Shown piece after piece: positions 1-64,000 of a stretch of 64,000 nucleotides of DNA. The position numbers and the translations under genes were made by a program. Below the pieces are notes generated by a model, which saw only the letters and a program-made list of their open reading frames with translations, did not search any database and was not told the origin of the DNA. The first letter of the stretch is position 1. Every line of letters begins with the position of its first letter. The DNA comes from a virus (taxonomy: Duplodnaviria; Caudoviricetes): IMG/VR virus record IMGVR_UViG_3300030109_003595, positions 9,024 to 73,023 of that record; one strand, given 5' to 3'.

Positions 1-390
1 TACAAGAACATCGACTTACCTGAACTTGCCATTGACAATATGATTATTCTACCATGCCTAGCACAGTCAGCGATGGGTGGTGGTAACCCCACACACAAGG
101 CTAGGGTTCACTTCGCATCATATCTAGCAGGTAGATTGAGATGGTTCTTCCCACCTGAGTACCCTTCATTAGAGGAGAAGCAGAGCCATGTAAACCAGAT
201 TGTCGATATCATAGAGGCGCAGGAGTGGGTTGACTTCAACCCCTCAGTCACTAGACATCAAGTCAAGAGCATAGTTATGGGTAGTGGTGGCAACAACGGG
301 TATATCCCAGCGACTTGTCGCACCCTAATACACGACGGTGTTTGCACTGGAAGGTGTAGATACTATGACGGAACAGCGGAGGATGATTGA
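1..390 (+). CDS. Archaeo-eukaryotic primase large subunit (PriL)-like Fe-S domain, 5'-truncated by the window edge
   Basis: Frame is open from base 1 (YKNIDLPELAIDNMIILPCL...). Has PCL...THKAR, DFNPSVTRHQV and C-terminal CRTL...CTGRC cysteines, typical of the PriL 4Fe-4S domain. Confidence 0.75.
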   Translation, partial: YKNIDLPELAIDNMIILPCLAQSAMGGGNPTHKARVHFASYLAGRLRWFFPPEYPSLEEKQSHVNQIVDIIEAQEWVDFNPSVTRHQVKSIVMGSGGNNGYIPATCRTLIHDGVCTGRCRYYDGTAEDD

Positions 391-609
391 ATGAATGCCA
401 GAAGAATGTGTAAAGAATGTGGAAAGAAACTACCTAGTAGGAATGGTAACAGGAAGGCCTTTACCAATTTATGTCAACGATGTTTCACACACCCGCCACC
501 AGAACACAGATGTCAGGCTATCACAAATGCAGGTACTCAGTGTTGTTTCAGAATAACAGGTGCATCTAAGAAACTATGTAAGATACATGCTAGGAGGGAA
601 AGAGAATGA
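391..609 (+). CDS. Small Cys/His-rich zinc-finger protein
   Basis: CKEC, CQRC, and C-x9-C...CKIH motifs; abuts the upstream stop and overlaps the downstream gene by ATGA. Confidence 0.7.
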   Translation: MNARRMCKECGKKLPSRNGNRKAFTNLCQRCFTHPPPEHRCQAITNAGTQCCFRITGASKKLCKIHARRERE

Positions 610-1310
610 GAAGACCTGCTATGATTGTTGATAGCAATGAACGGGGTGTACTGTGTGATTCAGTAATACGTAAGGCGGAGAAAGCAGGTTTGTCTGTGAT
701 AAGAAAACCGCTAGTGGTGGGGGACTATCTTCTAGGTGAGGCTTGTGTTGAGGCCAAGAGCATCAACGACCTATTTCTATCCAGTCACAGTGGTCATCTA
801 TGGAGGCAACTGGAGAACATGGACATCAACTACCAACGCTTCTTCTTAGTCATACACGGTGGTATAGACAAGTATGTTGCTATGGCTAAGAAGACAGGCA
901 AGAAGGTGACATACACTAGGATACAGAATGAGTTGACTGGTACTATAGCACGCATCATGAGTGACTTTGAGTGTCAAGTATTCTACACACCAAACGTCAG
1001 TGAGGCTGCTTTGTTCATTACCAAACTCCACAACAAGTTGCACAAACCAGCGTCTAGCCACGGTGCTAGGACAATACGAAGAGTGGCATCAAACGATATC
1101 AGAGCCGACATGCTACTGGCAATACCCGGTATAGGCAAAGACATGGCTGATAGGATTCTAGAAGAGTGTGGAAGCATAGAGGAGATGTGCTTCCCTGAAT
1201 CTCTGAAGAAGATAAAGGGTCTAGGTGATGTACTGCGTGGTAGAATAGTGCAGGCACTCACATCTGAAGAGAAGATGGTAGTAGAGAGAAAGGTAAAAAG
1301 AAGTGTATAA
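606..1310 (+). CDS. ERCC4-domain (XPF/Mus81/Hef-like) structure-specific nuclease with C-terminal helix-hairpin-helix
   Basis: IVDSNE, GDY, VEAKS..D (ERKxxxD-like) motifs; C-terminal IPGIG...IKGLG HhH pair. Confidence 0.85.
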   Translation: MRRPAMIVDSNERGVLCDSVIRKAEKAGLSVIRKPLVVGDYLLGEACVEAKSINDLFLSSHSGHLWRQLENMDINYQRFFLVIHGGIDKYVAMAKKTGKKVTYTRIQNELTGTIARIMSDFECQVFYTPNVSEAALFITKLHNKLHKPASSHGARTIRRVASNDIRADMLLAIPGIGKDMADRILEECGSIEEMCFPESLKKIKGLGDVLRGRIVQALTSEEKMVVERKVKRSV

Positions 1311-1323
1311 TGTACGACTGTCT

Positions 1324-1368
1324 TGTATATACATAGTATGTATTAAGTACTGACCCCGTTTGGGGTCA
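1324..1368 (+). promoter_or_regulatory. Putative promoter region plus 7-bp stem-loop just upstream of the ATPase start
   Basis: Palindrome TGTATATACA (1324-1333), TATA-like TATTAAGTA (1341-1349), hairpin TGACCCC-GTTT-GGGGTCA (1351-1368); ATG at 1372. Confidence 0.4.
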
Positions 1369-1371
1369 CTC

Positions 1372-2772
1372 ATGCGTCACTACTCAGAGTACCAAGCAGT
1401 GCAGAAGTTTCCTTTGTTCAAGGGGTACTTGGAGCACTTTAGACAGACATCAATGGAAAACGACATACCGGGAATGCTTTCCTTCTTCTTCCTACAGGGA
1501 CAGGTTGCTGTTCCTTTTGTGAGGATACCTTGGGGTTCATCACATCTAGACCCACGTGTGCACGTGTTTTGGATTCAACCTAGCAGGTCTGGTAAGTCTG
1601 TGTCTTGGGAGTTCATAGGTGACATCTGTAGAGAGGCCGAGATACCCACTGAGATGTACACTACAGGGACTGACGCTGCTCTGATAGGTGGATGGGAAGA
1701 AGAGACTGTTGATGGTGAAACAGTCAAGCATCTCAAAGAAGGACTGTTAGATGGGCGTAAGGCTCTCAACTTCGATGAGGGTTCAATCATACTTAACCCC
1801 AACAAGCACAGTCAGGAGACTGTGTTGTATCTACAGTCTGCTTGCAACCCTGTAGGTAGCAACAACAACATACTCGTGAAACACACTAAGGCCGGTAGAA
1901 TAGAAACCGAGTCATTGGTGTCAATGTGGATTACCACTTTCCCACCGAAGGGTGTCAAGGAGTACGTTCTGACTAAGGGTATCTTCCAGAGGGTTCTGCT
2001 GTACTGGGCAGACTGGGACACAGACAAGAGGATGGGTGTGAGCATGAAGAGGATGGAGATGGCTTTCAAGAAAATACCCAAGTTGTCTGTCGAGCACGAT
2101 GACATAGTGAATTACTTCAAAGGGCTGACTAAGAGGGTGAGAGACAGACTGCTCAACATCAGTGAGACATCCTTCTCTGACTGGGACACTATGAACAGGT
2201 ATGACCAAGAGGAACTACTACAGTCTCATATGCATCAGATGTTCACAGCAGGAGATGACTTCTACGCTGCTGCGTATGACTCCATAGAAGACTACTACTC
2301 TCTACTAGACGGTCTAGGGCCGGGTATCGGTGATGTGGTGGCTTCATTCATGCCTGCTGTTGAGAACTACACAGTCATCTTCGCAACACACATGGCCATG
2401 TTAGACGAGTCGTGGGAAGTGACAGGAGAGCACGTTGACATGGCTAAGGACATTCTATACGACCTGACCAAGAATCTGATTCTATGGTTAGAGGACGAGG
2501 TTGAGGTTGGATACAAGAAGACAGAGGTGTCTGAGTATAAGAAGAGATTCGCAATAGCGTATCAGAACACAGATGCCGTAGACTTCGATGACTCCAGAGG
2601 AGCAGGTTGGCACAGGAAGAACAACGTGATACAGACGTACATGAAACTCAATTCAGTCACTAGAGGCACTGGGTGGAATCACTTTGGTAAGTACGCTAAA
2701 GACATGTTTGACACCGTAAAGGAGAACAAGGTAGTGTATCTCCGAATGAAGGAGGGTGCTAACGATGAGTGA
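1372..2772 (+). CDS. MCM-like AAA+ ATPase / putative replicative helicase
   Basis: Walker A QPSRSGKS, YTTG..AALIG, Walker B LNFDEG, Arg-finger-like FQRVL. ATG 1372 preferred over TTG 1360. Confidence 0.65.
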   Translation: MRHYSEYQAVQKFPLFKGYLEHFRQTSMENDIPGMLSFFFLQGQVAVPFVRIPWGSSHLDPRVHVFWIQPSRSGKSVSWEFIGDICREAEIPTEMYTTGTDAALIGGWEEETVDGETVKHLKEGLLDGRKALNFDEGSIILNPNKHSQETVLYLQSACNPVGSNNNILVKHTKAGRIETESLVSMWITTFPPKGVKEYVLTKGIFQRVLLYWADWDTDKRMGVSMKRMEMAFKKIPKLSVEHDDIVNYFKGLTKRVRDRLLNISETSFSDWDTMNRYDQEELLQSHMHQMFTAGDDFYAAAYDSIEDYYSLLDGLGPGIGDVVASFMPAVENYTVIFATHMAMLDESWEVTGEHVDMAKDILYDLTKNLILWLEDEVEVGYKKTEVSEYKKRFAIAYQNTDAVDFDDSRGAGWHRKNNVIQTYMKLNSVTRGTGWNHFGKYAKDMFDTVKENKVVYLRMKEGANDE

Positions 2773-3382
2773 CATTCTATCATTAGATATTGAGACTATA
2801 AATTACTCATGGGATATAGGTGGATGGGATAATAAGAATCTATTCAAGATGAGTGTGATTGCTACTTGGGATGGTACTAATGCTACTTTATTTTGTAATG
2901 AAGATATACAGTTAGATGGTGTAAAAGTATTACCATTACATGCAACAGATATAGGTAATCATATTTCAGAACATGTAGAAAAAGGTGGTAAGATTTTAGG
3001 ACATAACATCATTGGTTTCGATTTACCTGTAATCAAAGAATCGTTAGACTGCTGGGCTGCTGGTGATATTATGTCTAAGAGTGCTGACACAATTATAGAC
3101 ACTAAAAATCTAGTTTCAAAAGCATCTAAAATACTATCAGATAATATAGGTACATCATTAGATATACTTACTAAATGTACTTTGAAAGAAGGTAAGATAA
3201 TGCAGAGTATAGATGCACCAAAGCAGTGGGCTTTGGGTAATTACAATGAGGTAGCAGAGTACTGCTTGAAAGATGCACAACTCACATACGAGTTGTACAA
3301 GTACGGTGCTGAGTATGGTATAGTAAAATCACTTTCCTTGGATACAGGAAAAGAGATAGAGATAGAGGTGAATTGGACATGA
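2765..3382 (+). CDS. DEDD/RNase H-like 3'-5' exonuclease (DnaQ-like)
   Basis: ExoI LSLDIET, ExoII GHNIIGFDL, ExoIII YCLKDA. Confidence 0.85.
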   Translation: MSDILSLDIETINYSWDIGGWDNKNLFKMSVIATWDGTNATLFCNEDIQLDGVKVLPLHATDIGNHISEHVEKGGKILGHNIIGFDLPVIKESLDCWAAGDIMSKSADTIIDTKNLVSKASKILSDNIGTSLDILTKCTLKEGKIMQSIDAPKQWALGNYNEVAEYCLKDAQLTYELYKYGAEYGIVKSLSLDTGKEIEIEVNWT

Positions 3383-4878
3383 CCGATAATGACAAGACAA
3401 ACAATGCACAAGTGATGAATATACGGGCTGCTAAGGCAATCGTAGAGACTGTACGCACTACACTAGGACCAATGGGTATGGACAAGATGATGGTAGATGG
3501 TGCTGGAAACGTGATAGTCACCAACGATGGTGCTACTATCCTACGTGAGTTAGACGTAGCACATCCCGGTGGTAAGATGATGATAGAGATATCAAAGACA
3601 CAGGAGACCATCTGCTACGACGGTACTACCAGTACTGTGGTGCTAGCAGGTCAACTACTGTCGAACAGCGAGATGTTGTTTGAGAAGGGTCTACACCCCA
3701 ATGTGATATGCAGAGGATATCGTGAAGCATCTCAGATGGCAATAGACTATCTGAACAGTGAAGTGTCAATGAACACAGGTAATGAGGTTCTACACGACAT
3801 AGCCAAGACCGCAATCACCGGTAAGACCGTAGAGGCTGCTACTGATATCGTGAGCACCCTCTGTGTGGATGCAGTCATGGCTGCTGGTGATGTGGACAAG
3901 GTAAGGGTCGTCAGCCTACCCGGTGGTAGTATCGAGGAATCCTACTTGTTCAACGGAGTGATTGTGAGTAAGGACTTCGTGCTAGACTATGACTTGGATG
4001 AAGAGACCAACATCCTTCTGCTCAACACAGGGCTTGAGGAGGAGAAGAGCAAGGAGAATGTACAGGTTCAACTGAATGCAGCAGACTACTCGCAGTTCCA
4101 GAAGTCAGGTAGAGATAACCTGCTTGAGCGTGCACAGCACATCGTGATGAGAATGGAAGGCAAGGGTGTAGTATTTGTCAGGGATGGTGTACATGACCAC
4201 GTGTGTGCCTATCTGAGAAAGAACGGCATAGGTGTGGTGAGAAGAGTGCCTGAGAGTGTGATGAAGGCACTGAGGGGATGCTTGGGCATCAGCGTAGCAC
4301 AGACTCCAGAGGAACTAGAAGCCTCAGCCTTCGTTAAGATATCGAGACAGAAGCACAATGACGTTCAGTACATATTCGTGGAGTCTATTGTTGACAGTGA
4401 CCAATCCACTCTAGTTCTAAGAGGGGCTACCCAATCCACTCTGGATGAGGTGGAGAGAGGCTTCGATGACGCACTGGGTGTGGTCAGCCTCGTCAAGGAA
4501 GACGGTAAGGTGGTTGCTGGTGGTGGCTCATCATTCGTGGCTATGGCCTCTTATCTGAGGAATCATGGCGCTAGTGTGGGTGGAAGGCCTCAGATGGCTA
4601 TAGAGGCCTTTGCTGACGCTCTAGAGGTTATCCCTGCTACCATAGCGGAGAACGCAGGACATGACCCACTGGATGTAGTGCTGGCGATGAGACACGAGAT
4701 ACAGAACGGCAACCTGTATCATGGGCCTGATGTCACTGATGGTGGTATCACCAACATGAGAGACGCTGGTATATTTGAGCCTACCAAACTAATCAAGCAG
4801 GCTGTGCTTAGTGCGACAGAAGTCACCACTGCCCTACTAAGGATAGACGATATCGTTGGTAGGAGACCTGTGGAATAA
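3379..4878 (+). CDS. Group II chaperonin (thermosome-like)
   Basis: TTLGPMGMDKM, TNDGATIL, DGTTS, LRGAT...EVER...DAL, AGGG, AFADALEVIP, LLRIDD motifs. Confidence 0.95.
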   Translation: MTDNDKTNNAQVMNIRAAKAIVETVRTTLGPMGMDKMMVDGAGNVIVTNDGATILRELDVAHPGGKMMIEISKTQETICYDGTTSTVVLAGQLLSNSEMLFEKGLHPNVICRGYREASQMAIDYLNSEVSMNTGNEVLHDIAKTAITGKTVEAATDIVSTLCVDAVMAAGDVDKVRVVSLPGGSIEESYLFNGVIVSKDFVLDYDLDEETNILLLNTGLEEEKSKENVQVQLNAADYSQFQKSGRDNLLERAQHIVMRMEGKGVVFVRDGVHDHVCAYLRKNGIGVVRRVPESVMKALRGCLGISVAQTPEELEASAFVKISRQKHNDVQYIFVESIVDSDQSTLVLRGATQSTLDEVERGFDDALGVVSLVKEDGKVVAGGGSSFVAMASYLRNHGASVGGRPQMAIEAFADALEVIPATIAENAGHDPLDVVLAMRHEIQNGNLYHGPDVTDGGITNMRDAGIFEPTKLIKQAVLSATEVTTALLRIDDIVGRRPVE

Positions 4879-5054
4879 TGGGAAGACTACTAGACAAACT
4901 AAACGTCACTTGCCGCGTTTGTGGTCACAAGCACATACCAAGAAGACTCAATGCTCGTTATCAAGATGGCGAAAAGAGGAGAGTTAACCTCTGGCAATGT
5001 AAGCAATGTGGTCACTTCTGGCAGGATTCAGTATACAAGAAGGCGAAACAATAA
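4878..5054 (+). CDS. 58-aa zinc-ribbon protein resembling the TFS/TFIIS C-terminal ribbon (absent from the ORF track)
   Basis: Manual translation MGRLLDKLNVTCRVCGHKHIPRRLNARYQDGEKRRVNLWQCKQCGHFWQDSVYKKAKQ; TAATG overlap with the chaperonin stop. Confidence 0.75.
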   Translation: MGRLLDKLNVTCRVCGHKHIPRRLNARYQDGEKRRVNLWQCKQCGHFWQDSVYKKAKQ

Positions 5055-5083
5055 ATTACCTTCGGTGTAGAATCTACACTACT

Positions 5084-5374
5084 ATGTTGTGGAGATGGTT
5101 TGCTCGTAAACTCATGAGTATAATGGGTAACCTCTACGTGTGGTTAGATAAGCGTGTGAAATACACTGATGAAGAAGTCAGTCAAGTCCTAGGTTTGGAC
5201 ATTGATGAAGACTTGAGGACCAGTTCAAGGTACGAATTATGTCGTATAGTCGAAGAGGAGTTCAAAGTACCCAAAGACTCCTTTTGGACTCTACACAGCA
5301 CCCAGAAGATACGCTTCGCTACACAGCAGATTCGTGAGATGAAGAAGCCTAGTAAGATGGATATGGGATACTGA
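5084..5374 (+). CDS. Hypothetical protein (~96 aa)
   Basis: ATG 5084 avoids overlap with the zinc-ribbon gene; TGATG coupling to the next micro-ORF. Confidence 0.65.
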   Translation: MLWRWFARKLMSIMGNLYVWLDKRVKYTDEEVSQVLGLDIDEDLRTSSRYELCRIVEEEFKVPKDSFWTLHSTQKIRFATQQIREMKKPSKMDMGY

Positions 5375-5442
5375 TGGATTTACCTTTGAAGAAAATAAAG
5401 ACGTGTAGAAGATTTGATTGGTGGAGGTGTGAGTTGATATGA
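5374..5442 (+). CDS. 22-aa micro-ORF
   Basis: MDLPLKKIKTCRRFDWWRCELI; TGATG overlap upstream and ATGA overlap downstream. Confidence 0.4.
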   Translation: MDLPLKKIKTCRRFDWWRCELI

Positions 5443-5516
5443 GAGGATATACAAAAACTGCGATGTTTATACGATGTTTGAATGAGATTTTTGAAGACTG
5501 GGATGATGAGATATGA
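5439..5516 (+). CDS. 25-aa micro-ORF
   Basis: MRGYTKTAMFIRCLNEIFEDWDDEI; GGAGGTG SD at 5423-5429; ATGA overlaps at both ends. Confidence 0.5.
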   Translation: MRGYTKTAMFIRCLNEIFEDWDDEI

Positions 5517-5650
5517 TTGTTGACCAACGTCTGATAGACGCTGTGTCCAATGACATCCAAGTGGAAATACCGTTAGTCTTTCCCTTGCTTCTACTGGCCA
5601 CAACAGGGTTGCTGATATATTTTGTATGGTCTAGTAGGGATAGTGAATGA
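5513..5650 (+). CDS. 45-aa single-pass membrane micro-protein
   Basis: MIVDQRLIDAVSNDIQVEIPLVFPLLLLATTGLLIYFVWSSRDSE; ~20-aa hydrophobic stretch; ATGA overlaps at both ends. Confidence 0.55.
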   Translation: MIVDQRLIDAVSNDIQVEIPLVFPLLLLATTGLLIYFVWSSRDSE

Positions 5651-6498
5651 GTGCCATATCTCTGTATGAAGTGAGTCCTAGAGATGGTTTGCAGGGTTTA
5701 CCAAGAGCCATCCCTCTGAGGAAAAAAGTAAAACTAATCAAGAAACTAAAGAAAGCAGGTATAGAGGGTATAGAGGTAGGCAGTCTAGTACACCCCTCTA
5801 TACTACCAATGAGAGAAAGTGGTAAACTGTACAAGAAAACCGGAGGAGACTTGCTGGTGGTAAATGAAAAAGGGTTCGATAGAGCGATAGAACTAGGTGC
5901 GAAAAGAGTGAACGTGGTGATAAGCCCTCATGACAATTTCAGCCAATTAAATCAGAAAAATACATATGAGAATATAATGAGTATATATCAAAATAAATGC
6001 AAGGATATACCGATAAATAGGTTATACATTAGTTGTGCATTTAGTACAGGTATATCTCAAAAAGCCGTTCTAGACTGCGTGAAGTGGGGTAAAGACATAG
6101 CAAAGTACATTGTTCTATGTGATACAGATAGTAATGCTACTGCTGAGAGTATAGCGTCATTATGTAGTGGAGCAAAAGCAATCACACCCAATCTCAGCAT
6201 ACATCTACACGTTGATGAGGATAGTACAGAATACATCAAAGCAGCCTATGACTCAGGTATCAGACAGTTCGACTGCTCTGTAGGTGGACTTGGTGGTTGT
6301 TTCTCCTTGGATGAAGCACAAGGTAATTTGAGAACAGAGTCATTGGTGTCGTGGGCATTATCCAATAACATACCAATAGAAGAGAACATACATGTGGGTA
6401 GATTGATATCCACAAGTGAATATGCATACAACCTAGCACACTCATACAGTCAGACTAAACTAGAGAAGATAATGGCAAGACTAGGAGTCTTAATCTAA
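5647..6498 (+). CDS. HMG-CoA lyase-like DRE-TIM metallolyase
   Basis: EVSPRDGLQ, IEVGS, LCDT, HLH metal ligands, FDCSVGGLGGC, GNLRTE. Confidence 0.85.
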   Translation: MSAISLYEVSPRDGLQGLPRAIPLRKKVKLIKKLKKAGIEGIEVGSLVHPSILPMRESGKLYKKTGGDLLVVNEKGFDRAIELGAKRVNVVISPHDNFSQLNQKNTYENIMSIYQNKCKDIPINRLYISCAFSTGISQKAVLDCVKWGKDIAKYIVLCDTDSNATAESIASLCSGAKAITPNLSIHLHVDEDSTEYIKAAYDSGIRQFDCSVGGLGGCFSLDEAQGNLRTESLVSWALSNNIPIEENIHVGRLISTSEYAYNLAHSYSQTKLEKIMARLGVLI

Positions 6499-6836
6499 GT
6501 GTGAATTATACCATTAGGATGGCTACTCATAAAACTAGGTTGTGCAGGGAAGAAGTCCGGCAAGTCTGTTATAACGACATTTCCCTCTGCTGCTAGTACA
6601 GTAGCAGGTAAGTCTAACAAAGCCTGTCTGTATTCTCCTAACTCTGTTTTCTGTGAGTCTGTGAGTGCATTATAGAGTAAGGGTTTAGATTGATAGTAAT
6701 CCACATACCTCTCCATTACCGAATCCCTAGAAGCCCTTAACTTATCATAAGAGTGTTCCACACTCATAATTACATCGCTTGCTCTACATGTCGTTCCATC
6801 TACTGCGCTCCATACATTCTCTCCCATAATTATCAT
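6495..6836 (-). CDS. Tail fibre assembly chaperone-like protein
   Basis: LRASRD...YRQALLDLP...FFPAQP pattern typical of fibre chaperones; directly downstream of the 2711-aa fibre. Confidence 0.65.
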   Translation of the reverse strand: MIIMGENVWSAVDGTTCRASDVIMSVEHSYDKLRASRDSVMERYVDYYQSKPLLYNALTDSQKTELGEYRQALLDLPATVLAAEGNVVITDLPDFFPAQPSFMSSHPNGIIHT

Positions 6837-9800
6837 CTCCTCTCAAAATACGCTGTAAACCTAGCAGGTCCAATTTGCGTAGCGTTAGAATAACTGGTCG
6901 GTGACTCTACTCTTATGTTGAAAGTGTCTCCCTCATCAAAATCAATATCGTAGTTAGTCTTAGACATGATGAATGCATTACCACCACTACCACTAGCGTT
7001 ACCTGTCATCGGGTCATTTAGTCCCGATTGATTCTTGAATATATCTATACTCATATTGGTGCTATTTGTCCTAGAGTTTTTGTTACCAAAGTGAATGTAT
7101 AGTGCCTTAAGGGTACAATCGCATCCTAGAGGCATACCGAAATCCACACCGCTTGATGACTTGGTAGTGTTCTGTGCCCCGTTACCATATGAGAATGAGA
7201 ATCCATTTGAGTTACCTGCTGTAGCAGGGCCAAGATAGTCATCTGACTCCTCACCGAAAATCATAAACGAATCTGTGGAAGAACCACCACCACTTGCATT
7301 TTCCCAAGCAACACCACTTCCTGTTGAAGTTAGAACTTGACCATCAGAACCTTGACCGCCATTTACTTTAATATTTTCAGCATCTACTAATCCAAAGTAT
7401 GCGTTTTTATATTTGAGAGATGAAGTTCCTAAGTCTATATCATTATCACTAACTGGATTTACTGCATTGTTTATGATTTTAATTTGATTAGCACCTGCTA
7501 CTCTAAATCTTACTTCGTTATCAGTATCAAATTGAATCTCATTATCTGCATCTCTACCAACTTTTAATGACGCATTCAATACAGAAGTAATACCTGTTTG
7601 TGCAGCAGTTACCGCTACATCATTTGCATTTGCAGTTATACCAGTTCCACCAATAACATTGACTGTTACTGCTCCACTGCTTCCGCCACCTGTTAATCCA
7701 GTTCCTGCGGTGACTCCTGTAATATCGCCTACGGGTATGTCAGTCCAAGACAATGTTCCACTACCGTTTGTGACAAGCACTTGATTTGCACTACCATCTG
7801 CGTTTGGCGTAGTTCCGGGGAATGTGAGAACCTCTCTCCTTGCTCCCCAATTGCCGCTATTTTCATCGGCCTCCCCTGTCCTAAAGTAAAGAGGCTCAGT
7901 ATCAACGCTAGTACTACCTGCGTCTGCGGCAGAGAATAACTGCCATGCCCTGTAATTGTCAGACCATCCCTTCATTGTGAGAATAGAATCCCAAGCATTA
8001 GTAGCGTTTGTAACATCGTCTGAGAATGTGAAGGTTGCAGATTTGTCTGCAAACTCTGTCGGTGTCATTTCGGAACTTGTTGTTGCTCCCTCGTTCCTTG
8101 CATCCCTGATTCTTATCTCCGATACATTGTCGCCTATCCATGTCTTTACTCTACCCATCGTGGTCTTACGAGTAGTACCACCTGCTCCGTCATCTATAAT
8201 GAGTAAATCTGCATCTTGGATACTTGCACCTATATCTGTAAGGCCATCAACATCCAAATCAAGAGTCACGCCACCGCTTGAACCACCACCCGATAGCCCC
8301 GTTCCGGCAGTTACGCCAGTAATGTCTCCAGAACCACCACCACTCACCGAAGCAAAGGAGAGTGTACCACTGCCATCTGTCTGTAACACTTGGTTAGCAT
8401 CACCGTCTGATGTGGGGAATGTGTATTCTCCATTGAATGTAATCGCACCGCCACTTGCTACACCTATCCTTACAGTGTCATTCGATACTATGTTGAAGTT
8501 GGAGTTGGTGAATGTCCCTACATTACCTGCATTGTTACCTACCTTGAGACCACCCTGTATCCCTGATGAGCCATCCTCTGCCATGATTCGTGCATCTTCA
8601 TCCACTACGTGCAAAGTGTAAGAAGGACTTGTAGTGCCTATTCCGACTTTACCATCATGGGTTATCCTCATCCTCTCAGCAGGTGCGGCATCGGAAGTCG
8701 CACTCCTAGTTCCGAAGGTCATGGCGGCTTGATAACTACCTGTTCCGTTTTCCTCCGCCCCTATTCTCACCGAGGGGTTGGCATCGCTACTGAAATGGCT
8801 CAGACCGATGTGAACGCTTCCCTGTGTGCTACCACTCGTTCCCCCTGTGGTTGAGAATAGCGCAACGGTATCGTCATTGGAAGAGCCTACGACATGAAGC
8901 AATTGGTCAGGACTCGTAGTGCCTATTCCGACATTGCCCTCCGAATTGATACGCATTCTCTCAAGGGAAGCAGTGTCATCGGCTTGGTCATTAGGTGCAG
9001 TGAAGAATGTCAGATGCCCTCCCTTGTCATCAACCGAATGGTCTTGAGAAGCATAAGCAGCGATACCTGCTGATGCCTCTGTTGCTCTTGAAGGCGCATT
9101 ACCATCCTTACCATCAAAACCAATCGCACCGAGTAAATCACCGGAAGCGACAGTTGTAGTGTTTCTGATGATTGTCAGACCGTCGTTGAAATCCCCACCA
9201 TTATGGTATAGTGTTAGAGTGGTCAATGGGTGCGAACCACCATTGTTCACGGCCAACTTACCATCTATCATTGTCATACCACAAGTGTTCGATGCATCTT
9301 GGGCTTTGCTTGATGATGAGTACCTGAACTCCATGTATCCGCCTTTGGCAGTCGCACTGTGGTCTTGCCTCGCTTTAGCAACAATAGCAGCAGATGCCTC
9401 AAACACACTGCTTGGTACATTGCCATCAGTCGAATCGAAACCAATGCCTCCGAGTATGTCGTTGTTGCCAGTTGTTGAGTCGGCTCTGACGACCATTATT
9501 CCGTTGTCACCATCAACACCAGTATGGTCAACCTGTAGTTTATTCAACGGACTCGTAGTGCCTATTCCGACATTACCCGAAGAATCAATCCTCATTCTTT
9601 CATTACTACCCGCAGTAAAGAACCTAACATTCTGATAAGATGCAGAATTGTTTCCACCATCATCAGCATACAAATCTAGGTTAAAGTCCGACTTGATTGA
9701 GCCGACAGAACCGCTAGTGTCAAACTTGAGATAGCCTGAACCGCTTGTCAGATGAAGCGGTGAACCGGGGCTTGAAGTGCCTATTCCGACATTACCATCA

Positions 9801-12800
9801 GCAGTAATAACCATCTTCTCAGTGAGGCTTGCACCCGAAGCATCTCCTTGAGATGTAAAGAACTCAATCGCACCATCGAAGTGTCCGGGGTCATTCGGGT
9901 CGCTGGTGATACCACGAATCTCAGCGACAGTGGTGACTTCTTGGCTGTTCTCGTTCATGGCAAATTGTAGTTTGCCTAAGACAAACTCGGTTGTTCCACC
10001 GAAGAAGTTGTTGGCATCGAACTGTGCCATCTGTATAATACCGGGTTGGCCCGATGTCCTACCGGAGACTCTTATCTGTGGGTCTGCCGCCCCTGTTCCT
10101 GTGTTAGCAGATGATGGTGCGGCAGTACCCGCATAACCCGTTCCATCCGTATCGTTGAACTCGCCTATCTTAATTCCGCCCCTTACGGCTAGTGAGTCAG
10201 TTGGACTCGAAGTGCCTATTCCCACATTACCTGCTGAATCAATCCTCATTCGTTCTGTGCCTGTCGTCGTGGCATCGTTAGCCGCAGACCAAAATCTGAT
10301 GCTGGTAGCCGCATTGACAGCGGTTGACCCACCACCGATATTCACGATGTTATCTGTCCCATCCGAATCACCGACAACCAAACCAATTGGTTCTTCGGCG
10401 TTGTGATAATGCGGAGTGGCGAACCTACCATACTTTCTTGTATCATTTGTCAAAGTAGCGGCATTCACATCTGCCCCCATTTGTATAGCGATGCCCGAAC
10501 CTGTATTCACATCGAGTAATGCTTCGGGCGCAGTAGTGCCTATTCCAACATTACCTGAGAAGTAATTCTTTGTCTCACCAGTAACATATAATCCCCAAGG
10601 ATTAGTTACGTTACCTGCACCTTGCCAATCAAGATACATGAGATAACCAGTTCCCGTTGTAACTGAATCATCATTATGGTCTATTGTGAATCTACCACCG
10701 AATAAATCTCCTGTTGATATTGAATTGCTATTACTACCTTCAATATCTACTTGGTTATATGAACCGTAAACATTTCCTACATCGCTTTCCCTGTCATTAT
10801 TTACTTCAATGTAGTTATATTCAGCATAGGAATTGGTGTTAACTCCAGTCTTTGCTATTCTTATATCGCTATAATGACCAACCAGAGAAGTTACAGTAGC
10901 ACTAGCATGAGTCATGTGAGAGTTCACAGAAGTTTGAACCCCTCTTAATGAATGAATGGTTTGTGCAGTTGAAGGTTCATACTCTTGATATGATTGAACA
11001 GCATATTGTCTGTTAGCATCACCGCTTTGTCTTTGGTCAATGTAAATACCTGCCATCTCTATTTCAGCGTTAGCAGCATCACCAGCAGTTGATGAGTTAT
11101 CTTGGTCAATATAAATTGCATAATGCTCATTATCCTGACCGGGAGTATTAGTTCCTGATGAATCATAATCAATGAATATACCAGCAGAAGCCGTTGCATC
11201 TGTAGCAGAATCTACGTTTCTATCAATGTGTATTCTGCCTGTTAAGTCATATTCTCCATAATGCACTAAGTTTGCTACTGTATCACTCTTACCAATTTCA
11301 ACAGGTTGTCCTGTATTGTATTGTAGATGTATTGAACCGCTATCTGTTTCAATTTCATTAGTGCTTCTTAGTTTAATATTACCCATTGTTATTGCAGTAG
11401 CGGTTATAGTGCCATCAACATCTAATTCTGAACCGGGACTCGTAGTGCCTATTCCAACTCGGTTTGCTGATGAATCAACAACTAAAGTATCTGTATCCCA
11501 AATTAAATCCCCTGTCCCACCAGTAAGGGCGGTTAAAGTTCCAAGTGAAGTAATCGCTGATTGCGCAGCACCTGTGACAGTCGCCGCAGTACCGCTTACG
11601 TTTCCTGTTACATCTCCTGTAAGCCCACCTACGAATGTGCCTGTCACAGTACCTACCTTGAAGTCCTCAAAGGCAGAGCCGTGCTTCAGTTCCATTCTGT
11701 TGTCTGTCGTGTTGTATTGGAATGTGATGTCGTCTCCTGACCCTCCCTCCAGTGTCAGACCAGTACCATCAACAACCTCAGCGGTTGCGTTTCCACTACC
11801 GAGAACTATGTTCTTGTCTTCAACAGTCATGGTTGCTGTGTTGAGTGTGGTGGTCGTGCCACTCACGATTAGTTTGTTGTGGATGGTGACATCACCTGTC
11901 GAACCGCTAACTGTGAGAGCATCTGAGTACGAGTTGTGAGTGGTGTTGGATGACCCTCCTGCTGGAGCATATTGGAGTTTCAGGTCTCCTCCACTTGCAG
12001 TTCCAGTACCAGCACCACCACCTAACTTCAGGACACTGCCCGCTGTGTCATTGCTACTGGTGGGTGCTGGGACAAGGTAGTTGGTATTCTGACCGAAGTA
12101 CATGTCTCCGCCGAATCCCTCCAACCAAGTGTCACTACCGCTCTTGAGAAGCAATTGCTTAGTTCCAGTAGCATCACGTAAATCACCAACTCCTGCACCG
12201 ATAACCACGTTATCGCTACCACTGGTGACGTTCTGTCCAGCGTTTCGCCCAATGAATATATTGTCATCACCACCTTGTAGAGAATCTCCCGCATCATTAC
12301 CTATGGTGACATTGAAGTCGCCAGTCGTGATTGACATTCCTGCATCTTCACCTATCGCAACGTTCCCACGACCAGTGGTTATGTCCTGCCCAGCATAGTA
12401 GCCGATTGCTACGTTCTTGTATCCACTGGTCACCTCCATCATCGGTTGGTATCCTATACCCACATTGTGGTTACCAGTGTTGTTTCCAGTGGTCGATGAC
12501 CCCTCTACTGCTGTGTATCCTATACCGATGTTGTAATCTCCATCCATGTATAATCCTGATTGCACACCCAAGAATATGCCCCCAGTCATGTCGATGGAGG
12601 TGGCGCTGCCCGCCAATGCTCCAATTGCTATGTTATTACTGCCAGTGGTCAAAGCGTCGAGCGCTCTGTCTCCTATCGCTACGTTAGTGCTACCAGTCGT
12701 GATTGACTCCATGGCTTGGTATCCGACCGCTATGTTGTCCTGACCTGTGGTGTATTCTCTTGCTGCTTGATATCCTATGCCTATATTTCTAACACCAGTG

Positions 12801-14968
12801 TTATTAGAGGCAGTGGTAGAACCATGAACTGCTTCAAAGCCCAAAGCGATATTGAAACCACTACCCATGTATAGACCTGCTTCACGACCAATTGCGATAT
12901 TGTCAGACAAGTCTGTGTCAGTAGAACCCATGCTATTGAATCCTAGTGCAACATTGTAATCACCACCAGTTATAGTGTCCATTGCAGTAGCACCGATAGC
13001 AACGTTACCCATGGTTGACTGTCCAGCGTATAGAGAACGATATCCGATTGCTACATTCTTGTCGCCACCCGTTATCGCTGTTGCAGCCTCATATCCAAGT
13101 GCGACGTTGTGGTCAGCACCAGTATGTACGAAGAGTGTCTTGTATCCTATACCGATATTATCCTGACCAGTATTGTCGTTCGGTGCAGTAGAGCCTCTTG
13201 TTGCGAACTCACCAATCCCTATGTTATTGCCGTTCGCTCCCATGTAGTATCCAGCACTCTTACCAATTGCTACGTTACTACTGCTCGTATTCTTCGCACC
13301 TCTCATGGTATTAGGGCCAATGGAGACGTTATCCGAGCCAGTTGTGTGTTGATGGAGGGCATGTTGCCCAATAGCGACGTTATCATCTCCGGTAGTGAGC
13401 GTATCTAGTGCATTATATCCGACAGCAACGTTGCTACTACCCTCTGTTAGTGCGGTTAGCGTCAATTGCCCCAATGCTACGTTATCTGACCCCGTAGTGA
13501 CTGCGTTCATCGTCGGTGAGCCAATCGCAATGTTATTCGTACCAGTGTTATCGGCTTTGGTGGAAGAACCAGTCATGGAGTTATCACCAATGGCTATATT
13601 CTCATTGCCCTTCATGCGAAGTCCAGCATGCTGACCTATGAATACTGAAAGGTCTATACCTGAATCCGTATCACCACCTGCTTCCACACCTATGAGCACA
13701 TTCTTACTACCCGTAGTGATATCATATCCCGCTTGGTCTCCGATTGCTATATTGTGGTCTGCGCTTGTTATGATTCGCAATGCGTCTTTACCTATTGCCA
13801 CGTTGTCTGTCGCACTGGTTAGTGAACCAGTGACAGGAGTACCACCGAAGTTGTTGATGAAGATTGAGTCATTAGATATGAGTACATCAGTGAGTCCGTT
13901 AAGAGCAGAAGCACCCCCTGAGGCTGTGGTGTCTATAGAGTCCTGCAAGTCGTCGAGAGTCATGTACTTCCATGAAGAGGCAGACTCGTCCCAAAGCAGA
14001 ATCTTGTCATCAGTGGCATCCGTTGATTCAGTCAACTGAGTCAGATTTATCGGGTCATCCAAACCCACTGTGTCACCACTGAGGGTTATCGGTGAGGACA
14101 CTGCTAGGTTGGTATTAGCGCTTATGTCGACGCTTGCTAGGTAGTTGTAACTCTCTATCTTCTCCTTGATTGCGCCGGATGACATTATGTGGTCGTCAGC
14201 ATCCACGAACTCAGTGCCTATGTCTATGTCATCGAAGGTATGTCCGCCGATTGTCATCGAACCCGCTTTGACATCCCCTGAAGTCTCGAACTTACCCGCT
14301 GACGACGCTGTTGGTGATGCCGTGCCGAGAGCGAGTGAGTAGATGTACGAACCTGCTGTGCCGCTAGCCTCGAACTGACCCTCAACGTAAGCATCGTTTC
14401 CGTTCAGGGCAATCTTGGTGGGACTGGTTGCCCCTACCCTCAAGTCGTCTGTGAAGTATCCGCTACCGACTACGTGAAGGTCATAGGATGGTGTGCTAGT
14501 GCCTATTCCGAGTCTTTGAGTGCTACCATCGAACCTGACGTATTCAGTAGTACCTACTTTGATGACAACATCATCATCTGGATTTAGTTGTATATTCGCG
14601 TCTGCCGTTATCAGAAGATTCTCAGGATTGCTAGCATCAGCACCAATTCTAGTGTCCGTGGAATCGAAGTTAATGTATTTCTGCTGCGGTATCGTCATGT
14701 CATTGGTGAGAGTGACCTCACCATCGTTGCCCACTGTGAACTTAGTAGCACCATCTTCGGTGATTACGAAATTGCTATTAGTATCATTGGTGTTGGTATC
14801 GAGATTGATGTTGACAGAGCCGAGTGAGTTGATTGCCAGTATCGAACTAGATGTACCGCTGATGTTACCGATAGTGCCTAGAGTGAGTACACCGTCTATT
14901 ATCGAGGAGTCCTTGTTAGGTCCTTCTACGTCTAGTCCTTTCTTTACCCTGAATGTTTTCTCTGCCAT
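6833..14968 (-). CDS. Large modular tail fibre/adhesin (2711 aa)
   Basis: Gly/Ser/Thr/Asp-rich; ~14-aa N(I/V)A(I/V)G YadA-head-like beta-roll repeats (~12190-13810); repeated ERMRI..GNVGIGTTSP junctions; DG.ANQVL.T.GSG.LS motifs; GGTGAGG SD. Confidence 0.85.
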   Translation of the reverse strand: MAEKTFRVKKGLDVEGPNKDSSIIDGVLTLGTIGNISGTSSSILAINSLGSVNINLDTNTNDTNSNFVITEDGATKFTVGNDGEVTLTNDMTIPQQKYINFDSTDTRIGADASNPENLLITADANIQLNPDDDVVIKVGTTEYVRFDGSTQRLGIGTSTPSYDLHVVGSGYFTDDLRVGATSPTKIALNGNDAYVEGQFEASGTAGSYIYSLALGTASPTASSAGKFETSGDVKAGSMTIGGHTFDDIDIGTEFVDADDHIMSSGAIKEKIESYNYLASVDISANTNLAVSSPITLSGDTVGLDDPINLTQLTESTDATDDKILLWDESASSWKYMTLDDLQDSIDTTASGGASALNGLTDVLISNDSIFINNFGGTPVTGSLTSATDNVAIGKDALRIITSADHNIAIGDQAGYDITTGSKNVLIGVEAGGDTDSGIDLSVFIGQHAGLRMKGNENIAIGDNSMTGSSTKADNTGTNNIAIGSPTMNAVTTGSDNVALGQLTLTALTEGSSNVAVGYNALDTLTTGDDNVAIGQHALHQHTTGSDNVSIGPNTMRGAKNTSSSNVAIGKSAGYYMGANGNNIGIGEFATRGSTAPNDNTGQDNIGIGYKTLFVHTGADHNVALGYEAATAITGGDKNVAIGYRSLYAGQSTMGNVAIGATAMDTITGGDYNVALGFNSMGSTDTDLSDNIAIGREAGLYMGSGFNIALGFEAVHGSTTASNNTGVRNIGIGYQAAREYTTGQDNIAVGYQAMESITTGSTNVAIGDRALDALTTGSNNIAIGALAGSATSIDMTGGIFLGVQSGLYMDGDYNIGIGYTAVEGSSTTGNNTGNHNVGIGYQPMMEVTSGYKNVAIGYYAGQDITTGRGNVAIGEDAGMSITTGDFNVTIGNDAGDSLQGGDDNIFIGRNAGQNVTSGSDNVVIGAGVGDLRDATGTKQLLLKSGSDTWLEGFGGDMYFGQNTNYLVPAPTSSNDTAGSVLKLGGGAGTGTASGGDLKLQYAPAGGSSNTTHNSYSDALTVSGSTGDVTIHNKLIVSGTTTTLNTATMTVEDKNIVLGSGNATAEVVDGTGLTLEGGSGDDITFQYNTTDNRMELKHGSAFEDFKVGTVTGTFVGGLTGDVTGNVSGTAATVTGAAQSAITSLGTLTALTGGTGDLIWDTDTLVVDSSANRVGIGTTSPGSELDVDGTITATAITMGNIKLRSTNEIETDSGSIHLQYNTGQPVEIGKSDTVANLVHYGEYDLTGRIHIDRNVDSATDATASAGIFIDYDSSGTNTPGQDNEHYAIYIDQDNSSTAGDAANAEIEMAGIYIDQRQSGDANRQYAVQSYQEYEPSTAQTIHSLRGVQTSVNSHMTHASATVTSLVGHYSDIRIAKTGVNTNSYAEYNYIEVNNDRESDVGNVYGSYNQVDIEGSNSNSISTGDLFGGRFTIDHNDDSVTTGTGYLMYLDWQGAGNVTNPWGLYVTGETKNYFSGNVGIGTTAPEALLDVNTGSGIAIQMGADVNAATLTNDTRKYGRFATPHYHNAEEPIGLVVGDSDGTDNIVNIGGGSTAVNAATSIRFWSAANDATTTGTERMRIDSAGNVGIGTSSPTDSLAVRGGIKIGEFNDTDGTGYAGTAAPSSANTGTGAADPQIRVSGRTSGQPGIIQMAQFDANNFFGGTTEFVLGKLQFAMNENSQEVTTVAEIRGITSDPNDPGHFDGAIEFFTSQGDASGASLTEKMVITADGNVGIGTSSPGSPLHLTSGSGYLKFDTSGSVGSIKSDFNLDLYADDGGNNSASYQNVRFFTAGSNERMRIDSSGNVGIGTTSPLNKLQVDHTGVDGDNGIMVVRADSTTGNNDILGGIGFDSTDGNVPSSVFEASAAIVAKARQDHSATAKGGYMEFRYSSSSKAQDASNTCGMTMIDGKLAVNNGGSHPLTTLTLYHNGGDFNDGLTIIRNTTTVASGDLLGAIGFDGKDGNAPSRATEASAGIAAYASQDHSVDDKGGHLTFFTAPNDQADDTASLERMRINSEGNVGIGTTSPDQLLHVVGSSNDDTVALFSTTGGTSGSTQGSVHIGLSHFSSDANPSVRIGAEENGTGSYQAAMTFGTRSATSDAAPAERMRITHDGKVGIGTTSPSYTLHVVDEDARIMAEDGSSGIQGGLKVGNNAGNVGTFTNSNFNIVSNDTVRIGVASGGAITFNGEYTFPTSDGDANQVLQTDGSGTLSFASVSGGGSGDITGVTAGTGLSGGGSSGGVTLDLDVDGLTDIGASIQDADLLIIDDGAGGTTRKTTMGRVKTWIGDNVSEIRIRDARNEGATTSSEMTPTEFADKSATFTFSDDVTNATNAWDSILTMKGWSDNYRAWQLFSAADAGSTSVDTEPLYFRTGEADENSGNWGARREVLTFPGTTPNADGSANQVLVTNGSGTLSWTDIPVGDITGVTAGTGLTGGGSSGAVTVNVIGGTGITANANDVAVTAAQTGITSVLNASLKVGRDADNEIQFDTDNEVRFRVAGANQIKIINNAVNPVSDNDIDLGTSSLKYKNAYFGLVDAENIKVNGGQGSDGQVLTSTGSGVAWENASGGGSSTDSFMIFGEESDDYLGPATAGNSNGFSFSYGNGAQNTTKSSSGVDFGMPLGCDCTLKALYIHFGNKNSRTNSTNMSIDIFKNQSGLNDPMTGNASGSGGNAFIMSKTNYDIDFDEGDTFNIRVESPTSYSNATQIGPARFTAYFERR
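8633..14509. repeat. Eight exact copies of the 12-mer AGTGCCTATTCC (coding strand GGA ATA GGC ACT = GIGT) at fibre module junctions
   Basis: Copies start at 8633, 8918, 9557, 9776, 10211, 10535, 11444 and 14498. The copies at 8910 and 9549 share 26 identical bp. Confidence 0.9.
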
Positions 14969-14993
14969 TTCCTCACCATGATTTCACTTTCCA

Positions 14994-17900
14994 TCATATA
15001 TCTAATAGTATTAATTGAGCACGTATGATAAACGTGTCAGCACTGTCGGCAGAGGAGGTGAAATTGACATCTATGTCAGTTCCGTCTCTTACTGCGCTTA
15101 TGTCTCCGCTGGCTACATCACCAGAGGAGAGTACTGCGTAGTTGGTGTAGTGCACCTTATCGTCTGCCTGTATTTGAGTATCATGTCCATCCCACATTAC
15201 GACTGTCTTGAATAGGTCCGTCGTATTGTCTGTCGTGTTGTACACCGTAGTTAGCACTTCAGCACCTCTGTACGCTGTGGTGTCTATCGTACCGACAGTG
15301 ACAGAAGCACCGATGGCTATCTGACCTGAGGCTACCTGCACCGTCTTGATGTCTCCGTAATCAGAGGAGAACTGGGTGGATGTGACAGAACCAGTAGATG
15401 TGAGGTTTCTCATCTTCACGTCTCTGAGGTGGTTGGATGAGTCGTTGAGGTCCTTGTTAGCGTCAACAGTCAAAACCTTGTCAGCAGTGACCGCACCAGT
15501 AGGAACACTACTGGAGAGAGCAATACCATCTAGCACTGCTATCTCAGCAGTCGATATCGTAGTGCTATCTAGAGTAAATGACGTGTCAGCCGAGAGAGCA
15601 CCTGCTACGCTCAGGTCCTTGTTGAAGTTCCATCTATCTCCTGAACTGGCATAGATAAGCGTGGCGCTAGCACCGGCTACTGTCAGCCCAGCACCGTTAG
15701 CAGCAGCAGCATCAGCCGCATTCTTCGCTACGGTGATATTGAGGTCCTCTACTTCCAAGACGGCTGTGTTCACCGTGGTGGTATCACCATCGACCTGCAA
15801 GTCTCCCTTGATTACCACCTTGGAATGAGTGCCGTTTGCTAGGTCACCACCATCTAAGACCATCACGTCGATGAGGCTACCATCTGACTGCTGTGCCATC
15901 TGGAATGTGAGTCTTCCCTCTTCGTCACCATCGGTAGCACTCACCACGTCTGCTTTGATAGCAGCATATGTCGTGATGGTCTGGCCATCATCGTCTCCCT
16001 TGAAGAGTATCTGACCGAGCACATCGTTAGTAGCACCTGCCGCACCCTTGTTCAACACGAAGTTTATGTTAGGACCAGATGTATTGTTAGCGGCATGAGT
16101 CAAAGTCAGGTTGGGTTGAGCACCGGCAACAGAAGACTGGAAGTAAGCCTCACCAGCAGACGAGTATATGGCGTAGTTATTTGCAGAACCTGTCGCTGAG
16201 AGTTGAAGGGCCTTGGAAGCAGAAGTAGTACCCGCTACGACTCCTGAAACTGATGTGTCTCTCTCTGCTTGTAGAGACAGAGCAGTCAGGGACACACCAT
16301 GTGCTGCGTCGTGTCCGTCTGCTACATCAAAGGCCTGTATGCTAGCACCTTTAATCTGGTCTCCTACACCACTCCCTTTGTCTACATCTTGTCTTCTAAC
16401 GATTTGTAGATGAGGGTCAGTGTCAGAAGATGTGGTCTTGCCTGAGCCAGACTGCTCGCCTAGCAGCATCTTGTGCCCGTCGAGAGTGGCCTTGGCCTCA
16501 CCGTCGAGTTGTGTGGTTGTGCTGCCCATCGTGACTAGCCTGTTCTCTGATTGGTTGTTCAAGGCTGATACAGTGCCTGCTGCTGATACCCAAGAAAGCA
16601 CACCAGCGCTGGTTGATTGCAGTACCTTGCTGCTGCCCGGATACGCAGTGGGGAAAGTGTAGATGCTGTTGGATGCTGCTAGGTTTGCTGGTAATTTGAA
16701 ACCTGTGAATCGTGTAGTACCTCCACTGTCCACCCCTTGGAACTTCAGTGAGACAGGGTTGAACTCGTGTGCTCCGCTTGAACCGTTTACAGTGTCACCC
16801 TTGTTGCCCAAGAGAGTCACGTCTCCCCCCTTCTCAATCTTGAAGACGCTCTGTTCGGCTCTGAATGGGTTGAAGACGTTAGGGGCGTTAGTCCCTGAGT
16901 TCTTGTATCCTATGTCCTCATACGGCTTTGGATAGTATCCTATGGTAAACTCAGAGTTAGAACCGAGAAGCATACGACCCATGGCCCAAGAGTCACCAGC
17001 ACCACCAGTGTCTCCTATAGTGAGGACCGTACCTTGACCTACACCAGCCGCATCATCTGCGTTGTCTATGATTAGAGCACCAGACATCCCGCTGTAGTCG
17101 TTCCATTGACTGACGTAATCGTCTCCCTTCAAATCTGAAAAGAGTCTGGCCTCAGCATATGCTGCTGTACTGCTGCTACTGGGACTTGTACCAGCACCAG
17201 CACCAGCACCGGTATCCAAACCATCTACTTGGAATCTAGTTGTGTTTTGCAGTGCATTTACTCTGGAGATGTAGCCAGTGGTTTTCGCTTTGAATACGGT
17301 AACTGTTGCGGCTGCTTGTGCAGAACCACCTATTGTAGTCCCGTCTATAGTACCGCTGTTGATATCGACATTCAGCATGTCTGTGCTGTGGAAGTTGATA
17401 TCAGGTGTATCACTGATGGTCATCACTGTGGCTAGGCTGTTGAGAGTGTTAGCAGCAGAACCTGCTGGGGTTGCCACGTTGAACTTGATACTACCACCAT
17501 CGGCAGTACCCTTACCCTGTCCGGCGGAGAGTATGATGTCTCCACCTGTACCTGCATTGTTAGTGCCCCCTGTTGGTGGAGAGCCTCCCTTTATCGTGAG
17601 GTTCACTGCGTTTGCATTCGCTGCTGAGGAGGTTTGTGTGATGGTGGTAGCCACAGCAGCAGCACCGGTGGTGATAGAACCGAAGCCACCTGCTAGATTC
17701 AACTCCTCACTGCTGTTGCTGGTCACGAGTTTGATGTAGGAGTGGTTTGCTGTGGCTATGTCCAGACCAGCAGCCTCGTCATCCCTGACCTTGAAGGTCA
17801 TCGCCTCGCCGGTGGTGTCCAGCGTGTCGGTGACGAGGATTATGTCTCCATTACCGTTAGGTTCTATGTGTATATTACCGTTAGCGGGTTGGGATGTTAT

Positions 17901-18068
17901 CTTGGATACGTTGGGTGAGCCTGACACTGTGCTCAGGAGCAGCCCGTCAGTCAGTCCTAGCGTTCCAGCCGCTACTACCACGTTTCCTGTCGTCACAGCA
18001 ACGCTAGTTGCGCTCGACGTACCATCGACTACCAATCCCTTCCTTACACGAAAATCCTTCTCTGCCAT
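14994..18068 (-). CDS. Tail fibre / structural protein (1024 aa)
   Basis: N-terminal MAEKDFRVRKGL shared with the 2711-aa fibre; GDLQVDGDTTTVNT..LEVED motif; C-terminal YRGAE...TNYAV domain shared with the 928-aa protein. Confidence 0.8.
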   Translation of the reverse strand: MAEKDFRVRKGLVVDGTSSATSVAVTTGNVVVAAGTLGLTDGLLLSTVSGSPNVSKITSQPANGNIHIEPNGNGDIILVTDTLDTTGEAMTFKVRDDEAAGLDIATANHSYIKLVTSNSSEELNLAGGFGSITTGAAAVATTITQTSSAANANAVNLTIKGGSPPTGGTNNAGTGGDIILSAGQGKGTADGGSIKFNVATPAGSAANTLNSLATVMTISDTPDINFHSTDMLNVDINSGTIDGTTIGGSAQAAATVTVFKAKTTGYISRVNALQNTTRFQVDGLDTGAGAGAGTSPSSSSTAAYAEARLFSDLKGDDYVSQWNDYSGMSGALIIDNADDAAGVGQGTVLTIGDTGGAGDSWAMGRMLLGSNSEFTIGYYPKPYEDIGYKNSGTNAPNVFNPFRAEQSVFKIEKGGDVTLLGNKGDTVNGSSGAHEFNPVSLKFQGVDSGGTTRFTGFKLPANLAASNSIYTFPTAYPGSSKVLQSTSAGVLSWVSAAGTVSALNNQSENRLVTMGSTTTQLDGEAKATLDGHKMLLGEQSGSGKTTSSDTDPHLQIVRRQDVDKGSGVGDQIKGASIQAFDVADGHDAAHGVSLTALSLQAERDTSVSGVVAGTTSASKALQLSATGSANNYAIYSSAGEAYFQSSVAGAQPNLTLTHAANNTSGPNINFVLNKGAAGATNDVLGQILFKGDDDGQTITTYAAIKADVVSATDGDEEGRLTFQMAQQSDGSLIDVMVLDGGDLANGTHSKVVIKGDLQVDGDTTTVNTAVLEVEDLNITVAKNAADAAAANGAGLTVAGASATLIYASSGDRWNFNKDLSVAGALSADTSFTLDSTTISTAEIAVLDGIALSSSVPTGAVTADKVLTVDANKDLNDSSNHLRDVKMRNLTSTGSVTSTQFSSDYGDIKTVQVASGQIAIGASVTVGTIDTTAYRGAEVLTTVYNTTDNTTDLFKTVVMWDGHDTQIQADDKVHYTNYAVLSSGDVASGDISAVRDGTDIDVNFTSSADSADTFIIRAQLILLDI

Positions 18069-18080
18069 TCATTCACCCCC

Positions 18081-20867
18081 TTATGCTGCCATCCCTATCC
18101 ATGCTATCTCTGTTGTGAAGTTCTTAGGATTACCACCTATCTGGTTGTAGTTCAGAGTCAGTCTCACGTTATCCCCGTTTATGTCTATGGTATGAGTGCC
18201 GACGACATCAGCACCGTGATTCACAGTGGCGTATGCGGTTCTGTACACCGTACCACTACTCTGTCCGTTGTGAGTGAATGCCACTTCTGTGAACTCGAAG
18301 GCGGTGTCGTCGTCTGTCGTCTTCGTTGATATGAATAGTTTGCAGCCTCTGAACTGCGTTCTCGTGAATAGAGTGTGCACTGCGTTGGATGATGATGAGC
18401 CTGTGAGTGTGACGCTCTCAACACCCACCTTGTCTATCTGTAGTTGGGTAATTGGACTTGTCTGGTTGATACCCACTTTGTCAGTAGAGGTATTGACGAA
18501 CAGGACACCACTGTCTATGTTCATGTCAGCAGAGCCTGTAATTGTGGTTGCAGCCACTGTGCCTGATGACAGGTTACCAGTGAGATTGGCGTTGATTGTA
18601 CCTTTAGTGCCGCTGAACACGTTAGAGGAGTTGGTAGCAGCAGTCAGGAAGGTGAAGTTAGCAGCGTCCTCGTCATATCCGAAGAATCCGATTCTGGCTT
18701 GTGAGTCGTAGTACCTGAACTCAATGCCCTTGTCCTTGTTGTCATTGCTGCCCGGAGCAGTATCTCCACCAAGAGTGAGTATTATGTTGTCCGTGGTCAT
18801 GGTGGTACTGTTGATTGTAGTGGTAGTGCCGTTGACTGTGAGGTCACCACCAATCACCACCTCACCAGCGAGCGTGGTCTTCTGCGCTGAGTTTATGGTG
18901 AGAGCAGTGGTGAGTGATGTGCCGTTGTGGGTGCTCAGGATGAGTTTACCCTTGGTATCGTCGGCAGAGCCATCGTGACTGCCCTGTATTTGTGATAGAT
19001 GTGCGTTTGTGTGGTCCTCGAAGATTATGGTGCTCTCAGCACCACCATCGTTGTTCTCAGCCACGCTGTTCTTGAGTGTGATTATAGGACCGTCTGCCGT
19101 TATCTGCAACTGCGTGCCCGGAGTGGTGTCCCCTATGCCCAATCTAGCAGCGCCACCCAGTATGAGGTCATCCTGACTCTCATCCCATAGCATGTAAGAG
19201 CCAGAGGTAGCACCGAAGAACTTGACATCGTAGCCAGTGTCATCCACACCGACAGTCACAGGGCCGTCTATGTCCAAGGTTGATGTCACGAAGAAGGTGT
19301 CAGTGGATGCATCCCAGTGGATGAACTTGGAAGCGGTATCTCCGAATGCCTTGAAGTCTATTCCGTAGTCATTCGCCCCTAGCACCAGTGAGCCGTTGGT
19401 AGCGTCGTCATGTGTCCACTTAGCGCCGACGTTATTGGCTGTGGCTGAGTGCAGCAGCAGGTCAGCGCCGTTGCCAGAAGCACCAACGTTGAGCGTAGCA
19501 CTAGCGAAAGTGAGGAGAGACTGTGCATCTAATTCGGTTGTCGTACTACCGACAGTCACCAACTCGTTCGCAGTTGCGTCGTTCAAGGCACTGACAGCAC
19601 CAGTGCCACTGGTTGATGCGTTGATGAGAACGGACCACTTGGGGTTGCTGCTGCTGTTGTTGCGAATGATGATGGCGCTTTGCCCACCAGTGATTTGGTA
19701 ATTCAGAGCGCTACCACCGATTGTGTCGAAGTTGACTGGGTGACCGCTCGATGCGTTGGTGTTCCTGATGTACACTATCGAGCCGGGTGCGAACTCGTTG
19801 CTGGTGTTGTCTGGGTTGAGTGTGCATCCAGAGGCGCTTGGTGCGATGATGAAGATGTTAGGGCCGTCGTGCGTGAAGTGATTGACACCAGAGGGTGTGC
19901 CTGTGTATATCCTGTCAGGAGCGAGCCTGAGGGTTTTCGGTGTGCCGTCTGACTCATGCGATGCGAAGAAGAGTACATCGTCTCCTATATCGCCTAGCCT
20001 AGTCCCGCCACCAGTCACCTTGTCTGTGGAGTGCGACATCCATATCGCACCGAATGGCGAGTCGGAGAAGTCACCGCCCTCGGTGTGTAGTGCATCGAGG
20101 TCCGTGTGGCTGTTGATTGAGTTGGCAGAGTCCTTGTTCTTCGGTATGCCCTTGGTGAGGGGAGTGATGAACATCGGAGATGGTTTGAGGAAGACCCTCT
20201 TGTCATTTATCTCTGTGATTCTTATGGCTAGGGTATTAGCACCAGCGACCGTGCCTGTCTCGAATATGGCTCTCACTGTGGCTAGGACTATGGTGTCCTT
20301 GACCGATGTGCTAGTGCCGTCGTCTATGAGGTAGGTGTTGGGTGATGAGGGGTACACCCCAGTCCCCGTATCGACTAGGCTGCTCTGTTGGAATCTGATG
20401 TGCTTGGTGCTGCTTGAGTCATTGGCGTTCACGAATATGGTGAACAAGCACTCCTTGCCGCTGGTCAGGGCATTGGTAGTCCCTGTTTTGTTAGCACTGC
20501 CGGAAGTGAGGTCTATCGTGATGTCATCTGGAGTCCCGTCTGTGTCGTAGCCATCAGCGAAGGCGTACATGCTACCATCCAGTATGGCGTACCCACCCTG
20601 TATCACTATCTGATGTGCGTTGGAATTGTGCTTCGTCACTGCTCCGGGCAGGAAGTCCGGGTCGTTCCTGTTAGTGCCGCTGACCGCACCACCCTCAAGC
20701 ATGAGTATGCCGTTGCCATGCACGCCCTCCAGTATGTTGGTGAATGATGCTGATAGTATCTGGTCGCCGTCTCTGAGACCATCAACGGCTCTCCCTTGGC
20801 TTGCACTCAATGAGGTGTTGTAGTTAGCCGCTGTGTGTCCTGAAAGTGGATTGCCTGTCGTTCCCAT
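18081..20867 (-). CDS. Proximal tail fibre / baseplate-anchored structural protein (928 aa)
   Basis: GDLTVNGTTTTINST motif, LGIGDTTP junction, C-terminal FRGCK...TAYATV domain. Confidence 0.8.
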   Translation of the reverse strand: MGTTGNPLSGHTAANYNTSLSASQGRAVDGLRDGDQILSASFTNILEGVHGNGILMLEGGAVSGTNRNDPDFLPGAVTKHNSNAHQIVIQGGYAILDGSMYAFADGYDTDGTPDDITIDLTSGSANKTGTTNALTSGKECLFTIFVNANDSSSTKHIRFQQSSLVDTGTGVYPSSPNTYLIDDGTSTSVKDTIVLATVRAIFETGTVAGANTLAIRITEINDKRVFLKPSPMFITPLTKGIPKNKDSANSINSHTDLDALHTEGGDFSDSPFGAIWMSHSTDKVTGGGTRLGDIGDDVLFFASHESDGTPKTLRLAPDRIYTGTPSGVNHFTHDGPNIFIIAPSASGCTLNPDNTSNEFAPGSIVYIRNTNASSGHPVNFDTIGGSALNYQITGGQSAIIIRNNSSSNPKWSVLINASTSGTGAVSALNDATANELVTVGSTTTELDAQSLLTFASATLNVGASGNGADLLLHSATANNVGAKWTHDDATNGSLVLGANDYGIDFKAFGDTASKFIHWDASTDTFFVTSTLDIDGPVTVGVDDTGYDVKFFGATSGSYMLWDESQDDLILGGAARLGIGDTTPGTQLQITADGPIITLKNSVAENNDGGAESTIIFEDHTNAHLSQIQGSHDGSADDTKGKLILSTHNGTSLTTALTINSAQKTTLAGEVVIGGDLTVNGTTTTINSTTMTTDNIILTLGGDTAPGSNDNKDKGIEFRYYDSQARIGFFGYDEDAANFTFLTAATNSSNVFSGTKGTINANLTGNLSSGTVAATTITGSADMNIDSGVLFVNTSTDKVGINQTSPITQLQIDKVGVESVTLTGSSSSNAVHTLFTRTQFRGCKLFISTKTTDDDTAFEFTEVAFTHNGQSSGTVYRTAYATVNHGADVVGTHTIDINGDNVRLTLNYNQIGGNPKNFTTEIAWIGMAA

Positions 20868-21211
20868 TACCTCACCTCTATCAATAGTTGAATCTTCACT
20901 TCATTTCCGCTTGTCTTAGTCACCGGGCTTATTACATGTCGTGAGACAGGAACGAAATCGCTCGTCCCCCTCAACTGTATGAATACCTCCTTGAGGGGTT
21001 CGGAGAAAGAATGTTCCGTTCCGAGAGTGCCCTCGACCATCAAAGTGGAGTCGTCTATGACTGTCACCGTAGGGGTGATTGTGACAGCAGGCCTACCAGC
21101 AGCACCATCCGATGCTGTGGCTGGTGTACCGTCGAATCCTAGTATCATCTCATTGATGTTAGACGCTATTGTATCTAGCATCAACCTCTTCATGTAATCA
21201 CTTGCTGGCAT
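20867..21211 (-). CDS. Small tail/baseplate protein (fibre-attachment-like)
   Basis: Coupled by stop/start overlaps between the hub-like gene and the fibre genes; beta-rich composition. Confidence 0.55.
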   Translation of the reverse strand: MPASDYMKRLMLDTIASNINEMILGFDGTPATASDGAAGRPAVTITPTVTVIDDSTLMVEGTLGTEHSFSEPLKEVFIQLRGTSDFVPVSRHVISPVTKTSGNEVKIQLLIEVR

Positions 21212-22647
21212 CACTCTCCACCTCTTACGCTTACTTCGCTAAACTTCGACATTCCAATCACCTTAGTAGTCCCTGCTTTCCCTATAGTAGCCCTCCCAGC
21301 AGCCCTGCCGATTGCAAACTTGGAATTGAGGCTTTCTACAACTCTCACTGTTATTATGGGAATAGTCATTATTTCAAACGAGGAGAACAGGGACAGATTC
21401 TTCTCAGTCTGCTGGCTTATCGTATCTGGGTTGTCGCCTGATGAAGAGGCCATCATTCCTTCGCTGATACCTTGTAGCACACCCTCCACACCAGTCTGCA
21501 CGGATATGAAGTTCATGTCCGTCAATCTGGATGATAGGATGTGTCTGGATTCTGTGATTAGTTTCTTCTCTCCCTTGTAGGACACCACCTTTCCGGGTCT
21601 CAAGTCCCAAGCGTCTGGGTGACCACTGCTTCTCAATGAGCCTTGCTCTAGGGAGTTGGCCTTGAGAATCTGCCTCGCCACTCTCTTAGCGGCAGCGTTG
21701 GTCTTCACCGTGGCATCGAAGATTGGTGTGACTGTCTCCTGCACGTCTGTGTCGAACTTGCCCTGTTGTCTCTCAGCATCGTCTACAGTGACCGATGCAC
21801 TCTCGTTCTTCGCTAGGGGTATGCCTTGGATTGATATTCTGTTCTCATTGTGGGAGGATGGGTTGGTTTCCTCATTGCCCTGCCTCATGCCCGCATCTAG
21901 GAATCTGGTGGATGTGGTGAATGTGAATGGGGTGTACATGAGATTGGCGAATCTGTCGAAGTAGATGATATTACCATCATGACGTGATGAGAACTTCAGC
22001 GCTGATATGAGAGGCACGCCGTAGAAATCCTCTGCTAGGAACTTGTTAGTGTGCTTTCTCCTAGCGCTGTTGGTGTTCGCTGCGTGTCTCAACGAGCCTA
22101 TCTGCACAGATGTGAGAGTGGATGCCACGTCAGTCCCCAACCTCATTGCCAAGTCGCTAGTTCTTAAGCCAACATCAATCGGGTCTCCTAGGTGAACTGT
22201 CCGGCCTTGGAAGCCTATGTTCTTGAGACTCCTTCCCTTCATATTCTTCATGTTGATTTTGACTCCCTCCGTAGATGACTCTGCTGTGGATAGAGTGAGT
22301 CTGTCTGATGTATCCTCACCACTGTACATCAATATGGGGAGATTCGACGTGGATGATATCACACCGCTCTCATAGAATGGTGCTGCTGTGCTGGTGTGAC
22401 CGGGTACACTCACATGCGATAGTTGCACTGAGGACTCACCTTCGACCAATTCGTACCTCTTCTCGCTGAATACGTTGTATGTTGCGTTGTTCCTGTTCTC
22501 TATGGTTATCTTGTGCTTGTGGTCAGACTGAGATTCTAAGAGAGCGTGATGCACTGCGTTGTCCACGAACACAGGTTTTCTCACATGCTTCATCGCCTCG
22601 TTGACGGTATCAGTGAACTTGCCTGTGCTTGCTAGTAGTTTGGTCAT
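21211..22647 (-). CDS. Baseplate hub / tail-tip-like protein (478 aa)
   Basis: C-terminal IYFDRFANLMY...GHPDAWDLRPGKVV...ITESRH pattern resembles hub (gp27/late-control-D-like) proteins; gene position agrees. Confidence 0.5.
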   Translation of the reverse strand: MTKLLASTGKFTDTVNEAMKHVRKPVFVDNAVHHALLESQSDHKHKITIENRNNATYNVFSEKRYELVEGESSVQLSHVSVPGHTSTAAPFYESGVISSTSNLPILMYSGEDTSDRLTLSTAESSTEGVKINMKNMKGRSLKNIGFQGRTVHLGDPIDVGLRTSDLAMRLGTDVASTLTSVQIGSLRHAANTNSARRKHTNKFLAEDFYGVPLISALKFSSRHDGNIIYFDRFANLMYTPFTFTTSTRFLDAGMRQGNEETNPSSHNENRISIQGIPLAKNESASVTVDDAERQQGKFDTDVQETVTPIFDATVKTNAAAKRVARQILKANSLEQGSLRSSGHPDAWDLRPGKVVSYKGEKKLITESRHILSSRLTDMNFISVQTGVEGVLQGISEGMMASSSGDNPDTISQQTEKNLSLFSSFEIMTIPIITVRVVESLNSKFAIGRAAGRATIGKAGTTKVIGMSKFSEVSVRGGE

Positions 22648-25600
22648 GCTGCATCACCACTGTGGTTGCTTACGTTGAAGGACACATCACCTTTGTGTCC
22701 CTTGGGGTGCAGAGACTGGCTGAATCTGGGCTTGACGCTGTAGTCCAACCTTCTCACTATCTGATTGGATTCTTCTATCTGTCTCCTTCTAGATGCGTCT
22801 GCTCTGTAATGCTGTAGGGTGTTCTCGCTTATTATCATCCTAGTCACTGGGCTTGTTATTGTGGTCTTGTCGAAACCTGTGGTCTCTGTTCCCAGTATCT
22901 TAGGCCCTTTGGATGTGGGTGTGGTGGCACTGCTATTGCTCATGAACACCACAGGTACGTATGGTCCGTTGGTGTCTGGTGCTGTGCTCCTTGGGAAGTT
23001 GTCTGAAGCCACTCTAGGTGTGGGTGTTTCGTATGTGAACAGACCGTACTTACCACCACCGGATGCTCTGAAGAAGTTAGAAGCAGGCTGTGGTGTGTTG
23101 CCTGCTACGGACGGTACTGGTCTGAACATCTCCACATGCTGCTTGTCCAACACACGGACGGGTCGTAGCAACCACTTCACGCTCTGGTCCTTCTGGTTGT
23201 TCTTCACAGTGTTCCTGCTGAAGTCGGTGTTCTGATACGGGTTGGTTGTCTTAGCACCACCTGATACACCATCCAGTCCCCACCCTGTGTCATCGAAGAA
23301 AGAGCCGTAACTCTTTGTCTCCAGCACGTAACTACCGCCTAGTGGATTTACGTTGCTAGTGTGACTGAACCTGAGCACGCTGTTCATGTGTCCGTTGAAT
23401 GCAGCGGTCGTCAGGTCCAAGTCACCAAGAGTCTGAGTGTTCGCCACCAGAGCACCGTGCAGCACTGTCCTCTGTCCTACACCTCTGTCTGTGTGTAGGC
23501 TATGTGCTTCGGTGTTGATTGCAATGTGGTCCTTCTCAAGACCCTCCATGTTCTCAGCGTCAATGCCTATCCTAGGGGTGCTTCTGCTGATTGCGTCTTT
23601 GTGTGGTGATGTGCCTACTATCTGCTCTACCCTGTCGCTGACCACTGCATCTGGCTTGAGTAGGCCGTCTTCCTCTATCTCCAGTCTAGCGCTGATTCCC
23701 CTTGGAATCTCATCGGCTTGCAGTACGTCGTTACGGGGGCGTAACAAGCCCGTTACGGCTGGTGGTTCTGCTGTGTTGTGACTCAGCACGACACCAGTGG
23801 AGTGCACAGGCTCTGACAACTCCGTGAGTATGTCCTCGTTGAATTGGCTGGGGTATCTCACTCCCCTGCCGTTGCCCATGTCCCCTACTCTCATGGAGTG
23901 CGTAGGGGCGAACACATCGACCAACTCTGTGCTGCTACCACTCAGAGATTGAGTACCACCCAATCTAGGTGCGTCACCAGTTCTCTCTCCTGAGGAGTTT
24001 ATCACACCAAGGACATCGAATATGGGTTTGCCGTTGTTGAATATCCTAGCATGGGGCGACCTGTTGTTGGTTCTGTCATACTCGTATGCATCTCCGCAGT
24101 CCCATGCTGGTCTGATACCGAATCCACGCACTGGAGCACGCCTTACGTCCTCTCCACGCTCATTGCCCCACCAATCTACCAGATAGTACTGAGCGGCCTC
24201 TGTGAGGCTGTATACACCCTTCCCTAGTATATCGCCCCACCAGTCCCTGCCTTGGTTGTTATTGGCTACCAATGTTCTCAGTGGTGCTCCGAACGGTCTG
24301 GTCATCCTCCTGCCGTCGCTGTACCTCACTTGGTATTCGGGTCTGTCTGCTGCGAGCATACCAGCGAAGTTGGTCTGCCTCTCCATGATACCGACGTATG
24401 TCGTTGACAGAGGAACGTTAGACTGCGACGTATCTCCACCGATGTACGTCCATGTGGAGGCAGGCATATGCACCAATGGTCCTGCAACGTAGTCAGTGGT
24501 GTACTGAGTCTCTGATGTGTTGTCATCCTCCAGTTTGCCCCTGCCGGGCAGTATGCCGTATGTCGGCTTGTTGTACACCTGTCTCAGGGATATTCTCCAC
24601 CCGTATGAGTAGCGGTTGGCATCATGCGAACTACTCATCGTATCGAACGTGATGCCACTGCTGGCCATGGCATAACTTGAGTTGGCCGTATCCTCGTCCT
24701 TCCAGAAGTAGAAGTCGTTTGCAGCGTATTTACGGGGTATTGACCATGATACGCTCGCTTCGGTATACAGGTCGAGACGACTCACCAGAGGTCCACCACG
24801 GCTACCACACGGCCAGAACTTGCTGTACATCACCTTCTGGCTATCCAGTGTAGTACCACCCTGCGCCTCGTATCCAGAGAGTGCCTCTATTGCCGCTCCT
24901 GTGGCTGAAACGCCTGTTTTCGTGTCTGGGTTAGCAGACTTAATCCTCAGTGATAGAGGACCTAAACTCATCGCATACACCGAATCATGGTAGTGTATGC
25001 TCTCGAAATGCTCAGGTAGGCTGTTGTATGGCTTCTTGTCCACCGCCCTATCACTGGTTGGGTTGTTGAAAGTACGTGAACTATCCGAGTAGAATGTATA
25101 TGGTCTTCCCAAATTACTATTCCACATACATAGATATGCATCGGGTATATGTAAATTAGTTGTATCTCTAGTACCTTTTTCTAATTGTGAAAGTACTTTT
25201 GTAAATATACTACTATTAGTATCTGTAAATACATTCTTGGAACTGTATATGTCATATGGTTGTGATAATCTAATGACTGTACCTTCTGTTAGATTGTCCC
25301 AGAATGGCCCAGAAACGACGTTTGACTGTAGTTTATCTGGTTTGTTAATTGCGTTTAACTGCAATCCTGAGCGTCTTGTGTATGCTAATGTCTGTCTAAT
25401 ACCATTAGAATCTGTATATTCCAGCACTTCTGCATATTGTGGAGTCTCTGGGAATCTACTTGCGTCATCTACAGTGATTGTTCTATACCCATTTGCTGTA
25501 CTTTGAATACTTTTCACTATACATTTTGCATTTAGAGATGTATTTTGTAATATATGTGAATATATATTTGGATATATTGAAGGATATCCTGCAATTGTTA

Positions 25601-28600
25601 ATTGTACTCCTATACTTCCGAAGGTACTTCTCTTCATATGGTAGTAGTTATCTGGGCGATGAAGCGCTATATGTTTGAAGTTGTTAGAGGAACTGTCGTC
25701 TGGAGCGACCTTGTGGATGAACGACCACCAAGGTGTGCTGACTGTGTATCCGGGCGTGGCATTCCTGAACTGGCCCGGTGTGTATGGTAGTGCTCTACGT
25801 GTGAAAACGGGTGACTCCGTGCCCTCTACGCCGAATTGATTGTACAATAGCAGAGGTGGGATGTTAGTGAATTGGCTGCCGTGGTCTGGGTTGATGTCTA
25901 TCATTGCTTCATTGATGAATATCTCACAGCCTCTGACATCAGCCTGCGTAGCCTGTGCTAGAATCAGGGAAACCGTGCCTAGAGTGTTGTTTGCTGCTTT
26001 CCTGCCTATCACTGTATGTACCTGCTGGCTAGTCAGGGATTGGGTGGAAGCACCTACGTCTGTGTGGAAGCCCACCAACTGCGTGGAGAAAGTGTTGGGT
26101 TGTATCACAATCTGGTATGCACCTACCTCAGCGGGGTCTGGAAAGTTCTTCCCTAGAGTGTAGTAGTATGCGGATTCCAGCACTATGGTGTGTCCACCTG
26201 CTTTGTTCACTGCACCGGCGTGTGTTCCTGTAGATGCGAGAATACCGTAACCATCATATTTGATACCGGTCTCGAACATAAGCGTAAACGCACCTCCATG
26301 GATATCGCTGGGCAGCGATGGAGCGGCGTTTACACCACTGAATGATAACTCAGGGTCATGCACGTTGAACTGGTCCGTCACGGTTGATGCCAAGTCACCC
26401 ATCACGCTAGTGGCAGTCACACTATCAGCCAGTATGTTCTTGTCAGCAAAGCCTCGCAGTGATGCGTTTTCTGCTTTGTGTCTCGTGAATAGGCTTTGGT
26501 AAACAGGATGTGCCCAGTGACCGGGGAGCATCGGCATAGTCGGTGTGACGAAGTGATGACCCATGCGTGGTAGCGGCATTGGTGTCAGTACCTGCTTGTT
26601 GTAGATGTTGTATGCTAGGGTGTTGGCATTGACAGTACCGTATGTTCCTGAGAGGTATTCCGTCTTCGCCATGTCCGGTGAGTTGCCGCTTACTTCTGCG
26701 TGGTCACGTAGCCTCCTTGATGCGAAGAAGCGGTTGCTACCGGCTGGAATGTAGTATGACGGTGAGATGTTGATTGTAGTTGAGGCTGGTGGGTTCGCTG
26801 CTAGGAAGACGGTGAAATCCACATCTCCTACCACTCCTGTGAACGTGCTTCCGCTGATTCCTGTGTAAGAAACTACCACCGAGTCAGTGGTTGTAGCAAG
26901 GCGTAGGAAGCGTCTGTTGTCGCTTACCTCCTTAGTTCCGAATCCAGCAGAGAACACATCGGTGTTAGTAGAGGGCATCAGTACTGAAGCATTGGCAGTC
27001 AACGTAGTACCGCTGAAACTGCTGACTGTGAGTGAGCGGGACTCTATTCCATTTGCGTGTGTGTATACTGTTGGATACCTCTCAGTGCTGCTGTGTCCCA
27101 TCTTAGTCACATGGAAGTACAGTGTCCTGTCATGCTGCTCATAACTGGTTTGCAGAGGTGCGCTGTTGGTCGCTTCCTTCCAACCAGCATTGGTACTGTC
27201 CTTGGTCAGCACGTCGATGTGCTCCCAGTTGTGGTCCTCGTATGTAGGGCCTGTGCGTGGACTGGACACCGAGTTGTCGAATAGATTTCCTATGTAGTTC
27301 TCGTTGAGGTCTGGGTGTATCATGCCTCCAGAACCCATAGTCTCGTTCTGGTAAGCCTGTAGCCTGTCGAACCCTGACCTTACCACGATGTTGCCGGGTA
27401 TGGAGTTGGGGTCAGGCAACTGTATCTTGAGGTTGGGTGCTACGTCGCTGTTGGCCAGAGCAGGGGACATCCCCTTCGTTTGCCTGTCCGTGACCTTCCT
27501 GAAGCCACGTATGATTGTACCCAGAGGACTGCCGCCCTCAAGCACGTGCTCCTGTCCTGAGTCGTCAGTGACGGTCATCTCACCGAACTGCATCTCCTCG
27601 TTGGGTATCTCCAAGACGTTCTGTATGTTGAGTGGGAACTTGGATGCGAGTTGGGGGTGATTCAACTCCTGTGCCTGTAGCACTGGTAGCATGGCGCTGT
27701 TGGTGGTCTCGAACGTGAATCTCACGTTGCCGAATATCTTCTCACCCATGGTGTAGGCGTTGTTGCCACTCACCCTGTTTACGAAGGGAACAGCGCCCAG
27801 ACCACGTGCATTGATTGCTGGTAGTGATAGATTACCACCATCCATCCTCTTCCACACTATGTGCTCTATCGAGAAGTTCTTCGCTGCTGACCTCTTGTAC
27901 AGGTCGTATGCATTCACATCACCGACCCAGAAGTCGTCGTGTGATGGTGTACCACTGTCATCGTATAACTGTGTGAAGTCCTCACCACTACTACCACCAA
28001 TACCATTACCGTATAGGTCGGCTGCGACGTTTCTCTCAACCCCTGTCTCCTCAAGGAAGAATGAGCCTACTGAGTGGTCTAGGTCGAATATCAGGTCTCC
28101 TGTCTTGTGCAGGCTTGGTATGGCGTTCTCAAGAGTGGAGTTGTTCGCAGTACCGTGCAGGAAGTACTCCGCATCGAAGGTAGTGTCCAGTGTGTGGTTC
28201 GTTGTGTAGTTGCTGACGGTCTTCACAGTAGGTGTGGTGTGTACCATCGCTTCTACGTTAGGACCTGCGTTCGCTGGTGCTATGAATCGGTCCTGACCGT
28301 GGAATCGCTCATCCCATCTCGTAGTGCCAGCATAGTGAATGGGGTTGGCTACACTGTTAGCGGCAGCACCTTTGACTTGCAACCAGTCACCTAGACCTGT
28401 GATGCCATCCCTGTCGTACTTAGCCACAAGAGCACTCTCACACTCGTAACTCACCACTATGAATGCCCTGCCAAACACCCCCTGTGGGTGTGTCATGAAG
28501 TCAGGTAGAGTGGTGTCGATGTATGTGGGAGGCTTGGTGTGTATGGTGTGAGGAGCATCAGAGGTGTCGTGTGCAATCGTGTAAGTAGCCTGACTGTCGC

Positions 28601-31600
28601 TATTCACCCTGAAACCAGTGGAATTACTGTATGGGTTACCTAGGTATGTCATCAGGTTGTTTCCTATGCCATCCACTGGTGGTGATGCCTCAGGGCTGTG
28701 TACCATAGCGCCAACGATAGGTAGGTGACTGAGTGCTGTTATTGCAGAGGATGCGCTACCATAAGGTGAGAAACCGAGCATCGGATGCCAAGCACCTAGT
28801 CCAGCGGCATATCCCTGTGTTCCCACCTTCAGGCTGTTGAGGTAGGAGTATCTCTCTCCTGCCCATCCCATTGTCCCTATCGGTCTTGTCCTGTCTATGG
28901 CATCGACCAGACCTGAGAAGTGACTCTGGCACATGTGGTCACGACTTGCTGTGTTTTCGTTGTTGAATCTGTGAACTCCTGCTTTCGACCATACCCAAAT
29001 ACTCCCTGAGTTGACTGTGGGGAATGTATCTTTATCGCCAGTTGTATCATACCAAGTGGTCTGGTCCTCAAACTTCATTTGTCCACTTATTCTGTTCGGT
29101 GCGAGGTAGAACTTGGCCTTCCAAGCACCGTCGTTGTGTACCTCTCTGGCATAGTAGGGAGCGAAACCTGAAGCGTCTGTCCTGAGCCAGCCGCATGCAG
29201 GTAGCCTCTCCAACTCATCCTGCGTGCCTCCGGTCACTGTGATGTGATTATTATCAGGGTCACTGTCTGAGTTGACTATTGCAGAGTAGGTCTTCTCCAC
29301 CCACCCGTACCTATCCTGTCTCATTGCGTTGCCCATTGATGGCATGTGCGTGCCACCCATGGCCTTGAGTGCACCAGCACCGGGAAAGGCATTGATGGCT
29401 GACCCTACCACTGTGGCTAGTTCCTCACCGTTCTGGCATCTTGTCGCATCCACGATGATGTACTCCATGTCCACCTCGCTAGAGGCAACGACTTCGCTGT
29501 ATGCCAGTACCTTGGTGGTGATTGGTCCTGCCACCCTGTATGCGCTTGGATGCAATGTGGTATCTGATGAACCACTGCCCCATCTCTGTAGTATGGTTTC
29601 ACCCTTGGGATGTGGCGGGTTGAATGTGATTTGGTTGTCCATCCAATGACCACCGGGGTGGTATCCCCCATCCATGTGATACACCATGTCTGCGGCCATG
29701 GCTACACCGTGTCCTATCACCGAGCAATGTCTCATTGGGTGAGCCTTCTTCAAATCGTCATCTATGCCTGAGGTTGCTGTTCTCACATTGAAGTGATTGC
29801 CGTACATCCTGCCTGATGCCTGTGACTGCTTGAGTATCGCTAGGTTGGGCTTGCCTTGTGGTGTCTCCCAGTTGAGGGTCGTTCTCCAGTGGAATCTACC
29901 TCTTGCCAACTGGTAGGCAGAGGCCTCAGGCATGAAGTAGCCCTCACCGAAAGTGCCGTTTGCAAGCACCCCGTCGCTCTCTATGTGATTGGGGAATCTC
30001 CTAGTGCTGGTAGCCTTGGGTACTTTGCTGTGTCCGTTGCCGTTCACTATGACCCTACCCGGATGGGGTTGTTTGATGTTGTAACTACCGGCGTTGTCTG
30101 CCACCTCCTGTGCGAATGGGAACGCCTGACCCGGCCCGAAGATGATGTACGTGGTCTTGCTGTCTGTCCCATCCCTGTGGTCCTCGTATCTGGCAGTGGG
30201 GTGTGCGAACCTGAGTATCAGTGGGCTGGGCTTCTGCACTGCGACATCAGTGCCTGAGTTGTTGGTGTAGGGAGTGGAGTTGGGATGACTGCTGTTGATT
30301 GTGCCTGTGCCTCTGGATATGTCTGGTGACAGTATGTTGTCCCTGTTGAACATCGGTGGTAGTATGCTTCCCCTGTGTTGATTACATAAAGCAGCACCGG
30401 GGAAGAAGGCGAACATCGCATTGCCGTCAAGCAGGGCGAAACTGGTGGATATCTCGTTGGCGTTCTGTATGCCTGTAGTCCCTGTAGGGCCATTCGCATA
30501 CGGATGTGTGTAGAATGAGGAGTAGTCGTTCTTCGTACCGTCGTTGATGTCGAGCGTCACACCGCTGAATCCACCACCGAAGAACAGGGGCACGCTGTGG
30601 TCGGTGCTGCTCTTCCCCCCTCTGAAGAACACGTATGGCTCGGAGAACACGCTGCCTAGCGAGCGCAGTCCATCGAAGTGCTTGGTCACATCCACCTTGG
30701 CCCAGTGCGAGAAGGCTAAGATGTCACTGACCTCAGCAGCGGGCCAGTCCTCTGATGCGTTTGACCAGACAAACTTGGTCGTGCTAGTCCCGCCATTGAG
30801 ACTTTCTACAGTGACAGACTTCTTGTCGTTCATGAAGATGGTCTTGGTCTCACCGAATGACGGTATCTTGCTGCCAGAACCCTCCTGCCCTGCCGGTATG
30901 AGGAAGTTCCACATCTCGTGGTCTAGTGTGAGGTTCTGAGTGCCTCCCGCTGCCCAATCGCTGTTTGCGGAAGAGGCATGTGCGAACACCGCTGTCGGAT
31001 TGTTTATCATCGGCAGAATGTGGTCTCCACTGTGGCGTGTGAAACTCTCACCCTTCAGGTTCTTTCTCCAGTCGCTGATGTCAACGGGGTTGTTCAGTGA
31101 GTCAACCAGCACAGGAGTAGCCGTATTGCCGTTAGGTCCTCTGCTTCTGGTGGCTATCTGAAGAACGGTCTTGGGTATGTACCCGCAGGCTATTCTTCTG
31201 TTGATTTCTATGTCTGCGTCTCTCGTCGCTCTGGATGTGCCGAAGGACCAGCCTGTGTTTTGCAGTTGTGTCTTCTCCACCTCACCGAACTCGACATGCG
31301 CCGCTTGCATCCCGAAATCGTTGTGCAACGATGCGCTGAAGAGGTCTGATATCGGTGTGATGTTCTTGGTGGGGTCGAATGCTCGTATGGTGATGGCATC
31401 AGGCAACACACCCATGTCACCGAACGTCTTGCCGTTGGTGGCATACATCTCGGTGCAGTCGAAGTTTATGCCCTCGGTCAACTGAAGCGCTGTTGCATTG
31501 ATTGCAGCAGTGGTGACAGCAGCCATCAACTCATCAGTGACGAGCGTAGTCCAGTTGAGGGTAGGGCTGATGAGATATTCCCCACTGTCATACGTGTGGT

Positions 31601-34600
31601 CTGCCTCATCACCAGCGATACCAAAGAACTTGTGAGTACCACTCTTGTCATTCTGTGTCCTTCTCGTGTAGGAGTAGGTCATGGCTTCGTTGCCGCCTCC
31701 AGCGTCTGTCACCTGTATCATGCCGTTCGTGACTGGGAAGCCGAGGTATCCTAGCACATCGTGATGTGCGAGTCCACTATTGTTGTCGAAAGGTGCTTGT
31801 AGGTCTACTGTAAGAGTAGTACCGCTTCTGCTTATTTCGCAGTCCACTGCTATGTTTGGTGCAGACACCCCTCTCCATCTGTTGCCTGTCCATTTCTTCT
31901 GTGTCATTGTACTGGCATTGTCTGTGTTCATCCTTCCAGTGGCATCACCAGTGCCACGCATGTGCTTGCCTATGGTGAAGCCGCCCTGCGTCGTGTCCCT
32001 GTCATCGAAGAAGATACAGACCTCATTGGAGATGGTATCGGGTAGGACAGTGTTGTCATTTGCAAAACCTAGTCCTGCACCTCTGTAGATGTAGCGTATA
32101 CCGTGATTGCCTCCCCTGTGGTCTGTCAGTTTGAGACCGTATATTGGTGAGTCCCCTAGCGTGTCGGATTTCAGTTGGTTAGCATCAGTGTGAGACGTGT
32201 AGGATACGACCTCTGTGGTTTGCCCGTATGTGTCTCTGAAGTCTTGAGAGCCTTTCTTGCCAAAGCCCCAAGGTCCTGCTATTGGTGAGAATCCGGGTAC
32301 ACCGCTGGCTACCAGTCCACCGAAATTGACTCTACCGAAAGAGTTCTTGCCGACTCTGAGTCCCTGTATGATGGTGGATGATGAGCCTATCGTGGAGAAT
32401 GACTCGGTGTTGACGGTATTGAACTGCTGGCCTCCACCCAGTGCATTCGATATGGCTCTGATGACGGGGCTGCTGTCATCGTCGGAATCTGTGAAGTCAG
32501 TCGTGCTGATTACATTCTCCCCCGTCTCGTCTGGGTTGACGTACTGAGTGAGCGTGGTGATTGGTGCGAAAGGCCTACCGTGCTTGTTGAGTGGCATGGG
32601 TGCGGGATGCATGTTCTCACCCTCCTTCTCCTCAGGGAGTGCCCAGAAGTCACGCCATCTACCACCATGCCCTATGAGGAAGTCCGGTTGGTAGACGCTC
32701 TGCCCCTTGCTGTTGTCGAGCCATACGCAGAAGTTCCTTCCACTAGCACCGGGCACGGTGCTGTGAATGACGACAGTGAAGCCCCTGTTGCCATTCCTGT
32801 CCTGCACTTCCCTTCCCATGTGTGCTCTGACGTACCCCATGTGAGTCCCTCTGTCACGAGAGGAGAACGCCTTGTCTGTATCCCAAAAGGGAGCGGGGTC
32901 ATGGGCGCTGCCGGTAGTGTCCTTGTCAACAACGATTTGTCCCTTGGGAGCACCTGCTTGGTTGATTTGCCTGACAATCTCCTGTGCTGCTGATTCTATC
33001 GACACCACACCAGACTTAGTAGAAACAGCGCCGCAGTCTATCGAAAGCCTTCTCAGGAAGTCCATGTCTGTCCATTGCTTGAGATGCTGTAGCCTATCTT
33101 CCTCATGACCTGTGAGGTCGAGCGATGTGTCTCTTATCCCTTTGAGACACAGGAAGGCTGGTATGACACGAGTGCCGTCTGGTGTATCGAAAAAGGTCGA
33201 TGGGTCTCTTAGGGTAGTGGGGAAAGTGTTCGTGGATGCGTCTCTTCTGAGTTTGACCAGTGCCGCTGTGAATGCCTCGGTCAACGACCTCTTTGTCCTT
33301 GAGAAGGCATGGTCGCTGCTCGCTGTGAATGGATTGACCGTAGAGTCGTTTGTCCTCGGTAGAACGCTGTCTCCCATTGAGTACTTGTTGGCCTCACCAA
33401 ATATGCTGTATCCGGTATGCACGTGGTGACCGTGAGCCTTGCCGTATATTCCCGGTGATGAGGATGTGACTGCGCTAGCAGGCAGGTTAGACGGTAGAGT
33501 GCCGTTGACCGCTGTCATCACGTTAGTGCCTATCCTGTTGGCTAGGTCATGTGAGTATGCGCTCTCTATGAACTTGGACTGCTGTGTCGAGCGGATGTAC
33601 CTGTTCTCGCTGGGGTAGCCGTTTGCTACGTCTATCTGGGTGGTTATCCACGAAGGACCACCACCGTTGAAAGTGGCAGTGTACTCAGCCAAGTCCACTG
33701 GTGCTGTACCACTACCCACCACCATATTCCTCGGTCTGCCGATTGTGACTGCCTCTGCACTCGTCTGGACTTGCATGTGTAAGTCTTGGAAAGCAATGAA
33801 CTCCTTGTCATGAGCCACGTCGTAGAGAAGCACTCTAGCATGCCCATCCTCAGCCAGATAGGGGTCAACATAAGCCACCTTGGGTGCTTGTGACTCAGCG
33901 AGGCCCAGTGACTTGTAGTTCTCCTTGACTGTCTGGTTGACGTGCTGTGCGTAGTTTATGGCTGTCTCAAGGCAGGTGTCACCGATGAGGAAGTTCTCCA
34001 ATGGCACGCTCTCCCTAGGTCTGGATGCAGCGAGGCTGGCTACACCGCCGTTGAATCCCTTCCATACCTGAGCCTCGTTGAACACACCTCTGCTTTTGGA
34101 GAACAAACCCTCTGTCGCATAGGGGTTGTTGATTGTCATGTTGGCCCATATCGTGTCACCGCTCCTCAGTCCACCAGCAGCGTATGGGTAGTTCCACGAC
34201 TTGTTGAGAACAGCGTCAGGGTCTTCCTCGTATGCGTTGGCTATGGAAAGCCTTAGTGGTTTTGCTGAAGCAGTGTTCTTAGCAAACCCTCCTAGAGTTA
34301 CAGAGTAAGTACCATCGTCGTAGTCCTCTATTTTAGACACTGTTCCTATGTAGAGTATCTTACTGGTCGTTTCCTCTGAGTAGAGTAGGTCTCCCTTTCT
34401 TAGATTCAGGCCTAGAGTGTTAGAGCCTGCTAGCCTGCCGTTGCTGTTAGAAATAGTCACATTAAAACTGATTAGTGAAGAAGCGGTGATTGTCCACCCA
34501 TCGTCTGCACCGATATCTAAGGGTCTGAAGGTCTTGGCTATGTTCTCGTTGTTGGCCTCCTTCAAGGCTGCGTTGTTGCCGTCATCCCCGTCAACATCAC

Positions 34601-37600
34601 CGAAGATGTCCCTCACCCTTCTGGTCAGTCTTATCTCATTGGTGGGTAGTGCGGTCACCCAACTCGGCTCTGATGATGATACATCCCTGTATACGAAGAC
34701 TAGGGTATTGGCTGCAATGACATCATTGATGCTGTTCTTGGTGAGTCTGCCGTAGTAGTGGAACTTCCTGACTGCACCAGTGCTGTCTATAGTCTCCGCC
34801 TCATACAGGAACTCGCCTGATGAGAAGGAGTACGCACTCATGTCCTCGTAGTCCAAGTCAGGGAAGAGACCCATGTCCTCCTCAGACATGGTGACGAGGA
34901 TTTGGTTAACGAACGCACCACTACTCCCTGACAGATTCTTGAAGTTGACAGTGTTGACTGTGCCCACTGCCCTACCACTCACTATCCTCGGTGCGTGTGG
35001 GTTGGACTCAGGCCCTTCCTTGAACTCCACTGCGCTGACGTACTGACGCAGACCGTAGTCCACGTTACCTCCCTGTGTCTTGACGCTGGCTGAGTCATGG
35101 TAGTACTCCGACCTGTTCTCGAAGTCCGAGGATGGTGTGAATGCATCAGAGCCTATCGGGACTATGCCCTCCAGTGGAAGCGAAGGTCCACCAGTAGTTA
35201 TTGAAGCACCAACAACAGCCTCATCGAGGAATCCTGAAGAGTAGGCCCAGTTCGCTGCATTATCTCCTTTAGGCACTTTTAGAAGAGTCTGACCAGTCGT
35301 CAAGTCCATTTCAGTGTAGTAGGCCCACTCTCCGCTGGCTAGGAACATCTTCCTGTAGTTCCTTACGTTATCCACGTTCTGGTATGACTCATCGTCATCA
35401 GAGTTCTCTTGCAAGGCTAGGCTACCGGTATCGTGTCCCTGCTGCACTCTAGGGAACATACCGATGTCTTCCACATAAATGAAATACTGGTATTGAGTGC
35501 TGCTGACCTTAGTGATTCTGGTTGATGGTGTGTACCTGTTCTGCCTCTTGTTGAGGGCATAGGCTGACATTGCTTCCCTGTCCGAAGGCTCGACACCCTT
35601 CGGTCTCCTACCCACAGGACTTGGGTTGTACGTGTGCGGGGTGTGTGTAGCGTCTATGTGAATCTTGAACGAGTTGTCTGGTCCGGGGAAAGTGCCGGTT
35701 CGCACGTCATCGAAAAACTGGTTTGCGAAGAACGGTATCTCCACCATCGCCCTTGTGCTTGCGTATTGAGTGCCGAGTTGGTAGTCATGCTGCACATCGC
35801 TCATGCCTTGGAACATCCTGTCATTGAGGGTAGTACCATCCTCAGCGAGGGATGACTCATCGAAGAATCGGTCTGCGAATAGAGTCACTGAGACGCTCAC
35901 TATACCCAATGTGTTTCCACTGGCTATGTCAGTAGCAGACAACCAGTCTGCGAAGACTGTGAACTCAGTGCCATTGGCAAGCAGGAACTTGCCCTCTCCC
36001 GCACTGCTGGCATCAGTGAATGTGAAACTCGTACCATCCTTGCTGTCGTATCTAGCACTGCTACCATCTTGTAGGTAGACTCTACCTAGGTCAGGGAATC
36101 CGTATGTGCCCCAAGAGGCCAAATCAGTGGAGTTGTTATTGAGAGGTTTGACTCCCAATGCTCCACCACCACTGCTTGCAGTGGCCAAGTTAGCGAGGGT
36201 AGCGGTGTTTCTCCTAGTCGAGAAGGGTAGTCTAGCCAGTGGGCTTGGGTCGTATGTGGGTTTGACATCCATAGCACCCTGACCCGGACCACCAAGGGTG
36301 ACTGTGACTACGGGTGCGTTAGGCTCTATCTCCTTGACCACCTGTGAGTCTGGGCTGCCCTTGCCTCTCACACTTACTGCTCTGTTGACTGTTGACTCTG
36401 TGAGACCCACACATCGCACTGTGGTGAAACTGTCACCACCTTGGTCAGAGTCTAGCACCGCTCTGATTCTGGCTCTGCTCATGAGATACATCATAGTGAT
36501 GTTGTTAGGCTCTTTGAAATCGCTAGACTGCGACCTAAGTCCTGATAGTTGATTGACTCTCCTCCTATCAGAGGGTTGTATGAAAACTCTCACACTACCA
36601 TCATCTTGGAACTGATTGTCGATGACATCGAACATTTCGTAGATGTGTGTGCCAGAACCTGTGCCTGCTTTGTCGAACTCACCGTTGGATGGTGATTGTA
36701 TGACCTCGCTAGGCTCTCTCCTGAAGTACAGACCTTTGTCTGTGAGAGAGTCGTTCTTGCTCCTGCTGGGTTCTATGACCATCTTGTTGAACACTGAGTC
36801 GTGTTTAGTGGTTGGTGTGTGCGAGGCTGTGATTATCTGTGGTGTTTGATTAGGGTAAGCATTAGTACCTATTCCTATGTACAACTGCTCTCCATTAGTG
36901 ACAGCAGCGGCACGGTTGGTAGTCAGCGTGATATTAGTGCCTATACCACCTGAGGCTATTGTCCCGACGAACGCTAGATTAGAATTGTATATGTCGTCGC
37001 CTTCCGCTATATGTGTACTCTCACTGCTGTTTCCGCTAGTGGTGATGGAAGTGCCCCCGCCAGATGCTTGGTCGCCGTCTACGGTGATTCCGGTGGGTGT
37101 CATGGGTTTGTAGTTGATTGGTGTCAGACTCTCATCCAATTCATCATCAGCCTCATATCCCTCGCTCACATCTCCTATGAGAGAGTGATTTTGCCTCAAT
37201 GACCCTTTGAGCACATCAGTGTCTGTGAAGTCTATGTAGCCACCAGCAGCGAACACCTCTGACCTGATGGTGTTTGTTTCTATCGCTGTCTTGATTAGGC
37301 TGAAGACAGTTGTAGTACCAGTGACTATGGTAGTGCCAGCAGGTACTGTCTTCTCCACCATCAACAAAGGTTGGCTAACACCACTCATACTAGCCCCAGT
37401 CAGGTCTATCGCATTGTAGTAGACCTTAACGAAGGGGGCGAGGTCGTACGAAGTCAGGGCAGGTACTTTGAGGAGTGCTACCCTGCTCTTCTCACTAGGC
37501 CTGAGATGAAGTCTGCGCGTCTCTGCATTGAGATTGTCTAAGTCTTGAGGAACAGGACCTTTCAACATGAAAGGTAGGTAGTCGAAACTAGGTCCACCGA

Positions 37601-39347
37601 TAGCAATAACCTCTTTCTGTGCATCGACCAATCCGTTGTCGAATACTACTTGTGCCTCTGTCTTATTGACTAATTCGTCAATCAGAACCGTACCTTGGTC
37701 TCTGTAAACATCGACTCTACTGTTGATTGAAATCTGGTCAGAAATGCCACCCTTGGAGACATCGTACATCACATCTATGACATCAGCAGAGCCATCTATC
37801 TGCTGGTCGATTACCTCTTCCTGTGCTCTTGGCATCATCTTGAGGAAGTCATGACCATCAACGTGATTGAGAATGTGTCTCCCGCTGTGTCCCACTTGGA
37901 AGGATGTGTCTACGTCGGTAGGCCAAGTGGCCGCATATGCGTTGGTTGAGGTGTCTGTGGCCATGTTGGTCGAGTAGACGAAACCATGCAGAGCGAACGG
38001 ACTCTCGTCAATCACCATTTGCCCTGTCCTGTCTATTATCTGAGTGGAGTGATGAGGTGGTTGGTATGGTCTGCCACTGGCGCTGTCTATCAGCATGTCA
38101 GCACCGATGACCACGAAGTAGTTGTCAACACCCGCTGTTCTGCTATGGAGAGCCTTACGGAGTCCGTTGACTGAACTGGAGAAGTCCAGATGCACGCTGG
38201 ACACGAGGCAGTTCCCAGTAGATGTGTTGATGTTGTGAAGCCTGACTCTCTCTGGGGGCTTGTTGTTGGGCTTGAAGACATCCCTGTCTGTAGCACCAGC
38301 GTTGATGAGCAGGTTGTATGGTGTGTGAGAGACTGCGTATGTGGTCGGAGTGCCTGTGTTCTGTAGGTAATTGATAACCTTGTAGTCCCCACCTGAGAAC
38401 TTGTGAGTGCCTGTGGTGTCCTTAGAGAACACGTAGTTACCAGATACCGTCTCCAAGCCAGTGAGTTTCTTGGCTAGTTTGACCGCATCGGCAGTGCTGA
38501 GTGATATCTGGGATATGGTGACGCTCTGTCCATCCATGCTAGTGCCATTGTCTGATATCGAGGAGAAGGTGTAGACCTCCTCTACAGGTGCTATTGGTTC
38601 TTCAAACCTATAAAGCAGCAACGTATTCTGGTTGGCTACGGGTGCAGACCTCTCTAACGAGCCTTCCTCAAAGTTACTGGATATGTGTAGTGACTCCATC
38701 ACTCCCCTGAATTGTCCTCCTTTTCCCCCGACATACACGTGTGAGTTACCCTTGGCTATCTGTAGGGTTCTGTTCGCCAACTCTTTGGATACCATCAACT
38801 CACCATTGATGTAGAGTTCTATAGCACCAGTCCTCACTGCTGCCACTATGTGCATCAGGGGGCGCTGGTCTGTGTTGAGGGTAGTCGGGTCGTCGTATGA
38901 GCCGTTGTACTTGTTGTATGATGAGTGGATGCCACCGAACTCAGAGTTAGGGTAGACGACTCCTTCATATCCTCTACCAGATACCTTAGTCGCTGTGGAT
39001 ATGAAATGATGCTCCTGTCCTGCATCCGTGTCGAGGAACACCTCGAATGTTGCAGGACCGGGTGTGTCTATCTCCCCTATTGATAATTTGAACTGGTCTT
39101 CCTTCTCTACTACCACACCACCGCAGTCTGGTATGACCCAAGCCTCTATGCAAATCTGAGTATTCAGGATACCGGATAGTGAGCCTTCACCCTCTATGTG
39201 TTGCTTCTCACCCAGTATGTTAACTTTTGACTTAGTTCCATCTGATGTCTCTTTTCCCAAGCGACTCATAGTGCCTTGTGGAACGACTATGCTGTCAGAC
39301 ACACCATCGAAGAAAAAAGCATGGTTTGAACGACCGAGTATAGGCAT
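22644..39347 (-). CDS. Giant virion structural protein (5567 aa) with N-terminal LamG/ConA-like domain
   Basis: Uninterrupted 16.7-kb ORF. N-terminal FFDG...CIEAWV...HIVAAV...LYINGEL...VGG...FRGVMESLHIS...LLYRFEE is the LamG-like signature; lies in the tail-tip region. Confidence 0.85.
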   Translation of the reverse strand: MPILGRSNHAFFFDGVSDSIVVPQGTMSRLGKETSDGTKSKVNILGEKQHIEGEGSLSGILNTQICIEAWVIPDCGGVVVEKEDQFKLSIGEIDTPGPATFEVFLDTDAGQEHHFISTATKVSGRGYEGVVYPNSEFGGIHSSYNKYNGSYDDPTTLNTDQRPLMHIVAAVRTGAIELYINGELMVSKELANRTLQIAKGNSHVYVGGKGGQFRGVMESLHISSNFEEGSLERSAPVANQNTLLLYRFEEPIAPVEEVYTFSSISDNGTSMDGQSVTISQISLSTADAVKLAKKLTGLETVSGNYVFSKDTTGTHKFSGGDYKVINYLQNTGTPTTYAVSHTPYNLLINAGATDRDVFKPNNKPPERVRLHNINTSTGNCLVSSVHLDFSSSVNGLRKALHSRTAGVDNYFVVIGADMLIDSASGRPYQPPHHSTQIIDRTGQMVIDESPFALHGFVYSTNMATDTSTNAYAATWPTDVDTSFQVGHSGRHILNHVDGHDFLKMMPRAQEEVIDQQIDGSADVIDVMYDVSKGGISDQISINSRVDVYRDQGTVLIDELVNKTEAQVVFDNGLVDAQKEVIAIGGPSFDYLPFMLKGPVPQDLDNLNAETRRLHLRPSEKSRVALLKVPALTSYDLAPFVKVYYNAIDLTGASMSGVSQPLLMVEKTVPAGTTIVTGTTTVFSLIKTAIETNTIRSEVFAAGGYIDFTDTDVLKGSLRQNHSLIGDVSEGYEADDELDESLTPINYKPMTPTGITVDGDQASGGGTSITTSGNSSESTHIAEGDDIYNSNLAFVGTIASGGIGTNITLTTNRAAAVTNGEQLYIGIGTNAYPNQTPQIITASHTPTTKHDSVFNKMVIEPSRSKNDSLTDKGLYFRREPSEVIQSPSNGEFDKAGTGSGTHIYEMFDVIDNQFQDDGSVRVFIQPSDRRRVNQLSGLRSQSSDFKEPNNITMMYLMSRARIRAVLDSDQGGDSFTTVRCVGLTESTVNRAVSVRGKGSPDSQVVKEIEPNAPVVTVTLGGPGQGAMDVKPTYDPSPLARLPFSTRRNTATLANLATASSGGGALGVKPLNNNSTDLASWGTYGFPDLGRVYLQDGSSARYDSKDGTSFTFTDASSAGEGKFLLANGTEFTVFADWLSATDIASGNTLGIVSVSVTLFADRFFDESSLAEDGTTLNDRMFQGMSDVQHDYQLGTQYASTRAMVEIPFFANQFFDDVRTGTFPGPDNSFKIHIDATHTPHTYNPSPVGRRPKGVEPSDREAMSAYALNKRQNRYTPSTRITKVSSTQYQYFIYVEDIGMFPRVQQGHDTGSLALQENSDDDESYQNVDNVRNYRKMFLASGEWAYYTEMDLTTGQTLLKVPKGDNAANWAYSSGFLDEAVVGASITTGGPSLPLEGIVPIGSDAFTPSSDFENRSEYYHDSASVKTQGGNVDYGLRQYVSAVEFKEGPESNPHAPRIVSGRAVGTVNTVNFKNLSGSSGAFVNQILVTMSEEDMGLFPDLDYEDMSAYSFSSGEFLYEAETIDSTGAVRKFHYYGRLTKNSINDVIAANTLVFVYRDVSSSEPSWVTALPTNEIRLTRRVRDIFGDVDGDDGNNAALKEANNENIAKTFRPLDIGADDGWTITASSLISFNVTISNSNGRLAGSNTLGLNLRKGDLLYSEETTSKILYIGTVSKIEDYDDGTYSVTLGGFAKNTASAKPLRLSIANAYEEDPDAVLNKSWNYPYAAGGLRSGDTIWANMTINNPYATEGLFSKSRGVFNEAQVWKGFNGGVASLAASRPRESVPLENFLIGDTCLETAINYAQHVNQTVKENYKSLGLAESQAPKVAYVDPYLAEDGHARVLLYDVAHDKEFIAFQDLHMQVQTSAEAVTIGRPRNMVVGSGTAPVDLAEYTATFNGGGPSWITTQIDVANGYPSENRYIRSTQQSKFIESAYSHDLANRIGTNVMTAVNGTLPSNLPASAVTSSSPGIYGKAHGHHVHTGYSIFGEANKYSMGDSVLPRTNDSTVNPFTASSDHAFSRTKRSLTEAFTAALVKLRRDASTNTFPTTLRDPSTFFDTPDGTRVIPAFLCLKGIRDTSLDLTGHEEDRLQHLKQWTDMDFLRRLSIDCGAVSTKSGVVSIESAAQEIVRQINQAGAPKGQIVVDKDTTGSAHDPAPFWDTDKAFSSRDRGTHMGYVRAHMGREVQDRNGNRGFTVVIHSTVPGASGRNFCVWLDNSKGQSVYQPDFLIGHGGRWRDFWALPEEKEGENMHPAPMPLNKHGRPFAPITTLTQYVNPDETGENVISTTDFTDSDDDSSPVIRAISNALGGGQQFNTVNTESFSTIGSSSTIIQGLRVGKNSFGRVNFGGLVASGVPGFSPIAGPWGFGKKGSQDFRDTYGQTTEVVSYTSHTDANQLKSDTLGDSPIYGLKLTDHRGGNHGIRYIYRGAGLGFANDNTVLPDTISNEVCIFFDDRDTTQGGFTIGKHMRGTGDATGRMNTDNASTMTQKKWTGNRWRGVSAPNIAVDCEISRSGTTLTVDLQAPFDNNSGLAHHDVLGYLGFPVTNGMIQVTDAGGGNEAMTYSYTRRTQNDKSGTHKFFGIAGDEADHTYDSGEYLISPTLNWTTLVTDELMAAVTTAAINATALQLTEGINFDCTEMYATNGKTFGDMGVLPDAITIRAFDPTKNITPISDLFSASLHNDFGMQAAHVEFGEVEKTQLQNTGWSFGTSRATRDADIEINRRIACGYIPKTVLQIATRSRGPNGNTATPVLVDSLNNPVDISDWRKNLKGESFTRHSGDHILPMINNPTAVFAHASSANSDWAAGGTQNLTLDHEMWNFLIPAGQEGSGSKIPSFGETKTIFMNDKKSVTVESLNGGTSTTKFVWSNASEDWPAAEVSDILAFSHWAKVDVTKHFDGLRSLGSVFSEPYVFFRGGKSSTDHSVPLFFGGGFSGVTLDINDGTKNDYSSFYTHPYANGPTGTTGIQNANEISTSFALLDGNAMFAFFPGAALCNQHRGSILPPMFNRDNILSPDISRGTGTINSSHPNSTPYTNNSGTDVAVQKPSPLILRFAHPTARYEDHRDGTDSKTTYIIFGPGQAFPFAQEVADNAGSYNIKQPHPGRVIVNGNGHSKVPKATSTRRFPNHIESDGVLANGTFGEGYFMPEASAYQLARGRFHWRTTLNWETPQGKPNLAILKQSQASGRMYGNHFNVRTATSGIDDDLKKAHPMRHCSVIGHGVAMAADMVYHMDGGYHPGGHWMDNQITFNPPHPKGETILQRWGSGSSDTTLHPSAYRVAGPITTKVLAYSEVVASSEVDMEYIIVDATRCQNGEELATVVGSAINAFPGAGALKAMGGTHMPSMGNAMRQDRYGWVEKTYSAIVNSDSDPDNNHITVTGGTQDELERLPACGWLRTDASGFAPYYAREVHNDGAWKAKFYLAPNRISGQMKFEDQTTWYDTTGDKDTFPTVNSGSIWVWSKAGVHRFNNENTASRDHMCQSHFSGLVDAIDRTRPIGTMGWAGERYSYLNSLKVGTQGYAAGLGAWHPMLGFSPYGSASSAITALSHLPIVGAMVHSPEASPPVDGIGNNLMTYLGNPYSNSTGFRVNSDSQATYTIAHDTSDAPHTIHTKPPTYIDTTLPDFMTHPQGVFGRAFIVVSYECESALVAKYDRDGITGLGDWLQVKGAAANSVANPIHYAGTTRWDERFHGQDRFIAPANAGPNVEAMVHTTPTVKTVSNYTTNHTLDTTFDAEYFLHGTANNSTLENAIPSLHKTGDLIFDLDHSVGSFFLEETGVERNVAADLYGNGIGGSSGEDFTQLYDDSGTPSHDDFWVGDVNAYDLYKRSAAKNFSIEHIVWKRMDGGNLSLPAINARGLGAVPFVNRVSGNNAYTMGEKIFGNVRFTFETTNSAMLPVLQAQELNHPQLASKFPLNIQNVLEIPNEEMQFGEMTVTDDSGQEHVLEGGSPLGTIIRGFRKVTDRQTKGMSPALANSDVAPNLKIQLPDPNSIPGNIVVRSGFDRLQAYQNETMGSGGMIHPDLNENYIGNLFDNSVSSPRTGPTYEDHNWEHIDVLTKDSTNAGWKEATNSAPLQTSYEQHDRTLYFHVTKMGHSSTERYPTVYTHANGIESRSLTVSSFSGTTLTANASVLMPSTNTDVFSAGFGTKEVSDNRRFLRLATTTDSVVVSYTGISGSTFTGVVGDVDFTVFLAANPPASTTINISPSYYIPAGSNRFFASRRLRDHAEVSGNSPDMAKTEYLSGTYGTVNANTLAYNIYNKQVLTPMPLPRMGHHFVTPTMPMLPGHWAHPVYQSLFTRHKAENASLRGFADKNILADSVTATSVMGDLASTVTDQFNVHDPELSFSGVNAAPSLPSDIHGGAFTLMFETGIKYDGYGILASTGTHAGAVNKAGGHTIVLESAYYYTLGKNFPDPAEVGAYQIVIQPNTFSTQLVGFHTDVGASTQSLTSQQVHTVIGRKAANNTLGTVSLILAQATQADVRGCEIFINEAMIDINPDHGSQFTNIPPLLLYNQFGVEGTESPVFTRRALPYTPGQFRNATPGYTVSTPWWSFIHKVAPDDSSSNNFKHIALHRPDNYYHMKRSTFGSIGVQLTIAGYPSIYPNIYSHILQNTSLNAKCIVKSIQSTANGYRTITVDDASRFPETPQYAEVLEYTDSNGIRQTLAYTRRSGLQLNAINKPDKLQSNVVSGPFWDNLTEGTVIRLSQPYDIYSSKNVFTDTNSSIFTKVLSQLEKGTRDTTNLHIPDAYLCMWNSNLGRPYTFYSDSSRTFNNPTSDRAVDKKPYNSLPEHFESIHYHDSVYAMSLGPLSLRIKSANPDTKTGVSATGAAIEALSGYEAQGGTTLDSQKVMYSKFWPCGSRGGPLVSRLDLYTEASVSWSIPRKYAANDFYFWKDEDTANSSYAMASSGITFDTMSSSHDANRYSYGWRISLRQVYNKPTYGILPGRGKLEDDNTSETQYTTDYVAGPLVHMPASTWTYIGGDTSQSNVPLSTTYVGIMERQTNFAGMLAADRPEYQVRYSDGRRMTRPFGAPLRTLVANNNQGRDWWGDILGKGVYSLTEAAQYYLVDWWGNERGEDVRRAPVRGFGIRPAWDCGDAYEYDRTNNRSPHARIFNNGKPIFDVLGVINSSGERTGDAPRLGGTQSLSGSSTELVDVFAPTHSMRVGDMGNGRGVRYPSQFNEDILTELSEPVHSTGVVLSHNTAEPPAVTGLLRPRNDVLQADEIPRGISARLEIEEDGLLKPDAVVSDRVEQIVGTSPHKDAISRSTPRIGIDAENMEGLEKDHIAINTEAHSLHTDRGVGQRTVLHGALVANTQTLGDLDLTTAAFNGHMNSVLRFSHTSNVNPLGGSYVLETKSYGSFFDDTGWGLDGVSGGAKTTNPYQNTDFSRNTVKNNQKDQSVKWLLRPVRVLDKQHVEMFRPVPSVAGNTPQPASNFFRASGGGKYGLFTYETPTPRVASDNFPRSTAPDTNGPYVPVVFMSNSSATTPTSKGPKILGTETTGFDKTTITSPVTRMIISENTLQHYRADASRRRQIEESNQIVRRLDYSVKPRFSQSLHPKGHKGDVSFNVSNHSGDAA

Positions 39348-39351
39348 AATA

Positions 39352-40578
39352 TCACAACAAGAAATCCACAGGCACGAATTGCATCACAATGTTGTAGACG
39401 TTCTCGCCTGCATTGTATGTGATATCTAATTTGTTTACTGTGCCCTTTATTCCTGTTTTGTTACCTTTGAAGGTAGCGCCTGCTGGATTGGAGTTGTTGT
39501 CGCTCCTCTTGTCATTGAATGATTTGCCGAATCCTGTGGGCATGATGAAGTTGCGAGCGACGAATGTATCCCCGTCTGCTTGTATGGTCGAGTTGTATGG
39601 TATTTGTATACCCTTGATGTATCCACTACCTCTACCTGCCCCGTCCATCATAATCCCCACACCTGCTGCTGCCACACCGACACCAACAGGAGCACCTACA
39701 CCAGTCATGGCTGCCGCAGTTCCTCCTGCCACCATTCCTAATCCCAAAACGAACTTCTCAATACCTTCTTTCTTGGAGTTGTTCATGATACCGTAGAGGT
39801 CCATCGCCTTGTCTCCCGCTGACCTCTTGGATACGGTGAGACCCCCAGCAAACTTCTCATGAGAGGGAGGCCTGTACCCGTTGGGTTTCTGTGAGAATAT
39901 GGGAGTGAGGTTGTCACCGTCTTCCCCTGTGGTGTCTTGGTTTATTGTCACTACCGTGTTAGTCTGACCAGTAACTGCTGAATCTGATTTAGATGCAGTG
40001 AACTTGGCTGCCAAATTAGATGTGTTGTTTATCAGGTCTGCGAATGCAGTGGCGAAGCCAGCAGCAGTGAGTGAGCCTGCTGGGTTGATTCCTATGATAT
40101 AATCAGTGTTCGTGGTGTTGGTGAATGTTCCTGATGAGAGTTTCTTGAGTCTGATGTTGAAGGTAGTACCGTCATGCGAGGTGAGTTTGATAGTAGAGAA
40201 ACTGAACTCAACAGCAGAATTGTTAACGAGCATGCTGTATGTTCTGTTGAATAACTTGTTTATGTTGGAGTTGGTAGCCCCATCACCGTCTAGGTAACTC
40301 TGCGTCTGACCTCCCATCAGTGTGAATGAGAAGTCTATCCTAGATTTCGCTGCTAAGTTAGAGCCTACCAGATTCCTGTCGTCAGTGAGCACTGCATTGA
40401 TTAGAATCATCGCCTTGTTCATGTTGAGGTCAAGCCCTACTCTTATACCACCAGTGAAGGGAGTGGGCATACCACCCGTCTTCCTCTGTGTTGTCATGGT
40501 CATGCTTTGGGCGTTTATCTCAGTCAACTGTCCATTGTCATGAACTAGCCTGATGGGAACACCGTTTGCTGCCGCCAT
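39352..40578 (-). CDS. Tail protein downstream of tape measure (Dit-like by position)
   Basis: Synteny; TAATG coupling; contains a Gly/Ala-rich hydrophobic stretch. Confidence 0.5.
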   Translation of the reverse strand: MAAANGVPIRLVHDNGQLTEINAQSMTMTTQRKTGGMPTPFTGGIRVGLDLNMNKAMILINAVLTDDRNLVGSNLAAKSRIDFSFTLMGGQTQSYLDGDGATNSNINKLFNRTYSMLVNNSAVEFSFSTIKLTSHDGTTFNIRLKKLSSGTFTNTTNTDYIIGINPAGSLTAAGFATAFADLINNTSNLAAKFTASKSDSAVTGQTNTVVTINQDTTGEDGDNLTPIFSQKPNGYRPPSHEKFAGGLTVSKRSAGDKAMDLYGIMNNSKKEGIEKFVLGLGMVAGGTAAAMTGVGAPVGVGVAAAGVGIMMDGAGRGSGYIKGIQIPYNSTIQADGDTFVARNFIMPTGFGKSFNDKRSDNNSNPAGATFKGNKTGIKGTVNKLDITYNAGENVYNIVMQFVPVDFLL

Positions 40579-41444
40579 TATGCATACCTACTCTTCGTTG
40601 TTGTACCACCCAATGTTCTAGCAACTTCCTCTTGCAAGAGTTCTCCTATCTCTCTCGCTTGTTCTCTAGTTGTTCCAACGGTGCTAGTTAGATTGATTGT
40701 GATTGCGAAGTTGTTGGTTATTGCTTGAGCGACTGTGTTCATAGCGGATGCCGCTGCTGATTCAGCCTTCTTCTTGCCTCCACCGAATATACCCTTAGCC
40801 TTGTCTATCAGACCACCAACAGCACCAGCGATTGCATCTTTGATTTTCTTAATGATATTCCAGACTTGTTTGAAAGGCCACATTATGATGTCGCCTACCT
40901 TGGCGAACTGTTCACCTATGAACTCACCAACACCTCCTAGTTTGTTTCTTATACCTTGGATGAACGTCCCTATTCTACTTCCCACACGACCTATAGCGTC
41001 TGTTATTCTCTCAGGTATGCTGAAGATGAAGTCCTTGACGTTGCCTAGTTTCTCGATAATGTTCTCCTTGATTGATGTAAACACCTCAGGTATCTTGCCC
41101 AGATTGGTGGTTATGCTTTCTCTTACATTGTTAAAGGTCTCTGGTATCTTGCTGAATCCGTCGATGATGAAATCTATGAACTTCTTAGCAACACCCATCA
41201 CACCGTTGAACACTGTTGTTGCCACTTTTATTAGTGGGTCAAGAGCAGGCATTATTTTGTCACCAATGAAGTCTTTGATTTTGGTGAATATCCTTACAGC
41301 GATTTCTCCGAGTTTGTTGAAAACTTTAGTGAATAACTGACCAATCATGCTTATGCCAGACTGCACCGCAGATATGCCTCCTTGAATCAAGGAGGTGGAT
41401 GAGTTGATGGCCGCTAGAGATGCCAAGATTGGTGCGAATGCCAT
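40578..41444 (-). CDS. Short tape-measure-like protein (288 aa)
   Basis: Amphipathic helical repeats with periodic F/I/W, C-terminal TNNFAITIN; follows the frameshifted chaperone pair. Confidence 0.65.
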   Translation of the reverse strand: MAFAPILASLAAINSSTSLIQGGISAVQSGISMIGQLFTKVFNKLGEIAVRIFTKIKDFIGDKIMPALDPLIKVATTVFNGVMGVAKKFIDFIIDGFSKIPETFNNVRESITTNLGKIPEVFTSIKENIIEKLGNVKDFIFSIPERITDAIGRVGSRIGTFIQGIRNKLGGVGEFIGEQFAKVGDIIMWPFKQVWNIIKKIKDAIAGAVGGLIDKAKGIFGGGKKKAESAAASAMNTVAQAITNNFAITINLTSTVGTTREQAREIGELLQEEVARTLGGTTTKSRYA

Positions 41445-42087
41445 TAGAAATCATCCTCCTGTAAGAAGGAGTAGTCTAGTCTCACTATATCACTGCTCTC
41501 AGTGTTGGACCTGACTCTCGCATCTTCTGCCTGCTTCTCTTCTTCTGCGTCATACACCATGGCCCATACCAGTGATTGCTTGAATATCTCCTCACTCATG
41601 TTGTATACCTCTGTCAATGAAATCCCGTAGTGTTTTGCTATGTTATATGCAAACAACTGTAGTTGAAGTTCGATGTCTTCTGATGACTCTATCTCTTGTC
41701 TCTTCAGAAAACTCTCAACCTTCAGTTGTTCGCTTTGGTAAACCCCCCTTGCATAGCCTCCGCCATCTCATCAGGCTTAGGGAGGAGCGATGCCAGTTGT
41801 TCACCGGCATATGCATTGAGTTGTCTCATCTCTTCTATGGTTAGTTCCGGGTTAGTGCCTACGACCCAGTTAGTGAAAGCATACGACCAGTATGCCTCTA
41901 AATCAAGAGAAACGCCGGATTCATTCACCACGAACATCGTTTGTGCTGCTTTTTGTACATCCAAATACGTTATGTCTCTTATCCACACTTCCATGATAGC
42001 CTCAGGGTCTTCCCCATCGACTTGTATCTCATGCTTGTGTTCTTGTTTATTCGTCAATATTTTCCTCTTGTTCACTACTTTCGTCAT
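41444..42087 (-). CDS. Tail assembly chaperone G (41722-42087) and GT fusion via predicted -1 frameshift
   Basis: The ORF ends CAA GGG GGG TTT ACC AAA GCG AAC AAC TGA. The -1 frame from GGGGGGTTT (41740-41748) is open (VYQSEQLKVESFLKRQEIESSEDIELQLQLFAYNIAKHYG...) to 41444. Confidence 0.75.
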
Positions 42088-42679
42088 TGTTTGTCACTTC
42101 CTCGGTTACAGCCGCTTCTTCAGCGGGGGCATCCGACGATTCCTCAGCAGCCGCTTCTGCGGGGGCTTCGGTCTCGTCATCTGGTTGTGTTTCTTCGGTA
42201 ATGCCTTCGTCGTCTCTCCTTAATCGGAGCACGACTTCAGCCTTAGTACCTCGAATCGTAAGTCCTCTGTCTCTACATACGTCACGTAGTTCTGCGACAG
42301 TCATCGAATCGTAATCTGTGTCTATGTCAAAGGGGGAATCCGTTGGTGCTTCTTCAGGCACGTCAGGTTGTTCTTCTGCTTCAGGAAGGCCAGTCCATAT
42401 GTCACCCTCGTTAGGTGCTTGTTCAGGCACGTCAGGTTGCATCTCAGGTTCTGGCTCTGACTGTGCTAGCACTTCCTCAGCAGCATCCACCCAAGCAGGT
42501 TGCTCCTCTACCACCTCAGGAACGGCAAGAGCGGCCTCGAAAGCAGCGTCTATGTGTGCTCTTTCCCTTGATGGTACGTGTGTGATTACCACACCAGTCC
42601 TACTGGACATCCAAGAGAGGTAGTCCTCTTTGGAGATTCTGTTGAATCTCTTGGCTCTCTCTCTTAGTGCTGGCATCAT
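42047..42679 (-). CDS. Acidic low-complexity protein with SAP domain
   Basis: YDSMTVAELRDVCRDRGLTIRGTKAEVVLRL is a SAP motif; QPDVPE and APAE repeats. Confidence 0.75.
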   Translation of the reverse strand: MMPALRERAKRFNRISKEDYLSWMSSRTGVVITHVPSRERAHIDAAFEAALAVPEVVEEQPAWVDAAEEVLAQSEPEPEMQPDVPEQAPNEGDIWTGLPEAEEQPDVPEEAPTDSPFDIDTDYDSMTVAELRDVCRDRGLTIRGTKAEVVLRLRRDDEGITEETQPDDETEAPAEAAAEESSDAPAEEAAVTEEVTNNDESSEQEENIDE

Positions 42680-42689
42680 CTTCAAAACC

Positions 42690-44930
42690 TCAGGAATGGA
42701 ACACAGGGTCAATCGTTATGACCTTGATTGACTTAGGCATTATCTTCAGCATGCTCCTTATCGGTCCTTTGTCCTCAGGTATGGGCAGTGGTGCTTCTGT
42801 AATGAAGTAGTCATCAATTAGAATCTCTATGGTCTCTTTAGTACCACTACCGCCTTGTTTGACGAATGATAGGCGTATCATGTCAGCGTCAGTGGTGTCT
42901 GTGGTGGTGTCATCGAAGTTGTCTATGCTCCTTCTCATGTTGTGGTAGAACAGCGGGTCGTCTACTATTATCTCCATCTCCATGTCGTACTCGGTCTTGC
43001 CAGCGACGGATATGGTTGGGTTTCTAGTGCCTGCGAATGGTACTTGGTCAGTCTTTGAATCAGCGACGTTAGCACCTGTGATGGTGTAGAACTGCTGTAC
43101 TCCGGTGCTGCCGTTGAGTTGGAAACTGACGACTTGACCAAGGGTAGTACCCTTGACCCTCATAGTCCCGTTGTAGAACATGAATGGCTTCTGAGTCCTC
43201 TTGGCTATGCCGGACTCCTTCCTCTTGACCTCGGTGTTGGCCGTGTCCTCGAAGAGCCTGTGTGCGTCATACCTGTCACCTTCTTCCGAGTCTTCCAATC
43301 TACCAGTGTCGGTGTAGCATAGAGCAGCATCGAAGTTCACTGTCATTTTTAAAGCAGCATCAGTATCGGCCTTGAGCGAGAAGTCCTTCACCTTGCATCC
43401 ACGGAATACACGTGTGAGTTGCTTTGAGTCACCTGCACTACCATCCACGACCTCTGTCGCTGCTGTGCCTGCACCAAGACCTGTGTCGTTCCTCCTGATG
43501 CTGACCTCCATGGCGAAGGATGGTAGGTTGGTTCTGGAGTAGATGAGTTTCTCAACTGGATTCTGTAATGTACCGAAAGTACCAGCAGTTGAACTGGCTG
43601 TTGTGGTGAGGAGGTTCGGGCTGCCGTTAGACCCGTCAGCCATGAACCTACAGAAGTAGATGTCCATGTCTGTGTCGTGGTGGAAGTTGAAGGGGTCATC
43701 GACCCATATCTTGCTGTTGTTTATGGCGACTATCCTTCTTATCTCGGTCTTGATGGCCTTGCTTATGACGCTATCAGCGCCCTGTGCTGGCCAAGTGCCG
43801 TCGCTTGCTGTCTCCCTGTGAGTGTGCACGTCTGTGGTGTTGAACTCAGGGATTATCACATAGTCCCCTGCTGCTGGTGGCTCGTTGTCGCTCGCACCTA
43901 GTTCGCTGACGGCAGTGCCGCTGTAGGCGAAGTAGGAGTCACCGGGCGAGATATTACCGTCAGTCTCTAGGCTTGTTGAGGTACTTGTAGGGCCACACAA
44001 AGCAGATGGGCTGAAAGCGAGTGTGTCTGCTGTCGTCAACTGAACCTTAGTACCACCTTCCTCGAATCTCATTGTGCTGTCTGCTCCGCTATTGGAAACA
44101 GCAGTCAATCTACCCACGTATGTCCCGTCGCTCTTGAAGAGTGCATCACCAGCGGCGACTGTTGCAATTGCGCCGTCTAATGGAATCGCAGTAGCAGTTC
44201 CTGCTGCGATAGTGCCTTCCACTTTACCGGCTATGGCTGTGAGTGGTAGTTTGGCCACCTCGTGACCTAGCGCGTAGTAGAACCAGCGACCGTTGTGTAT
44301 GTTGCACTCGAAAGAGCCACCTGTGTTGATGAACCTGCCCGGAGTCTGTACTGCTACGTCTCGACCTAGACCGACCACGTGGTATCTCTTCAGGTCCACG
44401 ACGGTCTCAGGTAGAGCCACTGTGCCTACCAGTCCAACGAACTGGTCAGTGAGAACCCTCTCGGCAGCATCATTTGCGTGACCTGCGTGAGTCATGGATG
44501 TGTCCATGCTGGGAGTCTTGAACGGTAGTATGTGCAGAGCACCTGAGTCTGACGTTATGTCACCATCGCTGTGGTCTGTCAGTAGATGGGGGGATATGGT
44601 GAGTTCGATGTCGGATTGAGCGACAATGGTGTACACCCTGCCGGATTCGCTGTAGTTGTCATTCACATCCCAAGGACTGCCATCTAGACCGCTGAAGACG
44701 AGTTGACTGCCGACCAGCATGCCTCTTGGGAAGGCAATCTTGGCGCTTACTATCGGTGCTCCCGATGCTCCACCAGTGAACTTGATGACGCTGGTGTCCT
44801 TGATTTTGTCTCTTGCACCGGACTTGGCGATGAAGTTTACAGAGCCGAATGCATTGTGCTCTATTGTGATTCCTGACTCGTGACCGAACGTGATTTCAGT
44901 CAGGTCTCCACGATAAACTGTTGACGGCAT
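42690..44930 (-). CDS. Major tail (tube-like) protein with inserted domains (746 aa)
   Basis: Position upstream of chaperone/TMP; LPSFAMEV..R, RVFRGCKVKDFSL, PFMFYNG motifs resemble tail-tube proteins. Confidence 0.6.
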   Translation of the reverse strand: MPSTVYRGDLTEITFGHESGITIEHNAFGSVNFIAKSGARDKIKDTSVIKFTGGASGAPIVSAKIAFPRGMLVGSQLVFSGLDGSPWDVNDNYSESGRVYTIVAQSDIELTISPHLLTDHSDGDITSDSGALHILPFKTPSMDTSMTHAGHANDAAERVLTDQFVGLVGTVALPETVVDLKRYHVVGLGRDVAVQTPGRFINTGGSFECNIHNGRWFYYALGHEVAKLPLTAIAGKVEGTIAAGTATAIPLDGAIATVAAGDALFKSDGTYVGRLTAVSNSGADSTMRFEEGGTKVQLTTADTLAFSPSALCGPTSTSTSLETDGNISPGDSYFAYSGTAVSELGASDNEPPAAGDYVIIPEFNTTDVHTHRETASDGTWPAQGADSVISKAIKTEIRRIVAINNSKIWVDDPFNFHHDTDMDIYFCRFMADGSNGSPNLLTTTASSTAGTFGTLQNPVEKLIYSRTNLPSFAMEVSIRRNDTGLGAGTAATEVVDGSAGDSKQLTRVFRGCKVKDFSLKADTDAALKMTVNFDAALCYTDTGRLEDSEEGDRYDAHRLFEDTANTEVKRKESGIAKRTQKPFMFYNGTMRVKGTTLGQVVSFQLNGSTGVQQFYTITGANVADSKTDQVPFAGTRNPTISVAGKTEYDMEMEIIVDDPLFYHNMRRSIDNFDDTTTDTTDADMIRLSFVKQGGSGTKETIEILIDDYFITEAPLPIPEDKGPIRSMLKIMPKSIKVITIDPVFHS

Positions 44931-44944
44931 GGTTCTCTCTCACC

Positions 44945-45394
44945 TCATGGGATTAACTCTGCAAAGATAACAACTTCTATCTGAAAGGTCGTTCTGAACA
45001 ACATTTTGCTCCTATCGGACAAATCCGTTCTCGTTTTGAACACGAGTCTGTCGTAGTTCTCGCCGTCTCCTTTGCGCTTGGTATGGATTGCTCTTCTTAT
45101 CTCGTTCTCCATGAGTTGCAAGTGCTTTCTGCTTCTCATGGTTCTCGCATCCAATGTGATATTTATCCTAGTGGTAACGAAGTCATACAATAGTTCCGGT
45201 GTCTCTTCGTTGTGTGCTGTCTCGAAGACCATGATATAGTCGTGGTTCTTCATGTCCAGCCTCTTTCCACGCTCTGGTCCTACATCGGCTATGTCTATGA
45301 TGATAGGCTTGTAGTTGCCCGTATTACCCCTGTTCCAATTGTCTTTCAGGACAGCGAGAACAGCGTCTATGCCCTCTAGGAAGGTTGCTACCAT
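44945..45394 (-). CDS. Putative tail terminator / head-tail joining protein
   Basis: 149 aa directly upstream of the tail tube gene; alpha/beta pattern ending FRTTFQIEV. Confidence 0.5.
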   Translation of the reverse strand: MVATFLEGIDAVLAVLKDNWNRGNTGNYKPIIIDIADVGPERGKRLDMKNHDYIMVFETAHNEETPELLYDFVTTRINITLDARTMRSRKHLQLMENEIRRAIHTKRKGDGENYDRLVFKTRTDLSDRSKMLFRTTFQIEVVIFAELIP

Positions 45395-45735
45395 CAGTTC
45401 TTCACCTCGGCAATCGGTAGCAGTTTGCCACCTCTGTAGTTGAAGTTGTGCTCCCTCATCTCAGGGTTTCCCTCTGTGAGCATCCTCTCATCCACTCTCT
45501 TCATCACCTTGTCTATGATTTCCTGTGATGCTGGTAGACCTGTCTTGGTCACTGTGATTAGACCCTCGTCGTTGGTCAGACCCTCGGACATCATCTCCTC
45601 CCTCTCCTTCCTCGTTCTGAGGTTGGATGGGTTTTTTGTGAAGTAGTTTAGTAGTTCTGATTGGTTCGCTATGTTCTCAGAAAAGGTGTCCCTGATTCTA
45701 CCACGCATCTCATCTCCTGAATCGTACTTGGTCAT
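45394..45735 (-). CDS. Hypothetical neck-region protein
   Basis: Translationally coupled at both ends. Confidence 0.6.
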   Translation of the reverse strand: MTKYDSGDEMRGRIRDTFSENIANQSELLNYFTKNPSNLRTRKEREEMMSEGLTNDEGLITVTKTGLPASQEIIDKVMKRVDERMLTEGNPEMREHNFNYRGGKLLPIAEVKN

Positions 45736-47369
45736 AGGAAACTTACCACCTCTTTGTAGCGTGGAATGGTGTTTTCGATGTCCATTTTGTACATCTGTAT
45801 CTTGGATGCGAGGTCTACGTTCTGTGTTCCCTCAGGTATGAGAACGCTCCTGTCATCGCTCATGAGTAGGTCTATGGCTACCATCTTGGTGCACATGTCC
45901 TCTATCGCCTTCTCAAGATACCTCTCTCCGTAGATGTAGGATGCCTTGACTGCGTTCCACTCGAAGAACGGGTATGAGTTGTTGAAGTATATGATTCCCA
46001 TCTCAGGGTCTAGCCAGAAGTCACGTAGCCTACCACCGTCTCCAGTGCTCCCCTGTAGGTCAACATCCATTTTATGCTGAGTGATGGTGAGTCCATTCAA
46101 GTCGTCTACTGAAGAACCTACAACAGAGGAACAACCAGTGAATGTACCATGTGAAGTCACATTCCCATTAGCATCGAGTACGTTTGAGGTCTTACCAGTA
46201 TATCTGATAACCGTATCACCAACGGATAAGACACCAGAATCTACGAAATCGGATGTTGTGTTTTTTGTTGTTGCATTACCGTCACCATCGACCGTATGTA
46301 CAGTTAGTACGCTAGTCGTAGCATTATTGACAACAGCAGTATTGCTGATTGCTGCATCTATAGTCACATTGGAATTAGTGGATGCTATTGTGCACGTTTC
46401 ACCCCCCTTTATCGGTCTCATGCTGGTTATCTTTACAATACCACTGCCTAAATCGGCGTTTGCTGTAGCGAGGAACTCGTTGTTCACTGCTACGTTGGCA
46501 GTGCTTCCCTCTAATGTGAAAGCGGGTGAGAAGTCCACTCCTGCTTTCCCTACTCTATCCTCCTTGTTGATTAGGTCAGCGAGGTTCTGCGCTGTGGTTA
46601 TCTTATCGAAGTCTGCTCTCCACTGATTGGATGCAGTGCCCATAGTCAAAGTGACAGTGGATGCAGTGCTGTTTCCGGGGCATAGAACGATAGAGCCTGA
46701 TAGGGAGTTTACGCTATCGGGTATGACTATGCGTCCTTCTGCTGCACCAATCTCCCTGTAGTCATCTCCCTGCCATAGTTCAAGACGAAGTATCTGCTGC
46801 ACATTCCTGTATAGAAGAGGGGTAGTACCCACGTAATCCGTGTAGTATCTTCGCCTGTATGGTTTGTATGTGTCGAAGTTGATGTACTCGGCAGTGACTA
46901 GGTTGGGTCTCCATGAGTTGTGTGTCATGTTGTCTATCTTGTCCTGCATGCGTCTGATGATGGCATCCACCTTGTCCTTGGTCAACCCTCGTGTCCTGCC
47001 GTTGGTGAATGCTGCCTTGTTCTGCACGTAGCCGTTGTCCGTAGTCTCATAGAGACCGGGATTGATTGCTGAGGAGAATGCCAGTTTGACACCACTGGCC
47101 GTTGATGTAATTGCAGTGATGTCCCTATCTATCCCCATAGGGTCTGCATCTGAGTATAGTAGAAGAGTGTCACCGACTGAGAAACCGATGTTCCTGTAAT
47201 CTGCCCCTGTCACGAATACGGCGTTAGCCTCTGCATTGGCTGACATCAAGACTGCTTCTTGTGGTCCTATATCAAGTAGGTCTGCAACTTTCTGTGCTGT
47301 GGTGTATACAATCGCAGTGGGGTCAAGAGGCCTTGTCTCTGCCTCACCGGGACTGAACACCTGTGGCAT
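45732..47369 (-). CDS. Head-tail adaptor-like protein with insertions
   Basis: YTTAQKVADLL N-terminus, IDNMT..SW, ASYIYG...AIEDMCTKMVAIDL C-terminus resemble SPP1 gp15/gp6-like adaptors. Confidence 0.55.
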   Translation of the reverse strand: MPQVFSPGEAETRPLDPTAIVYTTAQKVADLLDIGPQEAVLMSANAEANAVFVTGADYRNIGFSVGDTLLLYSDADPMGIDRDITAITSTASGVKLAFSSAINPGLYETTDNGYVQNKAAFTNGRTRGLTKDKVDAIIRRMQDKIDNMTHNSWRPNLVTAEYINFDTYKPYRRRYYTDYVGTTPLLYRNVQQILRLELWQGDDYREIGAAEGRIVIPDSVNSLSGSIVLCPGNSTASTVTLTMGTASNQWRADFDKITTAQNLADLINKEDRVGKAGVDFSPAFTLEGSTANVAVNNEFLATANADLGSGIVKITSMRPIKGGETCTIASTNSNVTIDAAISNTAVVNNATTSVLTVHTVDGDGNATTKNTTSDFVDSGVLSVGDTVIRYTGKTSNVLDANGNVTSHGTFTGCSSVVGSSVDDLNGLTITQHKMDVDLQGSTGDGGRLRDFWLDPEMGIIYFNNSYPFFEWNAVKASYIYGERYLEKAIEDMCTKMVAIDLLMSDDRSVLIPEGTQNVDLASKIQMYKMDIENTIPRYKEVVSFL

Positions 47370-47668
47370 TACCACCGAGCCTCCTCATCTCTGTGGCCCA
47401 TGTTGTACTCCATTGGTTTCTTGCATGAACTGCACTTCTCCACGAACATGAAGTGAAGGAGACCACAATGCTTGCACCGTGTGCCCGCACCTATGTTGAG
47501 TATGTCGCTTATGTCTTCGACTCTCTTGTTCTGCTTGCTGACAGTGCCTGCCAGAGGTTTGTCGGTATTGAATACCGAGCCAGTTCCAAGAGTCTCTGCT
47601 AGTTTGACGTTCTGCTTCTGTGCACGTTCTATGTCGCTGAGTTCAAGAGTTTGTATATCGAAACCCAT
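47369..47668 (-). CDS. Zinc-ribbon protein
   Basis: CKHC...CSSC motif. Confidence 0.7.
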   Translation of the reverse strand: MGFDIQTLELSDIERAQKQNVKLAETLGTGSVFNTDKPLAGTVSKQNKRVEDISDILNIGAGTRCKHCGLLHFMFVEKCSSCKKPMEYNMGHRDEEARW

Positions 47669-47683
47669 TCATATCCCTCACCA

Positions 47684-47857
47684 TCAACTCGTTGTCACAA
47701 ATATATACACGTTACCCAGAATCGTATGCGGGTCAACTGCCACAGGTGCGTTAGAACCTATAGCAGCAACCACTGCGTTCTGCATCGTCGTCTTCGCACT
47801 ACTGCTGTTGAAGTCAGTAGGGGCGAACGGTCCAAGTATCGTAAGTGTCTTTGCCAT
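47684..47857 (-). CDS. 57-aa probable virion protein (absent from the ORF track)
   Basis: MAKTLTILGPFAPTDFNSSSAKTTMQNAVVAAIGSNAPVAVDPHTILGNVYIFVTTS; GGCGGTGA SD; fills the intergenic gap. Confidence 0.65.
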   Translation of the reverse strand: MAKTLTILGPFAPTDFNSSSAKTTMQNAVVAAIGSNAPVAVDPHTILGNVYIFVTTS

Positions 47858-47870
47858 CTAGGTCACCGCC

Positions 47871-48134
47871 TCAATTGCGGAAACCTATGCCAATGAATCT
47901 TCCGCCTAGGGATGCGCTCTCACTAAAGTGCAGGGTAGTGCCGTTTGCACCAATTGCTACCGGGTTTGCTTCCTCAGTCGGGTCGTTGTCTCCGCCTACT
48001 ACTATTACATCGCCGTAAACTAGACTAGCCAAGTGTCCTGAGAAGTCTATGCTTGTATCGCCGTCTGCAAAAGTGCCTGTCACTAACACTAGGTTTCCTA
48101 TTATCGTTGGTCTTGGGTCAAATGCTATTGCCAT
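47871..48134 (-). CDS. Small beta-rich virion protein
   Basis: 87 aa, GGAG SD, head-neck region. Confidence 0.65.
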   Translation of the reverse strand: MAIAFDPRPTIIGNLVLVTGTFADGDTSIDFSGHLASLVYGDVIVVGGDNDPTEEANPVAIGANGTTLHFSESASLGGRFIGIGFRN

Positions 48135-48138
48135 TTTC

Positions 48139-48561
48139 TTATTCCTCCATTATTGTTTCTGTTGCCGTCTCTTCGACCGCTTCCTCAACCACTTCTTCCA
48201 CAACTGGCTCTTCGGCTATCTCTTCGACAACCGGCTCAGGTGCGGGTGGGTTTAGAATTGTATCGACTTGTGCTAGTAGTTGAGTCTTGGTTTGGTAGAC
48301 CCTACCGACAGTTCCGCCGTTTGCTCTTACCCAGTCTATGATGTCGGCTCTGCGCCATCCATCATCTGGTAGACCGTCGTTACCAGCATCGGTGGTGAGG
48401 GGTTCGTCTCCCTCAAGTGCCCACCTTTCTGCTGGTAATCTGTTTCTCCACTGGTCTATCCATGCTTGGGATTTTTCCTGCGAAACCATCCTAACGAACT
48501 CAGGCCCACCATCAGGAGCAAGTCTCCTGTGGTGTGGTCCGAGAAAAGTTACGGTTGGCAA
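48139..48561 (-). CDS. Protein with HeH/SAP-like motif and acidic tail
   Basis: WRRADIIDWVRANGG...TKTQLLAQV; EEPVVEE repeats; TTG start with GAGGTGG SD. Confidence 0.6.
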   Translation of the reverse strand: MPTVTFLGPHHRRLAPDGGPEFVRMVSQEKSQAWIDQWRNRLPAERWALEGDEPLTTDAGNDGLPDDGWRRADIIDWVRANGGTVGRVYQTKTQLLAQVDTILNPPAPEPVVEEIAEEPVVEEVVEEAVEETATETIMEE

Positions 48562-48572
48562 CTGAAACCACC

Positions 48573-49049
48573 TCAGCCTACAATTAATGTTAGGTAAACG
48601 AAGTCGTTTGCGTGTCCAACGGTGAATGTTAGTTCACCAGTCTCGTGAGCGACTGCTGTCACTTGTGCTGCAAGAGACTCGTCACTGTCGGTCTCGTTGG
48701 TGTAGTTCATTAGGGCGTAGATTCTGCTGAAGTCGCCGTTGTATGCGTTCACTGCGAACTTAGCCGTGGTTGCCGTTGCTCTGCATCTTACGGAAATCAT
48801 CCTCAATCCTGAGACTGGTACGTTAGTCCCGGCAGTGTTCGTTGCTCCGAAAGCATCCAGAGTACCGGGGTATCCTGATGTTCCTGCAACGAATGCTGCT
48901 CCACCTGCGCTTTGCCACGCGGTGTTGTCTGCTAGTCCTGCGCCGTCAACTTCAGGAGAGCCTACTGCTCCACCTGAGTTTCCACCCATAGGTATGTCTA
49001 GGTACGTCGTTATTGTGTCTATTGCTGTGTGTGCTGTTACTGTTGCCAT
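48573..49049 (-). CDS. Probable capsid decoration/minor capsid protein
   Basis: Ala/Gly/Thr-rich, immediately downstream of MCP, AGGTGA SD. Confidence 0.55.
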   Translation of the reverse strand: MATVTAHTAIDTITTYLDIPMGGNSGGAVGSPEVDGAGLADNTAWQSAGGAAFVAGTSGYPGTLDAFGATNTAGTNVPVSGLRMISVRCRATATTAKFAVNAYNGDFSRIYALMNYTNETDSDESLAAQVTAVAHETGELTFTVGHANDFVYLTLIVG

Positions 49050-49083
49050 TTTTTCACCTTCTTATCTCCATTTATCTCCAGAC

Positions 49084-50226
49084 TCACTTAAGGTCTCTGA
49101 TGCTCCCTTGTCCTCCGAAGAAAGTGGTCCAAAGTTCTCCCATGGTCCTGTACATTCCCTCTTGTCCTAGTCTGTTGATTGCGAATGGGTCACCAGTCTC
49201 AATTCCACTCTCATAGTATTGTGTTGGTATCGCCGTACTGAAGTACATGTAATCAGTGTCTAGGAAGTACATCCTGCTGATTGTATCTGATGCTACGTCT
49301 TTGGAAGGAATGATTGGGACTCCGTTGTAGGTTGCTACTACGAATCCGGCTTCCATTCCGGGTACACCCTTGACACCGTTGTAGGTTGGGGTGACTCTCT
49401 TCTCTTCCATGAATCTCTGTTGGGACTGTAGCAGTTGCTGTAGTCTCATTAGAGTGTCGTATCCAGTTAGAATGACCTTGGGGTTTCCACCACGTACCCA
49501 GATTTTCTGGAATAGGTCGTCTAGTTGGTCTAGGCTTAGAACCCTGTCAGTTGCGCTGGTGTGAGCGTTAGCCTCAGCATATCCCCAGCCGTTGGTAGTT
49601 GCGCTTCTGTCGATGGAGTAGATGTCCTCATCGTGGTCATCGTAGTGAGTACCGCCAGCGGTCATCACGCTCGTGTCACCGATAGTCACTCTGTCGAGAG
49701 ACTCGAAGTTGTTGCCAGCCCTAGATGATACGTCTGCTAGAAGCATCTTGTTAGTCATCTCTGCGTGGTGCTTGCCCATCTCTTCTTTCAGGACTGAGCG
49801 TATGTCGCCCATTCCGTCATCCTTGTCAGCAAGGAAGATAGCAGTCTCGGACATGTCGAACGTGTGAACGACTGTCTTTGGCTTTGCAGCCACGTGCTCG
49901 AACTTTGGCTTCACTGTGTCTGGTAGTGCTGCGTTCTCTGCAACTCCGCCGTGTATTGCACCTGAGTTAGGCTTGTCAGTTAGAACTCTCCATCCTGACC
50001 TGTCCCAAGGTCTCTTCGGTAGTATGCTGAATGCGTTGAACTCTTGGTTCATCTGCGACCATACTTTGCGTCCGTAGATTGCATTGTATGTTCCAGCGGT
50101 TGAAGAGAGCATTGGTGCATCTGCTTTCAATAGTTCACTACCGGAGTAGGAGTAACCCATTGAGTTACCTGCTCCATAGTAGTATCTTTCCATATCTGTT
50201 ATTGTTCTTACGTAGTTTCTTGCCAT
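49084..50226 (-). CDS. Major capsid protein (HK97-fold)
   Basis: 380 aa after the prohead protease; GVAEN..LP E-loop region, backbone helix KEEMGKHHAEMTNKMLL, TYNGVPIIPS..V...MYFLD. Confidence 0.9.
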   Translation of the reverse strand: MARNYVRTITDMERYYYGAGNSMGYSYSGSELLKADAPMLSSTAGTYNAIYGRKVWSQMNQEFNAFSILPKRPWDRSGWRVLTDKPNSGAIHGGVAENAALPDTVKPKFEHVAAKPKTVVHTFDMSETAIFLADKDDGMGDIRSVLKEEMGKHHAEMTNKMLLADVSSRAGNNFESLDRVTIGDTSVMTAGGTHYDDHDEDIYSIDRSATTNGWGYAEANAHTSATDRVLSLDQLDDLFQKIWVRGGNPKVILTGYDTLMRLQQLLQSQQRFMEEKRVTPTYNGVKGVPGMEAGFVVATYNGVPIIPSKDVASDTISRMYFLDTDYMYFSTAIPTQYYESGIETGDPFAINRLGQEGMYRTMGELWTTFFGGQGSIRDLK

Positions 50227-50228
50227 TC

Positions 50229-51635
50229 TTAATCACTCCTGAAGGTGCTGTTTGCGAGGTTATGTACCTCTTCCCAACTCATTGTTGCGAGTTCCTCAGT
50301 CGAAGGGATTTCGACGGTTGGAAGGGATGCTTCTGATTTTGCGATAGTAGAACCGGACTCAACTGAGCCGATGCTGTCGATGCGCTCTGATAGAGAGGCT
50401 AGGGACTTCTCGATAGCGGCTAGTGGGCTGCGAGCATCGAATGCTGCTGCTTCTGCCTTTGCTATTTCCTGTTGTCTCTCGGAAGCGAAGCGACTGGAGA
50501 AGTGGTTCTCTAGGCTTCCCTTGAACTCCTGCTCTAGTGCTGCTGCTTTGTAGACCTCGTATGCTGCCTCGATATCTGAGTCAGACACTCTGTCTGCTGT
50601 TAGGAAGTCAGACTTCTCTAGTGTGGATTTCTTGCCTTTTCCACCAGAGCCAAAGTTGGCCTTGGGTACTTCTGGCTTTCCGTCTACGGTTTCCCTCTTT
50701 GGTGCTTGTCCACCAAACCTTACTGCTCCGTCTCCAATTTCTTCTGGGGTAGAACCAAGGTTTGCCTTGTTGACATCATCGAAGTGTGTTCGTGCGGCAA
50801 CTGTGTCCACACCTGCACTCTTCAGAGTGTCTTCCATCCAATTCAGGTACTCAGAGGAGATAACGTCAGAGTATTGTGATTTTTCGACATCTTCGTCTTT
50901 TTCATCATCTTTCATGGCTTCTTTCTTGTCACCATACAATTTCTCTTGGTCGTCTTTCTCATCGCCGTCGTCGTCGTTCTTCTTGCCTTGCATATGTTCT
51001 TTCAAGCCCGGTGGCATTTCCCCTTTCTCCATAGAGTCGAGACGGCCTTCCAGACGTGACAGTACATCTGTCATTTGCGTCATTACATCGTTTTCTGTTT
51101 CTGTCATTTTTTTCACCTTATTTTTATCTTCTTTTAATATCCTAAATGTTGCTTCTGGATTGATTCCTTTCTCACAAATTGTGATTTCGTGTAGTTCAAG
51201 TTTGCTGATTTCTTGGTAGTCTCCATGTACTGGGTCTGATTTTCTGACTCGTTTGAATGCCTGTCCTCCGATACTAAAGCCTCTTAATGCTCCTTTTCGT
51301 ATCTCGGCAGCGACTTCCTTTGCTTTTTCGATGTCGTCTCGTAATTCTACAACTACAAACATTCCGACATCATCAACTTCGCTTTTCCACAACCTCCCTT
51401 CACTATCTGTATAATTAGGAATTACTTCACCCACTTGAATGTTAGAATGCGCTAATTGCACGTTTCTGTATCTGTGGTCCTCCATGTATTTCTTGAATGC
51501 GCCTTTCAATGCTTCTTTCGTAATTTTGTCTCCTTGCTTGTCAACTACTTCTACGCTAGCATACCCGGCAACAACGAGGTCTCCACCCTTGATGAGTGTA
51601 ATTCCAGACTGAGGTTGTCGCAATGGGGATAGCAC
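50229..51635 (-). CDS. Prohead protease fused to scaffold
   Basis: VAGYASVEVVDKQGD, LAH, LRGFSIGG, LHEITICEKGINPEA protease motifs; coiled-coil/acidic C-terminal scaffold. Confidence 0.9.
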   Translation of the reverse strand: MLSPLRQPQSGITLIKGGDLVVAGYASVEVVDKQGDKITKEALKGAFKKYMEDHRYRNVQLAHSNIQVGEVIPNYTDSEGRLWKSEVDDVGMFVVVELRDDIEKAKEVAAEIRKGALRGFSIGGQAFKRVRKSDPVHGDYQEISKLELHEITICEKGINPEATFRILKEDKNKVKKMTETENDVMTQMTDVLSRLEGRLDSMEKGEMPPGLKEHMQGKKNDDDGDEKDDQEKLYGDKKEAMKDDEKDEDVEKSQYSDVISSEYLNWMEDTLKSAGVDTVAARTHFDDVNKANLGSTPEEIGDGAVRFGGQAPKRETVDGKPEVPKANFGSGGKGKKSTLEKSDFLTADRVSDSDIEAAYEVYKAAALEQEFKGSLENHFSSRFASERQQEIAKAEAAAFDARSPLAAIEKSLASLSERIDSIGSVESGSTIAKSEASLPTVEIPSTEELATMSWEEVHNLANSTFRSD

Positions 51636-51666
51636 ACTGACCCAGAGTTACTGTGTCATACTACTT

Positions 51667-51764
51667 ATATGAAGCGGCAACAAACTAAACTGTTGTTACT
51701 TCTTTATCTGGGCCTGAATCTTCGTTTTTGATACCCTTACCCCTCTTTTGTTGCCGCTTCATAT
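51667..51764. repeat. Perfect 18-bp inverted repeat with 62-nt spacer
   Basis: ATATGAAGCGGCAACAAA (51667-51684) and TTTGTTGCCGCTTCATAT (51747-51764). Confidence 0.9.
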
Positions 51765-54700
51765 GTGGGTACGGTTTTTCAGCATCTTCCGTGGGTCTGG
51801 CTCTCATATCGTAGTCGGGCAGGGTCTGCTCACCATCAAGGGTAGTAGGACCTCTAGGGCTTTCTACACTACCACCTAGTTCTATACCCAACCCTTTGCC
51901 GCCGCTCATGGGGAATTGTCCTTTCTCTAATACATCCAGAACCCTGACCATGACACCGAGTGCTTTCTCCATCTGTGGTTTGAGTATCTGATTCTTCTCT
52001 GCCAGCGTTTTCGCTTTATCCTGTATCTTCTTCTCAGGTATGGGTCTCTTCTCGACCTTACCTTTGAGCATCATGCTGGCAACCTGAGACCAGTATGGTT
52101 TGAGACTCTCAGATAATCTGATTGAATAATCGGATTCACCGAACTCTGACAAGAGGGTACGTGGTGAATGCACCCAGTACCCCAAATCGGATTTCTCCAG
52201 TGTGTAGAACACGTCGTTCTCAAGATATGTCTTGACAATCAGCGTGTTGTCCTCTATATCAACATCATGTGGGAAATGTAGGTTTGGTGTGGACTTGGCT
52301 AGGATGTTGAGTGTTTCCATGCTCACACTGGACTCGCCTTCCCCCTCGCCTACTATCTTCACTGGATTCAGGTCGTACACTTCCCTACCGTTGATTTTCT
52401 TCCTCTTGATGCCGGTGACCTCTACCTCGACTATCTCACCTTCATCGAAGTGCTTCGGACTTGATACCGTACCTACGTCGAGATACACCTCCCCTTCGTA
52501 ATCTACTGTGGCATTCTCTATGTCTTCATTGTCAATTAGAGGACCTGCACCTAGTCTGTATGTGATGCTCTTCTTGCCTCTCTTATCGAGAATCCTCAGG
52601 TTGACACTCTTGTTCGGTCTCAATAGAACCCACTTGGGGTGTCTCTTCTCTCCCTTCATGTATGTGCTCTTACCGTCTCTGATGAGTAGACAGTCATGCT
52701 CTTCAAGTAATGTCTTAACTGTGTCTTCCAGACCCTCGTCGTCAGTCATGCGTGTGTCATGTGGGCCGGGTACAGTGACGTTATCATACCCATCGAACTG
52801 TCCCCTAAGTATCTTCAATCTCTCTTGAATGGTCATGTCGGTGACATCGGTGTCATCGTAGTAGGTGATGTCGATGATGTGCAACTCTTCGTCTGAGAGT
52901 ATACCATCCAATGTGCAGTCCTTCTTCCCTAGGTTCTTGACACCATCCTTGACCCAATCAGGTATGCTCATCCTTGAGTTGTGCTCGTTGTACGCTGATA
53001 TCTTGTCGTTCAACTTCATGACCACGACTCTCTCGCCCTCGTACCACTTGGAAACCACCCAAGAACCAGTGAAGCCCCTGAGTTGCTTCATATCCTTGAA
53101 ATCGAATATCCTGTGCATGGGTCGTATGGGAGGCACGAAATTGGGTGTATCGTCTCCTTTCAGCATTAGTGAGTCAGGATTGAGCAGGTATGCAGCGTAG
53201 TCTGACGGCTCGCTGGTCGTTATCGAGTACGATTGTTCTGCTGGTACAGAGCCATCTGGGTAGACCATGTACTGGTTAGCACCAGTCATAGAGACGTTCT
53301 GTTCATCGAGTTTCTGAACTGCTGCTGCCACATCAGCATCAAACTCGTTCTGGATGACTGACATGGGTACTGGGTGCATCGGTTGGGGAGCACCTGTCGG
53401 CCCTGATGTGAGTTCACCGAAGGTGGCATCGAAGGACTCGGTTGGTTTCCTGAGTCTGTGGTTGCTGTGGTCCATGAGTCCTGAGTATCCGTAGAGGTCC
53501 ATGATGGGCGAGCCATGCACTCCCATCGGGTGCAGTTCCCTTTCTCCGAAGCCTATGGTCTCACTCTCAATCATAGCAGGTGACGATGACAGGTCGAAAT
53601 TGGGGTCATGCACGAAGAGGTCTTTGCTCGCATGTTGAATGTAGTTGGCTCGTGTGTCTATCCCACGGTTGCTCTTGTTTGCCTTGATTTTTGCGTTAGA
53701 GAGAGCAGAACGCCTTTCCGTCCCTCTACCTATCTCAGGCGCTGCAAAGTATGTCAGACCTAGATTGTCTTGAACCTCCTTGGGAAGGCTGTTGACCTGA
53801 CCCCTGAGTCCCCTCATCTGGGACTCTATGCGCTTTGTGTACCCAAGCACGTCATTTTTGGAGTACCCGTACTTCTCCTCGAACTCCTCGTCGGAGACGG
53901 TGTGGTCTCTGGTAGATGCGAATATCTTCCCGGCATGGTCGTGCATGTGGTCTATGTCGTCATACCCCAAGAACATCCTTTGCCCCTCTCCTGCATACAA
54001 CTCAGGTGGGTTTGTTGTCATGGAATTGAGAGACATCAGCACTCTGTGGTCATCCTCGTTGTTCGGGTCGAGTGATGCTTTTATCGAGTCCAGCACGTTT
54101 CCATAGTGCGCTGAGTGAGTTCCGTCCTCACCCATACCTAGGTGCTTCACTAGGTCGTCTAGGGTAGTTTTCGAGTCTATTTTGAAACCGTGCTCTCGCA
54201 TGTGCTCTGGTAGTCTGTGAAGTCCAGTCCTCTGCAATGGTGTCTTTCTCTCGTCTATGCCATGCTCCATCACCTTGAGGTTGTTTGTCCAAGTCTCACC
54301 GTTAGGTAGTTCTATCTCCGCCCCCCTCGGTAGGTGCATCAGAACCATGTTGGCATCCCTGAACAGACCGTCAATCTCCGCATCCAAGTTGGGGTTGTCA
54401 GGGCTGAACGTACCCTCCGGTTTGAGTTTCCTGAGGACCATTGCCATCTCTGTGATTGCCTTGTGATGGGAATGTATCCTATCTGTGTGTTGTTTCATCA
54501 ACGTACCTCCCATCCTATCATTCAGACCGAAGTGGTCTAGGAACTCTTCAACTGACTCATCGTCACCAACCCTAGCACCGAATGAAGGGAGGTTCAACTT
54601 GAGGCTGTTTGGTGACAGTCCGAGCATACCGGCAGGTCTCTCACTACTACCTCTTCCCATCATAGTCGCTATAGAGTGCGACCATAGATGTTGGAACTTG

Positions 54701-57165
54701 GAAACTTGGTCTGGGTCTATCTTCTCCTCGTAACTATCCTGCACGTTGTCCCCGGTCGGTAACTCCTCACCCGCTCCTACGGTTGCTGCTAGGTTCGTAC
54801 CACCTATGTCCGTCTCCTTCTTCACTGACCTCTTGTATCCCTTGCCATGTGGTATCCTTGAGTTGGTAGCACCTGAGGAGTATTGTGGTTTGTTGATTCT
54901 GTAGTTCTTTCCGTACTTCTCCACTAATTCCTCATCTGACAATCTGGATATGGTATTGACCAGACCGGGTGATAGATGTGATAGGTTTGCGAGAATCTGG
55001 TTCTTCGGAGTTGTACCCTTAATTCCGTACATCTTAGTCTGACCGTACTTGGATAGTATGTTGGCTGGGGTGTTAAAGACACCACGCTTGTGGTTGAGGA
55101 AAGGTGCAATCATTCCTATGTTATACTCATTGGGTGTTATTCGCTCTCCGTCTATCGCACCTAGGTGACTTTCACCATCTGCGTCTGAAAAATGCCTGAA
55201 TATCATCTCCATCAAAGTATGGGGGTTTCTACCAAGACCACCAGCAGCGAAGGCCGGAGCAAAGAAAGCACCGAGGCCGTAGTGACCTGTGCTGTCGGAA
55301 ACCCTCAGGTCCTGCATGACCTCGGCCATCTCCGGGTCAATCTCGGACTCATCGAAGTACAGACCGCCATGCAGGAGCATGTCGTTGCGTATATCCTTGG
55401 CATCTTTACCTAGGTCTCCTTGGGACTTTGCTTTAGCGAGTACCGACATGAGAGTGTCCCTGTCGAGCAGAGGGCCTGAGAAGTTGGGATAGTGATGGTC
55501 ATCATCCTCGGTCATCTCGGTCATGTCCTCGTTGTACCCCAATGCATAGAGAATCTCCTTCTTGGATAGTCTATCTCCGTGACCTGTCCTTATTATGTCG
55601 TTAAGGGACTTGTCATAGTGAGCGGCTATTGCCTCCTCCTCGGATGCACCCTCGTTCTTTTTCTGGTATCCCTTGATTGACCTGTCACTGTGCTTCGACA
55701 ACTTGGGTAGGTGGTTGAAATCCTTGTGAGCCTTGCCTGTCTCCTTGTGGAAGTGTCCGTCTTTGTCAAGCCCGTTCTCCTCATTGGCTTCAACTAACTC
55801 CAGACCCAGAGCCTCTCTGAGGTTGTCGTGTATGGTGTCCCTGTGCTCGAAATCGTCATCATGTACTATGTCGTGAATTGCTGAGAAGAACTCATCTTGC
55901 TGTTTGTTGGAGAGTTGGTCCTCATTGCTCTCTCTATGTGGTATGATGTTCTCGTGCGTAAATCCGTGCTGCCTGCCGCCCCAATTAGACATCGGATTGA
56001 GTATGTGTTGTGTTGACCTCTTTATCCTCCCAGCGGATACGGTTGTGCCGTCTGGTAGTTTGATGTCTTGGTTTCCCACCTTGTCCAGCCCATCCTGCAT
56101 CTTGCTCATTATCGCTGTTCTCTCTCTGGGGGAGAACCACTGTAGTTGGTGTATGAAACCACCAAGACCCAGATTGTATCCGTGGTCGATGGTCTCCGCT
56201 GGTGGCATCTTCCCCTGCTTGTCTGCGAGTGCGTAGTCGAAGGGCTGTTCCTTGACCTCGGTGTCCATGTGTTTGTGATTCCAACTCCTAGCCCTGTCGT
56301 CTGCGTGTAGTTTCCTGAGAGCCAGTTCCTCCTGCGAGTGGAAGTGACCGTCTGGAGTCTCGTCTGACAATCCCTCTGCTCTGGCATCTGCGATAGAGCC
56401 TGTCCTCCAAGAACCATCATGGTCCACCTCACCAGTCTCAGGGTGGATGCTCTTCCACTCCTCATCACCACTGAGCCAGCGCTGGTAATCCCTCTCATAC
56501 ACGTCTTGCATGGTCTTGAGTGATACGTCTTTCAAACCACCAAGAGGACCAAGGCCGTGGAAGTTCCTGACCGTGTTGCCCTCTAAGTCCAACTTCTCCA
56601 TGCCCTTGTGGTGTGGGCTGCCCTTCTTCCTGAGCATTCTGTCTTGTGCATGCTCCACTGCCGCTGATATCCTTCCGTGGGTCTTGTGGTTGGTGTGTGT
56701 CGGTAGCATCTGCCTAACCATCAAGTCGTCTCTGATTGAGCGACCTGAGGGTAGCATTCTCTTTGACGGGTCGAAGAAACTACTGAAGGGATTGGACTTT
56801 GAGTCACCGTAGGGTGCTAGTCCCACGTCTGCGACCTCAAGGTCGTGATGATGCGAAGTTCCTCTTCTCTTCACCCTGCCTCTCCAAGGATGTCTCTTAG
56901 AGAGATGGTTTTGGTTCTGCTCGGCTTGTATGGCTAGGAACTGTTCTTTTGGTATGTACGAGTTACCACTGTAGGTCATCTTCCTGACGAAGGAGTCGCA
57001 TATGTTCTCCTTCCAAGTAATGTCGTTGGTGAAACCATCCTGCTTCATCACCGCTTTGGCGATGACATACTCATCTATGCTTTCATCTACGTCTAATCCG
57101 TCTAGAATACTAAGCAAGAGTTGCTCTCGTGCTTTTAAGAACGTGGATACTGAGTCTTCATACAC
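51685..57165 (-). CDS. 1826-aa head-module protein with C-terminal degenerate ATP-dependent DNA ligase-like domain
   Basis: PM..., SKWYEGER, LDGIL, IIDI, ERLKIL, STYMKGEKRHPKW, VGTV, IVEVEV (adenylation + OB domains, ~52295-53155); His/Asp-rich unknown N-terminal region. Confidence 0.75.
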   Translation of the reverse strand: MYEDSVSTFLKAREQLLLSILDGLDVDESIDEYVIAKAVMKQDGFTNDITWKENICDSFVRKMTYSGNSYIPKEQFLAIQAEQNQNHLSKRHPWRGRVKRRGTSHHHDLEVADVGLAPYGDSKSNPFSSFFDPSKRMLPSGRSIRDDLMVRQMLPTHTNHKTHGRISAAVEHAQDRMLRKKGSPHHKGMEKLDLEGNTVRNFHGLGPLGGLKDVSLKTMQDVYERDYQRWLSGDEEWKSIHPETGEVDHDGSWRTGSIADARAEGLSDETPDGHFHSQEELALRKLHADDRARSWNHKHMDTEVKEQPFDYALADKQGKMPPAETIDHGYNLGLGGFIHQLQWFSPRERTAIMSKMQDGLDKVGNQDIKLPDGTTVSAGRIKRSTQHILNPMSNWGGRQHGFTHENIIPHRESNEDQLSNKQQDEFFSAIHDIVHDDDFEHRDTIHDNLREALGLELVEANEENGLDKDGHFHKETGKAHKDFNHLPKLSKHSDRSIKGYQKKNEGASEEEAIAAHYDKSLNDIIRTGHGDRLSKKEILYALGYNEDMTEMTEDDDHHYPNFSGPLLDRDTLMSVLAKAKSQGDLGKDAKDIRNDMLLHGGLYFDESEIDPEMAEVMQDLRVSDSTGHYGLGAFFAPAFAAGGLGRNPHTLMEMIFRHFSDADGESHLGAIDGERITPNEYNIGMIAPFLNHKRGVFNTPANILSKYGQTKMYGIKGTTPKNQILANLSHLSPGLVNTISRLSDEELVEKYGKNYRINKPQYSSGATNSRIPHGKGYKRSVKKETDIGGTNLAATVGAGEELPTGDNVQDSYEEKIDPDQVSKFQHLWSHSIATMMGRGSSERPAGMLGLSPNSLKLNLPSFGARVGDDESVEEFLDHFGLNDRMGGTLMKQHTDRIHSHHKAITEMAMVLRKLKPEGTFSPDNPNLDAEIDGLFRDANMVLMHLPRGAEIELPNGETWTNNLKVMEHGIDERKTPLQRTGLHRLPEHMREHGFKIDSKTTLDDLVKHLGMGEDGTHSAHYGNVLDSIKASLDPNNEDDHRVLMSLNSMTTNPPELYAGEGQRMFLGYDDIDHMHDHAGKIFASTRDHTVSDEEFEEKYGYSKNDVLGYTKRIESQMRGLRGQVNSLPKEVQDNLGLTYFAAPEIGRGTERRSALSNAKIKANKSNRGIDTRANYIQHASKDLFVHDPNFDLSSSPAMIESETIGFGERELHPMGVHGSPIMDLYGYSGLMDHSNHRLRKPTESFDATFGELTSGPTGAPQPMHPVPMSVIQNEFDADVAAAVQKLDEQNVSMTGANQYMVYPDGSVPAEQSYSITTSEPSDYAAYLLNPDSLMLKGDDTPNFVPPIRPMHRIFDFKDMKQLRGFTGSWVVSKWYEGERVVVMKLNDKISAYNEHNSRMSIPDWVKDGVKNLGKKDCTLDGILSDEELHIIDITYYDDTDVTDMTIQERLKILRGQFDGYDNVTVPGPHDTRMTDDEGLEDTVKTLLEEHDCLLIRDGKSTYMKGEKRHPKWVLLRPNKSVNLRILDKRGKKSITYRLGAGPLIDNEDIENATVDYEGEVYLDVGTVSSPKHFDEGEIVEVEVTGIKRKKINGREVYDLNPVKIVGEGEGESSVSMETLNILAKSTPNLHFPHDVDIEDNTLIVKTYLENDVFYTLEKSDLGYWVHSPRTLLSEFGESDYSIRLSESLKPYWSQVASMMLKGKVEKRPIPEKKIQDKAKTLAEKNQILKPQMEKALGVMVRVLDVLEKGQFPMSGGKGLGIELGGSVESPRGPTTLDGEQTLPDYDMRARPTEDAEKPYPHMKRQQKRGKGIKNEDSGPDKEVTTV

Positions 57166-57175
57166 ACGTTACCAC

Positions 57176-57529
57176 CTAGTCTCTATCTGGTTGTTTGTTG
57201 TCTGTAGAAACATCACGGTCTTGGTCTCCGCTTTGATGTGCATTCATTCTCTTTGCGAGTTCTTCGACATTGAAGGAACTGGAAGTTGCGCCTTTATTGG
57301 TTACATCCTCCACATCTAGTAGATGTCCGTTGGTCGAATACCCTGCACTCTTAGTCTGCCCACCAGTCTCTGATACGAAATGCATGCCCTCTGGTTTTGT
57401 GGAGAAGGTCTGTTCGTAGTGAGGTTGAGCGGATTTCTCAAGTTTCTCTGCCCTCTTTGCTAGATTTTGTGCTTTCTTCAATAGTGCTTCTGCCTCATTG
57501 GAAACTTCTTCATATCTCGGTCTCATCAT
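57176..57529 (-). CDS. Small head-module protein
   Basis: 117 aa; N-terminal coiled coil, LEKSA motif; GGAGGT SD. Confidence 0.65.
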   Translation of the reverse strand: MMRPRYEEVSNEAEALLKKAQNLAKRAEKLEKSAQPHYEQTFSTKPEGMHFVSETGGQTKSAGYSTNGHLLDVEDVTNKGATSSSFNVEELAKRMNAHQSGDQDRDVSTDNKQPDRD

Positions 57530-57876
57530 AATACCTCCACGTTCTTGGTGCTGTCTGCCAATTCGTGAATGTCATCCCAAGACATTTGGTGTACGTCTTC
57601 GTTACTCATCACACCAATGTCTACTTTGTTGCCTTTCAATAGAGTAGCCTCTCCCATATCTAGGTCTGCTCTGAAGTTATCAGTCTGTACGTCTTCTGAA
57701 AGAGGAGTATTGACTGATACGAAACCTGCTCTCTTGAGTAGGTTTCCGGGTCTTTGAATCATCTTCTTGAGTTCTATGTTCTCTTGCTTCAAACTGTCGA
57801 GAGAACGGTCCATGGACTCCATCTTGTTGATTAGAGCATTCATTAACCGCTCTGTTCCACTCTCTTCTGTTGACAC
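57526..57876 (-). CDS. Scaffold-like protein sharing its C-terminal motif with the protease/scaffold
   Basis: SNEDVHQMSWDDIHELADS versus STEELATMSWEEVHNLANS; N-terminal coiled coil. Confidence 0.65.
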   Translation of the reverse strand: MSTEESGTERLMNALINKMESMDRSLDSLKQENIELKKMIQRPGNLLKRAGFVSVNTPLSEDVQTDNFRADLDMGEATLLKGNKVDIGVMSNEDVHQMSWDDIHELADSTKNVEVL

Positions 57877-57885
57877 GTTTAATCC

Positions 57886-58242
57886 TCACTCTGGTCTGTA
57901 TGCTCTTCCGAAAGTACCAGTGTGGGGTTTCATCCTGCTGTTGCTTCGTGCAGAAATGATTGTGCCCGGCAACTGACTGTCTCTTTGATTGACATCGAAA
58001 TTAGTGCCTCTCTCATTGAACTTCATAGGCGCTACACCGTTTACATACTCAGATAGTGGATTATCCGCCTTTGTTAGTTTGACAGATAGGTCTTCATGTA
58101 GGTATCCTCCGAACTTCAGCATCTCCTCTAGATGCTGTTTTGCGTCGTCTGCGTTTCCATTCTCAAAAGCCTTTGTGAAGGCTTCTGCATGTACATTTAA
58201 TTTCCTAGCCATCGGGTCTAACTTCAATAGGTCCATACTCAC
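57886..58242 (-). CDS. Small head-module protein
   Basis: 118 aa; LTKAD motif; TATA-like TAATTAAAGG upstream. Confidence 0.65.
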   Translation of the reverse strand: MSMDLLKLDPMARKLNVHAEAFTKAFENGNADDAKQHLEEMLKFGGYLHEDLSVKLTKADNPLSEYVNGVAPMKFNERGTNFDVNQRDSQLPGTIISARSNSRMKPHTGTFGRAYRPE

Positions 58243-58277
58243 TCGTGCCCTCCGAAGTGTTGTTCCTTTAATTATCC

Positions 58278-60026
58278 TTATGCACCACGAGGGCGTTTTG
58301 CGTCTGAAATGCCACGTTGTGCTCTCTGAACGGGAGTCTGTTGTGGTCCTCTCTGTTGAACGTTGGAGAATGGTGAGCCTGCACCCGCTGATGCTCTCTG
58401 TTCAGGCCGTGCTGGGGGTGCGTTCCTGATACCCATACCCTCCCCTCCGGGGTTGGCTACTCCCGGTGGCATTCCGGGTACTCTCTGCATGACTCCGGGC
58501 GGCATACCGGGCGGCATTCCCCCTCCCGGTGGCATACCCGGTGGCATACCCGGTGGCATACCCGGTGGCATCATTGGCATACCACCACCTCCGGGCGGCA
58601 TCCCCTGTCCTTCCATTGGGTCTATCTTCTTGTATACGAAACGAATGTCCCTCTCTCCCTCTTCGAGCAGTTCGGGTTTGTATCCTAGCATCATCATTCG
58701 TTGTGCTAGGTTGGCTTCCATCTCGTCTCTCCTGAGTCTGGTTATCTCGTCTTCCTCCTCGTTCGGATAGAGTGTCAGTTTCCAGTCTTCTACCCCCATC
58801 TCCTTGAGCATACGTGGGAAGAGAACATCGGTGTACACCTTCTGCCCGTACTCCACGGCACGGTTGGTAACGAGAATCTGCATACCCTCGTTGTTGAGAC
58901 CACCACTCTTGCCATTGTCAATCATGAACACCGCTGACACACCATAGAATGCTGCTATCCTGTTTCTCATCTCATCACGAACTGCGATGTACTGCATTTC
59001 CTCAAGGGTGTCCATGAACTTAATCCAATTAACACCCCCTCTTCCACTGGAACTCTCGATACCGACTTTCGGTATGTAGTGAGGGTCTCTCTCCATCTTC
59101 TCATCGACTGTCTTCCAGAAGGACTTCATCGACTCCAGATTGTCAGTGGTGACTGATATGATTCCCTTGGGTGCTCTCCTCTTCTGGTATGATGTGTACA
59201 TGTAGTTGTCCATCGCTGTGAGTGTCATGGCCTGTCTCCACATGGTGTTGACTGGGCTTCTTCCATAGAGTTTTGATGGGTTGTACTTGCTGACGTGAAG
59301 TACCTCGCCCTTGAGGTAATACTGACTCTTGCCACTACCAGCCATGTTGATGTAGTGCACGTCTTCCATCTGCCCACCGCAGACTTGACAATCACCCTCT
59401 TGGCCGGGATAAGATACCTCTGTCCTGTGCAAAGGGCAGACCTTGTATCTACCACCTCTGACTCCTCTCTTATCAGATACTATACGCATGAATATAGGGT
59501 CACCACGAATGAGTTCCTTGACTCTGAAGAACTGTATTTCACCGTCTTCTGGGTCTACGTAGTACTCTTTGACTATAATGAGGAAGGCATCGTCAACTAC
59601 ATTGAGGTCCTTCTCTATCTCATACAACACATGCATGAAGTCCTGCTCCATGGAGTTCTGCTCTTTGAGAAGCCATCTTGGGTAGACAATCTCATCAGCA
59701 CTTGGTGGTCTGACCGGTGAGTCGCAGACATTGCACATATCCACATCATGATGATACTCCTCACCACAGGTATCACACTTGAATCTGAACTTCTTCTCCC
59801 AGAAGTAGCCCCTCCTGAATATCTCCTGCTGTAGTTTTGACAGCACGGTTCTGAGAATCAGATTCTCATGTGATACAGCGTACAGGGCTGGTATAGTGAT
59901 ACCTTGAGCCAAGACGGGTTCTTGGATTCCGGTAGTGTACAGAGGCATCTGAGGTTGAGGGGTAGTACGTCTCTTGAATGGGTTCAGAGAATCTAGAAAT
60001 CTCCTTACAGGACTCTCATCTGCCAT
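58278..60026 (-). CDS. Portal protein
   Basis: DLNVVDDAF, EVLH...LYGRSP, PKGII, EMQYIAVR..RNRIAAFYGV; position near terminase; two Cys-rich insertions; PPGM-rich tail. Confidence 0.9.
   Translation of the reverse strand: MADESPVRRFLDSLNPFKRRTTPQPQMPLYTTGIQEPVLAQGITIPALYAVSHENLILRTVLSKLQQEIFRRGYFWEKKFRFKCDTCGEEYHHDVDMCNVCDSPVRPPSADEIVYPRWLLKEQNSMEQDFMHVLYEIEKDLNVVDDAFLIIVKEYYVDPEDGEIQFFRVKELIRGDPIFMRIVSDKRGVRGGRYKVCPLHRTEVSYPGQEGDCQVCGGQMEDVHYINMAGSGKSQYYLKGEVLHVSKYNPSKLYGRSPVNTMWRQAMTLTAMDNYMYTSYQKRRAPKGIISVTTDNLESMKSFWKTVDEKMERDPHYIPKVGIESSSGRGGVNWIKFMDTLEEMQYIAVRDEMRNRIAAFYGVSAVFMIDNGKSGGLNNEGMQILVTNRAVEYGQKVYTDVLFPRMLKEMGVEDWKLTLYPNEEEDEITRLRRDEMEANLAQRMMMLGYKPELLEEGERDIRFVYKKIDPMEGQGMPPGGGGMPMMPPGMPPGMPPGMPPGGGMPPGMPPGVMQRVPGMPPGVANPGGEGMGIRNAPPARPEQRASAGAGSPFSNVQQRGPQQTPVQRAQRGISDAKRPRGA
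58495..58575. repeat. 12-bp tandem repeat (GGCATACCCGGT-like) encoding PPGM
   Basis: ggcatacccggt x3 plus degenerate copies in the portal C-terminus. Confidence 0.85.
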
Positions 60027-61164
60027 CTACATCACCCTCCTGTTTGTCAATGCCGTGGGGTGCGTCATGCTTGAGTGTTTCCATTTTATCCAATATGTAT
60101 ACCGCTTGCTCTTTTTTTGTTGATAGGTATGGTAGCATATTCTTGAGGATGTTAGATACCTCGTTGTCAATGTTGAAGATGAGTCGATGCTGAGTTGTAT
60201 GTTGCTTCGAGATTTTCCTGTTCAGTTGGAGAGAGCCTCCTTGTATCATCTTGTGCAATTGCTCGCAATGCACCCTACCTCTCTTTCCTGCTGATACGAA
60301 GCCAAGTGAGGTCTCGCCTCTCTCTGATACTTTGATGAAACCGTCTGACTCTAGGAAATCAGCGGCGTATGACCAAGGGTTCTTGATGATGATTCCATCA
60401 TCGTCCATCTTGACGAATGTGCCCTTCTTAGGACCGTTGATGATATCATACTCCTCTCCGTACATCGAGAGCAACTTGGACAATTTGCCTGCTGTCATGC
60501 TCTTGTGTAGTATGGATTCGTCTAGCATCCTCTCCTGTAGTCTCCTGCTGGAGAGAGCACCCTCTAGTTGTAGTATGTCTGATGCCTTGGTCAGTGTGTC
60601 CTGCTCCTTCTGAGTCAAACGCTTGGATTGGTGCAGAGTGCTTCTCCACATCTTCTTAGCATCAGTCTTGCTCTGCATGGCCGTAGCCCATGCCTGTGAC
60701 TCCTGCTCTCCCCACACATCTGTGAATTGGTCCAACATTTTGAGTGAGTTATCTGCACTGTCCCATAGATTGCAGGCCTGCATGAGACCGACTCTTCGAC
60801 TCTCACCGAATCTCCTGAGGCTCTTGAGGTCTCTATCACTAGCACCTAGTTGCTTTATGGTACTCTCCTTGCCGTTCGCCCAAGATATACCCTTCAGCGT
60901 GGTCTTCACCTCTAGAGCCTTGAGTGTCCTGACATCCTCAATAAGGAGGTCGATGTCGCTCTTGATTTCCTTGTGGTTTCTTCTCATCTTCCTGAGTCTG
61001 TTCACGAAATTAGAAGCAGTGCATCCAAGATGAGTCTCGAACCAACCACTACCTGTGTTGGAGAATGCGTATGAGGGTGTGAACTTCTCCTCTTCCTTCT
61101 GTATAGATTCAATCTGGAAGTCTACGTCTTCCTTCAGTACGGCACTATACCAGATTGTCATCAC
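60016..61164 (-). CDS. Protein with C-terminal LAGLIDADG-like domain
   Basis: WSYAADFLESDGFIKVS followed by ...NMLPYLSTKKEQA, typical of the LAGLIDADG fold; long helical N-terminus. Confidence 0.65.
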   Translation of the reverse strand: MMTIWYSAVLKEDVDFQIESIQKEEEKFTPSYAFSNTGSGWFETHLGCTASNFVNRLRKMRRNHKEIKSDIDLLIEDVRTLKALEVKTTLKGISWANGKESTIKQLGASDRDLKSLRRFGESRRVGLMQACNLWDSADNSLKMLDQFTDVWGEQESQAWATAMQSKTDAKKMWRSTLHQSKRLTQKEQDTLTKASDILQLEGALSSRRLQERMLDESILHKSMTAGKLSKLLSMYGEEYDIINGPKKGTFVKMDDDGIIIKNPWSYAADFLESDGFIKVSERGETSLGFVSAGKRGRVHCEQLHKMIQGGSLQLNRKISKQHTTQHRLIFNIDNEVSNILKNMLPYLSTKKEQAVYILDKMETLKHDAPHGIDKQEGDVDGR

Positions 61165-61237
61165 CCCAGTATGTGCAGAAAACGCCTGTTGAATTGTCTG
61201 TCATGTTTGTGCTGCTGTTATTCTCGTATTTCGCCAT
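61145..61237 (-). CDS. Possible 30-aa micro-ORF
   Basis: MAKYENNSSTNMTDNSTGVFCTYWGDDNLV with a strong GAGGTGA SD after the terminase stop. Confidence 0.35.
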   Translation of the reverse strand: MAKYENNSSTNMTDNSTGVFCTYWGDDNLV

Positions 61238-61247
61238 CTCTCTCACC

Positions 61248-62729
61248 TCAGGGTATTAGCCACCCTCCGCCGGGCTGTTCCTTCCCGCCGCCGAACATGC
61301 TGTCGAAGCCCGGCATATAATCATCTAGGAGGACAACCGTTCCCTTGAACTCCTTTGATGCCCAGTTAGCGAGAGCGAGACTCATCGCCAAGTCGTCATG
61401 AACACCCACACTCTCTAGCCTGCCGTTCTTCTGCATGCCGAACCTGTTCAACTGGCTCTCAACCTCGTGTGTATATTTCCTGCTCCTCTCGTCTCCGTAT
61501 GGTAGTTTGATGTGACCCTGCTCGAATGCCAGCAATAGTGACATGAATAGTGACTCCTTCTTCGCTCTGGTTGTCATGAAGACACGGATTGGCATGTCTG
61601 CCGCCATCTCCCTCATCTCCTGCTCAAGCATCCTCTGGAAGTTGTTGCCCTCAAGTTCTATCAGTTCGGGACTGAACTTGTTGTTGAGCATGACCATCAT
61701 CCTCTTCTGCGCCATCGAGGACATACCACGCTCGTGGACGACATGCACTATCTGTTTGAACTCCTCATCTGGAATCTGCCTCATGACAGTCATTGCTGTG
61801 AAGTCAGCGTTCTTGTCGGAGGATATGGCCGGGTCGTGTCCTATGAAGTGCTGGCCGAACACACCGTCAGGCTCTCCCTCCTCGTTGTAGTTGGTCTCAG
61901 CCCTGTCTATCAGGGTGAGTTCTGTATCCCTAGCGGCTTCTAGTATGTCCATCGGGAACATACTGGCCACATCGTGGATAGGCTCGCATAGATACTCACG
62001 GCTGAATTGTATTGCTGGCATGGAAAGCCTTCTCTGTTCCAGCGCTTCTATGTTCCAACGCTCAGGCCAGAGTGCGATTCCCTCGTTGTTTATCGCAGGG
62101 AAGGTCTCCACACGGAAGGTCTCCTTCTGCTCCAACTCCGCATACAGGTCGTTGTAACTGAATGGAGTTCCTACCATCATGAGTTTGCTGCTGTGGTGAA
62201 GTACAGGAAGTAGTACACCGTAGAACCAATCTGCGGTTCTCTGTAGTTCAGTACCGCTAGTGCCCCACAGGATATCGTCACAGACAACCACGTCTGGGTG
62301 GAAACCACGAGTAGCACCACCGACCGACTTGGCCATGATACGAGAGCCGTTGGAGAACTCGAAGTACGATTTAGCCCAAGGTCTGCCCTCTGGTATCAGA
62401 CCACGAAGGCAATCGGTCCTGTCGATGTTGCTTTTTATGAAGCGCATGTGCTCAAGCGTCTGCTCAAGGGAGTGTGAGAAAATCATGATGTGCTTGCCGG
62501 GATTGAATGCAGCAAGCCACAATGCATAGGACATGAAGAACACGGACTTACCGTGGTCACGAGATGCTTTCACGCAGTAGTACTGCGATTCCTCAAGCCC
62601 GTCTTTCCAAGATTGGTGATGGCCACTGAACAGGAAACCGAGTATGTCCACGAAGAAGTACTCGAATGACTTCCTGCACATCTCCCTGTCCATTTGGATG
62701 ATGAAGTCATCCATCGACTCGTCGCTCAT
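61248..62729 (-). CDS. terL: Terminase large subunit
   Basis: Walker A ASRDHGKS, TRG, Walker B VVCDD, coupling GTP, REYLCEP, nuclease GHDPA...DFTA...HDDLAMS. Confidence 0.95.
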   Translation of the reverse strand: MSDESMDDFIIQMDREMCRKSFEYFFVDILGFLFSGHHQSWKDGLEESQYYCVKASRDHGKSVFFMSYALWLAAFNPGKHIMIFSHSLEQTLEHMRFIKSNIDRTDCLRGLIPEGRPWAKSYFEFSNGSRIMAKSVGGATRGFHPDVVVCDDILWGTSGTELQRTADWFYGVLLPVLHHSSKLMMVGTPFSYNDLYAELEQKETFRVETFPAINNEGIALWPERWNIEALEQRRLSMPAIQFSREYLCEPIHDVASMFPMDILEAARDTELTLIDRAETNYNEEGEPDGVFGQHFIGHDPAISSDKNADFTAMTVMRQIPDEEFKQIVHVVHERGMSSMAQKRMMVMLNNKFSPELIELEGNNFQRMLEQEMREMAADMPIRVFMTTRAKKESLFMSLLLAFEQGHIKLPYGDERSRKYTHEVESQLNRFGMQKNGRLESVGVHDDLAMSLALANWASKEFKGTVVLLDDYMPGFDSMFGGGKEQPGGGWLIP

Positions 62730-63814
62730 CGCATCACCGACTTCAATAACATAAAAGCCAGTTCCATCGGTTCTCCTGCGGTTTTCTGATTCATAATTAA
62801 CTGCTGTACCTCAGGAGAGAGTGTAGCATAGTACTCAGAGGTAGCATCGACACTTGATTCTGGGGGAGTTGTAGTAGTCCCGTCGGTAGTTGGAGAAGCG
62901 GGATTGAACATGTTGGGCTGTATTCCTTTCTTACCCCGTATCGCTTGGTTGCCTCCACCCATTGGTGTGCCGTACACTCCCAGTTGGAAGTTCTGCGGTA
63001 CATTGAACTCCGTATCTTGGAAATTGGGTTGTGGTGGCCCTAGTGTCCTATTGGCTTGCTCAAGAGACATTTGAGGAGATGCTGGGGGAGTGACTCCCAC
63101 TTGACCTAGAATCTGATTCGCTTGGTCTGCACCCATGGTCTGCGTAGGACCTTGATAGACTGGTTGTCCATACACCTCTCCGGGTTGAGTGGGCACTGGT
63201 GCGGGGTTGCCATAACCCGGCATCACAGTTCCGACTGGTAATTGATTCTCTTTCTTCTGACCTGCATTGAATGCATCTACCTGTGCTGTATTCTGTCTTG
63301 AAAGATTACCCATAGCGGTCTGCTGTGCGTCAACTGGGGTGAACATCGTGGGGTCGAATGTCGGTTGGACTTGGGTGTATGTCCTCTCACCCTGCTCGTT
63401 GAAGCCCCTGACTCCACTGCTTTGAGGCGCTGCACCTTGAGAGTAGTCAGAGCGAGGTGCATTGTATCTCCCTACTTGATTGCGTCGGTCTTTGAAGTCC
63501 TGCACCTTCGCCCCTATCACTGGTGACGCTGTGTCTGCTACCTTACCTGCACCGATGTAAGCACCTACGCCACGACCGGCGGCCATCTGTGCCCCACTGA
63601 GTAGGTCTTGCTGGTTCTCGCTTGCATCTGCTAGGGATGTCAGTGCTGAAAGTCCACCGAGAGCACCACCGACTCCTCTCCCAAATGGTGTCTTTACCTT
63701 GAAGGCATCCTGAACAGCATTTCCAATTCCACTGGTGGCTATTGGAGTAGCAGCAGCAGCACTAACGGCTTGCCTGAGAGCGGCGACTGGTGACTTGACG
63801 AGAATCTTACCCAT
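62726..63814 (-). CDS. Gln/Pro/Gly-rich low-complexity protein
   Basis: Likely start MGKILVKSP at 63814 (TGATG overlap with the upstream gene); glycine-zipper-like N-terminus; ILVKS and LLKS motifs. Confidence 0.6.
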   Translation of the reverse strand: MGKILVKSPVAALRQAVSAAAATPIATSGIGNAVQDAFKVKTPFGRGVGGALGGLSALTSLADASENQQDLLSGAQMAAGRGVGAYIGAGKVADTASPVIGAKVQDFKDRRNQVGRYNAPRSDYSQGAAPQSSGVRGFNEQGERTYTQVQPTFDPTMFTPVDAQQTAMGNLSRQNTAQVDAFNAGQKKENQLPVGTVMPGYGNPAPVPTQPGEVYGQPVYQGPTQTMGADQANQILGQVGVTPPASPQMSLEQANRTLGPPQPNFQDTEFNVPQNFQLGVYGTPMGGGNQAIRGKKGIQPNMFNPASPTTDGTTTTPPESSVDATSEYYATLSPEVQQLIMNQKTAGEPMELAFMLLKSVMR

Positions 63815-63999
63815 CACTCTGCCCCCAGCGTAACCTTGACCACCTTGACTACTGATGGTTTGATTTTGTATGCCTTGGCAATCCTGTCCCAATCGCCCTT
63901 GCTGTTGGATATGGTTCTGACATCCTGCTTGGTGATACCGAGTTTCATGGCGAGGAATGACACGTCGTCCTCCTTGTTAGCACTAAGGTTCTCCTTGGG
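63814..63999 (-). CDS. C-terminal part of a gene entering from the right edge (HTH-like)
   Basis: Open frame PKENLSANKEDDVSFLAMKLGITKQDVRTISNSKGDWDRIAKAYKIKPSVVKVVKVTLGAE*. Confidence 0.55.
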   Translation of the reverse strand, partial: PKENLSANKEDDVSFLAMKLGITKQDVRTISNSKGDWDRIAKAYKIKPSVVKVVKVTLGAE

Positions 64000-64000
64000 C

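Follow-up and report, generated by a model that had tools for sequence, protein, structure and literature searches.

Eight identically spelt loop-coding seams in a giant marine phage tail fibre, and probable homologous exchange and gene conversion between its modules

The 2711-aa tail fibre of a marine phage is a mosaic with breakpoints at seams, namely at eight places where the peptide Gly-Ile-Gly-Thr (GIGT) is coded, always in frame and in the fibre ORF only, by one and the same 12-mer, GGAATAGGCACT. In alignments to relatives homology is lost abruptly at this motif, and the seam DNA is kept identical within the gene yet different between phage pools. From our perspective, these patterns are probably best read as the outcome of homologous recombination and gene conversion acting on seams that encode a conserved loop. 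The host range of phages is set by their tail fibres, and here the build-up of a giant fibre out of modules with different origins can be followed down to the single base. The window, i.e. the whole stretch of DNA that was analysed (64,000 nt), belongs to a record of 73,023 nt that is 68% complete, and holds the following features:

6833..14968, minus strand: tail-fibre ORF, 2711 aa, of a marine phage
14498..14509, minus strand: 12-mer seam at residue 154, with homology and contig breaks
11444..11455, minus strand: 12-mer seam at residue 1172, within the 20-mer copy 11436-11455
10547..11443, minus strand: low-GC cassette, residues ~1176-1474 (GC 0.373, GC3 0.211; 87.6% identity to G003)
10535..10546, minus strand: 12-mer seam at residue 1475, downstream-in-gene border of the low-GC cassette
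10211..10222, minus strand: 12-mer seam at residue 1583, homology edge of G004
9776..9787, minus strand: 12-mer seam at residue 1728, homology edges of G004, L063 and L076
9557..9568, minus strand: 12-mer seam at residue 1801, in the 20-mer and 26-mer copies from 9549
8918..8929, minus strand: 12-mer seam at residue 2014, in the 20-mer and 26-mer copies from 8910
8645..8917, minus strand: module between seams 2014 and 2109, matched by G002 and an X7 contig
8633..8644, minus strand: 12-mer seam at residue 2109, homology edges of G002 and L096
6495..6836, minus strand: small ORF directly downstream of the fibre gene, candidate tail-fibre assembly chaperone (weak match to Pfam Phage_tail_APC)

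The fibre ORF matches PHROG families of tail spikes, tail fibres and virion structural proteins, and its tblastn matches are tail-fibre genes of marine phages. Pfam at E <= 0.01 returned no family for the whole 2711 aa, and megablast of the gene against the phage collection gave no match. S74-type fibres end in a C-terminal intramolecular chaperone-protease domain, whereas an S74 domain was not detected here. The protein begins with beta-helix repeats of the NVAIG type, continues as a chain of GIGT-bounded modules and ends in a C-terminal region that carries QVL..GSG and GDITGV motifs.

On the plus strand of the window the seam reads AGTGCCTATTCC and occurs exactly eight times (at 8633, 8918, 9557, 9776, 10211, 10535, 11444 and 14498), with none expected by chance (0 in 100 shuffles of the window); the whole record likewise holds eight forward and no reverse copies, none of them beyond the fibre's eight. 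Three copies extend to a 20-mer (8910, 9549, 11436) and two to a 26-mer (8910, 9549). The 12-mer is the core of a segment of ~30 nt, GGT AAT GTC GGA ATA GGC ACT ACG AGT CCN, that encodes a conserved loop, G-N-V-G-I-G-T-T-S-P...L.V; perfect identity is sharply bounded at 12 nt, with Val at -1 and Thr/Ser at +4 both varying. The module interiors are mutually unrelated (best blastp E = 0.01; no blastn match at E <= 0.01), and the 12-mer identity can hence not stem from recent duplication. An earlier note on this DNA had described the eight junctions with their identical codons GGA ATA GGC ACT, the three 20-bp and two 26-bp copies and the unrelatedness or high divergence of the modules; the copies were found again at the same positions, with unrelated modules between them.

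The identity of the seams exceeds codon bias. Given GIGT, the seam spelling has a probability per site of 0.008 by codon usage and of 0.0066 by a codon-pair chain, and for all eight sites to agree, whatever the spelling, the probability is 2.7e-12 if the usage of all genes is taken and 1.5e-11 if that of the fibre itself is taken. Elsewhere in the fibre, conserved peptides are spelt freely: NVAI and VAIG, with eight copies each, have eight spellings each, the two copies of the repeated peptide GDITGVTAGTGL have just 2/12 codons in common, and the other six GIG sites show four further spellings. Even close to the seam, the invariant Pro at +6 uses four codons, the invariant Leu at +10 five and the Val at -1 three. 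As had been noted before, the two GIGT sites of the 5567-aa ORF (36864, 36936) each lie one base off the seam 12-mer. Given these probabilities and the varied GIG, NVAI and VAIG spellings, codon usage is insufficient as the full cause, which answers the first check that the earlier note had proposed.

That note had also proposed to align homologous fibre genes and to see where their breakpoints fall. Four modules, the low-GC cassette among them, are 82-88% identical in DNA to four different phages, and their homology ends -10 to +40 nt from a 12-mer. We defined breakpoints by de-duplicated blastn matches of >= 150 nt and >= 75% identity to related loci, most of the relatives being found via the motif pattern itself. 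By this measure, 18/36 homology end-points lie <= 40 nt from a 12-mer (~3.3 expected; binomial P 3e-10) and 14/36 <= 12 nt from one (~1.3 expected; binomial P 9e-12), P values that ignore dependence, as several relatives share one breakpoint. Each of the eight seams has at least one near-seam end-point. The other half of the end-points lie away from the seams; three relatives have one at CDS nt 195, for instance, and others fall within the N-terminal repeats or the C-terminal part.

At seam 154, the homology of L096, L009 and L117 begins 4, 2 and 0 nt before the 12-mer and that of G001 7 nt after it. The latter phage shares the backbone (portal 97% identical in amino acids, neighbouring genes 82-88% in DNA), and its fibre homology (85%) stops 32 nt past seam 1172. 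The homology of G004 (L012; 82%) begins 9 nt before seam 1583 and stops 40 nt after seam 1728, where that of L063 stops 12 nt after and that of L076 begins 2 nt before; L076 in turn is left 8 nt after seam 1801, at which L079 is entered 9 nt before. Finally, L079 homology stops 9 nt after seam 2014, G002 (L138) homology begins 10 nt before it and stops 8 nt before seam 2109, and L096 homology begins 27 nt before the latter. The module at 8645..8917 is 86.5% identical to G002 over CDS nt 6030-6317 only, and a 2332-nt X7 contig matches 8658-8914 with 8 differing letters and no match beyond on either side; judged by these matches, the module appears to be exchanged as a unit.

The breakpoints scatter over ~60 nt of loop-coding DNA without one fixed phosphodiester position. 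Among the near-seam end-points, 4/18 lie 27-40 nt from the 12-mer (e.g. +32 and +38 at seam 1172) and coincide with the end of the loop element (L.V.G). The 12-mer itself is therefore not always the crossover point. As such, the view that the seams are sites of module exchange between viruses is borne out by the four shared modules, whereas the idea of a dedicated, fixed crossover site is not.

The module between 10535 and 11444, which the earlier note had found to be AT-richer with perfect flanking 12-mers, stands out by its composition, as the other GIGT-bounded modules have a GC of 0.44-0.53 and a GC3 of 0.38-0.50. By a fit with two change-points the module extends from 10541 to 11508, and both 12-mers lie within the 2-lnL support intervals of these edges (10422-10583 and 11393-11562). 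Over 874 nt the cassette is 87.6% identical in DNA to G003 (L139), a phage record of 98 kb that is complete and has a portal protein just 46% identical, and this homology starts 38 nt after seam 1172 and ends 2 nt after seam 1475. Match and composition taken together, the cassette came from a lineage with a 46%-identical portal, its GC3 of 0.21 being foreign.

In metagenome contigs from public runs, related phages gain or lose their match to the gene, among the contigs listed, at 10536, 11448, 10209, 8914 and 14491, and also at positions off the seams (9098, 9139 and 7416). In contigs of the runs X3 and X4, 14492-14773 is replaced by 648 other letters, and contigs of these two runs diverge at 11448, within the 12-mer of seam 1172. 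The match of an X5 contig begins at 10536 after 75 unlike letters and that of an X7 contig diverges at 10209, by seam 1583, the runs X5 and X7 covering parts of the fibre gene only.

Seam spelling is lineage-specific. Orthologous seam copies in relatives differ from the present spelling in 10/15 cases, by 1-4 differences, while the paralogous seams of this gene are alike in 8/8, a combination characteristic of concerted evolution. Free synonymous variation among relatives had been named beforehand, jointly with breakpoints unrelated to the motif, as an observation that would speak against the suggested crossover site; it is seen in part, in these 10/15 copies, while codon usage, the other explanation named, does not suffice for the identity. 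The same spelling is the commonest in G001 (3/7), G002 (4/7) and G003 (3/5), although the possession of this spelling by relatives is partly ascertainment, because most of them were found through the motif pattern. In an unbiased scan by peptide, which yielded 120 loci and 43 ORFs with at least four sites, phage fibres used 127 spellings in 490 sites, and lineages lock different ones: L174 spells 6/6 seams GGTATCGGGACG and L190 10/13 seams GGTATAGGAACA. Expressed as raw differences, the excess of codon identity within ORFs over a between-ORF baseline of similar GC is 0.10-0.27 from offset -3 to offset +5 and nowhere surpasses 0.09 at the 19 remaining offsets.

How could such a pattern arise? 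In the reading that we consider probable, the GIGT loop bounds successive trimeric beta-helix modules of the tail fibre. Since every module needs the loop, it would be the sole stretch common to otherwise unrelated modules and would thereby offer a landing pad for homology-dependent recombination. Exchange between co-infecting phages could then swap, add or remove modules, and exchange between non-orthologous seams of the same gene could proceed as unequal exchange or short-patch gene conversion. If repeated, these processes would homogenise the seam spelling within the gene and within the recombining phage pool, and homogenised seams would in turn stay competent for recombination. From the breakpoints and spellings we infer that crossovers fall in the seam DNA itself and that conversion causes its homogeneity, with general recombination enzymes of the host or the phage acting and a dedicated recombinase being unnecessary. 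A point against this reading is the sharp 12-nt box, since with conversion tracts the identity would be expected to fade gradually. Moreover, 12 identical bases are less than the homology usually thought to be needed for efficient RecA-type recombination.

Alternatively, recombination might be illegitimate or random, with only those chimeras folding that are joined at a domain boundary, and the identity of the 12-mer might be a by-product of conversion or drift. The loop is a structural element of domain edges in solved homologues, some breakpoints lie 32-40 nt off the 12-mer, where the loop element ends, and the 1-4 differences of orthologous seams imply that phages trading modules often have unlike 12-mers. 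The end-points at the end of the element (L.V.G) indeed indicate that selection for foldable chimeras contributes. Nevertheless, we regard folding as the whole explanation as rather unlikely, for it leaves unexplained why the spelling is homogenised over ~27 nt of the loop core only and not at other conserved codons, and why 14/36 end-points lie within 12 nt of a 12-mer. Some homology-dependent process must act on exactly the seam DNA.

Building on homologous exchange and conversion at the seams, one could speculate that the spelling is an evolved compatibility tag, i.e. that each phage pool has a synonymous 'dialect' of the loop-coding 30-mer which sets who trades modules in frame, even across distant lineages, and which is kept by second-order selection for fibre evolvability. 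This extension is a doubtful one in our estimation; an example that would suit it is the module that is 87.6% identical in G003, where the portal is 46% identical and the same spelling is the commonest. If it were true that the spelling governs exchange partners, the flow of fibre genes through communities of uncultured marine phages could be mapped from sequence, and those who engineer the fibres of laboratory phages would have a natural rule for swapping modules in frame.

A different function at the nucleotide level, for example in the binding of a protein, as an element of the mRNA or as a pause in translation that lets the trimer fold co-translationally, would fit the synonymous sites that are invariant in 8/8 seams while neighbouring conserved codons vary. 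It is improbable in view of the relatives, in which the same loop has other spellings and lineages fix different ones, so that a sequence-specific function would need to be re-invented in each lineage. Pausing at rare codons is ruled out, as ATA is the commonest Ile codon (0.51) and GGA and ACT are common too.

In shufflons, in invertible tail-fibre segments of the Cin, Gin and Min type and in integrons, DNA is rearranged at short repeated sites, which diversifies the end of a fibre or pilus that binds the receptor; a dedicated recombinase acts there on sites that are inverted (shufflon, Cin/Gin) or structured (attC), and alternative cassettes are kept in store. It is conceivable that a dedicated recombinase likewise uses the 12-mer as its core site and moves fibre modules in or out or changes their order in an integron- or shufflon-like manner, as the core is conserved without exception and has sharp borders between variable flanks at each junction, an ERCC4 and a PD-(D/E)XK nuclease are present, and the record, being 68% complete, leaves room for a recombinase gene outside it. 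However, the eight copies are direct and lie in one ORF, with neither an inverted copy, and thus no shufflon-type inverted site, nor a spare cassette anywhere in the 73-kb record; the further check for orphan motif-flanked modules elsewhere in it returned none. Likewise, PF00589 (Phage_integrase) and PF00239 (Resolvase) have no match in this record, 68% complete as it is, whereas control genomes match, which extends to the whole record the earlier statement that the window holds no recombinase. Nor did the early-gene region, scanned with PHROG and Pfam, yield a recombinase or an annealing protein; the matches were confined to an ERCC4+HhH protein, a PD-(D/E)XK exonuclease, PolB and a polymerase-exonuclease-like protein. 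With no integrase found, with 'cassettes' that are in-frame protein modules in one ORF and not genes, with a spelling that varies across orthologues and phage fibres and with breakpoints spread over ~60 nt, the integron- or shufflon-like logic that had been suggested is not supported, and a site-specific system is very improbable.

There is next to no chance that codon, codon-pair and restriction-site-avoidance preferences alone yield the identity: outside the GIGT sites of the fibre, Ile before Gly is ATA at 8/8 IGT sites, ATAGGCACT occurs at 3/9 other IGT sites as well, and ACC follows a Gly codon in 0/215 cases because GGNNCC is missing from the genome, but with codon-pair context included the spelling probability is still 0.0066 per site, both GIGT sites of the giant ORF are spelt otherwise and the six other GIG sites of the fibre add four more spellings.

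Tetart et al. are said to have described, in 1996 and 1998, motif-mediated recombination in the fibre and adhesin genes of T-even phages. For the distal tail-fibre and adhesin genes gp37 and gp38 it is documented in the accessible parts of a later paper (Trojet et al., 2011; PMC3157838), according to which host-recognition genes consist of variable segments between short conserved motifs and no dedicated recombinase is involved. At the present locus, too, a short motif lies between variable segments and natural breakpoints lie in or near the motifs. The locus is thus a further example of motif-mediated fibre mosaicism, the mechanism already known from T-even phages. The motif here is a beta-helix capping loop (GNVGIGTTSP), as opposed to the glycine-rich motifs or His boxes of T-even phages, and the exchanged units are whole modules of 70-300 aa and not loops of one domain (PMC3157838). 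For the synonymous lock within the gene and the pool-specific spelling, a T-even counterpart was not found in the accessible parts of that paper or by the literature search. This search, which took in gene conversion and concerted evolution of tail fibres, turned up nothing on the motif among the matches listed.

With regard to the protein, phmmer of residues 1440-2160 against the PDB matched 8OND (E=1.1e-9), 8OML (2.2e-7) and 8OJN (5.5e-6), in alignments centred on the element ERMRI..GNVGIGT..P...L.V and the following beta-helix. These structures belong, together with 8ON4 and 8OL4, to the mosaic adhesive trimer (MAT) fibres of Bdellovibrio bacteriovorus, for which the accessible text reports that conserved loops cap the edges of the beta-helix and that C-terminal domains are exchanged, and treats the end of the loop element as a domain boundary (Caulton et al., 2024; PMC10769870). 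On the strength of these alignments, the GIGT motif matches the loop at the borders of trimeric beta-helix domains in the solved Bdellovibrio fibres. As the MAT consensus V-G-G/N-pi-X-X-P-X-X-X-L is one residue shorter from G to P than V-G-I-G-T-T-S-P, the equivalence of the loops rests on alignment and not on the printed consensus. MAT fibres are bacterial surface fibres studied as proteins, in contrast to the phage gene described here, and the accessible part of that paper contains nothing on DNA-level conservation or recombination at the loop, the term recombination being confined to its methods (PMC10769870).

A further parallel is offered by GRINS, which are repeats within assembly-line polyketide synthase genes and favour gene conversion there; as far as the accessible text goes, they resemble the seams as in-frame DNA elements in a giant modular ORF that are tied to conversion between modules and to diversification, while host, gene class and element length all differ (PMC8256042). 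GRINS are defined by nucleotide skew (PMC8256042), whereas here a possible skew is confined to the 12-mer and the next two codons, where GGA ATA GGC / ACT ACG AGT may fit a third-letter pattern of A/C followed by G/T. As a general feature of the seams such a skew was dismissed, as the three preceding codons and the commonest spellings elsewhere do not fit.

Several joints in metagenome contigs were left uncounted as evidence because their short side has <30 letters, namely 8679>8910, 8914>9777, 8931>14973 and 9577>11590 and likewise 11924>12662, 12547>13844 and 12964>13739; most likely, they reflect the shared motif or repeats of other phages. A joint 8931>11436 in one X3 contig has a side of 72 letters and links the region before seam 1172 to a module like that after seam 2014, which suggests a co-occurring relative with a rearranged module order. 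Lastly, the small ORF at 6495..6836 matches Phage_tail_APC at E=2.7e-4 with 21.1 bits, below the curated cut-off of 26.6, and possibly encodes a tail-fibre assembly chaperone.

The record that contains the window (73,023 nt, estimated to be 68% complete) derives from a tailed phage that encodes a large terminase, a portal, a prohead protease and an SU10-type capsid protein, along with PolB, an ERCC4+HhH nuclease and a PD-(D/E)XK exonuclease. The ORFs of concern are, in window coordinates:

6833..14968, minus strand: tail-fibre ORF of 2711 aa (the fibre), with PHROG matches to tail-spike, tail-fibre and virion structural protein families
3373-4878, plus strand: full-length Cpn60/GroEL-type chaperonin (E=7e-131), adjoining the fibre operon
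5647-6498, plus strand: HMGL-like protein, likewise adjoining the fibre operon
22644-39347, minus strand: giant ORF of 5567 aa

By tblastn, the fibre matches fibre genes of pelagiphages, cyanophages and roseophages, and a small ORF 3' of it shows a weak match to a tail-assembly chaperone.

The 12-mer GGA ATA GGC ACT, encoding GIGT, is found in eight copies against an expectation of 0, all on the same strand and confined to the fibre ORF (residues 154, 1172, 1475, 1583, 1728, 1801, 2014 and 2109). Between these seams, here named by residue, the module interiors have no detectable mutual similarity at either the protein or the DNA level. Three copies extend to a common 20-mer and two to a common 26-mer. 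Third letters in the 20-mer copies read A, A, C and then T, G, T (GGA ATA GGC | ACT ACG AGT), a pattern that is absent both from the codons preceding the seam (T, T, C) and from the spellings, i.e., codon choices for GIGT, that are common elsewhere. The module at 10535-11444 has a GC of 0.373 and a GC3 of 0.211, compared with a GC3 of 0.38-0.50 in neighbouring modules, and the support intervals of its fitted composition change-points include both flanking 12-mers. Both GIGT sites of the neighbouring giant ORF are one base off the 12-mer each. What the earlier note had described was hence borne out in every detail, namely copy number, frame, the 20- and 26-mers, the giant-ORF controls, the unrelated interiors and the low-GC module. 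Near-copies with 1-2 mismatches lie in the giant ORF at 33525, 36864 and 36936, in GGIGT, IGIGT and RIGT contexts without the Pro of the loop. The ATAGGCACT spelling is present at 3/9 other IGT sites of the genome, including DIGT at 14213 in the fibre, where ~0.6 would be expected.

Codon or context bias could be imagined as the cause of the seam identity, and context effects do exist, but they are far too weak. The Ile codon is ATA at 8/8 Ile-Gly-Thr sites outside the GIGT sites of the fibre, and ACC never follows a Gly codon (0/215) because GGNNCC is absent from the whole record (0 sites versus 218 +/- 15 expected under a first-order Markov model), while GGWCC (69), GGCC (120) and GTAC (290) are present. 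An absence this complete is suggestive of a host restriction system of NlaIV-type specificity exerting strong selection. Nevertheless, the probability of the spelling per GIGT is only 0.008 from genome codon usage and 0.0066 from a codon-pair chain with these sites left out, and that of eight sites agreeing on any single spelling is ~1e-11 to 1e-12, so that codon bias does not account for the 8/8 identity. Within the same gene, NVAI and VAIG each occur in eight copies with eight spellings, the copies of the repeated peptide GDITGVTAGTGL have 2/12 codons in common, and the conserved positions near the motif use four codons for the invariant Pro (+6), five for the invariant Leu (+10) and three for Val (-1).

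Fibre residues 1440-2160 match solved fibre domains of Bdellovibrio bacteriovorus (8OND, E=1.1e-9, followed by 8OML, 8OJN, 8ON4 and 8OL4) in alignments centred on ...ERMRI..GNVGIGT..P...L.V. According to the structural study (PMC10769870), the trimeric beta-helix domains of these fibres are edged by conserved capping loops, fibre tips have undergone exchange during evolution, and the domain limits of Bd2133 are G683-E813 and N814-A907. If these limits are projected by alignment, the domain end falls just past the L.V.x that follows the loop. The GIGT motif thus appears, from sequence comparison, to be a structural seam between fibre modules, which would explain the conservation of the peptide but not that of its silent sites.

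Modules were found to be exchanged at these seams. Four related phages have the following tracts in common with the fibre (CDS nt):

2934-3557, 85% DNA identity, ending 32 nt past the 12-mer of seam 1172: G001, a backbone relative (portal 97% identical in aa, neighbouring genes 82-88% in DNA)
3563-4436, the low-GC cassette, 87.6% DNA identity, beginning 38 nt after seam 1172 and ending 2 nt past the 12-mer of seam 1475: G003, a complete 98-kb phage with a portal only 46% identical
4738-5233, 82% DNA identity, beginning 9 nt ahead of seam 1583 and ending 40 nt past seam 1728: G004, a 21.9-kb record
6030-6317, 86.5% DNA identity, beginning 10 nt ahead of seam 2014 and ending 8 nt short of seam 2109: G002, a 24.5-kb record

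Homology end-points were counted from de-duplicated blastn matches (>=150 nt, >=75% identity) across all retrieved loci, with gene and locus ends left out and duplicates removed (L112 = L009, L092 within L137, L045 = L139, L105 = L138, L011 = L010). A total of 18/36 lay <=40 nt from a 12-mer (~3.3 expected) and 14/36 <=12 nt (~1.3 expected), with at least one at each of the eight seams, figures to be read with regard to the facts that end-points are not independent and that most relatives were retrieved through the motif pattern itself. In public marine runs, a 2332-nt contig matches at 8658-8914 only, i.e., the module between two 12-mers, and further contigs of related phages start or stop matching at 10536, 11448, 10209 and 14491.

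The spelling itself is not fixed among relatives. It was found at 1/20 GIGT sites in relatives identified by protein similarity alone, and orthologous seam copies differ from it by 1-4 bases in 10/15 cases, the five identical ones all coming from loci ascertained through the spelling; synonymous variation among relatives, which would speak against the earlier note's reading, is hence partly present. In relatives that belong to the pool of recombining phages, the same spelling is the commonest but not the sole one (G001 3/7, G002 4/7, G003 3/5, L009 1/5). The 118 loci retrieved by the spelling have it at 174/468 GIGT sites, at least 118 of which are due to ascertainment, and in an unbiased peptide scan (120 loci, 490 GIGT sites, 127 spellings) it is outside the 15 commonest. 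Other IMG/VR genes lock other spellings, namely GGTATCGGGACG in L174 (6/6), GGTATAGGAACA in L190 (10/13), GGTATAGGTACA in L213 (9/16) and GGTATTGGTACT in L241 (11/24), any of which may reflect recent duplication of whole modules, a point addressed by a pooled profile. In this descriptive profile (43 ORFs with >=4 sites, same residue, baseline at similar GC), the excess of within-ORF codon identity over the between-ORF baseline is 0.10-0.27 across offsets -3 to +5, and it does not rise above 0.09 at any of the 19 remaining offsets between -12 and +15. The confinement of the excess to offsets -3 to +5 points to silent-site homogenisation over ~27 nt of loop-coding DNA as a probable general property of this fibre class, one that is carried to an extreme in the present gene.

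Taken together, the modules are unrelated but have a seam in common, its spelling depends on the lineage, paralogous copies resemble each other more than orthologous ones do, and breakpoints fall at the seam; this combination argues for a process that works on the seam and depends on homology. It would consist of crossovers, both between seams of co-infecting phages and between non-orthologous seams of one gene, accompanied by gene conversion of the heteroduplex, with concerted evolution of the seam copies as the outcome. The earlier note's proposal of module shuffling at the 12-mer was supported; its integron- or shufflon-like logic was not. All copies are direct, in frame and within one ORF, the 73,023-nt record contains no inverted 12-mer copies, spare cassettes or orphan modules flanked by the motif, and no integrase, resolvase or other recombinase could be detected in the 68% of the genome that is available, so that there is no need for a site-specific system. 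The phage encodes nucleases, but no annealing protein or recombinase is recognisable among its genes, and general recombination enzymes of host or phage would act. Two points are not explained by the homology-dependent process: the identical box ends sharply at 12 nt, and twelve identical bases are short for RecA-type recombination, although the stretch of similarity comes closer to 30 nt.

Recombination at conserved motifs reportedly occurs in the distal fibre and adhesin genes of T-even phages, according to work by Tetart of 1996 and 1998 as cited in Trojet et al. 2011 (PMC3157838). This is the closest precedent, and the present case follows its logic in a different family of fibres; in contrast to it, the units here are whole modules and the seams are codon-locked. 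The GRINS of polyketide synthases (PMC8256042) represent a more distant analogue. No account of DNA-level locking of this loop motif was found among the best-ranked literature matches. The boldest reading the data allow, which we consider rather unlikely, is that the seam spelling serves as a tag of compatibility, specific to each pool and maintained because selection favours evolvable fibres.

Half of the 36 end-points lie away from the seams, with some in the repeats at the N-terminus and others in the C-terminal part. L137, L096 and L117 have a common loss of homology at CDS nt 195 (residue 65, window 14774), where there is no GIGT seam, and contigs end off-seam at 9098, 9139 and 7416. G001-like contigs carry 648 other letters in place of the 282 nt that separate 14491 from 14774. 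Four of the near-seam end-points fall where the loop element ends, at a distance of 27-40 nt from the 12-mer, and hence the structural viability of chimeras also shapes where junctions survive. A second low-GC patch of the fibre (GC 0.31-0.34 at 7300-7600) lies in the region 7300-7730 (residues ~2409-2564). Here, 7416 is a common break for contigs of four public runs, several contigs break at 7660-7730 near a GDITGV motif, and L010 (with its duplicate L011) has residues 2217-2408 and 2565-2711 in common with the fibre at 74-78%, the part between being missing. This region represents a second class of mosaic boundary, whose motif is not codon-locked (2/12 codons in common).
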